A stretch of DNA of 37,842 nt, taken from contig JBEKQJ010000003.1 of the NCBI GenBank assembly GCA_049519835.1, positions 1-37,842 of the forward strand. Reading direction: 5' to 3'. The position numbers and the translations under genes are program-made. The notes beneath the pieces were generated by a model that did no database searches, was not told the DNA's origin, and was given only the letters and a program-made list of their open reading frames with translations. Shown here piece after piece: positions 1 to 37,842 of this stretch (the stretch's first letter is position 1; each line of letters opens with the position of its first letter). The DNA comes from Caulobacteraceae bacterium (GTDB lineage Bacteria; Pseudomonadota; Alphaproteobacteria; Caulobacterales; Caulobacteraceae).

Positions 1-636
1 GACAAGGGTCGGGTAGGCGAGCACCCGTCGGAGGCGGGAGATCGCAAGATCGTCGTGGCGTTCGGCCATTTCCACTCGCGCCAGCGCGATCTCGGCGCCA
101 GGCAGGTTCGCTTTCAGGCGCAATGCCCGCTCGGCGAACGCGCGCGCCTCAGAAAAACGGCTCGCACGCACGTTGAGGATGGCCAGCAAAGACAGGGGCT
201 CGGCGGCCAGGAGTCTCAGCCGCGCGGCGAACTCGGCGTGTTCGGTGGCTTGTGAAAAGGCGTTCAGATTGAGAAACGCAGCGGCGGCCGACATGCGCGC
301 GGCGTAGGAGTCCGGTTCGAGCCTGACTGCGGCGTTTGCCGCCTCGGCAGCCTCGGCCCCGCGATCCAGGAGGATGAGGCGATCGCTGAACCTGGTCCAG
401 GCTTCCACCTGATCGGGATAGAGGACCGTGGCGCGATGGGCGACGGCGGCGGCGTCCACCAGGCGGCCGTCGCCTTCCAGGCCTTCGCCAACCAGCTTCA
501 GAACAAGCGGCTCCTCGCAGCCCTCTCCATAGGCCTTGATCGCCAGATCGATGGCTCGCGCGCGCCTTTCCGGCCGCGCCGCCTCGAACTCGATCTCGGC
601 CAAAGGCGATGAGGGTCGGCGGTTGAGCCCGCTCAT
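1..636 (-). CDS. TPR-repeat protein, 5' part (runs off the left edge; possibly a TPR-sulfotransferase)
   Basis: Not in the ORF track. ATG at 636, 9 nt after the stop of the upstream gene, with an open frame to base 1: MSGLNRRPSSPLAEIEFEAARPERRARAIDLAIKAY...AEAAEAANAAVRLEPDSYAARMS...EARAFAERALRLKANLPGAEIALARVEMAERHDDLAISRLRRVLAYP. The A..A...A....P periodicity is TPR-like. The C-terminal domain is outside the window. Confidence 0.75.
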   Translation of the reverse strand, partial: MSGLNRRPSSPLAEIEFEAARPERRARAIDLAIKAYGEGCEEPLVLKLVGEGLEGDGRLVDAAAVAHRATVLYPDQVEAWTRFSDRLILLDRGAEAAEAANAAVRLEPDSYAARMSAAAAFLNLNAFSQATEHAEFAARLRLLAAEPLSLLAILNVRASRFSEARAFAERALRLKANLPGAEIALARVEMAERHDDLAISRLRRVLAYPTLV

Positions 637-645
637 GAGAGGCCT

Positions 646-2361
646 CTAGGTCGGAACTATATCAAAGGCGATGGTAAGGCGGTGATCCGAGCCCGAGAAT
701 GGGACGGTGCCGTGCCACATGTAGGACGGAAACAGCGCCAGCAGTCCGGGCTCCGGCTTGACGAAGTGTTCGGGCGGCAGGGGCGGCTCAGTGCGCACGC
801 CCGGTTCGCCGAACTTCAGCCATCCTTCCCGCTCGCGATCCAAGGCCTGAGGCAACACGACATAAAAGGCCGATGACAGCCAGCCGCGCGGGTGCAGGTG
901 TCCGGCGTGGTAGCCGCCCTCGCGCAGACGAACCGACCATTCGCCGTTGAATTTGTAACCACCCGTGATGCGTGACCTCAAGGGATCATCGCCCGGTCCG
1001 AGCGCGGCAATGTAGCGGCTGATCGGCCCATCCATGGCCGCGAAGAACGCCTGAATCGCCGGATCGTCGCTGAGGGTCAGCCTCTGGCTCGTCTGACTGC
1101 CGTGGCGCACGGACTGGCCGACTGGATGCGTGCGAAAGGTGTGTAGGCGACCGAGACCGACGGACAGGTCAGCCAGGAAAGCCTCCAGATTCGGCCAATC
1201 CTTGGGGACATCCATGTGGAAGGTTTTGACGACTGCGTCATAGTCGTAGAGGCGCTCGTATCGAGCATCGCCCAACAATCGCCAGGCCGTGGCCAGAAGA
1301 CCCAGGAAGTGTTGATCGGTGGGATCGGCCTCGTGCATGCGCGCGGCGATCCGCTCCGCGGCCGCCGGCTCACCAGTAGCGAAGTGCGCCTCGCAGAGTG
1401 TGCTCTGGGCCACCGCGTTCTTGGGGATCATGTTCACCGCGAGGAGGGCGTGCCGCAGCGCGCGAGGCGGGTCTTGCCAAAGCGAAAATCGGGCGGCGAT
1501 GACATGCATCATCGGTTCGGCGTCAGCCCTTGAAGCCACGGGCGCGACCGCGGCGTAGGCGCCTTCCAGATCCCCCGCCGCCTGCAGCAATTCGGCCTTC
1601 TTGAGGGCCAAGGCCTGAAGATCGGGAAAGCGGATCCTGGCGAGATCGAGCGCGACAGCCGCCGCCCCAACGTCGTCCGTCCGCATCCAGATCAGTTGGG
1701 CCAGTTCTCCGTGCGCGTCGACGTGGTCCGGCCGCCGCGCGATGACCGCGCGGTAGGCGTCTTCCGCCTCGCCGGCGCGGCCTTGACCCAGGAGGGCGCG
1801 CGCCAGGACAAGCCAGGTCTCCGGCGCGTCGAGTCCCTTGGCGAGCGCCCGCCTTGCGGCCACTTCGCTGTCGGCGAAGCTCTCCAGGTCGCCGAGGACG
1901 CTGGCAAGATTGTGCTCGGCGACTGCGCTCGCGGGTGCGACCGCAGCGGCCCTGGCGTAGGCCGCTCTGGCGTCTTCCAGACGCCCCAAGGCCTTGAGCG
2001 CGGCGCCATAGGCGGAAAGGATATGCAGGTCGGCGCCCGCGCGGATCGCCAACGGCGCAACGGCGGCCAGAGCCTCCTCGGCCCGCCCACGCTCCATCAA
2101 CAGATCGCTCAACGCATAAACGGTCGAACTCGAGCTAGGGTCACAAACCAGAGCGGCGCGGAGGGCGCCCTCGGCGCCGCCGCTATCTCCAAGCGCCTTG
2201 AGGGCGAGCCCCAAGAGCCTGTGACCGTCCGGTAGCTCGGGCTGTTCGGCGACCAAGGCGCGGAAAACGCCGGCGGCCTGGTCAGGCCGCGCAGCGTTCA
2301 AGCGTTCGACACCCGCCCGCAACCGCTCGACCGCGCGGGCGGACGGGAGTTCAACAGCCAT
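646..2361 (-). CDS. TPR-repeat protein with C-terminal putative 2OG-Fe(II) oxygenase domain
   Basis: Many N-terminal TPR-like helices. The C-terminus reads WSVRLREGGYHAGHLHPRGWLSSAFYV...PGLLALFPSYMWHGTVPF...RLTIAFD (HxH...H metal triad plus R-x-T/S 2OG-binding motif). Confidence 0.85.
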   Translation of the reverse strand: MAVELPSARAVERLRAGVERLNAARPDQAAGVFRALVAEQPELPDGHRLLGLALKALGDSGGAEGALRAALVCDPSSSSTVYALSDLLMERGRAEEALAAVAPLAIRAGADLHILSAYGAALKALGRLEDARAAYARAAAVAPASAVAEHNLASVLGDLESFADSEVAARRALAKGLDAPETWLVLARALLGQGRAGEAEDAYRAVIARRPDHVDAHGELAQLIWMRTDDVGAAAVALDLARIRFPDLQALALKKAELLQAAGDLEGAYAAVAPVASRADAEPMMHVIAARFSLWQDPPRALRHALLAVNMIPKNAVAQSTLCEAHFATGEPAAAERIAARMHEADPTDQHFLGLLATAWRLLGDARYERLYDYDAVVKTFHMDVPKDWPNLEAFLADLSVGLGRLHTFRTHPVGQSVRHGSQTSQRLTLSDDPAIQAFFAAMDGPISRYIAALGPGDDPLRSRITGGYKFNGEWSVRLREGGYHAGHLHPRGWLSSAFYVVLPQALDREREGWLKFGEPGVRTEPPLPPEHFVKPEPGLLALFPSYMWHGTVPFSGSDHRLTIAFDIVPT

Positions 2362-2381
2362 TAATTGAAGCCTGTCAGCTA

Positions 2382-5300
2382 TTAGAAATCGGCGGTGAGA
2401 CCGAAAAAGATGTAGCGGCCGAGCGGGTCATAGACCTGCGGGAAGGTGTTACCCGAGCAAACGGTGGCCGGACATTCGTCTGTGCCAATGATGGGTGGGT
2501 TGCGGTCGAAGATATTGTTGACGCCGACCCGGAAGGTGTAGCGGTTCTTGAAGCGATATTGACCCACCAGATCAAACCAATTGTAAGACTCGATCCGGCA
2601 GTCTGCGCACCCGGTCTCGCCTGTATCGAGACTAACCGGACCCGTATAGCGCCAAGCTACCGAAAGTTCGAGGTTGGGCCATGGCGTAGACCAGGTGACA
2701 CGCGTCTTCGATTTCCAACTTGGCAATGGGCCGGATAGCAGATTGCCGTTGCCCTGGTCCGAGGACGCCTGGCACGTCAGGCCGTATTTGCCGACGCACT
2801 CTAGAACCGGAGAGCCGACAATGCCGGTGTAAAACTGATAATCGTGGGTGTAGGTGCCGAGGAAGTTGATGTCGACACTGCCCCAATCCGGCGCGCCGAA
2901 GTCCCTGAAGCTGAATCGGTAGTCGGCGGTGAAGTCGATGCCGGAGGTTTTGATGAAGCCGGAATTCTGCACAACATCGATGACGTAGCCGGACGTAGGT
3001 GCGCCGACGACCGTGGTGCCGAGCCACAGAGAGCCGGTGCTGGCCGCCCGGTGAATGAGATCGCAAAATGACGTATCGCCCGTCGCCGCGCAGGTCGCCA
3101 GAATATTGTCGGCGCCGTAGCTTTGGATAACGTTGGTGATCTTGGTGTTGAAGTAGTCCGCCGACGCCGTGAAACCATGAATGAGGCTGTGCGGCGTGAA
3201 CACGATGCCCAGGGAATAGGTGCCCGCGGTCTCCGGCTTGAGATCAGGGTTGCCGCCGGTCAGCCCATTGTACTGAGCGGCGGGGTTGGCGACGATATGG
3301 CCATATTGAGAGGCCGAAACGCCGGTGTTGGCGCATTGCGCCGGCGAGGGCATGGCTGGCGTGACGGGGCCCGCGCACGGGTCTGAGTTGCCGTCCAACC
3401 CAACCGACTGAGGCGTGAACAGCTCGACCACGTTGGGCGCGCGCACCGTACGATTGTAGCCGCCGCGGATGCGGAAGTCGTCGTTGATCGCCCAGTCGCC
3501 CGAGATCTTATAGGTGGAGGTCGATCCGATGGTGGTATAATTCGAGTAACGGTAGCCAAGCTCGGCGCTCAGATTTTTGAAGAACGGAACATCTTCAATG
3601 AATGGAAGGCGCGCTTCGCCGAACACTTCCTTGACCGCGTACGAACCAGCCACACTGAGTTTCGGGCCGCCCTGTCCGGCCAGGTCGCCTGACGAATATT
3701 CCTCATCGTAAGTGTTCGAGAGCGTTTCACGACGGTATTCTGCGCCAAGGGCGATTCCGATGCCGTCCGAGGCCCAAGGTGACTTGAGGCCATATTGGCC
3801 CAGATCACCCGTAATCGAACCGCTGACCACTTGCTCCGTATCGACGCCCTCTTCCAATCCTGGGGCGCTCAGATAGGCCGTCTGAGCCGCGGTGACACCG
3901 CCCGGAGTCCATATATTGTAAGGGATGCAGCCACCCGAGGGGTTGGCGCAGACGGCCGTCCCGTTCGGGCCAGGGACGGCGTAGAGGGCCTGGGCGAGCT
4001 TGGACTTCGATATGTCGTTCAAGAACGACTCAGTGAGGAGCGATGTCGCGTATTGGGCATAGATATTGTAGCTCCACCCGGAACCGATATCGCCCTTCAT
4101 GCCGATAACGGCGCGATAGTCCGTGTGGCGAAGATCATTGATGCGATCACCGCCTTCGACGTTGCGTCGAAGGAGTACGAGGCTGTTGTTGACCGCCGTG
4201 GAGGTCGGGCCGGTGGGCAAACCATATTGACCGCAGACGGCGTGAAGCTCGTTCGCCGACAGCAGCGGATCATTGCAGGGGATGCTGTAGGTAAAGCCGA
4301 ACACGCCGCTGGGAGCGACTTGGGCCACCGTGCTATCGTCCATGAACATGAAGCTGGCGAAGGTCTGCAACGCCGGACTGATGTCGTAATGGGAGAAAAA
4401 GCCGCCGGTATAGCGCTCATCCGACCGCTGGAAATAGTTCAGCGCCCCATAGTTAAACAGTCCCGTCCCATCGAACGGCTTCAAGTTTCCAGGATTCGCC
4501 GTGTCGAGCGTGTAGACGGGAGCGGACTTGGCTCCCGCCGGAACTGAAAAGTTCGGCCCATAGACAATGAATGTGCCGAGGGCGTCGGTCTCCGAGCCGC
4601 GGCAAACGAACCCGGTGCGGGCCGAATTCAGCGCTTGGGTGCAGGCGCTGTAATCCCGAGTGGCTTGCAGCACAGGGTCGGTGTGCCGATAGTCGAGATA
4701 GGCTTCGACATTGCCCTTGTCGTCCGGAGAATTCGCCCCAAAGATTATGCTGACATCGGCGGTATAGCCGTCAATGACATTGCCGCTGGGCGTCGGAAAG
4801 CCTGCGGCCCGGGTGGCCGCCTGCGACCCCGAACTGTTGTTGTCGTTCTGATTGAAACCGTAGTTGACGTCCAGTTGAAGGCCCTGGAAGTTCTTCTTCA
4901 TCATGATGTTGACCACGCCCGCCACGGCGTCGGCGCCATAGACCGCCGATGCGCCGGCGGTGTCGACCTCGACTCGATCGATCAAAGCCGCAGGTATGAA
5001 GTTGAGATCGGGCACAGGGTCGAGCGGATCGCCGGGCACCAGGCGTTGGCCGTCGATCAGCACCAGGGTCCGCTTTGAGCCGAGGTCGCGCAGCGAGACT
5101 GTGGCGGTTCCCGAGGCGCCATTGGCAAGATAGGCGCCCTGTTCGGCGACGACTTGCGGCAACTGATTGATCAGGTCCTCTACCCGGGTGGCGCCGGACA
5201 GCTGCACCTCCCGATTGCTGACCGTGGTCACCGGCGCGATGCTGGTCAGGTTCTTCTCAGGGATGCGCGATCCGGTGACCACCAACGCCTGCACGGCGGT

Positions 5301-5441
5301 CGCAGGCGGGGCGGCTTGGTCGGCGGGAGCGGCGGGAGCGGCCGTCTGGGCGTGCGCCGCTGTCATGGAAAAGGCCGCCAGGGTGACGCCGGATATCATT
5401 GACGACGCCAGGAGGCGGCTTCGTGCGGACGCGTTGGTCAA
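2382..5441 (-). CDS. TonB-dependent receptor
   Basis: Signal peptide ending AHA-Q, TonB box LVVTGSRI, plug motif RTLVLIDGQR...IPAALIDRVEV...GASAVYGADAVAGVVNI, and C-terminal GVNNIFDRNPP...GRYIFFGLTADF ending in Phe. Start moved to TTG at 5441, which has GGGGGA 7 nt upstream. Confidence 0.95.
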   Translation of the reverse strand: MTNASARSRLLASSMISGVTLAAFSMTAAHAQTAAPAAPADQAAPPATAVQALVVTGSRIPEKNLTSIAPVTTVSNREVQLSGATRVEDLINQLPQVVAEQGAYLANGASGTATVSLRDLGSKRTLVLIDGQRLVPGDPLDPVPDLNFIPAALIDRVEVDTAGASAVYGADAVAGVVNIMMKKNFQGLQLDVNYGFNQNDNNSSGSQAATRAAGFPTPSGNVIDGYTADVSIIFGANSPDDKGNVEAYLDYRHTDPVLQATRDYSACTQALNSARTGFVCRGSETDALGTFIVYGPNFSVPAGAKSAPVYTLDTANPGNLKPFDGTGLFNYGALNYFQRSDERYTGGFFSHYDISPALQTFASFMFMDDSTVAQVAPSGVFGFTYSIPCNDPLLSANELHAVCGQYGLPTGPTSTAVNNSLVLLRRNVEGGDRINDLRHTDYRAVIGMKGDIGSGWSYNIYAQYATSLLTESFLNDISKSKLAQALYAVPGPNGTAVCANPSGGCIPYNIWTPGGVTAAQTAYLSAPGLEEGVDTEQVVSGSITGDLGQYGLKSPWASDGIGIALGAEYRRETLSNTYDEEYSSGDLAGQGGPKLSVAGSYAVKEVFGEARLPFIEDVPFFKNLSAELGYRYSNYTTIGSTSTYKISGDWAINDDFRIRGGYNRTVRAPNVVELFTPQSVGLDGNSDPCAGPVTPAMPSPAQCANTGVSASQYGHIVANPAAQYNGLTGGNPDLKPETAGTYSLGIVFTPHSLIHGFTASADYFNTKITNVIQSYGADNILATCAATGDTSFCDLIHRAASTGSLWLGTTVVGAPTSGYVIDVVQNSGFIKTSGIDFTADYRFSFRDFGAPDWGSVDINFLGTYTHDYQFYTGIVGSPVLECVGKYGLTCQASSDQGNGNLLSGPLPSWKSKTRVTWSTPWPNLELSVAWRYTGPVSLDTGETGCADCRIESYNWFDLVGQYRFKNRYTFRVGVNNIFDRNPPIIGTDECPATVCSGNTFPQVYDPLGRYIFFGLTADF

Positions 5442-5545
5442 ATCTGGATCCCCCAAACAGGCAGAGTCTTTTCATGCGGCGTGTCCGCTCAAAATGAACG
5501 GCAATCTCCATTTGGAGCCGCCAGTAACCTGCTTGCTACGCCCTT

Positions 5546-5640
5546 ATGTTGCAACTATTCAACATGGTTGAGATCTCTATTGATTAACTCCGGCCAATTA
5601 TTACAACAAACGGAAAAATATCGACGAGACGAATAGTTGC
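5546..5640. promoter_or_regulatory. Inverted repeats in the AT-rich region upstream of the TonB receptor
   Basis: ATGTTG-N8-CAACAT (5546-5565), plus a perfect 10-bp inverted pair GCAACTATTC (5551-5560) / GAATAGTTGC (5631-5640). The binding factor is unknown. Confidence 0.4.
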
Positions 5641-5919
5641 GCTCTGCACGCGGGCTGGAACGCCAGGGTTGCTTGGGGGTGTTGACCGCCGGCTACGTCG
5701 TTCGCCGCGCCGGCTGGCGGGACCAAAGAGGTCGTCGACTGGAGCGCCGCCATGCTCCAAGCCGCAGCCGCCCCGACTGAATTCGAGCTTCAAGGTCGCG
5801 GCGGACCGGACACGCCAAGCCACCGCGGCCGCATCAACCCTAGCGGGCGAATGCGGCAATCGAAATCGAACTGGCGGCTGGCGCGCGCAAAAGCGCAACG
5901 GAACCTTTGATAAGCCCAG

Positions 5920-6120
5920 CTATTGGCCGCGCGTGCGCGACCACTGGCTGCGCGCGGCGGCGTCGCTTTGACGCCGCGGAGCCGGCGACGCCCATGGGCG
6001 GGCGTAGCTGATCCTGACGTAGGCCTCGGAGGCGGTCTGCAAGCTCGTATATATGGCCGAAAGCGCGCGCGCCAAGCCGCGGGGGCGAGGCGGTTCGTGG
6101 TTTGCGAAGGCGGTTTGCAT
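5920..6120 (-). CDS. small hypothetical protein divergent from LysR
   Basis: ATG preceded by purine-rich GAGAAAG. The 66-aa product has an amphipathic helix (LARALSAIYTSLQTASEAYVRISY) ending in ARPW, and it lies divergent from a LysR gene across a LysR box. Confidence 0.55.
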   Translation of the reverse strand: MQTAFANHEPPRPRGLARALSAIYTSLQTASEAYVRISYARPWASPAPRRQSDAAARSQWSRTRGQ

Positions 6121-6196
6121 GGTGCTTTCTCATTGTTTGCGACCACCGTCAGATAGGCGCGCGGCGACGGGCCCGCCAACCAATAGATCGACACAG

Positions 6197-6217
6197 GTCA
6201 TTAGTTGTGATTATGAC
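6197..6217. promoter_or_regulatory. LysR recognition site (T-N11-A with dyad symmetry)
   Basis: GTCAT-tagttgtgatt-ATGAC: perfect 5-bp arms with T6201-N11-A6213, 6 nt before the LysR ATG. Confidence 0.75.
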
Positions 6218-6223
6218 TAGACG

Positions 6224-7123
6224 ATGCGATCCCTACCGCCGCTCGCCGCTGTCCGGGTGTTCGAAGCGGCCGCCCGCCACGAGAATTTCACCACCGCCGC
6301 GCGGGAACTGGGCATGACCCAGGCGGCGGTCAGCCATCAGATCCGTTTGATCGAGGCGAGCGCCGGGCAGCAGTTGTTCCGTCGGGAGCGCCAACGGGTG
6401 TTCCTGACCGACGCCGCGCGCAGCGCCGCCGCCGACATCACCAAGGGCCTGGATACGATCGAGGCGGCTTTCGTCAGGCTGCGCAGCGAAGACGGCGCGA
6501 CGCTGACCATCTCGACGACGCAGACCTTCGCCAACACCTGGCTGGCCTGGCGGCTCGGCCGCTTCCAGATGAGCCACCCGAAGATCGCCGTCCGCCTGTC
6601 GGTGGCCGATACGCTGTCGGATTTCGTGAGCGACGGCATCGACGTGGCGATCCGGTCGGGCGCGGGCTCCTGGCCGGGCCTCGAGGCGCACCAGTTGCTG
6701 GTGCAGGATTTCACGCCCATGTGCAGTCCGGCCTTCCTTTCGGCTCAGGACGGCCGCATCGAGCCAGCGGACCTCATGAAAATCCCGCTAATCAGCCCCG
6801 ACGATCCCTCCTGGGCGCGCTGGCTAAATGACGCCGGCTTGTCGGCGGCTGCGGAGCGGCCGCTCCCCGGGGTGCGATTGGATTCCCAGGCAAACGAAGG
6901 TCATGCGGCGATGGCAGGGCAGGGCGTCGCCATGTTGACCCCGTTCTTCTGGCGCCAGGACATGGCCGAGAACCGCCTCGTGCAACTGTTTCCCCAGGTC
7001 TCGACCCTCGGCGTCGCCTATTGGATCGTCTATCCGGAGCATCGACGGCTGACGCCCAAGATCAAGCACTTCCGGGAATGGATGCTGGCGGAAATCGGCA
7101 AATCCTGGGGCCCGGCGGGTTAG
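6224..7123 (+). CDS. LysR-family transcriptional regulator, GcvA-like
   Basis: LPPLAAVRVFEAAARHENFTTAARELGMTQAAVSHQIR HTH, followed by a substrate-binding domain with DVAIRSG.GSWPGL and AMAGQGVA; 299 aa. Confidence 0.95.
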   Translation: MRSLPPLAAVRVFEAAARHENFTTAARELGMTQAAVSHQIRLIEASAGQQLFRRERQRVFLTDAARSAAADITKGLDTIEAAFVRLRSEDGATLTISTTQTFANTWLAWRLGRFQMSHPKIAVRLSVADTLSDFVSDGIDVAIRSGAGSWPGLEAHQLLVQDFTPMCSPAFLSAQDGRIEPADLMKIPLISPDDPSWARWLNDAGLSAAAERPLPGVRLDSQANEGHAAMAGQGVAMLTPFFWRQDMAENRLVQLFPQVSTLGVAYWIVYPEHRRLTPKIKHFREWMLAEIGKSWGPAG

Positions 7124-7222
7124 CTGACAGCCTGATCCCGACATGCCCCGTTCGGGGCATGCGCCGCCTTCGCTTCCCATGCCAGCGTCCGCTAGCGGCG
7201 CGTGACGAGCTGGGAGCGGCGG

Positions 7223-8608
7223 ATGAGCGAGACCTTCACCTACACCGGCACAATCGAGCATGTGACGGTCGCGGCCAGCGGAACCTACACCATCGATGTT
7301 GACGGCGCGCAGGGCGGCCAGAGCACGTTCGCCGGCGAGAATGGCGGCCTGGGTGCGGCAGTCGGCGGCGACATCTTTCTGGCCGCCGGCACGCAGCTCG
7401 AGATCGTGGTCGGCGGCGACGGCTACAGCGACATCTGGGGCGGTGGGGGCGGCGGGGCCAGCTACGTCATCGAGACCTTCAACGGCACGTCGAGCGTCGA
7501 CACGATCCTGGCCATCGCCGGCGGCGGTGGTGGCGGCGGCGTCTCCGGGGTTGGCGGCGGCGGCATCGCCGGCCCGAACGGTGACGACGGGGCCGGCGCA
7601 AGCGGCGGCCTCGCCGATGACAACGGCCTCAACGGGGCCGGCGAGGGCGGCGGCAACTCCGGCGGCGGTGGCGGCGGATTCACCGGCGGCGGCGGCGCCC
7701 CCAACATTGGCGAAAGCGGTCTGGACGGTGGCCACACCGGCGTCACCTTTCTCGGCGGAGACTCGACAGATCCAGGCGGCGGCGGATTCGGCGGCGGCGG
7801 CGCGGGCGGCGGCTATGGCGGCACCGGCTTCCACGGCGGCGGCGGCGGTGGCGGCGGCCTTGGCGGCGGCGGCGGGGGGACCAACAGCGGCGGCGGTGGC
7901 GGCGGCTCCTATCTGGCCAGCGGCTTCACGCACACGTTCGGGGCCGACGGCGATTCAAGCGAGGGCCATGCGGGCAACGGCGAAATCACCATCACACCGC
8001 CCGTCTGCTTCTGCTCGGGGACGCTGATCCGCACCACGCGGGGCGAGGTGGCGGTCGAGGACCTGACGGTCGGCGACCTGGCGGTGACGGCTTCGGGCGA
8101 GGCGCGTCCGATCATCTGGATCGGCCACAAGCGGATCTTGCGGCCGAGCCGCGTTGAGCAGCCGGTGCGGGTGGCGCCGGACGCCATTGGTGAGGGCCTA
8201 CCGGCGCGGCGTCTGCGGCTCTCACCTGGCCATGCGGTGTGCCTGAGCTTCGTCGAAGAGGTGTTCGTTCCGGTGAGCGAGCTGATCAACGACGCCACGA
8301 TTGTCCGCGAGGCGGTGGGCGAGGTCACCTACTGGCACGTGGAGCTGGAGACTCACGACGTGCTGCTGGCCGAAGGCCTGCCCTGCGAGAGCTACATGGA
8401 CGCCGGCAACCGCGCCTTCTTCGGCCGCCAGTACGGCCGCCTGGAAACGATCGATGCGGAACGCGTCGCCGAAAGCCTGACCCGCTACGCCCGGCCGTTC
8501 GTGATCGATGAAGCCACAACCGCCGCCATGCGCCGTCGCCTCGAAAAAAGGGCGGAAAGGCTCGCAGCATCGTCTTCTACGAGGGCCTCGAGGCGCGAAG
8601 CGTCCTGA
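7223..8608 (+). CDS. glycine-rich (ALK/LTK-like) domain fused to a Hint (bacterial intein-like) domain
   Basis: ATG 7223 with GGGAG upstream. N-terminus TFTYTG...GTYTI...GAQGG...GGLGA...LEIVVGG.G...GGGGGASYV...LAIAGGGGGGG with poly-Gly tracts. Then VCFCSGTLIRTTRGEVAVEDLTVGD...LRLSPGHAV...YWHVELETHDVLLAEGLPCESYMDAGNR (Hint_2 type). Confidence 0.85.
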   Translation: MSETFTYTGTIEHVTVAASGTYTIDVDGAQGGQSTFAGENGGLGAAVGGDIFLAAGTQLEIVVGGDGYSDIWGGGGGGASYVIETFNGTSSVDTILAIAGGGGGGGVSGVGGGGIAGPNGDDGAGASGGLADDNGLNGAGEGGGNSGGGGGGFTGGGGAPNIGESGLDGGHTGVTFLGGDSTDPGGGGFGGGGAGGGYGGTGFHGGGGGGGGLGGGGGGTNSGGGGGGSYLASGFTHTFGADGDSSEGHAGNGEITITPPVCFCSGTLIRTTRGEVAVEDLTVGDLAVTASGEARPIIWIGHKRILRPSRVEQPVRVAPDAIGEGLPARRLRLSPGHAVCLSFVEEVFVPVSELINDATIVREAVGEVTYWHVELETHDVLLAEGLPCESYMDAGNRAFFGRQYGRLETIDAERVAESLTRYARPFVIDEATTAAMRRRLEKRAERLAASSSTRASRREAS

Positions 8609-8776
8609 GGGCGACTAGATGACCGCTGGACGGACGGCTCGGTCGAGCTCCCCGCCCAGATGTGGTCAGCCTGCGACGGTCTCGTCGTCCTCGCCTGCGC
8701 CCTCGATCCCCAAGCCGGGTGGGCATGGCGTGGGCCGAAGGTCATCGCAAGACCGCAACTGCGCGCGGTGGCCTGA
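8609..8776 (+). pseudogene. orphaned C-terminal fragment of the Hint protein, in frame after its stop
   Basis: After TGA 8606-8608 the same frame continues GRLDDRWTDGSVELPAQMWSACDGLVVLACALDPQAGWAWRGPKVIARPQLRAVA*. RWTDG...LP...W..C.G resembles the tail of alphaproteobacterial Hint proteins as I recall them. Confidence 0.55.
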
Positions 8777-8820
8777 GCGTCCGAGCGTCGGCGCTTGCGC
8801 GCCGGGCTGATCGGCCGGCC

Positions 8821-9603
8821 TTAACCTCCGTCCGATTGGCTGCGACCCCGCGCCTGAATGGCGGCGCGCCTATTGGCCACGGACTGGGCCGTGACGGCGA
8901 CATTGCCGGCTCGGGAGCGTTGGCGTTCGAGCGTCATCGCTTCGCCGAACGGCAAAGCGAATCCGTCATCGATTAGCGCTTTGTAGTTGCTGACCATGTC
9001 CGGGTCGCATGAGGCGATGTCGGCGGCCAGCTGACGCGCTTCTCGCATCAGCGCGGACGGTTCGACCACGCGGTTGACCAGGCCCCAGGCCAGGGCAGTC
9101 TCGGCGTCGATGTAGTTTCCTGACAGCGACAGCTCCTTGGCGCGCGAGACGCCGACGAGGCGCGAGAGTCGCTGCGAGAGGCCCCATCCGGGGATGACGC
9201 CAACCCGCGCATGGGTGTCGGCGAAGCGGGCGTTGGTCGAGGCGATGAGAATGTCGCAAGCCAGGGCCAGCTCAAAGCCACCGGTTACGGCGACACCGTT
9301 GATGGCGGCGATGACCGGCTTGGCGCAGGCGTCGAGGGCTCGGACCGGGTCGGTGTCGGGCGTCCTGGCCTCGCCTTGCCCGAGGCCGTGTTCGCCGACC
9401 TCCCTGAGGTCGAGGCCGGCGCTGAAGGCGCGTTCGCCGGCGCCGGTCAGGATCACCACCCGCACGGCCGGGTCGGCGGCGGCGGCTCCTACGGCTGCGG
9501 CCAGCTCGGTCTGCAGGGCGCGCGACAGGGCGTTCATCTTGTCGGGGCGGTTGAGAGTCACCACCGCAACGGCGTCGGCGAGCTCCGTCTCGACGAGGCT
9601 CAT
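8821..9603 (-). CDS. enoyl-CoA hydratase/isomerase family protein
   Basis: VTLNRPDKMNALS, AFSAGLDL, KPVIAAINGVAVTGGFELALACD and FADTHARVGVIPGWG crotonase motifs; GGGGAG RBS. Confidence 0.95.
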   Translation of the reverse strand: MSLVETELADAVAVVTLNRPDKMNALSRALQTELAAAVGAAAADPAVRVVILTGAGERAFSAGLDLREVGEHGLGQGEARTPDTDPVRALDACAKPVIAAINGVAVTGGFELALACDILIASTNARFADTHARVGVIPGWGLSQRLSRLVGVSRAKELSLSGNYIDAETALAWGLVNRVVEPSALMREARQLAADIASCDPDMVSNYKALIDDGFALPFGEAMTLERQRSRAGNVAVTAQSVANRRAAIQARGRSQSDGG

Positions 9604-9627
9604 CGCTGGTCTCCCCTGCCCGACCTG

Positions 9628-10020
9628 CTAGTCGAGCAGAATCTCGAGCGGACCGCCCAGATCGGACCAATGAACGACATCATCGGGCGGCACCTTGAAG
9701 CCGAGGTCGCGCAGAGCGTCGGCGTCCACGCGGCGCAGCTTGCCCTTGGCGCCGTGGCCGGTGGCGTCGTCGATATTGACCGCGACCCGCTGGTCGCCCT
9801 TCCGTCCGTAGACGATGGCCTTGCGCGGGCGCTCGTCGCCGAGGCGGGTGGGCTGCTCGCCGTTGTAGGCGAAGCGGCCACGGACCCACCTGCCTTCGTG
9901 AAGCTGGCATAGCATCTCACCATCGCCCGAAACGGCGATGTCTGTGATGGCGGGAACCTCGGATCGTTCGCCGCCGGCCGCAAAAACCTGTCCGAAGAGT
10001 TTCTTGATCGGGTTGGCCAT
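9628..10020 (-). CDS. hypothetical protein (130 aa)
   Basis: ATG with AAGGA upstream, typical GC3-rich codons, stop 24 nt before the enoyl-CoA hydratase start. No family recognised. Confidence 0.7.
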   Translation of the reverse strand: MANPIKKLFGQVFAAGGERSEVPAITDIAVSGDGEMLCQLHEGRWVRGRFAYNGEQPTRLGDERPRKAIVYGRKGDQRVAVNIDDATGHGAKGKLRRVDADALRDLGFKVPPDDVVHWSDLGGPLEILLD

Positions 10021-10122
10021 CTAGGATCCGTCCTTGGGGAGCGCCGGCATGTGGGAATTGGGATCTACGCACGCAACCTGGTCACGCTACGGGCAGCCTA
10101 AAGGCCGCCGACACCGGAGTCT

Positions 10123-10152
10123 TTTGTAGCACCACATTTTTCTTAACAGCAA
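10123..10152 (-). promoter_or_regulatory. putative housekeeping sigma70 promoter
   Basis: Minus strand TTGCTG-N16-GCTACAAA, similar to the Caulobacter consensus TTGACG...GCTANAWC. A GANTC (CcrM) site follows at 10117-10121. Confidence 0.45.
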
Positions 10153-10189
10153 AGGTCGCCGAGCGTTCCGACGCGTGGCGGCCGGCCGG

Positions 10190-10420
10190 CGCCCAGTCGG
10201 CGGCGAATTCGTCGATCATCCTGGCGCAGAACGCCGGCAGGTCGTCGGGTTTGCGCGACGTCACCAGCCCGCGATCGACGACGACCTCCGCGTCGACCCA
10301 GTCGGCGCCAGCCCATTTCAAGCGAGGGCCGGGAAGTCATCCTGCGGCCCTAAATCGCCTCGGCGTTGATGAGCGTCCACGGACCGTAACAGATGGCGGC
10401 GATCGGTTTGCGGGCGCGGG
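10190..10420 (-). pseudogene. pfpI: PfpI/DJ-1 family protease/deglycase remnant (C-terminal part)
   Basis: Reads [30 protein letters not shown], then after a frameshift [38 protein letters not shown]. In-frame TAG at 10350-10352, frameshift near 10320, N-terminal half absent. Confidence 0.85.
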
Positions 10421-10423
10421 CGG

Positions 10424-11569
10424 TCAGCTGAGGAAGGTGACCTTCACGCCGGGCCTGACCGCCCGGGACAGGGCCTCCGCATCCCAGTTCGTCAGCCGTA
10501 CGCAGCCGTGGCTGGCGGTCTTGCCGATCACATGCGGATCGGGCGAACCGTGAATGCCGTAGTCCGGCGCGGTGAGGGCGATCCAGACGACGCCGACCGG
10601 ATTGTTCGGACCGGGGGGGATGTGCAGCTTGCCGGCATCCTTGGGACCCCACGTCAGCTTGGCGGGATTGTAGTGGTAGTCGGGATTCTGGCGGACGCCC
10701 TTGACCTTCCAGGTTCCTTTTGGCGAGGGGCGAGTGGTCGAGCCGACGGTGGCGGGAAATACACCGACCGCCCTTTGGTTGGCGTCGAAGGCGGTCACCT
10801 CTTCCTTGTTCTTGTCCACCTCGATGGTCTTCACCTCGGGCAGGCTGGCCTCGCCGGGGTCGACGACGACGATCCGGGTCCCAGCCTTGGTCAGGTCGGC
10901 CCCCGGGTTCAGCTCGGTGAGCAGCTGCTCATCCATGTGGAAGCGCTCGGCCAGCATCTGCCTTGACGAGGTGTAGCCGAGCGCCGGCTGCTGGCTCATC
11001 TTCACGAAGTCCTCGCCAACGGCTGGTGACCATGGTCCGGCGACGTCCTGCGGCGTCAGGATGTAGGGTTTCAGGACCGGCGCCTGATCGGCCCCGGTGA
11101 GGCTGGTCCACGTCGCCTGGTCGAGATCTCCAGTCGCCGTCAGGCCATGCATCTGTTGGTAGGCGCTCAAGGCGTTCTGGACGTTCTGACCCATCCGGCC
11201 GTCGATGACGCCCGGCGAGACCTGGGCGCGGTCCATGAGCACCTCGGCCTTCAGGAGCAGGGGACCGGTAGTCTTGCCGTCTCCGACGTCGGCCGAGAAG
11301 GTGTTGGTGTCCGCCGCGGTCAGATTGCCGCCCAGCGTGTTGTTGGGCGCCCCGGCGCCCCTGTCGGTGTTCGGCGCGGCTTCCGCGAACTGGGCGTCGT
11401 TCACGGCCGCCATCGAGAGGACGCCTGGCGCTCCGGCCGGGGCCGGGGCGACGATCGGCGCAGGCTTGGCTGAGCTTTGGGTGGTTGAGCCGCCGCGGCC
11501 GTCATACTGCGAACAAGCGGCCAGCGCGGTGAGGCAAGCCATGGATTGGAGCGCACGAAGGTTTTTCAT
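10424..11569 (-). CDS. L,D-transpeptidase (YkuD) lipoprotein with peptidoglycan-binding domain
   Basis: Lipobox LAAC; PG-binding motif SPGVIDGRMGQNVQNALSAYQQMHGLTATGDLD; catalytic YGIHGSP...SHGCVRLTNWDA. Confidence 0.93.
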   Translation of the reverse strand: MKNLRALQSMACLTALAACSQYDGRGGSTTQSSAKPAPIVAPAPAGAPGVLSMAAVNDAQFAEAAPNTDRGAGAPNNTLGGNLTAADTNTFSADVGDGKTTGPLLLKAEVLMDRAQVSPGVIDGRMGQNVQNALSAYQQMHGLTATGDLDQATWTSLTGADQAPVLKPYILTPQDVAGPWSPAVGEDFVKMSQQPALGYTSSRQMLAERFHMDEQLLTELNPGADLTKAGTRIVVVDPGEASLPEVKTIEVDKNKEEVTAFDANQRAVGVFPATVGSTTRPSPKGTWKVKGVRQNPDYHYNPAKLTWGPKDAGKLHIPPGPNNPVGVVWIALTAPDYGIHGSPDPHVIGKTASHGCVRLTNWDAEALSRAVRPGVKVTFLS

Positions 11570-11577
11570 ACACCTTC

Positions 11578-11602
11578 AATCCGCGGGGTGTGCGGCTGTT
11601 CC
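11578..11602 (-). promoter_or_regulatory. putative general-stress ECF (SigT/EcfG-type) promoter
   Basis: Minus strand GGAAC-N18-TT ending 8 nt before the L,D-transpeptidase ATG. Confidence 0.45.
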
Positions 11603-11620
11603 GGATCGACGGTGGTCGGG

Positions 11621-13216
11621 TCAGGTTATCAGCCGGCGCAGGTCAGCGATGAGGTTCGCCTCGACGGCGGGCTTGTCGCGGCGGATCCGCGCGATGCGCG
11701 GGAAGCGCATGGCGAGGCCCGATTTGTGCCGCCGGCTCTCGTGGATCGAATCGAACGCCACCTCGAAGACGAGGGACTTTTCGACCTCGCGCACCGGGCC
11801 GAACCGGCTCACCGTGTGGCTGCGGACAAAGGAATCGATCCACTTCAGCTCCTGGTCTGTGAAGCCCGAATAGGCCTTGCCGACCGGTAACAGTTCGCCC
11901 CCCTGCTCGGGCGGCGCGGTCCAGCAGCCGAACGTGTAGTCGGAATAGAAGCTCGAGCGTTTGCCCGACCCACGCTGGGCGTACATCAAGACGCAATCGG
12001 CGGTGAGCGCGTCGCGCTTCCATTTATACCACAGACCCACCTGCCGGCCGCCGACATAGGCGCTGTCGCGGCGCTTGAGCATCAAGCCCTCAATCGCGGC
12101 GTCGCGGGCGCTGTCGCGCAGGGCGGCCAAGGCGGCGAAGTCGGCCGCCGCGACCAAGGGCGAGAGGTCGAACCGATGCGGCGGCAAGGTCTGGACCAGA
12201 GACTCGAGGCGGCCACGCCGGTCGCGCCACGGCAGTGGGCGCAGGTCGTCAGGTCCATCGATCAGCACGTCGTAGAGACGTACGAAGGCTGGACTCTCGG
12301 CCTGCATCTTCGTCGAGACCGCCTTGCGCCCCAGCCGCTTCTGCAAGGCGTTGAAGCTGGCCGCGCCGCCCTCCGCCCCGCCCTGAAGCGAGCCGCGGAT
12401 CAGCAGTTCGCCGTCGAGCACCCCGTCGTGGAGGAAGTCGGCCGCAACCTCCGGAAAGGCGGCCGTGATGTCGTCGGCGCCGCGGCTGTAGAGCCGGGTC
12501 TCGCCGCCGGCGCGCACAAGCTGGATGCGGATGCCGTCCCATTTCCACTCGGCGGCGTAGTCGGCAAGATCGAGCGCCATGCCCTCGCCCAGGGGGTGGG
12601 CGAGCATGAACGGGCGGAAAACCGGCAGGGCCCTGGATTCCGGCGCCGGGGCGTCTCCGCGCGCCCAGGCGAACAGCGGCGCGTAAGGCGGAATGAGCGC
12701 GTGCCACACCTCCTCGACCTCATCGAGGGGCAGCGCGAACGCCTCGGCCAGGGCGGTCTTGGCGAGGCGCGCCGAGACCCCGACCCGCAACGCGCCGGTG
12801 GCGAGTTTGAGCAGCGCGAACCGTCCGTTGGCGTCCAGCCGGTCGAGCAGGGCGGCCAACTGGGCGTGCAGCGTCGAGCGGGTCATCATCGACAGCGCCG
12901 CCACCGCCTCTCCGACTGTGGGCGTGGCCGCAGGCGGGGTTTCCGGGCCGGGCCACAGCAGGCTGACGGTCTCGGCGGTGTCGCCGACATAGTCCCGCGA
13001 CAGCGTGAACAGCACCGGATCGACCCGTTCGCTGATCAGGGCCCGGATCGCCGCCGGCTTGACGGCCGGAAAGTCGAGGCCGCCGGTCAGGGCGGCGAGG
13101 GCCCAGCCGCGATCGGGATCGGGTGTGCGGCGCAGATAGTCGGCGATCAGGGCCAACTTGCCGTTGCGCGACCGGGTGTAGATCAGCCGATCGATGAGCT
13201 CAGCGAAGGCTTCCAC
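11621..13216 (-). CDS. ATP-dependent DNA ligase (cisplatin damage-response type)
   Basis: Adenylation motif EWKWDGIRIQ, plus LDGELL, EGLMLKR, WYKWKRD, LMYAQRGSGKRSSFYSDYTFG and SGLAMRFPRIARIRRDK. Confidence 0.95.
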   Translation of the reverse strand: MEAFAELIDRLIYTRSRNGKLALIADYLRRTPDPDRGWALAALTGGLDFPAVKPAAIRALISERVDPVLFTLSRDYVGDTAETVSLLWPGPETPPAATPTVGEAVAALSMMTRSTLHAQLAALLDRLDANGRFALLKLATGALRVGVSARLAKTALAEAFALPLDEVEEVWHALIPPYAPLFAWARGDAPAPESRALPVFRPFMLAHPLGEGMALDLADYAAEWKWDGIRIQLVRAGGETRLYSRGADDITAAFPEVAADFLHDGVLDGELLIRGSLQGGAEGGAASFNALQKRLGRKAVSTKMQAESPAFVRLYDVLIDGPDDLRPLPWRDRRGRLESLVQTLPPHRFDLSPLVAAADFAALAALRDSARDAAIEGLMLKRRDSAYVGGRQVGLWYKWKRDALTADCVLMYAQRGSGKRSSFYSDYTFGCWTAPPEQGGELLPVGKAYSGFTDQELKWIDSFVRSHTVSRFGPVREVEKSLVFEVAFDSIHESRRHKSGLAMRFPRIARIRRDKPAVEANLIADLRRLIT

Positions 13217-13219
13217 CGC

Positions 13220-14218
13220 TCAATCGTCCTCGTCGTCGTAGCCGACCAGGTCGAGAGCCTGGGCCCGCAGCTGCTGGAGCGCGCACCAGTGGACCAGGGC
13301 GTCCTCGCGGCCGTGGGTGATCCAGGTCTCGGCGGGCCGCAATTCGCCGATCGTCGCGGTCAGCTCGGGCCAGTCGGCGTGGTCGGAGATGACCAGCGGC
13401 AGTTCGACGTTGCGCTGGACCGCGCGCTGGCGAACCCGCATCCAGCCCGAGGCCATGGCGGTGATCGGGTCGGGCAGGCGACGGCTCCAGCGATCATTGA
13501 GCGCGGCCGGCGGGCAGAAGACGATCTGGCCGGCAAGCGCGCCTTTCGGGGCGTCTGCCACCAGCCGCAGGTCGCCAAGGTCGATCCCGAAATCGCCATA
13601 GAGGGCGCACATCCGCTCGAGCGCCCCATGGATCCAGATCGGCTCAAGATAGCCGGCGCGGCGGAGTTCGGCGATGACCCGCTGGGCCTTGCCGAGCGCA
13701 TAGGCCCCCACCAGCACGCAGCGCTGCGGATTGGCTTCCCGGGCCGCCAGCAGTCGGACGATCTCGTGGGCGATCGGCGGATGGACGAAGACCGGCAGTG
13801 CGAAAGTGGCTTCGGTGATCAGCACGTCGCAGCTGACCGGTTCGAACGCCGCGCAGGTCGGGTCGGACCGGCGCTTGTAGTCTCCGGTGATCACCACCCG
13901 TTCGCCGCCGCGTTCGAGGACCACCTGGGCCGAGCCGAGCACGTGTCCGGCCGGAGCCAGCCAGGCGATGATCCCGTCGTCGAGCGCCAACCGCTCGTGC
14001 AGCGCCAACGGGCGTGATGCGGGAGCAGCCCCATAGCGCAAGGCCATGATCGCCAGTGTCTCGCGGGTGGCGATGGTTTCGCCGTGGCCGCTGCGGGCAT
14101 GGTCGGCATGACCATGGGTGACCAGCGCGCGCGCCACCGGGATCGACGGATCGATCCAGGTCTCGGCGCCCGGCAGGAAGACGCCTTCGCGGCGGGCGGA
14201 GATCCAGTCGAGGCGCAT
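13220..14218 (-). CDS. ligase-associated DNA damage response exonuclease (metallo-beta-lactamase/beta-CASP)
   Basis: ALVTHGHADHAR, AGHVLGSAQ, TGDYKR, EATFALP, YALGKAQR, ASGWM, SDHADW and THG motifs; 3 nt upstream of the ligase. Confidence 0.95.
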   Translation of the reverse strand: MRLDWISARREGVFLPGAETWIDPSIPVARALVTHGHADHARSGHGETIATRETLAIMALRYGAAPASRPLALHERLALDDGIIAWLAPAGHVLGSAQVVLERGGERVVITGDYKRRSDPTCAAFEPVSCDVLITEATFALPVFVHPPIAHEIVRLLAAREANPQRCVLVGAYALGKAQRVIAELRRAGYLEPIWIHGALERMCALYGDFGIDLGDLRLVADAPKGALAGQIVFCPPAALNDRWSRRLPDPITAMASGWMRVRQRAVQRNVELPLVISDHADWPELTATIGELRPAETWITHGREDALVHWCALQQLRAQALDLVGYDDEDD

Positions 14219-14267
14219 GCTTCAACAACGCACTTTCAGTCGTCATGGGCGAGAAAATATGATGCCC

Positions 14268-15815
14268 TCAGCTCTCCCTCCGCCCGGACCTGGCGAATGG
14301 CACGCTGATCAGCACGGCCGCGGTCAGCAGGGCGACGAGAGCCCAGGCCTCGTCGATCGACTGGGTCATGGCCGCCTTGTCGACCAGCGGGCGCAGGAAT
14401 TCGCGGGTGGCGTCGTCCGGCGGTCCCGGGGGTCGGTTGAGAAAGAGGTCCATCGGGATGCCGACGAACCTGGCCATCGCGACATCGCCGGCCGCCAGGC
14501 GGCGCGCGATCTCCGCGGCGTGGGTGTGGACCCGGCCGTAGATCACGGTGTCGATCAGGGCCAGGCCGATGGCGCCACCCAGGTTGCGCATCAGGTTGAA
14601 GAGGCCGCTGGCGTCGGGGACGTGGTGGTCGGCGAGGTGGCCCAGGGCCAGGCGGGTCGGCGGCAGCAGACAGAACATGATCGCCGCGCCGCGCAGGACC
14701 TGGGGCCAGAACATGCCGGCGAAATCGGTCTGCGGCGTGGCGGCGGCGCTCAGTCCCAGCCCGATTGCGAAGAGGGCGAAGCCGAACGCGGTGAGCCAGC
14801 GGGCGTCGAGGCGCTGCTCGAGAACCACGGCTGCAGGCGCGGCGGCCAGTTGGCAGCAGCCGGTCACCAGCATGACGATGCCGATCTGGACGGCGTCGTG
14901 CCCGCGCACGTAACCCAGGAACACCGGCATCATGTAGACCGAGCCGTAGAGGCCGATCCCAAGCACGAAGCTGAGCAGGCAGCCGATGGCGAAGCGCCGA
15001 TCGAGGAAGGTGCGCAGGTCGACGATCGGCGCGCGGGCCTGCCAGAGACGCTTGCCGCAGGCCGCGGCCGAGGCGAGGGCGAGGGCGAGCAGGCCAAGCA
15101 CCAGCGGCGAGGACCAGCCGCGCGACGGCGCCTCCTTCAGACCGATCTCAAGCGTGGCCAGGGCGAGGGCCAGCAGGATGAGGGCGAGGATGTCGAGGGA
15201 GCGGCCCTCGCGCCAACGCAGCGGCGCGCGCGGCGCGAACAGGGTCACGACAATGGCGGTCACCACGCCGGGGGTGACGTTGATCAGAAACAGCCACCGC
15301 CAGGAATAGGTCGAGGTGATCCAGCCGCCGACGATCGGCCCCACGGTCGGGGCGAGGACGGCCAGAACGCCGGCGATCATAGTCGCCAGGCCTTGCCGCT
15401 CGACTGGAAACAGCAGGAAGACGGCCGAGAACACGGTCGGTATGAGCACGCCGCCGGCGAAGCCCTGGATGATCCGCCAGCCGATCAGCGAGGCGAAGCC
15501 GCCGCTGAACGCACAGCCGATCGATGCGACGGTGAAGACGACAATCGAGATGACGAACAACCGCCGCATGCCCAGCGCGCGGATCAGCAAGCCGGTGAGC
15601 GGGATGGCGATTACTTCGGCGACGAGATAGGCCGTCTGGATCCAGCTGATGCGCTGGCGGGCGATGGCGAGGGCGTCGCCGATCGTCGGCAGGGCGGTGG
15701 CGACGATCTGGATGTCGAGAATGGCCATGAACATGCCGACGCTCATGGCCGCAAAGCCGACCCAGGCCGCAGCCGGCCCCAACTCATGGCGCTTTGCCTC
15801 AGCCGCGGGCGGCAA
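14268..15815 (-). CDS. DHA2 (EmrB/QacA) family MFS efflux permease
   Basis: GMFMAILDIQIVATALP, WIQTAYLVAE, RIIQGFAGG, APTVGPIVGG.IT...SWRWLFLIN and ASGLFNLMRNLGGAIG. The TTG start overlaps the upstream stop; exact start uncertain. Confidence 0.92.
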   Translation of the reverse strand: MPPAAEAKRHELGPAAAWVGFAAMSVGMFMAILDIQIVATALPTIGDALAIARQRISWIQTAYLVAEVIAIPLTGLLIRALGMRRLFVISIVVFTVASIGCAFSGGFASLIGWRIIQGFAGGVLIPTVFSAVFLLFPVERQGLATMIAGVLAVLAPTVGPIVGGWITSTYSWRWLFLINVTPGVVTAIVVTLFAPRAPLRWREGRSLDILALILLALALATLEIGLKEAPSRGWSSPLVLGLLALALASAAACGKRLWQARAPIVDLRTFLDRRFAIGCLLSFVLGIGLYGSVYMMPVFLGYVRGHDAVQIGIVMLVTGCCQLAAAPAAVVLEQRLDARWLTAFGFALFAIGLGLSAAATPQTDFAGMFWPQVLRGAAIMFCLLPPTRLALGHLADHHVPDASGLFNLMRNLGGAIGLALIDTVIYGRVHTHAAEIARRLAAGDVAMARFVGIPMDLFLNRPPGPPDDATREFLRPLVDKAAMTQSIDEAWALVALLTAAVLISVPFARSGRRES

Positions 15816-16305
15816 GTTCGGCTCCAGCCAGCGCAGCGTTTTCGGCGCGAATCCGGATGGCCAGCACAGCGGCGTTGGCCAGCGAGAATACCAGGGCGAC
15901 GATCGGCGCCCCTAGCGCCAGGGGCAGGCAGGCGATCTCGCCGACGACCACCAGGTAGTTGGGATGACGCAAGAAGCGATAGGGCCCGCTGGTCACCAGG
16001 GGCGCTCCGGGAAGGATGATGATGCGGGTCGTCCACCGCCGCCCGAGGGTCGCCAGGGTCCAGACCCGCAGGCCCTGCAGCAGCAGGAAGATCGCCAGCC
16101 AGCCCCATTGCAGGGGATGGTCCCTGGCCAGCCACCATAGGGCGACCAGCCAGCTGGCGTGGAGCAGGACGATGACCGGATAGTGCGCGGCGGCGACCTC
16201 ATAGGCGCCGGCCGCCAGCAGGGCGGCGGTGTTGCGTTGCGCGAGCCAGAGCTCGGCGAGACGTTCGGCCGCGACCAGGAGGAGGAGCGCCTCGGCCACC
16301 GTCAT
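15799..16305 (-). CDS. isoprenylcysteine carboxyl methyltransferase family protein (SrsB/BpsB-like polyketide O-methyltransferase)
   Basis: ERLAELWLAQRNT, HYPVIVLLH, LGRRWTTRII, GPYRFLRHPNYLVVVGE and RIRAEN motifs; directly downstream of a type III PKS. Confidence 0.9.
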   Translation of the reverse strand: MTVAEALLLLVAAERLAELWLAQRNTAALLAAGAYEVAAAHYPVIVLLHASWLVALWWLARDHPLQWGWLAIFLLLQGLRVWTLATLGRRWTTRIIILPGAPLVTSGPYRFLRHPNYLVVVGEIACLPLALGAPIVALVFSLANAAVLAIRIRAENAALAGAELAARG

Positions 16306-16315
16306 GCGGCGCCCC

Positions 16316-17365
16316 TCATGCGGCCTGCGACAGCGCCACGCTGCTGGCGGTGAAGCCAGGACCCATGGCCGTCAGCAGCGTCCGGCCCGGCAGACCGGTC
16401 GCCATGGCGCGCTCGAGGACGAAGAGGGCGGTCGGCGCTGACATGTTACCGAACTGCGCCAGCACCTCGCGTTCGACGTTGAGAGCCCCCTGACCGAGGT
16501 CGAAGGCGTCCTCGAGGGCCTCGATCACCTTGGCGCCGCCCGGATGGAAGACGAAGCGGTCGACATCGCCCAAGGTAAGGCCGCCGCGGCTGAGAATACC
16601 GCTGACGGCGGGGGCCATGCTCTCGCGGGCGAAAGGGGGGATGGCGCGATCGAAGATGACCCCGAAGCCGGGCGCATCGACGGTCCAGCCCATGATTTCC
16701 AGGGTGTCCGGCCAGGTGTGCTGGCCGCTCATTTCAATGGCCAGTTCGCCGGCGTCGTCCGCCTTTACGACGCAAGCGGCCGCGCCATCGCCGAACAGGG
16801 CGGTGGCGACGATATTGGCCTTGGTCAGTTCATCGTGGCGGAAGGCCAGCGTGCAGAGCTCGACCGTCACCATCAGAACCACGCTGCCAGGCCGCGCCTG
16901 CGCCAGGCGGCCGGCCAGGGCGAGACCGGACACGCCGCCGGCGCAGCCGAGACCGAAGACCGGCACTCGCTCGACGTCGGCGCGAAAACCGAGGCGGCCG
17001 GCGGCGCGGGCTTCCAGGCTGGGCGTGGCGATGCCGGTGGAGGAGACCGTGACGATCGTATCCACGTCGCTGGCGCGCAGGCCCGCCCCCTCGAGCGCCT
17101 TGCCGGCGGCGTCAATGAACAGCTCGACGGCCCCCTCGAGATAGGCTGCCATGCGTTCAGGCCAGCCGAGCGGCGTGAAATACCAGTCGATCGGGCGGAC
17201 CGCGAACCGCCGGGAGATGCCCGAGCTTTCGAAGACACGGGCCATCCGGTCGAAATCGCCGAAGCGCCCCGCGAACAGGCTGCGCGCCGCGATGGCGATG
17301 TCGCCCTGCGCGAAGCAATGCGGCGGCGTCGCCGTGGCGACAGACAACAATTTCGGGGGCCGCAT
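16316..17365 (-). CDS. type III polyketide synthase (SrsA/BpsA-like alkylresorcinol/alkylpyrone synthase)
   Basis: Catalytic triad GLGCAGG / HPGG / GNMS, plus STGIATPSL, VELCTL, ALFGDGAAA and AMGPGF. Confidence 0.95.
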   Translation of the reverse strand: MRPPKLLSVATATPPHCFAQGDIAIAARSLFAGRFGDFDRMARVFESSGISRRFAVRPIDWYFTPLGWPERMAAYLEGAVELFIDAAGKALEGAGLRASDVDTIVTVSSTGIATPSLEARAAGRLGFRADVERVPVFGLGCAGGVSGLALAGRLAQARPGSVVLMVTVELCTLAFRHDELTKANIVATALFGDGAAACVVKADDAGELAIEMSGQHTWPDTLEIMGWTVDAPGFGVIFDRAIPPFARESMAPAVSGILSRGGLTLGDVDRFVFHPGGAKVIEALEDAFDLGQGALNVEREVLAQFGNMSAPTALFVLERAMATGLPGRTLLTAMGPGFTASSVALSQAA

Positions 17366-17430
17366 TGGTTGGAATTCCTAGCGAACGGCCGCCCACGAAC
17401 TGTGCGCTGGCAGCGCTCCGCCTCACCCTT

Positions 17431-17455
17431 AAGCTTAATTCCCCGGAATGGTTCC
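17431..17455 (-). promoter_or_regulatory. putative general-stress ECF (SigT/EcfG-type) promoter
   Basis: Minus strand GGAAC-cattccggggaattaagc-TT (N18), about 65 nt upstream of the PKS ATG. Confidence 0.4.
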
Positions 17456-17698
17456 CGCTTCACAGTCCGGCGCGCCGTCTTGTCGCCCACTGTGGCTGAA
17501 CAAGCGCTGCCGCCATCCTCGGCTCACACGCCGGCGCGGGTGGGGAGCGAAGGCTCCGCTAGCAGGGCAGCCAGGAGGGTGTCCTCGAGCACCGCCCGGT
17601 CGGGGGCGAAGCCCGCCTGCCGCCCGCGACTGGCGGGAAACGGCGGCCGGATCAATCTGCGAGCTCGGCCGTTAGTCCGTGACCGAATGGAGCGCGCC

Positions 17699-18619
17699 AT
17701 GGAGCCGGGTGCAGAATGCGCCAACATAGCCTCGGAGGCGCTGGAGGTCGAGATTTCGGCGCTGGGCGCCGAGCTCGCGGCGATCAGGGACCGTCGGGGA
17801 AGAGACCTGTTGTGGAACGGCGATCCGGCTGTCTGGAGCGGGCGCGCGCCAATCCTGTTCCCGGTCATCGGCATGCTGCGGGACGGGCGGTACAGGTTCG
17901 ATGGCGGAGCCTTCGAAATGCCGAAGCACGGGTTCGCCCGGCATTCGATGTTTGAGATCCTTCCGGGGGCGGCTGACGCCGTCACCATGAGGTTGGACGC
18001 CTCGGCGGCGACCCGGGCGATCTATCCGTTCGAATTTCGCCTCGAGCTTACCTTCGCCGTTCAGGTGTCGGCGCTGCACGTGACGGCGGCGATCGCCAAT
18101 CGCGGCGACGGGCCGATGCCGGCCAGCTTCGGGTTTCACCCCGCGCTCCGATGGCCGCTACCGTTCGACCACCCGCGCGCAGAACACCTCATCCGGTTCG
18201 CTCACCCCGAGCCCGCGCCTGTGCGGCGCATCGACGGCGCGGGGCTGCTGACACCGACCCCACATCCTACGCCGATCGTGGGGGATCGCCTGTGGTTGCG
18301 CGATGAACTGTTCGCCGACGACGCTTTGATTTTCGACCAGCTGAAAAGTCGGTCGGTTCGTTATGGCGCGGAGGGCGGGCCGTGCATCGAGGTGAGTTTC
18401 GAGGATTTCTCGACCCTTGGCGTCTGGACCAGGCCGGGCGCGCCTTTCATCTGCATCGAACCGTGGCAGGGTCTATCCGACCCCGAAGGGTTCAATGGCG
18501 ATATTCGCGACAAGCCCGGGATCATGAACATCCCCGTCGGCGAGACCCGCACCCTTTCGATGGGTCTGGCCCTGCTGCCAGAGGACTGGGCCTACGCAGA
18601 ACGCGACAGCGCCGCATGA
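17699..18619 (+). CDS. aldose 1-epimerase family protein (LacX-like)
   Basis: LLWNGDPAVWSGRAPILFPVIG, MPKHGFAR, YPFEF.L, SFGFHPA and PFICIEPWQG. Start set at ATG 17699 after GGAG. Confidence 0.9.
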   Translation: MEPGAECANIASEALEVEISALGAELAAIRDRRGRDLLWNGDPAVWSGRAPILFPVIGMLRDGRYRFDGGAFEMPKHGFARHSMFEILPGAADAVTMRLDASAATRAIYPFEFRLELTFAVQVSALHVTAAIANRGDGPMPASFGFHPALRWPLPFDHPRAEHLIRFAHPEPAPVRRIDGAGLLTPTPHPTPIVGDRLWLRDELFADDALIFDQLKSRSVRYGAEGGPCIEVSFEDFSTLGVWTRPGAPFICIEPWQGLSDPEGFNGDIRDKPGIMNIPVGETRTLSMGLALLPEDWAYAERDSAA

Positions 18620-19386
18620 GGCTGGACAACCAGACGGCGGTGGTGACCGGCGGCGAGTCCGGGATCGGCGCTGCCTGTGTCGCGGCGTTGACCGCGGCCG
18701 GCGCCCGCGTGGCCCTGACCTATTTCAAGGACCAACAAGCGGCCGAGGCGGTTTGCGCGGCGGCGGGCGGATCGGCTCATGTCATCGCCGCCCAGACCGA
18801 CGTGACCGACGAGGCCGCAGTCGAAGCGTTGTTCGAAAAGGCCGAGCAGGCCTTTGGAACGGTCAGTCTGCTGGTCAATTCCGCTGGTCTGAACATGAGC
18901 GGGGTGAAGCTGGTGGATATGGCGCTGAGCCAGTTCGATCGGGTTATCCGCTCGGATCTCTACGGCCCGTTCCTGACCTGCCGGCGGCTGGTCCGCGGCT
19001 TGGAGGCGAAGGGGGCGAAGGGGCGGATCGTCAACATCTCGTCGATCCACGAGAAAGCGCCGCGGCCCGGCGGCGTCGACTACGACTCGGCCAAAGGCGG
19101 TCTCTCTCAGTTGACAGCGACCCTGGCCCTCGAACTCGCGCCCAAAGGCATCGCCGTGAACGGCGTCGCGCCAGGCATGATCCTGACCCCGATGAACGCG
19201 CGAGCCGAGAGCGACCCGACCTACCTGTCGCAGCTGGAAGCCAACATTCCCTGGGGCCGGGCCGGGCGCCCGGAGGAAGTCGCCGCCCTGGTCTGCTTCC
19301 TGCTCTCGCCGGCGGCCGACTACATCACCGGCGCCACCGTGGTCATCGACGGCGCCCTGTCGCTGACCATTGCTCAGGGCGCTTGA
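18616..19386 (+). CDS. SDR family oxidoreductase (glucose 1-dehydrogenase-like)
   Basis: ATGA overlap with the epimerase stop; TGGESGIG, LVNSAG, NISSIHE, YDSAK (YxxxK), VAPGMILTPMN and ADYITGAT. Confidence 0.93.
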   Translation: MRLDNQTAVVTGGESGIGAACVAALTAAGARVALTYFKDQQAAEAVCAAAGGSAHVIAAQTDVTDEAAVEALFEKAEQAFGTVSLLVNSAGLNMSGVKLVDMALSQFDRVIRSDLYGPFLTCRRLVRGLEAKGAKGRIVNISSIHEKAPRPGGVDYDSAKGGLSQLTATLALELAPKGIAVNGVAPGMILTPMNARAESDPTYLSQLEANIPWGRAGRPEEVAALVCFLLSPAADYITGATVVIDGALSLTIAQGA

Positions 19387-19389
19387 GGC

Positions 19390-20298
19390 ATGAAGACGGT
19401 CACCTATGCGGTCGAGCAACTCGATGCGGTCACGATTGCGCCCGGCTCGCCCCTCGATGGCCTTGCGCTGATGAGTCCATTCGTCTGGAAGGACGGCGAC
19501 ACCTATCGAATGATGGTGCGCGGCGTGAGTGATCCCTTGGGACCTCACGATCCGACCGGCGTCATCGGCTCGGCCTACAGTCATGACGGCCTGGCCTTTG
19601 AGAGCGATCCGAAACTGTCGATTACGCCTGACGCCGGGGCGTCGGCGGAAGACGCCGGCGGCTGCGAGGACCCGACCGTGGTCGTGACCAGGGAAGGCCA
19701 CTATCTGATCTATTACACCGGCGTCGACGCTGGCCGCACGCAAGGCCGGATGCTCGTCGCCAGCGGCCCTAGCCTGACCAAGCTGACCAAACAGCGGGTG
19801 GTGCTGAAGGCCCCACCTGGCGAAGGCAACATCAAGGAAGCCACGGTGGCGCAAGCCGCGAGCGGCGACTGGCGTCTCTTCTATGAATACGCCGCCTATG
19901 ACGCTTCGCGGATCGGCATGGCCTCCGGACCGACGGCGGATGGCCCGTGGACGGTCCAGGCCGACCCGTTCACCGTTCGTAGCGAAAGCTGGGACGACTG
20001 GCACCTGTCGACGGGCCCGATCGTCAAACTGAACGGCGTCGATCCGGTGATGTTCTACAATGGCGCCACCCTGGATGCGCGCTGGCGGATCGGCTGGATC
20101 AGCTTCGATCCCGACTTCAAGCGCGTCACCGGCAGGGGCCTGGAGCCGGTCGTGCTGCCGCCGCCCGCCAGGAGCCGCGCCGCCACCGACATCGCCTTTG
20201 CCGCCTCGGCGGTCGCCGAAGGTGGCCAGATCGCCCTCTATTATTCGCTCGAAGACAGCGTTCTGCGCCGGGCGCTGGTCAGGTGCTACAGCCGCTAG
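19390..20298 (+). CDS. five-bladed beta-propeller glycosidase/phosphorylase (GH130/GH32-like)
   Basis: SPFVW, IGSAYSHDGLAF, GCEDPTVV, YLIYYTG, MFYNGA and WRIGW propeller motifs; 3 nt after the SDR stop. Confidence 0.75.
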   Translation: MKTVTYAVEQLDAVTIAPGSPLDGLALMSPFVWKDGDTYRMMVRGVSDPLGPHDPTGVIGSAYSHDGLAFESDPKLSITPDAGASAEDAGGCEDPTVVVTREGHYLIYYTGVDAGRTQGRMLVASGPSLTKLTKQRVVLKAPPGEGNIKEATVAQAASGDWRLFYEYAAYDASRIGMASGPTADGPWTVQADPFTVRSESWDDWHLSTGPIVKLNGVDPVMFYNGATLDARWRIGWISFDPDFKRVTGRGLEPVVLPPPARSRAATDIAFAASAVAEGGQIALYYSLEDSVLRRALVRCYSR

Positions 20299-20532
20299 AA
20301 GGCGCCACACAAGCGCCGGGCGCACCTGTTACGTTTGTGGGCGCCAGATGAAGGCCGCAAATGCCGTTCGGGGGATCCCGAACAGGCTCAGGCCCTCGGC
20401 CCAAGCTTCGGCGGCCAGCCGCGCCGGTCCACAGACGCCGGCGGGGGGCGCCCGCCCGAGGTCACAGCGTCACCTTGATTTCCCTCGGGGCGCCGTGTGT
20501 CTGTTGCGTGATAGGTCCCTTCGGAGCGCGGG

Positions 20533-22041
20533 ATGACGGGCGAGCAGGCGGAAAGCGTGGTGGTGTTGGGGGCCGGCATCGCGGGCCTCAGCGCCGCCCT
20601 GGCGCTCGCCCCAACCGGCCGGCAAATCACCCTCCTGGAACGGGACGCGCCGCCGCCGGCCGGTGACGCCGAGGCGGTGTTCGACGGCTGGCAGAGACGC
20701 GGGGCCAGCCAGCTGCGCCACAGCCACGCCTTCCTGGCCAGGCTGCGCAAGCTGATCGCCACCGAGCATCCGGCCCTGCTCGAGGCCTTGCTGGCGGCCG
20801 GAGCGCGCGAACTGCGCTTCGCCGACGGCCTGCCGGAACCGCTCAGGGCCGGCTACAGGCCCGAGCCTGAGGACGCCGAGATGGCGATCATCGTCAGCCG
20901 GCGGACGACGATGGAGATGGTCATCCGCCGCTATGTCGAGGCCGCGACCAACGTCACGATCCGATCCGGCCTCTTCGCCACCGGGCTGGTGAGCGAGCGC
21001 GACGCCGCCGGCGGCCTGACGGCGCGGGGTTTTCGCCTGGACAGCGGCGAGACGGCGCTGGCCGATCTGGTCATCGACGCCGGCGGCCGCCGTTCGCCGG
21101 CCGAGGAGTGGCTGGCCGAGGCCGGGGCGGTGGTCGACGAGACCGGCGAGGACTGCAAGATCCTCTACTACACCCGCTTCTACGCCTTCGAACCTGGCCA
21201 GAGCGATCCGCCGCGCGGACGCCACGGCGGCAACGGCGACCTTGGCTATCTGAAGTTCGGGATCTTCCCGGCCGACAACGGCACCTTCTCAGTCACTGTC
21301 GCGGTGCCGGAGGTTGAGGAGGCCCTGCGCGTGGCGGTGGTGGACCCGAAGGTGTTCGATGCGATCTGCGCCCGGTTGCCAGGCGCCGCCGCCTGGACCG
21401 ATCCGGCCCGCGCCCGGCCGGTGAGCAAGGTCTACGGCATGGGTGACCTCAAGAGCCGCTGGCGCGAGATGGCCCCAGACGGGCGGCCAGCCATCCTCAA
21501 CTACTTCAGCGTCGGCGACAGCCTGGTGCGCACCAACCCTCTTTACGGCCGTGGCTGCTCGTTCGCGGCCATCGAGGCGCACCTGCTGCGGGATGTTCTT
21601 GGCGCGACGGCCGACCCAGCGGAACGAGCGCGCGCCTATAGCGAGCGCGTGAGCACCACCCTGCGACCGTTCTACGAAGACATGCTCACCCAGGATCGCG
21701 CCGCCGCCCGCCGCGCCGAGCATGGCATGGATCCCGACTACCAGCCTTCCCTGCGCGCCCGGTTGATGCGGCGGTTTGTCGAGGATGGAGTGGCGATCGC
21801 AGTCCGCCAGCACCCGGAGCTGTTCCGCGCCGCCATGCGCGCCTTCCACATGCTGGAGCCGCCGAGGTCCTGGCTCGGCAAGCCCGCGGCGATGGTCAAG
21901 ATCTTCCTGGCGCTGGCGCGGGGCCGCAAGGCCAATGCCCGCCTTTACGCGCCCAAGCCCGGCCCGCCGCGGAACGAGATGTTCGCCGCCCTCGGCCTGC
22001 CGGCCGGCGCGGACCTGGCGCGCCTGAGGTCGGCCGGGTGA
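20533..22041 (+). CDS. FAD-dependent oxidoreductase/monooxygenase
   Basis: VVVLGAGIAGLSAALAL...LLERD Rossmann motif, RRGASQLRHSH, ADLVIDAGGRRS and VGDS...TNPLYGRG. Confidence 0.9.
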   Translation: MTGEQAESVVVLGAGIAGLSAALALAPTGRQITLLERDAPPPAGDAEAVFDGWQRRGASQLRHSHAFLARLRKLIATEHPALLEALLAAGARELRFADGLPEPLRAGYRPEPEDAEMAIIVSRRTTMEMVIRRYVEAATNVTIRSGLFATGLVSERDAAGGLTARGFRLDSGETALADLVIDAGGRRSPAEEWLAEAGAVVDETGEDCKILYYTRFYAFEPGQSDPPRGRHGGNGDLGYLKFGIFPADNGTFSVTVAVPEVEEALRVAVVDPKVFDAICARLPGAAAWTDPARARPVSKVYGMGDLKSRWREMAPDGRPAILNYFSVGDSLVRTNPLYGRGCSFAAIEAHLLRDVLGATADPAERARAYSERVSTTLRPFYEDMLTQDRAAARRAEHGMDPDYQPSLRARLMRRFVEDGVAIAVRQHPELFRAAMRAFHMLEPPRSWLGKPAAMVKIFLALARGRKANARLYAPKPGPPRNEMFAALGLPAGADLARLRSAG

Positions 22042-22267
22042 GCGGGGCGGGCACAGCCGGCGGCAAGCCGGTTCTGGTTGTCCAGGGTCTCGACGACGGC
22101 ATTGCGCCGCCAGAAAGTGGCCGCGACCTCGAGGGGCTGTATCCGGATCGGGTGACTCTGGTCGAGATCGAGGCGACGGGACACGCCCGCTGCCGGAGCA
22201 GCCGGCGGTGATCGCGAAAAACCTGACCGGCTGTCTGGACCGGTTCAGCCGGGATAGGGCGACGTAG
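22038..22267 (+). pseudogene. alpha/beta hydrolase remnant (C-terminal part only, frameshifted)
   Basis: GTGA overlap with the upstream stop, then KPVLVVQGLDDGIAPPESGRDL...PDRVTLVEIEATGHA. After a frameshift near 22188 it reads LPEQPAVIAKNLTGCLDRF...*. These are the acid (GxxD) and His (GH.L.PE.P) regions; the nucleophile half is missing. Confidence 0.7.
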
Positions 22268-22431
22268 GACGCCACCAGCCTCGGAAGAGTCCTGCGCCGC
22301 CCAGTGCGGGCGCTGTCCGGAGGCGCGTCGGCCCCGGACGCCATACACACGCGGCGCCCGGGGTTTACGCGTCACAGGTACGCCACCTATCGGGGCATTA
22401 TCGAGAGGGGCCCAACTCTACTTACTCCGAG

Positions 22432-22480
22432 ACCCCTCTCACCGGCCCCGCCGGTCCTTTCCCCCGGAGGCAGGGAAAGA
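22432..22480. repeat. double-hairpin intergenic element (CIR/REP-like, possible terminator) between convergent genes
   Basis: CCCCTCTC, then hairpin ACCGG-ccccg-CCGGT (22441-22455) and hairpin CTTTCCC-N9-GGGAAAG (22457-22479). The layout resembles half of a Caulobacter intergenic repeat. Only one copy in the window. Confidence 0.45.
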
Positions 22481-22491
22481 AATTACGCAGC

Positions 22492-23568
22492 TCACGCTGC
22501 ATTGGTTTGCGGTCGAAACGAGCGGTTCAGCGCCGGCGGGATGGCTCCCGACAAGGCGCTGCCGGTCTGACCGCCCGGCCGCGTCGGCGTGGGGAACCAC
22601 CGCCGACAGGCGCGGTTGAAACTGGTCATCTCCGAGAAGCCGAGCCGCTCGGCAATCTCGGCGTGGCTGAGGGTTCCGTCGTCCAGCCAGCGCCGGGTGC
22701 GAAACTTCAACTCGGCGTCAACCAGCTCGCGAAACGTGACTCCCAGGCGCGCCAGGCGGCGCGTCAGGGTTCTCTGCGAGAGGCCGAGTTCGCGGGCCGT
22801 GTCGTCGAACCGTGCGCGGGGCGAATCCAGACGTGACAACAGGCGCTCGATGCGCTCCTTGACGCCTTCAGACATCGGACGCCGCCTGGCTTCCACCAGG
22901 CAGTCCAAGGCCACCCAATGCAGGGCCGAGTCGGCCAGGGGCGAGCGCATCGCCAATAGTCGCTGGGGGACGATCACTGCGTTGACGGCCGCGCCCCAGC
23001 GGACGGAGCCGCCGAGAGCCTTCTCGAGCTCGGCCGCGTAAGGCGGTTCGCTCCAGATGAACTCGAAGCTCAGCGCCGACATTTCGGCTCCGAGAATGCC
23101 CTCGAAGATCGTCGACAGCCCAAGCAGCACTGAATAGGCGAAGAACTTGTGTTCGCCCTCCGTGGTCGGCGTGGCTACCGTGTGTCGCACGACGGTAGCG
23201 CCCGACTGCTGCTGGAGGCTGAGGCGCTGCTGGGTCATGCCGGTCGGGATGTGCTGGACGACGACGTCCACGGCGGCGCCGAGATTGGGGGCGGTGATGG
23301 CGGCCACGCCCAGGGGACGGAGGCTGGCCACGGTCCACAATTCCGGCGCGCCAAGGAACCAGCCCTCGCCGTAGATGCGGTTCATGTTGTCGATGAGGCG
23401 CGTCAGTTGGAAGAAAGAGATCTCGGTCTGGGGATCGTCGACCTCCATCGCGTCGACCCCTGTGCCGTCGAGAATCAACTCTCGCTGCGATCTGGTGGCG
23501 CCGAACCTGTGCGCCGCCAGTTGGAAGTAACCGATCTGCGAGGGACGCAGGTAGATGTCGTCGAGCAT
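22492..23568 (-). CDS. AraC-family transcriptional regulator (OruR/VqsM-like)
   Basis: Start ATG 23568 after GGGGAA. N-terminal ILDGTGV...DDPQTEIS...LGVAAITAPNLGAA ligand domain; C-terminal ARELGLSQRTLTRRL...FRELVD...EIAERLGFSE..SFNRACRRW. Confidence 0.9.
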   Translation of the reverse strand: MLDDIYLRPSQIGYFQLAAHRFGATRSQRELILDGTGVDAMEVDDPQTEISFFQLTRLIDNMNRIYGEGWFLGAPELWTVASLRPLGVAAITAPNLGAAVDVVVQHIPTGMTQQRLSLQQQSGATVVRHTVATPTTEGEHKFFAYSVLLGLSTIFEGILGAEMSALSFEFIWSEPPYAAELEKALGGSVRWGAAVNAVIVPQRLLAMRSPLADSALHWVALDCLVEARRRPMSEGVKERIERLLSRLDSPRARFDDTARELGLSQRTLTRRLARLGVTFRELVDAELKFRTRRWLDDGTLSHAEIAERLGFSEMTSFNRACRRWFPTPTRPGGQTGSALSGAIPPALNRSFRPQTNAA

Positions 23569-23591
23569 GACGGTTTCCCCTGGATTGGGCG

Positions 23592-24692
23592 TTAAGTTCT
23601 TGAAAGAGCCCGCGACACGGCGCCGCTGCTCAGGGTCGGTTGTTGACGGGACATCCCGGCTAGGGGTCGGGAGGTGGCAGGGAGCCGCAGCCGGCGGGCG
23701 CGATCGGCCATGTATTCGACGCGGGCCTGGGCGAGCCGGCCGATCGAGCCCACCAGCAGGCCCACGCCAAGGATCGCGCCGCCGATCGCCCGGCCCGCAT
23801 CGCGGACCGGTTCGCTGCCGGCTTCTGGCTCTTGAAGCCAGGTGTTCAGGACGGCGCCGGAGACGATCAGCGCGCCGCCGAGATAGCCGCCGATGGTCAG
23901 GGTTTCGCCGAGGCCCAGGTGGGCGATGAGCGCGCCCCAGACGGGTTCCAGCACGTAGAGGAAGGCGACGGTGACGGGGTTGATGTAGCGTTGGAAGAAG
24001 ATCGAAATCGCGGTCGGCAGGAACGTCGTCGCCAGGCCCGCGTAGACGATCCATGGCCAGACACTGCCGAAGCCGGCCGCAGTCAGCCCGCGCGCATGCC
24101 CGGAGACGCCGGTGGCGACCGCCGAGAGCACGGCCATGGTGACCACTTCGGTTGCGAACATCGGCAATAGGGAGCGCTGGTCGCCTGAGCTGAGCTTGTC
24201 AGCGCAGAAGATGTAGATCGTGTAGATAACGGCCGCGGCGAGACCGATGCCGTCGCCCAGCAGATGGCCGCCACCCTTGGTGACCTGCGAGATGAGCAGC
24301 ATGGCGCCGAGCACGGACAGCAGGCCGGCGCTCCAGGTCACCCAGCCCACCGGCCGGCGGAAGATCAGCCAGGCGATGAGCGCGGCGACGAAGCCGTTGA
24401 TGGCCGGATAGAAGGCGGTATCCGTCGCCGTAGTGTAGGCGAGCGCCCAGGTGCTGGTCAGGACGCCAGCGTAAAGCACCATCCCGAGCACGACGCCGCG
24501 CCGAACGACCTGGAAGTTCAGTCGCCGCCAGGTGGCCGCGAGAATGACCAAGGCTGGAACGGCCGCGACGGCGAGTTCCGCAGTAGAAAAAACGAAGGGA
24601 TCAGCAAATCCTAGAGAGAATTTGCCGGCCGCATAGAACGACCCCCAAAGTATCGGGTTGAGACTAAACAAGAGAACGGAGAGGGTTTTCAT
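23592..24692 (-). CDS. DMT/EamA family transporter
   Basis: About 10 hydrophobic segments in two repeats; ILWGS.Y, GDGIGL.AA..Y, Y.GLATT and LEPVWGALIA...LGETL. ATGA overlap with the upstream gene. Confidence 0.9.
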   Translation of the reverse strand: MKTLSVLLFSLNPILWGSFYAAGKFSLGFADPFVFSTAELAVAAVPALVILAATWRRLNFQVVRRGVVLGMVLYAGVLTSTWALAYTTATDTAFYPAINGFVAALIAWLIFRRPVGWVTWSAGLLSVLGAMLLISQVTKGGGHLLGDGIGLAAAVIYTIYIFCADKLSSGDQRSLLPMFATEVVTMAVLSAVATGVSGHARGLTAAGFGSVWPWIVYAGLATTFLPTAISIFFQRYINPVTVAFLYVLEPVWGALIAHLGLGETLTIGGYLGGALIVSGAVLNTWLQEPEAGSEPVRDAGRAIGGAILGVGLLVGSIGRLAQARVEYMADRARRLRLPATSRPLAGMSRQQPTLSSGAVSRALSRT

Positions 24693-25594
24693 GACAGGGT
24701 CCCTGCGGATGAAACCTTGGAAAGTGAAAGTCTTTCGCCACGATCAAAATACGATGCCCATGCGTTGATCACTGCGTTGGCATAGATAATAGGCATGTTG
24801 TGAATGTATCTTTCCTTCTTGGTCTCGGCGAAGGCCGGGTCTTTATGGAAAGCAACCCAATTTCGTTTGTCTTCGGTCAGATGCACGGGACATCGAGACG
24901 TATTGGTTATGGCTGCGTAGTTCTTGATGGTTTTCTCAGCCATGCGCTGCCACGGGTCGGCGCAACGCGCGAGAATGCTCTTGGCCTCGGCCTTGTCCTC
25001 GATTTCGTGGGGGGCCTTGCCGGCGTGGAGCTCGGACGTGTCCCTGGCGAACATCGCGAAAGCGAAGATGTCCGATGTAATATTCACGCATAGATATGGC
25101 GCCGCCATCAGCGGGTCGTAGAGCGGATCGGACTCGTCGTCGGACTGCGGACAGAAGGCGATCGCGTCGAAGTCGTCATACTCGGTCGGTGTGCCGGTGA
25201 CCGGGCAGGTGAGGGTCAGGCGCTTGTTCAGCGCGCCGCCGTTGAGCAGCGTGGTCGCCGGCACATCGCTGAGGATCGCCATCCGCTCTGAAAGATAGAT
25301 CATGGCGTCTTCGACGCTGGCCGGCCCGCTCTTGTAGAAACGCGGCTCGTTGAAGACGAACAGGCAGCCGACGCTCAGCCGCCTCGACAGACGACAGGCG
25401 AATTCGGAGAACAGATCTAGAATGTCGTCGTCGTCATCGACAACGCGAATGAGATAGCGGCCTTTCTGAAACTCACGACGCCCAGCAATGCAACGCAAAC
25501 CAGAGCCTAGCCACTGAGTCATTTCCTCCAGCACCGTCGCGTCCGGAAGCTTGGGCGCAAGGGCTGTGGAAGCGCTCGTGGAACAAAACTGCAT
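24689..25594 (-). CDS. hypothetical protein, possibly a divergent YqcI/YcgG-family (DcsA/GntA-like) heme enzyme
   Basis: ATG 25594 with AGGGGA RBS; 301 aa, soluble, translationally coupled to EamA. The CDS itself is solid. The family call rests on by-eye similarity of LRCIAGRREFQKGRYLIRVV..D and FDAIAFCP...PYLCVN to FPCVGAK..L..G.L.I.V..D and FFVVGLHP...PALVFN. Confidence 0.6.
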   Translation of the reverse strand: MQFCSTSASTALAPKLPDATVLEEMTQWLGSGLRCIAGRREFQKGRYLIRVVDDDDDILDLFSEFACRLSRRLSVGCLFVFNEPRFYKSGPASVEDAMIYLSERMAILSDVPATTLLNGGALNKRLTLTCPVTGTPTEYDDFDAIAFCPQSDDESDPLYDPLMAAPYLCVNITSDIFAFAMFARDTSELHAGKAPHEIEDKAEAKSILARCADPWQRMAEKTIKNYAAITNTSRCPVHLTEDKRNWVAFHKDPAFAETKKERYIHNMPIIYANAVINAWASYFDRGERLSLSKVSSAGTLS

Positions 25595-25622
25595 GACGAG
25601 ATTCCCCTGTGGATTCGCGACG

Positions 25623-25640
25623 ATGCGTGACGCACGCATA
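25623..25640. promoter_or_regulatory. palindromic operator box 1 (candidate MarR site)
   Basis: ATGCGTG-acg-CACGCAT, a perfect 7-3-7 inverted repeat about 30 nt upstream of ATG 25594. Confidence 0.65.
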
Positions 25641-25764
25641 TTAACTATTCAAATTGCAAGCAAATTACAAACGCGAAGGGGAGCTACATACTGACACAAC
25701 TGCACTCTAATGAGCTCGCATTTCGTACGTTCCCATTGGCCATGGCCCCCAATTGTAAATCAAG

Positions 25765-25783
25765 TACGCATGCGTCACGCATA
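25765..25783. promoter_or_regulatory. palindromic operator box 2 (inverted near-copy of box 1)
   Basis: Contains ATGCGT-c-ACGCAT (25770-25782). Its reverse complement ATGCGTGACGCATGCGTA matches box 1 ATGCGTGACGCACGCATA at 16 of 18 positions. Confidence 0.65.
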
Positions 25784-25804
25784 CGTGTCAAGAAAGATAC
25801 GGGC

Positions 25805-26332
25805 CTATGCACGTTGAAATCCCCCCAGTGGTTCGACCGGGCAACGGTCGTAGGGACACACGTCTTCGTCACAGAGGCGGCAGACGTGATCCGACTCATG
25901 GCGAGAGGCGACCAGGCGCGGCATGACCTTCTCGGCGATGCGGGTGAGGACCTCCCATTCATCGGCGGCAAGGTCTTCCAGGGCGCCGTCCAGCAACGAC
26001 CGGCGAGTGAGTAGAATATCGTACATCGCCGCCCGACCAGCGGGAGTCAGAGCCAGTCTGACGACCCGACCGTCAGCGCCGCGGGCCTTCTGGATCAGGC
26101 CATCACTCTCCAGGCGCTCGGCGATGCGCACGGCGGCGGAATGAGACAGGTTGAGTGTTGTCGCCAATCTGTCGATAGACTCATTCGGATTGGCGCCGAT
26201 CTGGACGATCGCGGCCGGCGCGCCGGCGATGTAACCGGACTTCGACTCGATCGTGTCCCGCAGCTTGTCTGCGACCGCCAGGGCGAGCGCCCCGAACAGA
26301 TTGGACGTACGGAGGCGTTCGGGATTTTCCAT
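25805..26332 (-). CDS. MarR-family transcriptional regulator with C-terminal 4-Cys motif
   Basis: Winged HTH LATTLNLSHSAAVRIAERLESDGLI.K...DGRVVRLALTPAGR; tail CRLCDEDVCPYDRCP. Start taken as ATG 26332 (the track gives TTG 26368). Confidence 0.9.
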   Translation of the reverse strand: MENPERLRTSNLFGALALAVADKLRDTIESKSGYIAGAPAAIVQIGANPNESIDRLATTLNLSHSAAVRIAERLESDGLIQKARGADGRVVRLALTPAGRAAMYDILLTRRSLLDGALEDLAADEWEVLTRIAEKVMPRLVASRHESDHVCRLCDEDVCPYDRCPVEPLGGFQRA

Positions 26333-26437
26333 CCGTGAGGATATATCTCCCACTGTTACATATATCAAGCAATCGTTAAGACCAGATCTGAAGCGTTGCT
26401 TTAGCGACGCCCGCAGAGAGGTCGCTCGGCGACAGGC

Positions 26438-27988
26438 TCAGGACTGGACGGTCGGCGCCGGGGCTGAATCGCGCCGCGCCTTTGGCCGCTTGGCAGGCGA
26501 GGCTTCGGAAGCGGCAGTGGCTGCCGGCTTCCTGACTGGCGGCGTGGCGGCGGGCGGCTCGGCCGCCGCGGCGGCGATCGGCGGCAGTTCGGCGATCTCG
26601 CGCAGGGTCGCCACGCCGCGCTTGATGAGTTCGTGCGCCTCATCCTGCGAGAGGACGCGGCGGCAGGCGGTGACGCCGATCTCCAGGCGTCCGGCATAGC
26701 TCTGAACGGTGAGGTTCACCGCCGCGCCGTGGTACGGGATCGACACCGGGATGTAGTGCGCCATCCGGGCGCCGGCGACATAGAGCGGCGTTGGCGGGCC
26801 GGGCACGTTCGAGATTACCACGTTGCCCATCGGCGGCAGCTGCCCGGCCAGATTGGATCGGCCGGCGAAACTGGCCATGCCGCTCAGCAGCCACGGCGCA
26901 CCCATCACCGGCACGTCGACGCCGAGGACCGGCTTCAACTCGCGGACCATGGCCTTGCCGGCCTCCGACGAGGCGTGAATGATCCGCAGCCGTTCGGCGA
27001 GGTCCTTGATGTCAGTCGCCAGGTCGACGCGGATCATGGTGACTTGATTGTTGGGGGAGTCGTCGTCGGCTGCGCGCAGGCTGACGGGCACCAAGGCGAT
27101 GATCGAGGCGGCAGGAAGTTGGCCGCGCTCGGCGAGAAAACCGCGCACGGCCCCGCTGCACATGGCCATGACGATGGTGTTGATCGTGCCGCCGACGCGC
27201 TTGCCGAGCGCCTTCACCTCGTCCATCGGCAGGGACAGGGTGGCGTAGGTGCGCTGGTTGGTGATCGGGACGTTGAAGATCGTCCGGGGCGCCGCGCCGA
27301 GCGGCAGGGGCCGTCCGCCGGGCGGGTTGTAGTTGCTGGCGAAGGCGCGCGCCCCGCCGCTGAGCGCCTTGGCGGCGTCCGGCAACAGATTGCCGAGCTT
27401 GCGGTACTGCATGGCGGAATTCTCGATCGCCGCGCGCAGAAGCTCGTTGACGCCCAACTGATAGGCGCCGCCCGCGCGCCGCCGGGTCGGCGGCGGGACG
27501 TCGCGAATCTCGGGGCTGGAGTCGTAGAGCACCTTGGCCAGCTCGGCCCCGGACTTGCCGTCCACCCCGCTGTGGTGGAACTTGGTGTAGAGTCCCACCT
27601 GACCGTTCGCGACCCCCTCGATGATATAGATTTCCCAGAGCGGCCGACTGCGATCGAGCAGGCTGGAGTGCAGCCGGGCGACCAGCTGTTCGACCTGGGC
27701 CATGGAGCCGGGCTTGCGGACGTTGAGGCTGCGGACGTGATAGTCGAGGTCGATGTCGTCGTCCTCTATCCACACCGGCTCCGCCAGCTCGAAGGGCATC
27801 GTCGCCAGCTTGCGAGTCATGGCGCGCGAGAGGTGGATGCGCTTGCCGATCATCGCCTTGAAGTCGTCGTAGAAGTCGCCGTCGTAGCCCTCCGGCAAGT
27901 CGATCAGCATCAGGCTGCCGACGTGCATCGGCGTCTCCGGCGTTTCGAGGTGCAGAAACGACGCGTCGAGGCCGCTCAGATGTTCCAT
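26438..27988 (-). CDS. wax ester synthase/diacylglycerol acyltransferase (WS/DGAT)
   Basis: LSGLDASFLHLETPETPMHVG, LDRSRPLWE, catalytic HHSGVDG, VPVSLR and NVVISNVPGP. ATG 27988 after GGAGGAG. Confidence 0.95.
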   Translation of the reverse strand: MEHLSGLDASFLHLETPETPMHVGSLMLIDLPEGYDGDFYDDFKAMIGKRIHLSRAMTRKLATMPFELAEPVWIEDDDIDLDYHVRSLNVRKPGSMAQVEQLVARLHSSLLDRSRPLWEIYIIEGVANGQVGLYTKFHHSGVDGKSGAELAKVLYDSSPEIRDVPPPTRRRAGGAYQLGVNELLRAAIENSAMQYRKLGNLLPDAAKALSGGARAFASNYNPPGGRPLPLGAAPRTIFNVPITNQRTYATLSLPMDEVKALGKRVGGTINTIVMAMCSGAVRGFLAERGQLPAASIIALVPVSLRAADDDSPNNQVTMIRVDLATDIKDLAERLRIIHASSEAGKAMVRELKPVLGVDVPVMGAPWLLSGMASFAGRSNLAGQLPPMGNVVISNVPGPPTPLYVAGARMAHYIPVSIPYHGAAVNLTVQSYAGRLEIGVTACRRVLSQDEAHELIKRGVATLREIAELPPIAAAAAEPPAATPPVRKPAATAASEASPAKRPKARRDSAPAPTVQS

Positions 27989-28023
27989 GATGATCTCTCC
28001 TCCTGAAGCCGCGCCGCAGCCGG

Positions 28024-28458
28024 CTAGACCTTCGGCTGCAGCAGCTTCTGCAGCTCGGCCATGTTCTGCTGCATGCGGTCCTGCACCACCTTCCAAGCGT
28101 CGGCGCGGGCCTTGGCTTCCAGCTCTGTCAGTTCGCGGAAGTTGGCCATCGCCTTCTCGACGCCCTGCCGCGCCATCTCGCCCCCCTTGGAGAGAGCGTC
28201 AGGGCTGGTGGCGTCCTTGAGGGCGGCCTGCCATTGGGCCACAGCCTCGGCGAGGATCTCATTGCGCCGCTCGAAGGAGGCGCGGGCGCCGTCGGTCAGC
28301 ACCTTGCCGGCCTCGGTCACCGCCTCGAGATCCTTACGCTGCCACTCGGCGACCGCTGAGAGATCGACCCCGGGGAGAGGGTATTTCGAGGCAAGTTCCT
28401 GAAGGCTGTCGAACCAGGAGGCTGCGGCCGCGTCGGCGGATTTCTTGCTTTCGGCCAT
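28024..28458 (-). CDS. phasin family protein
   Basis: LPGVDLSAVAEWQRKDLEAVTEAGK...G......RRNEIL...KAMANFRELTE...AWKVVQDRM matches the phasin pattern. ATG 28458 after GAGGGAG. Confidence 0.8.
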   Translation of the reverse strand: MAESKKSADAAAASWFDSLQELASKYPLPGVDLSAVAEWQRKDLEAVTEAGKVLTDGARASFERRNEILAEAVAQWQAALKDATSPDALSKGGEMARQGVEKAMANFRELTELEAKARADAWKVVQDRMQQNMAELQKLLQPKV

Positions 28459-28508
28459 TGGATCTCTCCCTCGTCGTTGCGCCCCGCGGGGGCTGTCGTT
28501 GCGAATTC

Positions 28509-29312
28509 CTAGGCCGCTGGCGCCCAGGCGAACCAGGCCGCGTCCTCGCCACGATCGGGGTCCGGATAGAGGCAGGTCGGCTGGCTCTGACGATCGAACG
28601 GCCGCCATTCGCCTTCGGGCAGTGCGAGCCGGTCGGCGATCGCGTGCAGCACGGCCGGATTGTGCCCGAGGCCACAGTGGCTGCCCTCGACCTCGATGTT
28701 CTCCGACGCAGCGCCGGCCTGCTCGCGGCAGCCCTGCCAGGCGACGACGCCGTCGGTGCGCGAATAGATCGCCGTGCTCGGCACGGGAGGCGGGGTCTTC
28801 ATGCGGACCCGCTCAGGCCAATCGTCTGCGGTCCGGCCGCTCAAACCCTCGTACAGCCGCCAGGCGTTCGACGCCCTGGGCTCGCTGGCGAAGGGGCTGC
28901 CGAGTGTGATGACTTGGCGCACGTGTTCAGGGCGCCGGCGCGCCAGTTCGCGGGCGTAGACGCCACCGAGGCTCCAGCCGATCAGGCTGACCTTGCGCCC
29001 GTGGCGATGGAAGAGTTCGTCCAGCCGCTGTTCGACGCGCGCCTCGACGCCGGAGCGCGGGCCGCGGTTGGGGCCGAGCTTCCAGCCGTGAGCGGCGTAG
29101 CCGAGATCCCGCAGCAAGCCGCGCAGCGGACGCGTCGACAGGTCGCTGGCGGCGAGGCCGGGGATGACGAGGACCGGGTGGCCGTCGCCCGGCGGCGCGC
29201 GCAACAGCAACGGGTAGGCCGCGAAGAAGGCGCCGAGCTCAAGGAAGCCGCGCGCCTCCAGCGCCAGCAACAGCAGAGAGGGCGGCTTCATGGCCTCAGC
29301 CGTCGAACCCAT
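28509..29312 (-). CDS. alpha/beta hydrolase (lipase/esterase-like)
   Basis: GDGHPVLVIPG, nucleophile elbow GWSLGG, ITLGSP, YSRTDGVV and SHCGLG (Ser-Asp-His triad). Confidence 0.9.
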   Translation of the reverse strand: MGSTAEAMKPPSLLLLALEARGFLELGAFFAAYPLLLRAPPGDGHPVLVIPGLAASDLSTRPLRGLLRDLGYAAHGWKLGPNRGPRSGVEARVEQRLDELFHRHGRKVSLIGWSLGGVYARELARRRPEHVRQVITLGSPFASEPRASNAWRLYEGLSGRTADDWPERVRMKTPPPVPSTAIYSRTDGVVAWQGCREQAGAASENIEVEGSHCGLGHNPAVLHAIADRLALPEGEWRPFDRQSQPTCLYPDPDRGEDAAWFAWAPAA

Positions 29313-29520
29313 CGCGCCGCGCCTCCCTCACCATCGCCGCGGATTTTCCGCGTTCGCCAAGCCGTACGGTCCCGGATCGACTACAAAGAGCCGGAGTATC
29401 CGTCGCGTCAACCAAAAGCCGCCCCAGGACCGCCAGGGCTTGACGGCGCGCCCACCGCCCGCGACGGTCAGTTCCAAGGAGCGGCCCGCCCAGAGCGCCG
29501 CCGCGAGAGTGAGACGCCAG

Positions 29521-29889
29521 ATGACCCAGTCCGCGGACTTCGTGGAATTGTGGCGCGAGGCGCTGCAGAAATGGGAGCGCCAGACCAACGAGGCGCTCAC
29601 CGCCGCTTCGGCCGACGAAAACGTCAGCCGGGTGATGAATCAGTCGATGGCCGCCATAGCCAGGCTGCAGGCCAAGCAGGGCGAGGCGATCGAACGTGAA
29701 CTGATCCGCTACAACCTGCCCAGCCGTGCCGATTTCCGAGAACTAGCGGCCCGCCTGGAGGGGATCGAGGCTCAGCTTGGCGAAATTCGCGACCTGCTGC
29801 GCGGCGCCGTCGCACCCACGGAGGCTTCGCCCGCGCCGCCCAAACCAGCCCGCACGCGCAAGCCGCCCCAGCCGGACAGCGCCGGATGA
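29521..29889 (+). CDS. short PhaE/PhaR(Bacillus)-like PHA synthase partner subunit
   Basis: 122-aa helical protein with NLPSRADFRELAARLEGIE, like the C-terminal NLP(T/S)R motif of PhaE. ATGA overlap with phaC. Confidence 0.65.
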   Translation: MTQSADFVELWREALQKWERQTNEALTAASADENVSRVMNQSMAAIARLQAKQGEAIERELIRYNLPSRADFRELAARLEGIEAQLGEIRDLLRGAVAPTEASPAPPKPARTRKPPQPDSAG

Positions 29890-30962
29890 GCGAGGCGACC
29901 GCGGCGCCCGATGTGGTTGCGCGGCTGCAGGCCGAGATCCAGCGCGCGCAGGCTCGCAACATCAAAGGCTGGAACTATCTGGTCTCGGCCGGACCGCAGC
30001 GCGGCGTCACACCCAAGGATGTGGTGCTGAACCGGGGCACGCTCAGCCTCTACCACTACCGTGCGCAGGTTTCCGAAGTCTATCGAACGCCGGTCCTGTT
30101 CGTGATGGCGACGACCAACCGCGCCTTCATTTTCGACCTTGCGCCGGGCCAGAGCTTCGTCGAATTCCTGCTGCAGCGCGGCTACGACGTCTACGTCATC
30201 GACTGGAATCCGCCGCGCGAGGATGAGAAGCGGCTGGGATTCGAAGACTACATCCTGGATTTCATCCCGGCCTGTGTCGCCGAGGTTCAGGCGCGCTCGG
30301 GCGAAGACCAGGTGAGCGTGGTCGGCTACTGCATGGGCGGGGTGCTGGCGCTGATGTACGCCGCCCTGCACGGTGAGGGGCAGGTGCGCAATCTCACCTG
30401 CTTCACCACGCCGTTCAACTGGAGCAACTTCGGCCTTTTCAACCGCTGGGCCGATCCGCGTCACTTTGACGTCGACACCATCCTCGACACTTTCGGCAAC
30501 ATGCCGGCGGATCTGATTTCGGCCAGCTTCGATATGCTGCGACCGGTAAGCAAGGCGGTCAGCCAGGTGCAATTATGGGACAACATGTGGAACGACGAGT
30601 TCGTGAAGTCCTACCGCGCGTTCGACCGCTGGGGCGCCGAAACCCTGCCGTTGGCGGGTGAGTACTTCCGCCAGACGGTCAAGGAGCTGATGTTCGGCAA
30701 CAAACTCTACACCGGTGAACTGGAGATCGGCGGCCGCCGGGTCGACGTCGGCGCCATCACCGCCTCATTCCTGCATGTCGTCGCCGAACATGACCACATC
30801 GTACCGATCGAGGCGTCGCGCGAGCTGGTCGAGCGGGTTGGCTCGGCCGACAAGGAACAGATCGTTCTCAAGGGAGGGCATGTGAGCCTCATCGCAGGAC
30901 CGAACGCCGTGCGCCGGCTGTGGCCGCGCCTCGACGCCTGGCTCGCTCCGAGGTCGGCGTGA
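29886..30962 (+). CDS. phaC: class III/IV-like polyhydroxyalkanoate synthase catalytic subunit
   Basis: 358 aa; GVTPKDVV, PVLFV...NRAFIFDLAPGQSFVEFL..RGYDVY.IDW, Cys lipase box GYCMGG, AEHDHIVP (Asp) and GGHVSL (His). Confidence 0.85.
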   Translation: MSEATAAPDVVARLQAEIQRAQARNIKGWNYLVSAGPQRGVTPKDVVLNRGTLSLYHYRAQVSEVYRTPVLFVMATTNRAFIFDLAPGQSFVEFLLQRGYDVYVIDWNPPREDEKRLGFEDYILDFIPACVAEVQARSGEDQVSVVGYCMGGVLALMYAALHGEGQVRNLTCFTTPFNWSNFGLFNRWADPRHFDVDTILDTFGNMPADLISASFDMLRPVSKAVSQVQLWDNMWNDEFVKSYRAFDRWGAETLPLAGEYFRQTVKELMFGNKLYTGELEIGGRRVDVGAITASFLHVVAEHDHIVPIEASRELVERVGSADKEQIVLKGGHVSLIAGPNAVRRLWPRLDAWLAPRSA

Positions 30963-31546
30963 GCGCCGCCCGCCCCCTGCCGCGCGAGGTGGACTGCGCC
31001 GGCCATGCGGTGACCTTTCGCCTGATGACGCCGGCCGACGGTCCGGCGGTCCTCGCCTTCGCGCGCCGCCTGCCTGCGCACGACCTGCTCTTCCTGCGCC
31101 GCGACATCTCCCATCCGAAGGTGATCGGAGCCTGGATCCGCGACCTCGACAGCGGGCAGCTGATCACGCTTCTGGCCTGGCGCGATGAAATCGTCGTGGG
31201 TTGCGCCACCATTGTGCGCGATCCGCTGTCCTGGTCGGCTCACGTGGCCGAGCTGCGCATCGTGATATCCGAGGAGATGCGCGGCCGGGGCCTCGGCAGC
31301 CTGTTGGCGCAGGAGGCCTTCGCCTATGCGCTAACCGAGGGGGCCGAGAAGCTGTTTGCCCAGATGACGGCCGACCAGCAGGGCGCCATCGCGCTCTTCG
31401 AGGGCTTGGGCTTCGCGCCTGAGGCCATCCTGCGTGATCACGTGCGCGGTCGCGACGGTGTGAAACACGATCTGGTGGTGCTCAGCCACGACGTGGCCCG
31501 CGTCAGCGCCCGCCATGAAGCTTACGGACTGAACGAGGCATTATAA
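30959..31546 (+). CDS. GNAT family N-acetyltransferase
   Basis: GTGA overlap with phaC; acetyl-CoA motif A ISEEMRGRGLGSLL and AIALFEGLGF. Confidence 0.9.
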   Translation: MSAARPLPREVDCAGHAVTFRLMTPADGPAVLAFARRLPAHDLLFLRRDISHPKVIGAWIRDLDSGQLITLLAWRDEIVVGCATIVRDPLSWSAHVAELRIVISEEMRGRGLGSLLAQEAFAYALTEGAEKLFAQMTADQQGAIALFEGLGFAPEAILRDHVRGRDGVKHDLVVLSHDVARVSARHEAYGLNEAL

Positions 31547-31565
31547 GGCGAGAGAGGATCCGGAT

Positions 31566-32024
31566 ATGGCTACAAGAAGCGGCGCCGAAGGCCTGACCAG
31601 GGGATTGAAGAATGCGGGCGAGCGTCTGCGCACCGCCGGCGAGCGCCTGGCCGAGAACAACCGCGCCATCAACCTGCGCCTGATCGAGCAGGCGGAGGAG
31701 AACACCCGCGAGGCGTTCAAGGCGCTGCGCGCCGCCGCCCAGGCCTCGACACTGAAGGACGTCGCCTCGATCCGGGCCCAGTATGTGCGCGATCAGGGCA
31801 AGCGGCAGGTAAGCCACATGCGCGAGGTCGGCGAGTTGATCTCCCGGTTCGGCCGCGAGGCGCTGACGCCGGCAAAGGCTCCGGCCGCCGCGAAGTCCGC
31901 GCCAGCCGCCGCCAAGGCCGCGCCGGCCGCAGCTAAGGCCGCGCCGGCCCCCAAAACTCGCAAACGCACGGCCGCAGCCAAGACGCCGCGCGCACCGAAG
32001 GCTGCGGCGAAGCCCGAGGGTTAG
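31566..32024 (+). CDS. phasin-like protein with Ala/Lys/Pro-rich histone-like tail (PhaF-like architecture)
   Basis: N-terminal amphipathic helices (LRLIEQAEENTREAF.AL..AAQA..LKDV..I...YVRDQ), then PAKAPAAAKSAPAAAKAAP...KTRKRTAAAK. Confidence 0.7.
   Translation: MATRSGAEGLTRGLKNAGERLRTAGERLAENNRAINLRLIEQAEENTREAFKALRAAAQASTLKDVASIRAQYVRDQGKRQVSHMREVGELISRFGREALTPAKAPAAAKSAPAAAKAAPAAAKAAPAPKTRKRTAAAKTPRAPKAAAKPEG
31881..31949 (+). repeat. 21-bp coding tandem repeat (PAAAK[S/A]A x3)
   Basis: CCGGCCGCCGCGAAGTCCGCG / CCAGCCGCCGCCAAGGCCGCG / CCGGCCGCAGCTAAGGCCGCG / CCGGCC. Confidence 0.8.
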
Positions 32025-32812
32025 TTCAGCGCGGGCGGCGGCGGGTAGAAGCCCGCCAACAGAGCCGGCGCTGCGAACGGCTTCCAGTCGTCATCCGCTT
32101 GCGCCAGCCGGTCGGCGACGGCGTAGAGCACGGCTGCATTGACGCCGAGTCCGCAGTGGCTGCCGCGCACCTCGATGTTCTCGGCTCGGGGATGGGGCGG
32201 CTCGACGCAGTTGCGCCATGGCACGACACCGTCGTCGCGGCTGAAGATCGCAGCTGCCGGCACTGGCAGAGGCTCGACGCTCTCGCGCAGCCGTTGCGCT
32301 ATGGCGGCGCCGGACAGCGTCTCGCCTGAAAGGCGCTCGTAGAGCCGGGCCGGCGCCGTCGCCAGCGGGTTGCCGGTGAACGGCGATCCGAGCGTGATCA
32401 CCTTGCTGACCATTTCGGGCGCCGCGCGGGCGAGGTCGCGGGCCAGGATGCCGCCGAGGCTCCAGCCGACCAAGCCGACCTTCTGGCCGGTATCGCGGTG
32501 AATGGTCTGCAATCGCTCCAGGAGCCGCTCGCCCCGCCAGCCGACCGATCGCGGCCCGAGGTTGCGGCCGAGTTCCCAGGCCCGAGCGTCATAGCCAATC
32601 ACAGACAGGTATCGCCGCAGGAGAACGGTCGAGCGGTCACTGGTGATGAATCCCGGCATGACCAGCACTGGAGCGCCGTCGCCCCGTGGCGCGAGCGCCA
32701 GCGCCGGCGCGGCCAGAGGCAACGCCGCCAGCTCGAGGCCGGCGCGCTGCAGCTCGGTCAGGGTCAGCAGCGCCGAAGGCGCCTTGATCTCCCTCACATC
32801 GCTCAATGGCAT
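32021..32812 (-). CDS. alpha/beta hydrolase, paralog of 28509-29312
   Basis: GDGAPVLVMPG, GWSLGG, ITLGSP, FSRDDGVV and SHCGLG. Start ATG 32812 after GGAGAG. Its stop overlaps the convergent phasin-like stop. Confidence 0.9.
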   Translation of the reverse strand: MPLSDVREIKAPSALLTLTELQRAGLELAALPLAAPALALAPRGDGAPVLVMPGFITSDRSTVLLRRYLSVIGYDARAWELGRNLGPRSVGWRGERLLERLQTIHRDTGQKVGLVGWSLGGILARDLARAAPEMVSKVITLGSPFTGNPLATAPARLYERLSGETLSGAAIAQRLRESVEPLPVPAAAIFSRDDGVVPWRNCVEPPHPRAENIEVRGSHCGLGVNAAVLYAVADRLAQADDDWKPFAAPALLAGFYPPPPALN

Positions 32813-32885
32813 TCGACCGGTCTCTCCGATTCTCAATCTGTAAAGCTGGTGCTTGAGAGACGTGACGTCAACATGGTGGGTTGTC

Positions 32886-33902
32886 TCAGGGCGGACCACA
32901 GGCGCAACGGTCAGCCAGGTCACGCAGTTCCGGCATCGCCAAGGCGCCGACGGAGCCGTCGAGATCGAGCAGCGCCTTGCGCGCCTTGTCGCGATCGCCG
33001 GCCGCGACCAGCGCCGTCGCCTGGGCGAGACGAACCTGAACCTCACGGTCGACCCGCGTCCGGCAGGCGGCGAGGCGAGACGCATCCGGCGCTCCTGGCC
33101 GGGTGAGAAGCTCCAAGGCCTGGCCGAGCGCCCGCGCGTCGGCGATCTGGTGTCCGGCGCCCGGTGTGGTCCGCGAGGCGCCGCCGAACACGCACCAGCG
33201 GCTGAGCGAGGCCAGGCTGGCGACGTCGGCGGCCACGGCGGCAGTGTCCTCGGCCCCGCTGACGTAGGCAATGCGGCTGCGGGTCTGGACCAGCTCGAAA
33301 AGCGGTCGCGCCGGCAACACGGCCGGGGCGACGGCGATGGGGTCGCTGCCGGCGTCGAGGAAGGCGCCACGGAGGAGGTCCGGATAGGCGAGCGCCAGTT
33401 GCAGCGCCACGCGCGAACCACCGGAGAAGCCGCCAACGAACACCCTCTCCGCGTCGATCGCGTAGCGCTGCTGGACGTTCCAGGCAGCCTCGAGGGCGAG
33501 GGGCGCGCGCCGGCCGATGACGTTCTGGTCATTGCCCGAGCGCTGGGCGGCGACGAAGATCAGGCCATAGCGGTCGAGAATAGAGGCCCAGCCTGGCGGC
33601 AGCTTCGCCTCGTCGGAGGGGGAGATGAAGACCAGCAGGCCGTAGCCCTTTGGCGGACCCTTGGCCGGCACGTAGAGCGTGAACCGCTCCTGGGCGAGGT
33701 CAAGAGGCTGCTCGGCCAGGGTGCGGCCGTTGGCGGCGAGACCTCGCCGCCCCGCTTCCGCCGCCAGCGGGCTCAGCAGACGGTCGACCAGGGCGGCGTT
33801 GGTCGCCAGCGGCGAATAGAGACTGAAGGTCTCGTCCTGGGCGGCAACGGTCGGACCCGCGGCCAGCAGAATCGCCAAAGCCAGAATGTAGGCGCCCTTC
33901 AT
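32886..33902 (-). CDS. exported alpha/beta hydrolase (PHB depolymerase/esterase-like)
   Basis: Signal peptide MKGAYILALAILLAAGPTVAA-Q; FTLYVP...YGLLVFI; IDAERVFVGGFSGGS (GxSxG); GAEDT and GAGH. Confidence 0.75.
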   Translation of the reverse strand: MKGAYILALAILLAAGPTVAAQDETFSLYSPLATNAALVDRLLSPLAAEAGRRGLAANGRTLAEQPLDLAQERFTLYVPAKGPPKGYGLLVFISPSDEAKLPPGWASILDRYGLIFVAAQRSGNDQNVIGRRAPLALEAAWNVQQRYAIDAERVFVGGFSGGSRVALQLALAYPDLLRGAFLDAGSDPIAVAPAVLPARPLFELVQTRSRIAYVSGAEDTAAVAADVASLASLSRWCVFGGASRTTPGAGHQIADARALGQALELLTRPGAPDASRLAACRTRVDREVQVRLAQATALVAAGDRDKARKALLDLDGSVGALAMPELRDLADRCACGPP

Positions 33903-33998
33903 CGGCACGGCTCCGGACCCTAAAGATCGCCGGTTAGAGTTAGACTGACAGCGGGCTTCGGCGCCATTGTGCCGTGGCTAACCAGCGAGGAGAACGCC

Positions 33999-34433
33999 AT
34001 GCCCGTCGACGCCAAATACAGAACCACCGCTACCGCCAGCGGCGGCGGCCGCTCTGGCCGCACGGAATTGGCCGACGGCACGCTGGGTTTCCAGCTGGTC
34101 GTCCCCAAGGAGCTGGGCGGTCCGGGCGGAGACGGGGCCAATCCCGAAAAGCTGTTCGCCCTCGGCTATTCAGCCTGTTTCCTGGGCGCGATGCGCGTCG
34201 CCGCCACCCAGACCGGGATCAAGGTTCCGGACGGAACGACGGTGACCGCCACGGTCGGCATCGGACCGCGCTCGGAGGGCGGCTTCGGCATCACCGCCGC
34301 GCTCGACGTGCTGCTGCCCGGCGTGCCCGAGGCGGACGCCCATCGGCTGATGGAGACGACACACGGCATCTGCCCTTATTCCAATGCGCTCAGAGGCAAC
34401 GTCGAGGTGCCGACCACCACGCGCGCGTCATGA
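33999..34433 (+). CDS. ohr: organic hydroperoxide resistance protein
   Basis: GGRSG, PKELGGPG, NPEKLFALGYSACF and CPYSNA. ATG after GAGGAG. Confidence 0.95.
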   Translation: MPVDAKYRTTATASGGGRSGRTELADGTLGFQLVVPKELGGPGGDGANPEKLFALGYSACFLGAMRVAATQTGIKVPDGTTVTATVGIGPRSEGGFGITAALDVLLPGVPEADAHRLMETTHGICPYSNALRGNVEVPTTTRAS

Positions 34434-35044
34434 AACTCTACGGTGCGGCCAAGCCGGCTCCCAATCCGCGTCGGGTGCGCATATTCCTGGCCGAAAAGGG
34501 CATCGCGCTCGACGAGACGCCGATCGACATCATGGCTCGCGAGCACAAGTCGCCGGAACACCTGGCTCGCAACTCGCTGGGCCAGGTGCCGGTGCTGGAG
34601 CTGGACGATGGCGTGACAATCTCCGAGACGGTGGCGATCTGCCGCTATTTCGAGGAAGTGCAGCCCGAGCCGGCGCTCTTCGGCCGCACAGCGGTGGAGA
34701 AGGCGCAGGTCGACATGTGGATCCGGCGCGTGGAGTTCCAGGTCATGACGCCGGTCGGCATGTTCTGGCGCCACGCCCACCCGCGGACGGCCGCCCTGCT
34801 GCGCCAGCACAAGGAGTTCGGGGAGTCGAACCGCGGCGCCTACGGACGGGCCCAGCGCTGGCTGGACGAGGAGCTGGCCGACGGCCGACCGTTCCTGGCC
34901 GGGCCGGCGTTCAGCATGGCCGACATCTGCGCCCTCTCGACGGTGGATTTCGCCCGCTGGATCGGCCTCGACCTTGCGCCGGAGCACAAGCACCTCGCCG
35001 CCTGGCATCAGCGGGTTGCGGCCCGGCCGAGCGCGGCGGCCTAG
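34430..35044 (+). CDS. glutathione S-transferase family protein
   Basis: ATGA overlap with ohr; APNPRRVRIFLAEKG, GQVPVLELDDG..ISETVAICRY and FLAGPAFSMADI. Confidence 0.93.
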   Translation: MKLYGAAKPAPNPRRVRIFLAEKGIALDETPIDIMAREHKSPEHLARNSLGQVPVLELDDGVTISETVAICRYFEEVQPEPALFGRTAVEKAQVDMWIRRVEFQVMTPVGMFWRHAHPRTAALLRQHKEFGESNRGAYGRAQRWLDEELADGRPFLAGPAFSMADICALSTVDFARWIGLDLAPEHKHLAAWHQRVAARPSAAA

Positions 35045-35076
35045 GCGCTGGCGAGGCGTCCGGGTAGACTGGCGTC

Positions 35077-37212
35077 ATGAGGGGGCCTGGGCGGGCGGTA
35101 GGCTGTGCGGCGCTGGCGCTGGCGGTGTGCGCCCTGTGGACGCGGCCGGCCGCGGCGAGCGGCGACTTCACCTGCATGCGGTCGTGGAAGGTGGCGCAGG
35201 CCAGCTTCTCCGGTTGTGACGACATGGCGGTGATGGGGCCCGGCAACGACACCCGGGTGAACCTAGTTCTGCTGATGGCCGACTTGCGCGGCACGGGCGG
35301 CAAGCCTCTGCCTCCGGCCGACGGCAAGAGCGAAGACCCGCTCTTCGATTGGGCAAGCCTCAATGCGCGGCTCTATCCCAAGCCCGCCGCCCCCGATGAT
35401 GGCGACTTCGCCTCTGGAGAGGGCTCGCGGTGCCTCAGCAACGCCGGCGGCGCGACCGACTTCGAGGCTGCGGTCAAGGCGGCGCGCGGACTGACCGATG
35501 CAGAGCGGACGGCGCTGCTGGCGGCGCGCAAGGCGCTGCCGGCCGACTGCACGTCGAACCCGTCTCAGCCGGTCACCGCCGACGTCCACTCGGTGGCCGC
35601 CAAGGCCTTTGTCACTTACCTGCAGGGCGCGGAGGCGTTCTACGGCGGGAACTTCGATGCCGCCGCCGAGGCTTTTGCCGCCCTCGCCAAGGCCGACGAC
35701 CCATGGCTGCGTGAGACCGCCCGCTACATGCAGGCGCGGGTCCAGCTGAATCGGCTCCAGGTGGGCCTTTTCGACGACTATGGCGCCCTCTCCAAGCGGG
35801 CCCCGGCCGACCAGGTGATGGCGGCCAAGGCCGACTTCGACGCCTATCTTCGCGCCTATCCCAAGGGTCGATACGCCGCATCGGCGCGCGGCCTAGAGCG
35901 GCGGCTCTATTGGCTGGGCGGCATGAACGGCAAGCTGGCCGCCGAGTACGCGGCCATGGCGGCGGTCGACCCCGCCGCGCGCGGCCTCGCCGACCCCGAC
36001 CTCGCCCAGGAGATTGACAACAAGCTGCTGGATGCCCTCAAGCCGGCGGACATCGCCGACCCGACCCTGCTCGCGGTGATCGACCTCAAGCTCATGCGGG
36101 CCGCCGATTCCGGATCGGGCGACGCCGGCGACCAATCTCTGGCGCTGAGCGACCTGGAGGCCCAGCGGGCGTCATTCGCCGGACGCCAACCGTTGTTCGA
36201 CTACCTGCTCGCCGCCCACGCCATCTACGTCGACCACCGCCCGGACGAGGCGCTGCGGCTGATCCCGGACGAGGCGGGGCAGACGTCGTTCACCAATCTA
36301 CAGTTCAGCCGCCAGATGGTGCGCGGCCTGGCGTTGGAGGCGACCAAGGACCCCGGCGCAATGGCGTTCTGGACGCGTATGCTGCCCGGCGCGGCGGGGC
36401 CCTATCAGCGCCCGGCCGTGGAGCTGGCGATCGCCATGCACTTCGAGCGCGCCGCGCAGCTCGACAAGGTGTTCGCCGCCGGCTCGCCGGTGCGCAGCGA
36501 GACCATGAGAACGATCCTGCTGGCCAATGCCGCTGGGCCCGGCCTGTTGCGGGCGCGGGCGACGGCGACGGACGCCGATCCGCACGAGCGTCGGGCGGCG
36601 CTCTTCGCTCTTCTTTACAAGGAGGTGACGCGCAGTCGGTACGCCGACTTCCTGAAGGACGCAGAGCTGATTCCGGCCGATGAGCGGGCCGCCCCAGGTC
36701 CCCAGAGCGGCGCCGAGCCGGACCCCTATCGCTTCTACCCCAGCGAAAACGACGTAAGCGGCGATGGACCGCTGTGGCTGTTCTCGGGTGGCGGCAAGCT
36801 CGGCGAATACAGCTGTCCGCCGCTCAAGGAGACGGCCGCCCGCCTGGCTCGCCAGAGCGGCGACTCAACTGCGAAGCTGTGCCTGGCGGAGTTCGTGCGC
36901 GCCAACGAACTCGATGGTTTCTTCCTCGACACGCCGCCTGCGAAGGACGAGCTGGGCGGCGCGCCCTCACAGTTTCCGGGACCTGCCTACGCACGCCTGG
37001 AGATCTACAAGCAGCTCATCGCCGATCCCAAGACGGGGGCTGCCGACAAGGCCTACACGCTCTATCGCGCCGTGCGCTGCTACGCGCCGAGCGGCAACAA
37101 TCACTGCGGCGGGGAGGATGTCGGTCAGCCGATGCGCAAGGCCTGGTTCGAGCGCCTCAAGCATGACTATCCATCATCGCCTTGGGCCAAGGAGCTCAAG
37201 TACTATTGGTGA
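35077..37212 (+). CDS. secreted helical-repeat (TPR-like) protein, partner of a DUF3142 protein
   Basis: Signal peptide ending AAA-S; helical repeats (YLQGAEAFYGGNFDAA, YLRAYPKGRYAASARGL); Cys pairs; C-terminal YRAVRCYAPSGNNHCGG...WFERLKHDYP.S.WA..LKYYW. Confidence 0.8.
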   Translation: MRGPGRAVGCAALALAVCALWTRPAAASGDFTCMRSWKVAQASFSGCDDMAVMGPGNDTRVNLVLLMADLRGTGGKPLPPADGKSEDPLFDWASLNARLYPKPAAPDDGDFASGEGSRCLSNAGGATDFEAAVKAARGLTDAERTALLAARKALPADCTSNPSQPVTADVHSVAAKAFVTYLQGAEAFYGGNFDAAAEAFAALAKADDPWLRETARYMQARVQLNRLQVGLFDDYGALSKRAPADQVMAAKADFDAYLRAYPKGRYAASARGLERRLYWLGGMNGKLAAEYAAMAAVDPAARGLADPDLAQEIDNKLLDALKPADIADPTLLAVIDLKLMRAADSGSGDAGDQSLALSDLEAQRASFAGRQPLFDYLLAAHAIYVDHRPDEALRLIPDEAGQTSFTNLQFSRQMVRGLALEATKDPGAMAFWTRMLPGAAGPYQRPAVELAIAMHFERAAQLDKVFAAGSPVRSETMRTILLANAAGPGLLRARATATDADPHERRAALFALLYKEVTRSRYADFLKDAELIPADERAAPGPQSGAEPDPYRFYPSENDVSGDGPLWLFSGGGKLGEYSCPPLKETAARLARQSGDSTAKLCLAEFVRANELDGFFLDTPPAKDELGGAPSQFPGPAYARLEIYKQLIADPKTGAADKAYTLYRAVRCYAPSGNNHCGGEDVGQPMRKAWFERLKHDYPSSPWAKELKYYW

Positions 37213-37842
37213 CCGCCTGACGATCGTCGCCCTGCTGCTGGCGCTGGCCGCCGGCGCAGCGCGCGCCGAGACCGTCGAGGCGAACCGCTACGACTCCTTC
37301 TGGCTGTGGGCCGGGGTCGCGCCCCAGCCCGCCCTCGCCCGCGCTCGGCGGGTCTACCTACTGGAGGGGGAGGTGAAGGTTGGCGACCCCGCGCGGCTCG
37401 TCGCCCAACGCCCGGCCACACCGCATGTTCGAGGCGTCAAGGTGTGGATGGTGGTGCGGGTCCAGACCCTCGACTGGCCGCCATCCGTATACCGACAGGT
37501 CCAAGCGGCGCTGGGGCGTTGGCGGGCGGCCGGGAACGACATCGCCGGTGTGCAGATCGACTTCGACGCCCGCACTCAGCGTCTCGCCGACTACGCCCAC
37601 TTTCTCGCAGGCCTGAAGCAGGCCCTGCCGGCCGGCTGCCAGCTCGGGATCACCGGCCTGCTCGACTGGAGCAGCCACGGCGACCCGGCCGGCCTCGCCG
37701 CGCTGGCTGGCGTGGTCGACGAGATCGTCCTGCAGATCTACCAGGGTCGGCATGTCATCCCGGGCTACGCCGGTTATCTCGCCCACCTCGACAACCTGAA
37801 GATCCCCTTCCGCGTCGGCCTGCTCGAGGGCGGCGACTGGAC
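37163..37842 (+). CDS. DUF3142 domain protein (partial, runs off the right edge; start uncertain)
   Basis: Not in the ORF track. Frame reads ...RLTIVALLLALAAGAARAETVEANRYDSFWLWAGV...GVQIDFDARTQRLADYAHFLAGLKQALPAGCQLGITGLLDW...VDEIVLQIYQGR. The only in-frame ATG upstream of the signal peptide is at 37163. Confidence 0.8.
   Translation, partial: MTIHHRLGPRSSSTIGDRLTIVALLLALAAGAARAETVEANRYDSFWLWAGVAPQPALARARRVYLLEGEVKVGDPARLVAQRPATPHVRGVKVWMVVRVQTLDWPPSVYRQVQAALGRWRAAGNDIAGVQIDFDARTQRLADYAHFLAGLKQALPAGCQLGITGLLDWSSHGDPAGLAALAGVVDEIVLQIYQGRHVIPGYAGYLAHLDNLKIPFRVGLLEGGDW

Follow-up and report, generated by a model that had tools for sequence, protein, structure and literature searches.

An unannotated bacterial protein family, represented in a Caulobacteraceae genome by a gene for 301 amino acids, very probably shares its ancestry and fold with the YqcI/YcgG heme-thiolate oxygenases, as judged from a predicted model and profile comparisons. 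Its predicted pocket is acidic, and its genes lie in small cassettes with a transporter, usually a MarR-type regulator and, in Pseudomonas, a homospermidine synthase (HSS). Our tentative reading is that the protein acts as a heme-thiolate oxygenase, N-oxidising homospermidine or a closely related polyamine for export under MarR control. Taken as a whole, this mechanism seems to us plausible, though somewhat short of probable.

The gene and its family

The window, by which we mean the whole 37,842-nucleotide stretch analysed, carries the gene on the minus strand at 24689..25594, as supported by the open reading frame call, homolog lengths and the predicted structure. The full reading frame (24689-25639, minus strand) would encode 316 amino acids from its first ATG and 301 from the ATG at 25594. 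The latter is the likely start codon on sequence grounds because a GGGGA element lies 8 nt upstream of it and close homologs have the same length: among the matches listed, the closest five (74-88% identity) have 301 residues in four cases and 296 in one. The frame contains the one claimed in a preliminary description of this DNA, and the motifs quoted there are all present in the translation (WLGSGLRC35IAGRREFQKGRYLIRVVD, LFVFNEP, EDAMIYLSERMAILSD, CPVTG, FDAIAFCPQS, DDESDPLYDP, APYLCVNITSD, HKDPAFAE and HNMP). They go beyond chance resemblance because Cys35 and other motif residues are conserved across homologs.

The same description called the protein an orphan, which was wrong. Clustering the homologs at 90% identity gives 155 clusters, and 88 representatives remain at 50%; among these, P0202 and P0203 are long, weak matches that resemble repeat artefacts. 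According to the records, hosts include Hyphomicrobiales, Steroidobacteraceae, Pseudomonas, Sorangium and Tistrella. Cultured members of Sorangium, Tistrella, Aureimonas and Pseudahrensia carry the family too. Across the homolog alignment CPVT, DPLYD, N171, D175, H250, FAE, K260 and H265 are invariant or almost so. One shorter form, a fragment, was found, and no longer fused form appeared among candidates of 698-2000 amino acids, in a weak search that a fusion described below (locus L029) escaped.

Annotation resources return almost nothing for the family. Pfam annotation is absent from every homolog cluster listed (the best 120 of 155), and Pfam, NCBIfam and PDB sequence searches with the protein or its profile gave no match. 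The YqcI/YcgG profile PF08892 matched neither the window protein nor any of 117 close or 32 distant members, nor any of the six frames of the window's genome. Matches to RNF8 (E 0.035-0.046) were judged to be chance, and in the ESM Atlas the matches were hypothetical clusters only, with a MauJ lead in 14% of members. A search of largely open-access literature found nothing on the family or on a link between YqcI proteins and polyamines.

The gene has a GC content of 57% and a GC3 of 0.71 in a genome of 68% GC. GC3 is 0.82-0.91 in six of the seven neighbours measured, and the MarR gene has the same value as the window gene. Among 61 relatives searched, the gene was found in the window's own genome only; a single match in G226 (E 4.6e-4) is antisense to an aminotransferase-like reading frame and was set aside. 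Horizontal acquisition of the cassette would fit these observations, since composition deviates and the gene is confined to one genome among its relatives. There was no phage match, and RNA runs yielded only seven short, low-depth contigs, too little to bear on expression.

Predicted fold, heme site and pocket

The AlphaFold2 model, built with 117 sequences, has a pLDDT of 96 and a pTM of 0.92. Its best four Foldseek matches are all AglA, an enzyme of argolaphos biosynthesis (PDB 9UB3, 9UB5, 9UBA, 9UBB and 9UBS), with E 0.008-0.018, probability 0.96-0.98 and TM 0.33-0.35. VIA-align against 48,161 chains gave AglA a Z of 11.4 (rmsd 4.2 Å, 183 aligned residues) and the next, unrelated chain 5.2; in a repeat, five AglA chains scored 11.4-11.9 and the next 4.2. 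Overall, the model matches the alpha/beta sandwich of AglA over 181-186 residues at 3.8-4.2 Å. Judged by TM (0.34/0.41) and by the Foldseek E (>0.001), this is a match of moderate strength, and AglA is the only YqcI/YcgG structure returned by the PDB searches. Matches to NOS heme domains (Foldseek E >=0.03, Z <=4.1) were too weak and were rejected, and a BFVD fold search returned nothing under E 0.001.

Profile comparison points the same way. Against only four close canonical proteins hhalign was not significant; against 18 diverse canonical members it gave a probability of 21.5% (E 0.001), rising to 46-57% on a full-length realignment and, when the profile was built from distant members, to 64-70% (E 4e-5 to 9e-6), and reversed or unrelated controls stayed at or below 2.4%. 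The remote YqcI/YcgG homology first proposed by eye is supported by hhalign and by structure, AglA being the only clear structural match, but is not detected by the Pfam profile. The by-eye alignment itself was reproduced: in hhalign, too, the canonical members have their FPC cysteine opposite Cys35 and their VGLHP opposite AFCP. Similarity to GntA-type and ChmN/DcsA-type (PF08892) proteins lies in the N-terminal half, with the cysteine in register, and members of the window family are longer (about 300 amino acids versus 220-290).

Cys35 (codon 25490..25492, minus strand) is the predicted axial heme thiolate. It is present in 118 of 120 alignment rows (the best 120 of 155 clusters; the other two are gaps), and 31 of 35 distant, near-full-length rows keep it. 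The preliminary description had named lack of its conservation as one ground for refutation, and it is found in 115 of the 115 rows having a residue there; the FP said to be lost before the cysteine is indeed replaced by L-x. In every significant hhalign alignment to the 18 canonical members, Cys35 falls on the FPC cysteine, which is the heme thiolate Cys44 of AglA (accessible text of PMC12866846) and Cys47 of ChmN (available part of bioRxiv 10.1101/2024.01.24.577118). We consider it probable that Cys35 ligates heme, and the protein likely resembles AglA, GntA and ChmN in fold and cysteine ligand.

It could be argued that only the fold was inherited and that the protein uses another metal site (C130, C235, H250 and H265), or that it does bind heme but is no oxygenase, as would be the case for a redox-neutral cyclase or a sensor. 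Each of those four residues is conserved in 117 of 117 close members, the propionate-binding Arg and Lys of AglA appear lost, and no reductase gene recurs among the cassette neighbours, a point that also weighs on the homospermidine reading. Counter to this, Cys35 outlasts C235 and H265 in the distant rows, where the latter decay to 23/35 and 20/35. Canonical members beside DUF1989 genes likewise lack a linked reductase within the short flanks available, and the AglA reductase came from a search of the host strain (PMC12866846, as far as its text is available). We regard a non-oxygenase role as distinctly unlikely.

The predicted heme-thiolate oxygenase is about 9% identical to AglA. Shared are the cysteine at the start of helix 2, the strand-3 proline and the strand-4 Asn/Gln region; added are the CPVTG hairpin, the DPLYD loop, an inserted helical segment and an extended C-terminus that contains His. 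The hairpin (25193..25207, minus strand), described earlier as an insert, is family-specific, and its C130 is also kept in 35 of 35 distant rows; the distinct C-terminus also described there stands out by its conserved H250 and H265. The predicted distal-pocket strands run from D143 to D175 (25070..25168, minus strand), in an alignment-derived register, and the acidic DPLYD loop stands there where YqcI/YcgG proteins have an Arg-rich one. This agrees with the substitution seen earlier in DDESDPLYDP: D156, D160 and D175 occur in 117 of 117 members, and D or E occupies position 143 in 116.

AglA residue numbers are taken from PDB alignments, and beyond strand 3 the mapping may be off by two residues. 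F152 of AglA clamps the arginine chain of the substrate (PMC12866846, accessible portion); its column is F or Y in 18/18 canonical members and aligns with the acidic position 143 here, a register supported by the 11 of 35 distant rows that carry F or Y at that position. At the column of the propionate contact R166 (R in 18/18 canonical members) the window protein has L162 or M163. On strand 4, Q177/R179 fall on N171/T173 by eye and on T173/D175 by hhalign; in both registers the substrate-backbone Arg is lost and the invariant D175 is kept on that face. K196 and R200 map by eye to non-basic, variable positions where alignment confidence is low. The AglA propionate contacts R166, K196 and R200 thus all appear unconserved, as does R179, in a register that is partly uncertain; R39, R40, R46 and K260 could be candidate propionate binders instead, R39 (or K) sitting at the Lys position of CVGAK.

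The arginyl-substrate clamp of AglA (F152, R179 and F182) is not found in the window family. Together with the further invariant acids D156, D160, D175, D252 and E257, which are assigned from sequence, the predicted acidic pocket fits a polycation that has no carboxylate. We file the family as a sister of YqcI/YcgG, not as a member, because the PF08892 profile is not matched and the clamp is absent. A distant subclade (P0136, P0138, P0142, P0146, P0149, P0151-P0153 and others) has F or Y at 143 and often Arg at 149 and 235, with Cys35 and CPVT kept, and could represent another subfamily whose pocket is closer to the canonical one.

The cassette and its link to homospermidine synthase

We compared 44 loci, the window and 43 genome loci with a full gene (L044, a 33-residue match, was excluded). 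A transporter gene is adjacent in all 44, of MFS type in 38 and EamA type in six, and a MarR gene is present in 36. In the window, the EamA/DMT transporter gene (23592..24692, minus strand) is likely translationally coupled to the enzyme gene because its start and the stop of that gene overlap in an ATGA. The regulator (25805..26368, minus strand; translation may actually begin at an internal ATG near 26329) ends in a Cx2Cx4Cx4C tail at about 25841-25882. A winged-helix MarR fold is confirmed by Foldseek (E 1.4e-6 to ST1710), with a Pfam match just under the cut-off (E 4-6e-5); the PDB matches span the MarR core, and the tail is additional to it. Its four cysteines are invariant in 34 of 34 aligned proteins, one with shorter spacing, which makes this MarR subfamily a candidate Zn or Fe-S sensor. 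An open-access search found no literature on the four-cysteine tail.

A further 43 metagenome loci repeat the cassette pattern. In 12 of them (L075, L087, L090, L092-L095, L099, L101, L103, L104 and L112) a Gcw_chp outer-membrane barrel is linked, after the transporter in eight and beyond MarR in four. No phosphonate or peptide cluster is linked to the family, in contrast to AglA. Canonical PF08892 genes also adjoin small-molecule transporters (LysE, amino acid permease). The neighbours of the window family are the four-cysteine MarR, MFS/EamA and HSS genes and not DUF1989. At L047-L050, L116, L128 and L129, which span several phyla, canonical GntA-type genes lie directly before DUF1989/urea-carboxylase-associated genes; this suggests that the GntA-type branch has a housekeeping role involving guanidines.

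Several other gene groups occur in the window. Directly upstream of the cassette, 26438-32024 holds a wax ester/TAG synthase, two phasins and a PhaC-like hydrolase, a cluster that is not conserved beside the family at other loci. A type III polyketide synthase, an ICMT-like methyltransferase and an MFS transporter stand in a row at 14268-17365 (minus strand), which we take to resemble alkylresorcinol/alkylpyrone clusters. A TPR-containing 2OG-Fe(II) oxygenase follows a TonB-dependent receptor at 646-5456 (minus strand), and a Hint-domain protein is encoded at 7202-8608 (plus strand).

MarR, enzyme and transporter together are a common detoxification layout. The cassette could accordingly be catabolic or detoxifying, the porin and transporter moving a polyamine or another amine that the enzyme oxidatively cleaves or inactivates and MarR senses. 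The Gcw_chp barrel would suit such a role, as would the lack of recurrent tailoring genes among the neighbours. However, a biosynthetic HSS, coupled or even fused to the enzyme, is unexpected in a catabolic operon, and a conserved downstream catabolic enzyme is absent, aldehyde dehydrogenase being near the cassette in only 3 of 44 loci. We think this explanation improbable.

The HSS association favours the homospermidine reading. HSS is directly downstream of the window-family gene in five of the 44 loci, all in Pseudomonas and all in the order enzyme, HSS, MFS without MarR. The arrangement recurs in five metagenome loci, and the three-gene operon exists in cultured Pseudomonas strains. In four of the five Pseudomonas loci HSS starts at the enzyme's stop codon or one base later. 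At L029, enzyme and HSS form one in-frame fusion of 767 amino acids in which the HSS start codon is absent; this needed a frame change as well as the loss of that codon, and is based on one metagenome-assembled contig. The cassette HSS matches 6Y87 over its full length (E 1.7e-141), and six conserved motifs, which we take to have catalytic roles, are intact in all cassette copies. In four of the five Pseudomonas carriers it is the only HSS copy found, as would be expected of an enzyme that depends on homospermidine and a cassette that supplies the synthase to hosts without one.

In a draw of 151 Pseudomonas genomes, HSS occurs in 14 and the window family in three, all three beside HSS and one of them decayed; seven further Pseudomonas genomes have HSS without a window-family member in its neighbourhood. 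In a decayed Pseudomonas cassette (L060:3538-5736, G309:C157), what is left of the enzyme is a short N-terminal fragment that reads in frame into HSS; HSS is itself in two pieces and is followed by MFS. The preliminary description proposed a new subfamily with a different substrate, to which the altered predicted pocket and the gene context now lend support; it missed the MarR and transporter cassette and the HSS link, which points to polyamines rather than to Arg or Lys.

Because the five HSS-adjacent loci are one clade (100/100), they count as one event, and this single origin, like the apparent loss of the propionate contacts, argues against the homospermidine reading. It would also be consistent with a heme oxygenase whose substrate is unrelated, a small cation or an amino acid, the HSS link then being a recruitment specific to Pseudomonas. 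EamA transporters usually carry amino-acid-like metabolites, and four carriers (G262, G275, G285 and G298) have neither HSS nor DHS matches; one of them has a carboxyspermidine-dehydrogenase-like gene (a name we inferred). The Pseudomonas and window proteins nonetheless share D143, N171, D175, H250, E257, K260 and H265, and HSS is present in 13 of 13 gammaproteobacterial carriers, which are kin, compared to 2 of 113 genomes outside the window's class in a phylum draw. We view an unrelated substrate as very unlikely.

Looking across carriers, a homospermidine-synthase-type gene (HSS or DHS/SpeY) is present in 40 of 44 compared to 38 of 151 in the phylum draw (HSS in 20, strong DHS in 18, no overlap), a difference partly due to taxonomy. 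The enrichment is modest within the window's class because the background there is already 26/38, compared to 12/113 outside. Thirty-five carriers have an HSS-like gene, 24 at >=46% identity and 11 at 32-39%; the 11 divergent proteins, those of L054 (with altered motifs) and ten other carrier genomes, may have another function, and none of the 20 HSS matches in the draw is as divergent. Five of the nine carriers without HSS, including the window's genome, have a DHS/SpeY-family gene. The homospermidine reading is weakened by the four carriers without either gene and by the lack of any HSS match in the window's own cassette and genome. We regard the co-occurrence as suggestive and attach no statistical test to it because kin are not independent.

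HSS and SpeY are two alternative routes to homospermidine, from putrescine and from agmatine respectively (PMC13625781, available sections). Alternatively, the protein may have kept guanidine N-hydroxylase chemistry and act on a carboxylate-free guanidine, such as agmatine, bis(guanidino)homospermidine (G44G) or aminobutyl-agmatine. YqcI/YcgG proteins are recently solved non-P450 heme-thiolate oxygenases, and all six characterised members hydroxylate guanidines according to the accessible text (PMC12866846), a precedent for this alternative and against any polyamine substrate. The predicted acidic pocket without a backbone-binding Arg would suit these compounds too, DHS/SpeY-family genes occur in the window's genome and in both Sorangium genomes, and SpeY makes G44G (PMC13625781, in the part available). 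Set against this, 35 of 44 carriers have HSS and not SpeY, G260 and G294 have no DHS match, and the Pseudomonas cassette carries HSS, for which agmatine is reported to be a very unlikely substrate (PMC13625781, available sections). A guanidine substrate therefore seems to us unlikely.

Proposed reaction and meaning

Under the homospermidine reading, the four-cysteine MarR would repress the cassette and release it on a metal or redox signal. Homospermidine would be made by host HSS or SpeY (SpeY-type in the window's genome), and hosts without such a route would carry HSS inside the cassette. An unlinked ferredoxin/reductase would supply electrons to heme b on Cys35, as is the case for AglA (PMC12866846) and ChmN (bioRxiv 10.1101/2024.01.24.577118), and the heme would activate O2. 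The polycation would lie along the acidic strand face formed by D143, N171 and D175, which would replace the arginyl clamp of Phe and Arg in AglA. One polyamine nitrogen would be hydroxylated, the N-hydroxy product might oxidise or cyclise further, and export would be by EamA or MFS and, in some hosts, through the Gcw_chp outer-membrane barrel.

A broader form of this reading, which we hold to be possible but rather doubtful, is that the sister family moved from guanidines to polyamines and became a mobile minimal pathway secreting a previously undescribed N-oxidised or cyclised homospermidine metabolite. Such a pathway would have spread over alpha- and gammaproteobacteria and myxobacteria with the four-cysteine MarR and an exporter as partners; candidate products are N-hydroxy-homospermidine, a nitrone, an oxime or a pyrrolizidine-like ring. 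The proposed logic, in which homospermidine is made and then oxidised, recalls the entry into plant pyrrolizidine alkaloids. In plants the oxidation is carried out by a copper amine oxidase, whereas the window-family oxidase would be a heme-thiolate protein, and an alkaloid product is hypothetical here. Plants make homospermidine for these alkaloids by a DHS-derived synthase (PMC13625781, accessible part).

If this proposal is correct, a charge-reversed pocket in a sister family that is invisible to existing profiles would widen the chemistry of the YqcI/YcgG fold. Polyamine oxidation would be a reaction new to this class of enzymes, and homospermidine, a major bacterial polyamine, would gain a concrete fate.

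Follow-up and report, generated by a model that had tools for sequence, protein, structure and literature searches.

Closest Described Systems

The class IV polyhydroxyalkanoate (PHA) synthases are those of the Bacillus relatives. In Priestia (Bacillus) megaterium, the genes are arranged in the order phaP-phaQ-phaR-phaB-phaC, with a PhaC of ~360 amino acids (aa) containing a GYCMGG box and a small subunit, PhaR, of 199 aa. The class III PhaEC systems (gammaproteobacterial, rhizobial, and haloarchaeal) also have a short PhaC, best matched by the profile TIGR01836, and a separate subunit. The WS/DGAT enzymes, neutral-lipid synthases of the AtfA/Tgs type, are recognized by TIGR02946 and the HHxxxDG motif. 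Two papers describe class IV enzymes as short-chain-length synthases (PMC6403647) and report alcohol-dependent cleavage of PHB by the PhaRC of B. cereus YB-4, a class IV enzyme (PMC8878867).

The PhaC described here belonged to a group of sequences, below called the branch, which shared with Priestia the ~360-aa PhaC with the GYCMGG box, a sister position in the tree and a PhaR-homologous subunit. As in Priestia, its Chloroflexota members also had a gene for a PhaQ-like repressor, and their phaP slot was taken by a small gene on the reverse strand, which had no family match and did not match the Priestia PhaP in BLAST. However, the branch PhaCs were 37–38% identical to class IV, their subunits were shorter (117–177 aa, median 126), no phaB stood between phaR and phaC, and a GNAT acetyltransferase gene was coupled behind phaC. 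The branch lay outside Bacillota, and its neighbors included WS/DGAT, lipase-like hydrolase and CYP102-like genes. Its mean identity to class III was 33%. Unlike usual neutral-lipid synthases, the WS/DGAT here had a PHA synthase unit and phasins of the proteobacterial type as neighbors. Neither a published description of the cluster nor a branch member with a measured product was found in the literature searched, a coverage that mostly excluded subscription journals.

Gene Organization of the Locus

The window, that is, the whole 37,842-nt stretch of Caulobacteraceae DNA analyzed, contained nine contiguous, intact ORFs that comprised two cassettes and a bystander esterase. The reverse-strand arm consisted of the WS/DGAT wax-ester/triacylglycerol synthase (26438..27988, 516 aa, with an HHSGVDG motif at 138), no second copy of which was found in the genome, a phasin (28024..28458, 144 aa), and PGAP1-like alpha/beta hydrolase 1 (28509..29291, 260 aa; GWSLGG, DGVV, and SHCGL), whose family was a standing neighbor of WS/DGAT. 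The corrected WS/DGAT start is likely 27988, preceded by an AGGAGG site. The forward-strand arm consisted of a putative PhaR-like subunit (29521..29889, 122 aa), PhaC (29886..30962, 358 aa), GNAT (30959..31546, 195 aa), and a second phasin (31566..32024, 152 aa) with an Ala/Lys/Pro-rich tail; the subunit gene overlapped the phaC start by 4 nt, and the GNAT gene overlapped the phaC stop by 4 nt. Both phasins exceeded the Phasin_2 cut-off, and the first also that of TIGR01841. Hydrolase 2, also PGAP1-like (32021..32812, reverse strand, 263 aa), was about 50% identical to hydrolase 1 and convergent on the second phasin. It was followed by a probably exported esterase (32886..33902, reverse strand, 338 aa) with a signal-peptide-like start. 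The content, order, and orientation of the divergent arms agreed with the first-pass annotation, which had listed all nine genes; the convergent esterase and second hydrolase were both present, but in the reverse of the order given there.

For comparison, 80 related loci were used, the best 80 of 162 pattern matches with near kin included, and 49 of these had full flanks. Relatives of the esterase occurred in 0/80 of them, so it is probably outside the system. An independent 9,832-nt contig from a peat run covered positions 24375–34202 with 45 substitutions and 4 gaps; the region was thus bridged by a single contig, which ruled out an assembly chimera. The GC3 of the cluster (0.81–0.90) was equal to that of the neighboring genes and gave no compositional sign of recent transfer. 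The Bradyrhizobium PhaR-box core TGCRNYGCA had three matches in the window and none in the cluster, with 5.4 expected, and promoter and terminator scans gave 0 and 4 sites, the chance level. The sole RNA run compared with the region gave only 18–21-nt pieces.

The best explanation appeared to be two co-located cassettes, each making its own storage ester, with a probability of about 0.6. The PhaR-PhaC-GNAT-phasin unit would convert hydroxyacyl-CoA into PHA as a two-subunit synthase like that of Bacillus class IV, and the WS/DGAT-lipase-phasin unit would make and break down wax esters or triacylglycerol. The units might cluster because both would draw on the fatty-acyl-CoA pool and phasin coats, and the inclusions would possibly be shared.

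PhaC Phylogeny and Small Subunit

The PhaC is a predicted PHA synthase with the Cys-Asp-His triad, the PhaC box, and the alpha/beta fold. The triad (C149 in GYCMGG, D303, and H332) was invariant in 88/88 branch members, and the top Foldseek matches were PhaC structures (TM 0.71–0.81). Class I/II identity was rejected on length (358 aa, not ~60 kDa) and on both profile scores, which were far below cut-off (149 vs. 623 and 71 vs. 855 bits). The best profile, TIGR01836, also scored below its cut-off (315 vs. 365 bits). The trees were built from subsets of 72 and 32 rows out of 130 PhaC and contained just two clear class IV rows; in them, the branch plus class IV was split from class III at 100/99 support, and at 99 when a class I outgroup was added. 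The branch formed a distinct, long-branched clade, within which identity was at least 50% across phyla. Class III PhaEC identity was rejected, as the PhaC was under the TIGR01836 cut-off and placed outside the class III clade. The profiles and trees point to a class IV-related sister branch. The first-pass annotation had called the PhaC class III/IV-like and proposed a phylogeny against the known classes; that phylogeny upheld the class IV kinship and not the class III one.

The loop VYAL(V/I)N, which may line the oxyanion hole, was changed to VMATTN or VMSLVS in the branch. In 86/88 members, Met74 stood where classes III and IV have a conserved Tyr, which argues against separate esters. The changed loop would favor a coupled pathway, in which PhaC oligomerizes longer hydroxy fatty acyl-CoAs and WS/DGAT or GNAT caps the free hydroxyl end; the products would be estolide-like or acyl-capped oligoesters, a broadened form of the capping idea in the first-pass annotation. 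We regard such coupling as unlikely, and the short-chain-length nature of class IV enzymes (PMC6403647) stands against it. The text of PMC12184317 gave no match on an oxyanion-hole role of the changed loop.

The small subunit was homologous to residues 3–101 of Priestia PhaR and matched it at 79 bits, compared with 19–45 bits for the 10 PhaE tested. It had been described as a mini-PhaE, a name that these scores contradict; the comparison indicates a PhaR-like protein. Full-length PhaE was also rejected, since TIGR01834 (PhaE) matched at 27.6 vs. 155 bits and at model positions 229–316 alone. The small subunit of one Chloroflexota member scored 72.8 against the TIGR02132 cut-off of 148.4. The subunit in this locus had 122 aa vs. 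the ~20 kDa expected of class IV PhaR.

The GNAT Partner

GNAT is a near-obligate partner of the branch PhaC. It was behind PhaC in 79/80 loci (best 80 of 162), and a 4-nt phaC/GNAT overlap was found in 65/81 loci. It was present in 10/401 Pseudomonadota genomes, each time behind a branch PhaC, and in none of 44 class III genomes. The first-pass annotation did not single out GNAT as a PhaC partner. A PhaC-GNAT fusion was considered from four long matches, but the two with both domains looked like frameshift artefacts with out-of-frame middles, and these two were therefore left out of the counts.

The structural model (pLDDT 92.9) and the residues R108, G111, and G113, invariant across 79 rows, indicate a GNAT fold with the acetyl-CoA motif. 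Matches to lysine acetyltransferases were weak (9it0, E 4e-5; mycobacterial Pat, 20.9 vs. 460 bits), and those to small-molecule GNATs were stronger. All sequence and fold matches were generic and pointed to no particular substrate, which counts against the separate-ester explanation. If each cassette makes its own ester, GNAT may be an acetyl-CoA-dependent regulator that acetylates lysines on the synthase or on an acyl-CoA ligase, a role to which we would give slightly less than even odds. This regulator step was the weakest part of the explanation. Conserved across four or more phyla and almost always paired with an acetyltransferase, the class IV sister branch could supply bioplastic work with a new synthase and might also offer a way to control PHA synthesis by acetylation.

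Linkage of WS/DGAT and PhaC

The WS/DGAT scored 423.6 bits against a TIGR02946 cut-off of 310, with HHSGVDG intact; wax-ester/triacylglycerol synthesis is predicted from this profile and the HHxxxDG motif. It was located within 8 kb of PhaC in 34/80 loci (best 80 of 162), far above chance, and in 22/49 full-flank loci (among the best 80 of 162). The linkage spanned Alpha- and Betaproteobacteria, Woeseiaceae, Chloroflexota, and Vulcanimicrobiota, and the link noted in the first-pass annotation proved to be conserved. In loci L005 and L019/L020/L022, WS/DGAT was co-directional in the same gene run, and in L005 it overlapped the GNAT stop by 1 nt. These arrangements favor the coupled pathway, as do the neighboring P450-reductase (23/80) and acyl-CoA ligase (11/80) genes (best 80 of 162). 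Hydroxy fatty acyl-CoAs might then be supplied either by the CYP102-like P450, epoxide hydrolase, and acyl-CoA ligase together or by beta-oxidation. In its fullest form, PhaR-PhaC-GNAT would be a new-type three-component synthase of capped longer-hydroxy-fatty-acid oligoesters, fed by P450/epoxide hydrolase/acyl-CoA ligase and end-acylated by WS/DGAT or GNAT, which we find unlikely. If true, it would link two storage pathways treated as separate, and the product would be a storage lipid intermediate between PHA and wax esters.

However, WS/DGAT was not within 8 kb in 27/49 full-flank loci (among the best 80 of 162), and the layouts varied between loci. In a tree from FastTree alone, the linked WS/DGATs belonged to several lineages with six label changes, at least four of them forced, and no co-evolving WS/DGAT lineage was seen. 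Among WS/DGAT-bearing Alphaproteobacteria in a 400-genome sample, 28/29 were without a branch PhaC. No WS/DGAT was seen in two carrier genomes, the MAGs G910 and G905; the same holds for the genome of the closest relative, a MAG of unknown completeness. The synteny survey suggested by the first-pass annotation thus recovered a recurring link, but a loose one with changing layouts, and the dedicated hybrid pathway that it had proposed was not sustained. Plasmid pNL2 of N. aromaticivorans carried a phaE-annotated subunit, PhaC, GNAT, and hydrolase, and no WS/DGAT; the same hydrolase was also near WS/DGAT in 11/19 WS/DGAT loci without branch PhaC, a hand-picked set. Each cassette also stands alone, which supports separate esters. 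Against separate esters, 7/9 genomes without a linked WS/DGAT carried one elsewhere (vs. 29/400 Alphaproteobacteria).

The hydrolase was the commonest accessory neighbor (37/49 full-flank loci among the best 80 of 162). This would suit a transacylase or turnover enzyme, by which PhaC transfers PHA chains to alcohols and short oligomers are recycled by the hydrolases, with bulk PHB from a class I PhaC. The alcoholysis by B. cereus YB-4 PhaRC (PMC8878867) and the crediting of bulk USDA110 PHB to PhaC1 point the same way. We nevertheless consider this quite unlikely: 5/5 Chloroflexota carriers had no class I PhaC to provide a polymer for turnover, though each had a second short PhaC-like gene, and the dedicated PhaR subunit and PhaQ-like repressor (upstream in 23/80 loci, best 80 of 162, mostly Chloroflexota) fit a synthase.

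Monomer Supply and Genome Context

Among the window ORFs scanned, no phaA, phaB, or phaJ was matched, as the first-pass annotation had stated; the one PhaB-like SDR in the window scored 166 vs. a cut-off of 302. If the two esters are made separately, monomers would be supplied from elsewhere in the genome by PhaB or MaoC/PhaJ. The genome carried phaB and phaR on contig C90 and, besides three MaoC genes and one PhaZ-like gene, an ordinary class I phaC, next to which the branch PhaC is a second synthase. Two observations argue against separate esters: no phaA, phaB, or phaJ family recurred among the neighboring genes of related loci, and a CYP102-like P450-reductase was near the branch PhaC in the 23/80 loci mentioned above (Xanthobacteraceae-like, Sphingomonadales, Parvularculaceae, and Woeseiaceae). 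Four neighboring SDRs of the relatives were tested, and none was PhaB.

The five Chloroflexota carriers had neither a class I PhaC nor a PhaB over cut-off, which favors coupling. So does the own genome (91% complete), where the search for a source of fatty alcohols yielded neither an FcrA-type nor a clear fatty-acyl-CoA reductase. On the other side, no P450-reductase fusion was found there at E ≤ 1e-20.

Comparison with Bradyrhizobium diazoefficiens USDA110

The order and lengths of the cluster genes matched blr2879–blr2887 of USDA110, and the identities given here were taken from order and lengths. Relative to locus L118, one of the branch loci, WS/DGAT (1551 nt) corresponded to blr2880, the P450-reductase (3237) to blr2882, phaC (1083) to blr2885 (phaC4/phbC1), the GNAT, ending 590 nt after phaC, to blr2886, and the phasin (456) to blr2887 (phaP5). 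The window contained no P450 and no epoxide hydrolase, unlike the USDA110 locus. A reverse-strand gene split WS/DGAT-P450 from phaC-GNAT in USDA110, which argues against coupling. In the portion of the USDA110 records available, no gene was listed in the 547-nt gap where matching loci carry the PhaR-like subunit, phaC4 was treated as a lone weak paralog, and blr2880 was labeled 'hypothetical'. If capped oligoesters are the product, the missing annotation of the small subunit gene would explain why the system went unnoticed in Bradyrhizobium. The cluster maps onto the tractable USDA110 blr2879–2887 and the pNL2 of cultured N. aromaticivorans, and the puzzle of the weak paralog phaC4 becomes testable with the missing subunit on fatty-acid media.

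According to PMC6201568, the PHB repressor PhaR of USDA110 directly targets the phasin gene blr2887, which was 129-fold up in the mutant; this supports the separate-ester explanation. No mention of phaC or phasin was found in PMC11948995, and the supplements of PMC6515984 gave no match. On the other side, PMC10888616 took PhaC1 as the sole active PHB synthase, described phaC4 as weakly expressed, and did not list PhaP5 with the phasins detected on PHB granules, all of which counts against that explanation. USDA110 phaC4 has also been called poorly expressed or possibly a pseudogene. The pseudogene suggestion, and the presence of the unit in 0/150 family and 1/400 class genomes, would agree with a cryptic or decaying passenger whose adjacency to WS/DGAT is incidental. 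This seems very unlikely in view of the triad invariant in 88/88 members, the identity of at least 50% across phyla, the phaC/GNAT overlap in 65/81 loci, and the recurrence of the WS/DGAT linkage with different lineages. The USDA110 read levels also speak against a passenger: blr2885 reached 33 RPKM and blr2886 34 RPKM, compared with 178 RPKM for phaC1.

Organization and Integrity of the Cluster

The cluster at 26438..33902 contained two intact cassettes, a fixed PhaR-PhaC-GNAT unit and a mobile WS/DGAT-hydrolase-phasin unit. All nine ORFs claimed by the first-pass annotation were present as described. Leftward from the divergent gap, the minus strand carried hydrolase 1 (28509-29291), a phasin (28024-28458) and WS/DGAT (26438-27988). 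The plus strand carried the small subunit (29521-29889), PhaC (29886-30962), GNAT (30959-31546) and a second phasin (31566-32024), followed by the convergent hydrolase 2 (32021-32812) and esterase (32886-33902). The subunit/phaC and phaC/GNAT junctions each overlapped by 4 nt, and catalytic motifs were intact. The stretch was present in 20 peat DNA runs, and a single contig spanned 24375-34202. The nearest named relatives were Phenylobacterium MAGs (PhaC identity 82–84%). No relative of the esterase occurred in the 80 related loci (the best 80 of 162 pattern matches).

Elsewhere, the same genome encoded a class I PhaC in two pieces located at contig ends, a PhaB and a PhaR (both on contig C90), three MaoC proteins and one PhaZ-like protein. 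Given these genes, a window without monomer-supply genes is no puzzle by itself.

A Class IV-Like Synthase

The window PhaC scored highest with the class III model, yet below its cut-off. In a quick tree of 72 rows, the 45 members of its branch formed one clade (100*), which joined the class IV enzymes of Priestia/Bacillus (99*); in a careful tree of 32 rows, class III and haloarchaeal PhaC were separated (100/99) from a group made up of the branch and class IV. Identity was at least 50% inside the branch, 37–38% to class IV and on average 33% to class III, and the catalytic triad was unchanged in 88 of 88 branch PhaC. A small-subunit profile (78 sequences) matched residues 3-101 of Priestia PhaR at 79 bits, compared with 19–45 bits for ten PhaE proteins, so the name "mini-PhaE" in the first-pass annotation was dropped. 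A PhaQ-like repressor, mostly in Chloroflexota, lay upstream of the PhaC unit in 23 of the best 80 loci, resembling the Priestia arrangement. Judged from the trees, the subunit and the repressor, the branch synthase is class IV-like with a shortened PhaR-like subunit, and of the earlier "class III/IV-like PhaEC" only the class IV-like part is retained. It was not filed as class IV proper, because the subunit fell under the PhaR cut-off and the activity is predicted only. In the accessible text of PMC12455824, class IV is handled solely via Bacillus and Priestia examples. A role of branch PhaC in alcoholysis or turnover, which has a class IV precedent (PMC8878867, accessible part), we consider improbable.

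All five Chloroflexota genomes tested had a second, stand-alone short PhaC-like gene, e.g., L151:5544-6587 (-) and L154:4952-6070 (-), both with GYCMGVP instead of GYCMGG and an FPYLGISRPY loop. The phaP slot of Chloroflexota loci (L067:6404-6880 (-) and 22 others) held a 159-aa protein matching no Pfam or NCBIfam model, a candidate new phasin family.

GNAT Is a Fixed Partner

GNAT followed PhaC in 79 of the best 80 loci, and the 4-nt overlap recurred at 65 of 81 junctions, where starts were picked nearest the stop, favouring short gaps. Among 401 Pseudomonadota genomes, the GNAT profile matched in 10, each time directly behind a branch PhaC; the same search found none in 44 class III genomes. 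GNAT is thus a fixed partner of branch PhaC. Its predicted structure was a standard GNAT fold (pLDDT 92.9) with generic relatives only. Candidate PhaC-GNAT fusions yielded no true fusion. In Chloroflexota loci L051, L059, L078 and L080, a second GNAT paralog (37–43% identical) adjoined WS/DGAT.

The WS/DGAT Link Is Real but Loose

WS/DGAT lay within 8 kb of PhaC in 34 of the best 80 loci and in 22 of the 49 with full flanks, counts that include kin and are hence not independent. Within the same distance of PhaC, these 49 also had the hydrolase (37), a CYP102-like P450-reductase (18) or an acyl-CoA ligase (8). As background, WS/DGAT occurred in 29/400 Alphaproteobacteria and 1/150 own-family genomes, and branch PhaC in 1/400 and 0/150; the sole carrier among the 400 also had WS/DGAT, 5.6 kb away. 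The link is therefore real. The conserved linkage that had been suggested holds in this sense, as an excess over background; however, layouts varied between loci and several WS/DGAT lineages took part, with six label changes required on a 63-row tree, at least four of them forced. The same hydrolase lay near WS/DGAT in 11 of 19 loci without branch PhaC, which indicates that these two genes are a cassette in their own right. Where the PhaC unit was unlinked (nine genomes), WS/DGAT was present elsewhere in seven; it was not seen in the other two, both MAGs, the closest relative among them.

A coupled pathway, yielding a hydroxy-fatty-acid or capped oligoester product, would suit the missing phaB, the Met74 of branch PhaC where classes III and IV conserve a Tyr, and the finding that five carriers from Chloroflexota had neither a class I PhaC nor a clear PhaB. 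In two inspected carriers, the gene beside the best match is presumably acyl-carrier-protein-like. However, no WS/DGAT lineage co-evolved with branch PhaC, and we regard coupling as rather unlikely. At L005:7594-11575 (+), subunit, phaC, GNAT, WS/DGAT and phasin formed one run in which stop and start codons overlapped; among natural loci, it is best suited to a test of coupling.

We favor, with a probability of roughly 0.6, a scheme of parallel products. PhaRC would polymerise PHA from monomers supplied by genes elsewhere, WS/DGAT would make wax ester or triacylglycerol, the hydrolases would mobilise esters, the phasins would coat the storage bodies, and GNAT most likely would adjust the pathway through acetylation. 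Neighbouring genes for acyl-CoA ligase, P450, epoxide hydrolase and glutathione peroxidase suggest use when fatty acids serve as growth substrate or have to be detoxified.

Positional Counterpart in Bradyrhizobium diazoefficiens USDA110

Four related loci (L118-L121) and named Xanthobacteraceae/Hyphomicrobiales MAGs shared the order WS/DGAT, epoxide hydrolase, P450-reductase, reverse hydrolase, subunit, PhaC, GNAT, phasin. Published USDA110 data are cited from the accessible portions of the sources. The RNA-seq table gives blr2880 1551 nt, blr2882 3237, blr2885 1083 and blr2887 456 (PMC6201568 supplement 4), identical to the L118 counterparts; blr2881 is an epoxide hydrolase (PMC6321122), blr2882 a P450-reductase (PMC10888616 supplement) and blr2885 one of two short PhaC paralogs (PMC4029623). 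Judged by position, this model organism probably carries the branch cluster. The table places no gene in the 547-nt gap bll2884-blr2885 (3178336-3178884; PMC6201568 supplement 4), where matching loci encode a PhaR-like subunit of 381–384 nt (L118:8791-9174); it was probably missed in annotation.

RPKM values were 56 (blr2880), 54 (blr2882), 33 (blr2885) and 34 (blr2886), against 178 for phaC1, and upon loss of the PHB repressor PhaR only phaP5 (blr2887) among these genes reacted strongly, 129-fold (PMC6201568). phaC4 (blr2885) has been termed poorly expressed, with PhaC1 regarded as the sole active PHB synthase; PhaP1-3 but not PhaP5 were found on PHB granules, and the granule table includes Blr2882 with a low score (PMC10888616, accessible part). 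That the PhaC unit is a cryptic passenger seems very unlikely to us. Use on fatty acids would account for the weak expression in these studies. Neither the PhaR-PhaC-GNAT branch nor its link to WS/DGAT was described in the literature searched; new here are the measurement of that loose link and the assignment of the cluster to USDA110 genes, including a probably unannotated subunit.

Other Genes in the Window

Immediately downstream of WS/DGAT, 23592-26368 (-) had a lower GC content (58–66%) and encoded MarR, a 316-aa protein without family match and an EamA transporter; two runs showed a 4-nt insertion at 25684. At 15799-17365 (-), an ICMT-family methyltransferase came after a type III polyketide synthase, a pair which we take to be of the alkylresorcinol/pyrone type. 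A 468-aa ORF with a Hint_2 domain lay at 7202-8608 (+), and at 35077-37842 (+) a 711-aa protein, which starts like a signal peptide and matched no Pfam family, preceded a DUF3142 gene.
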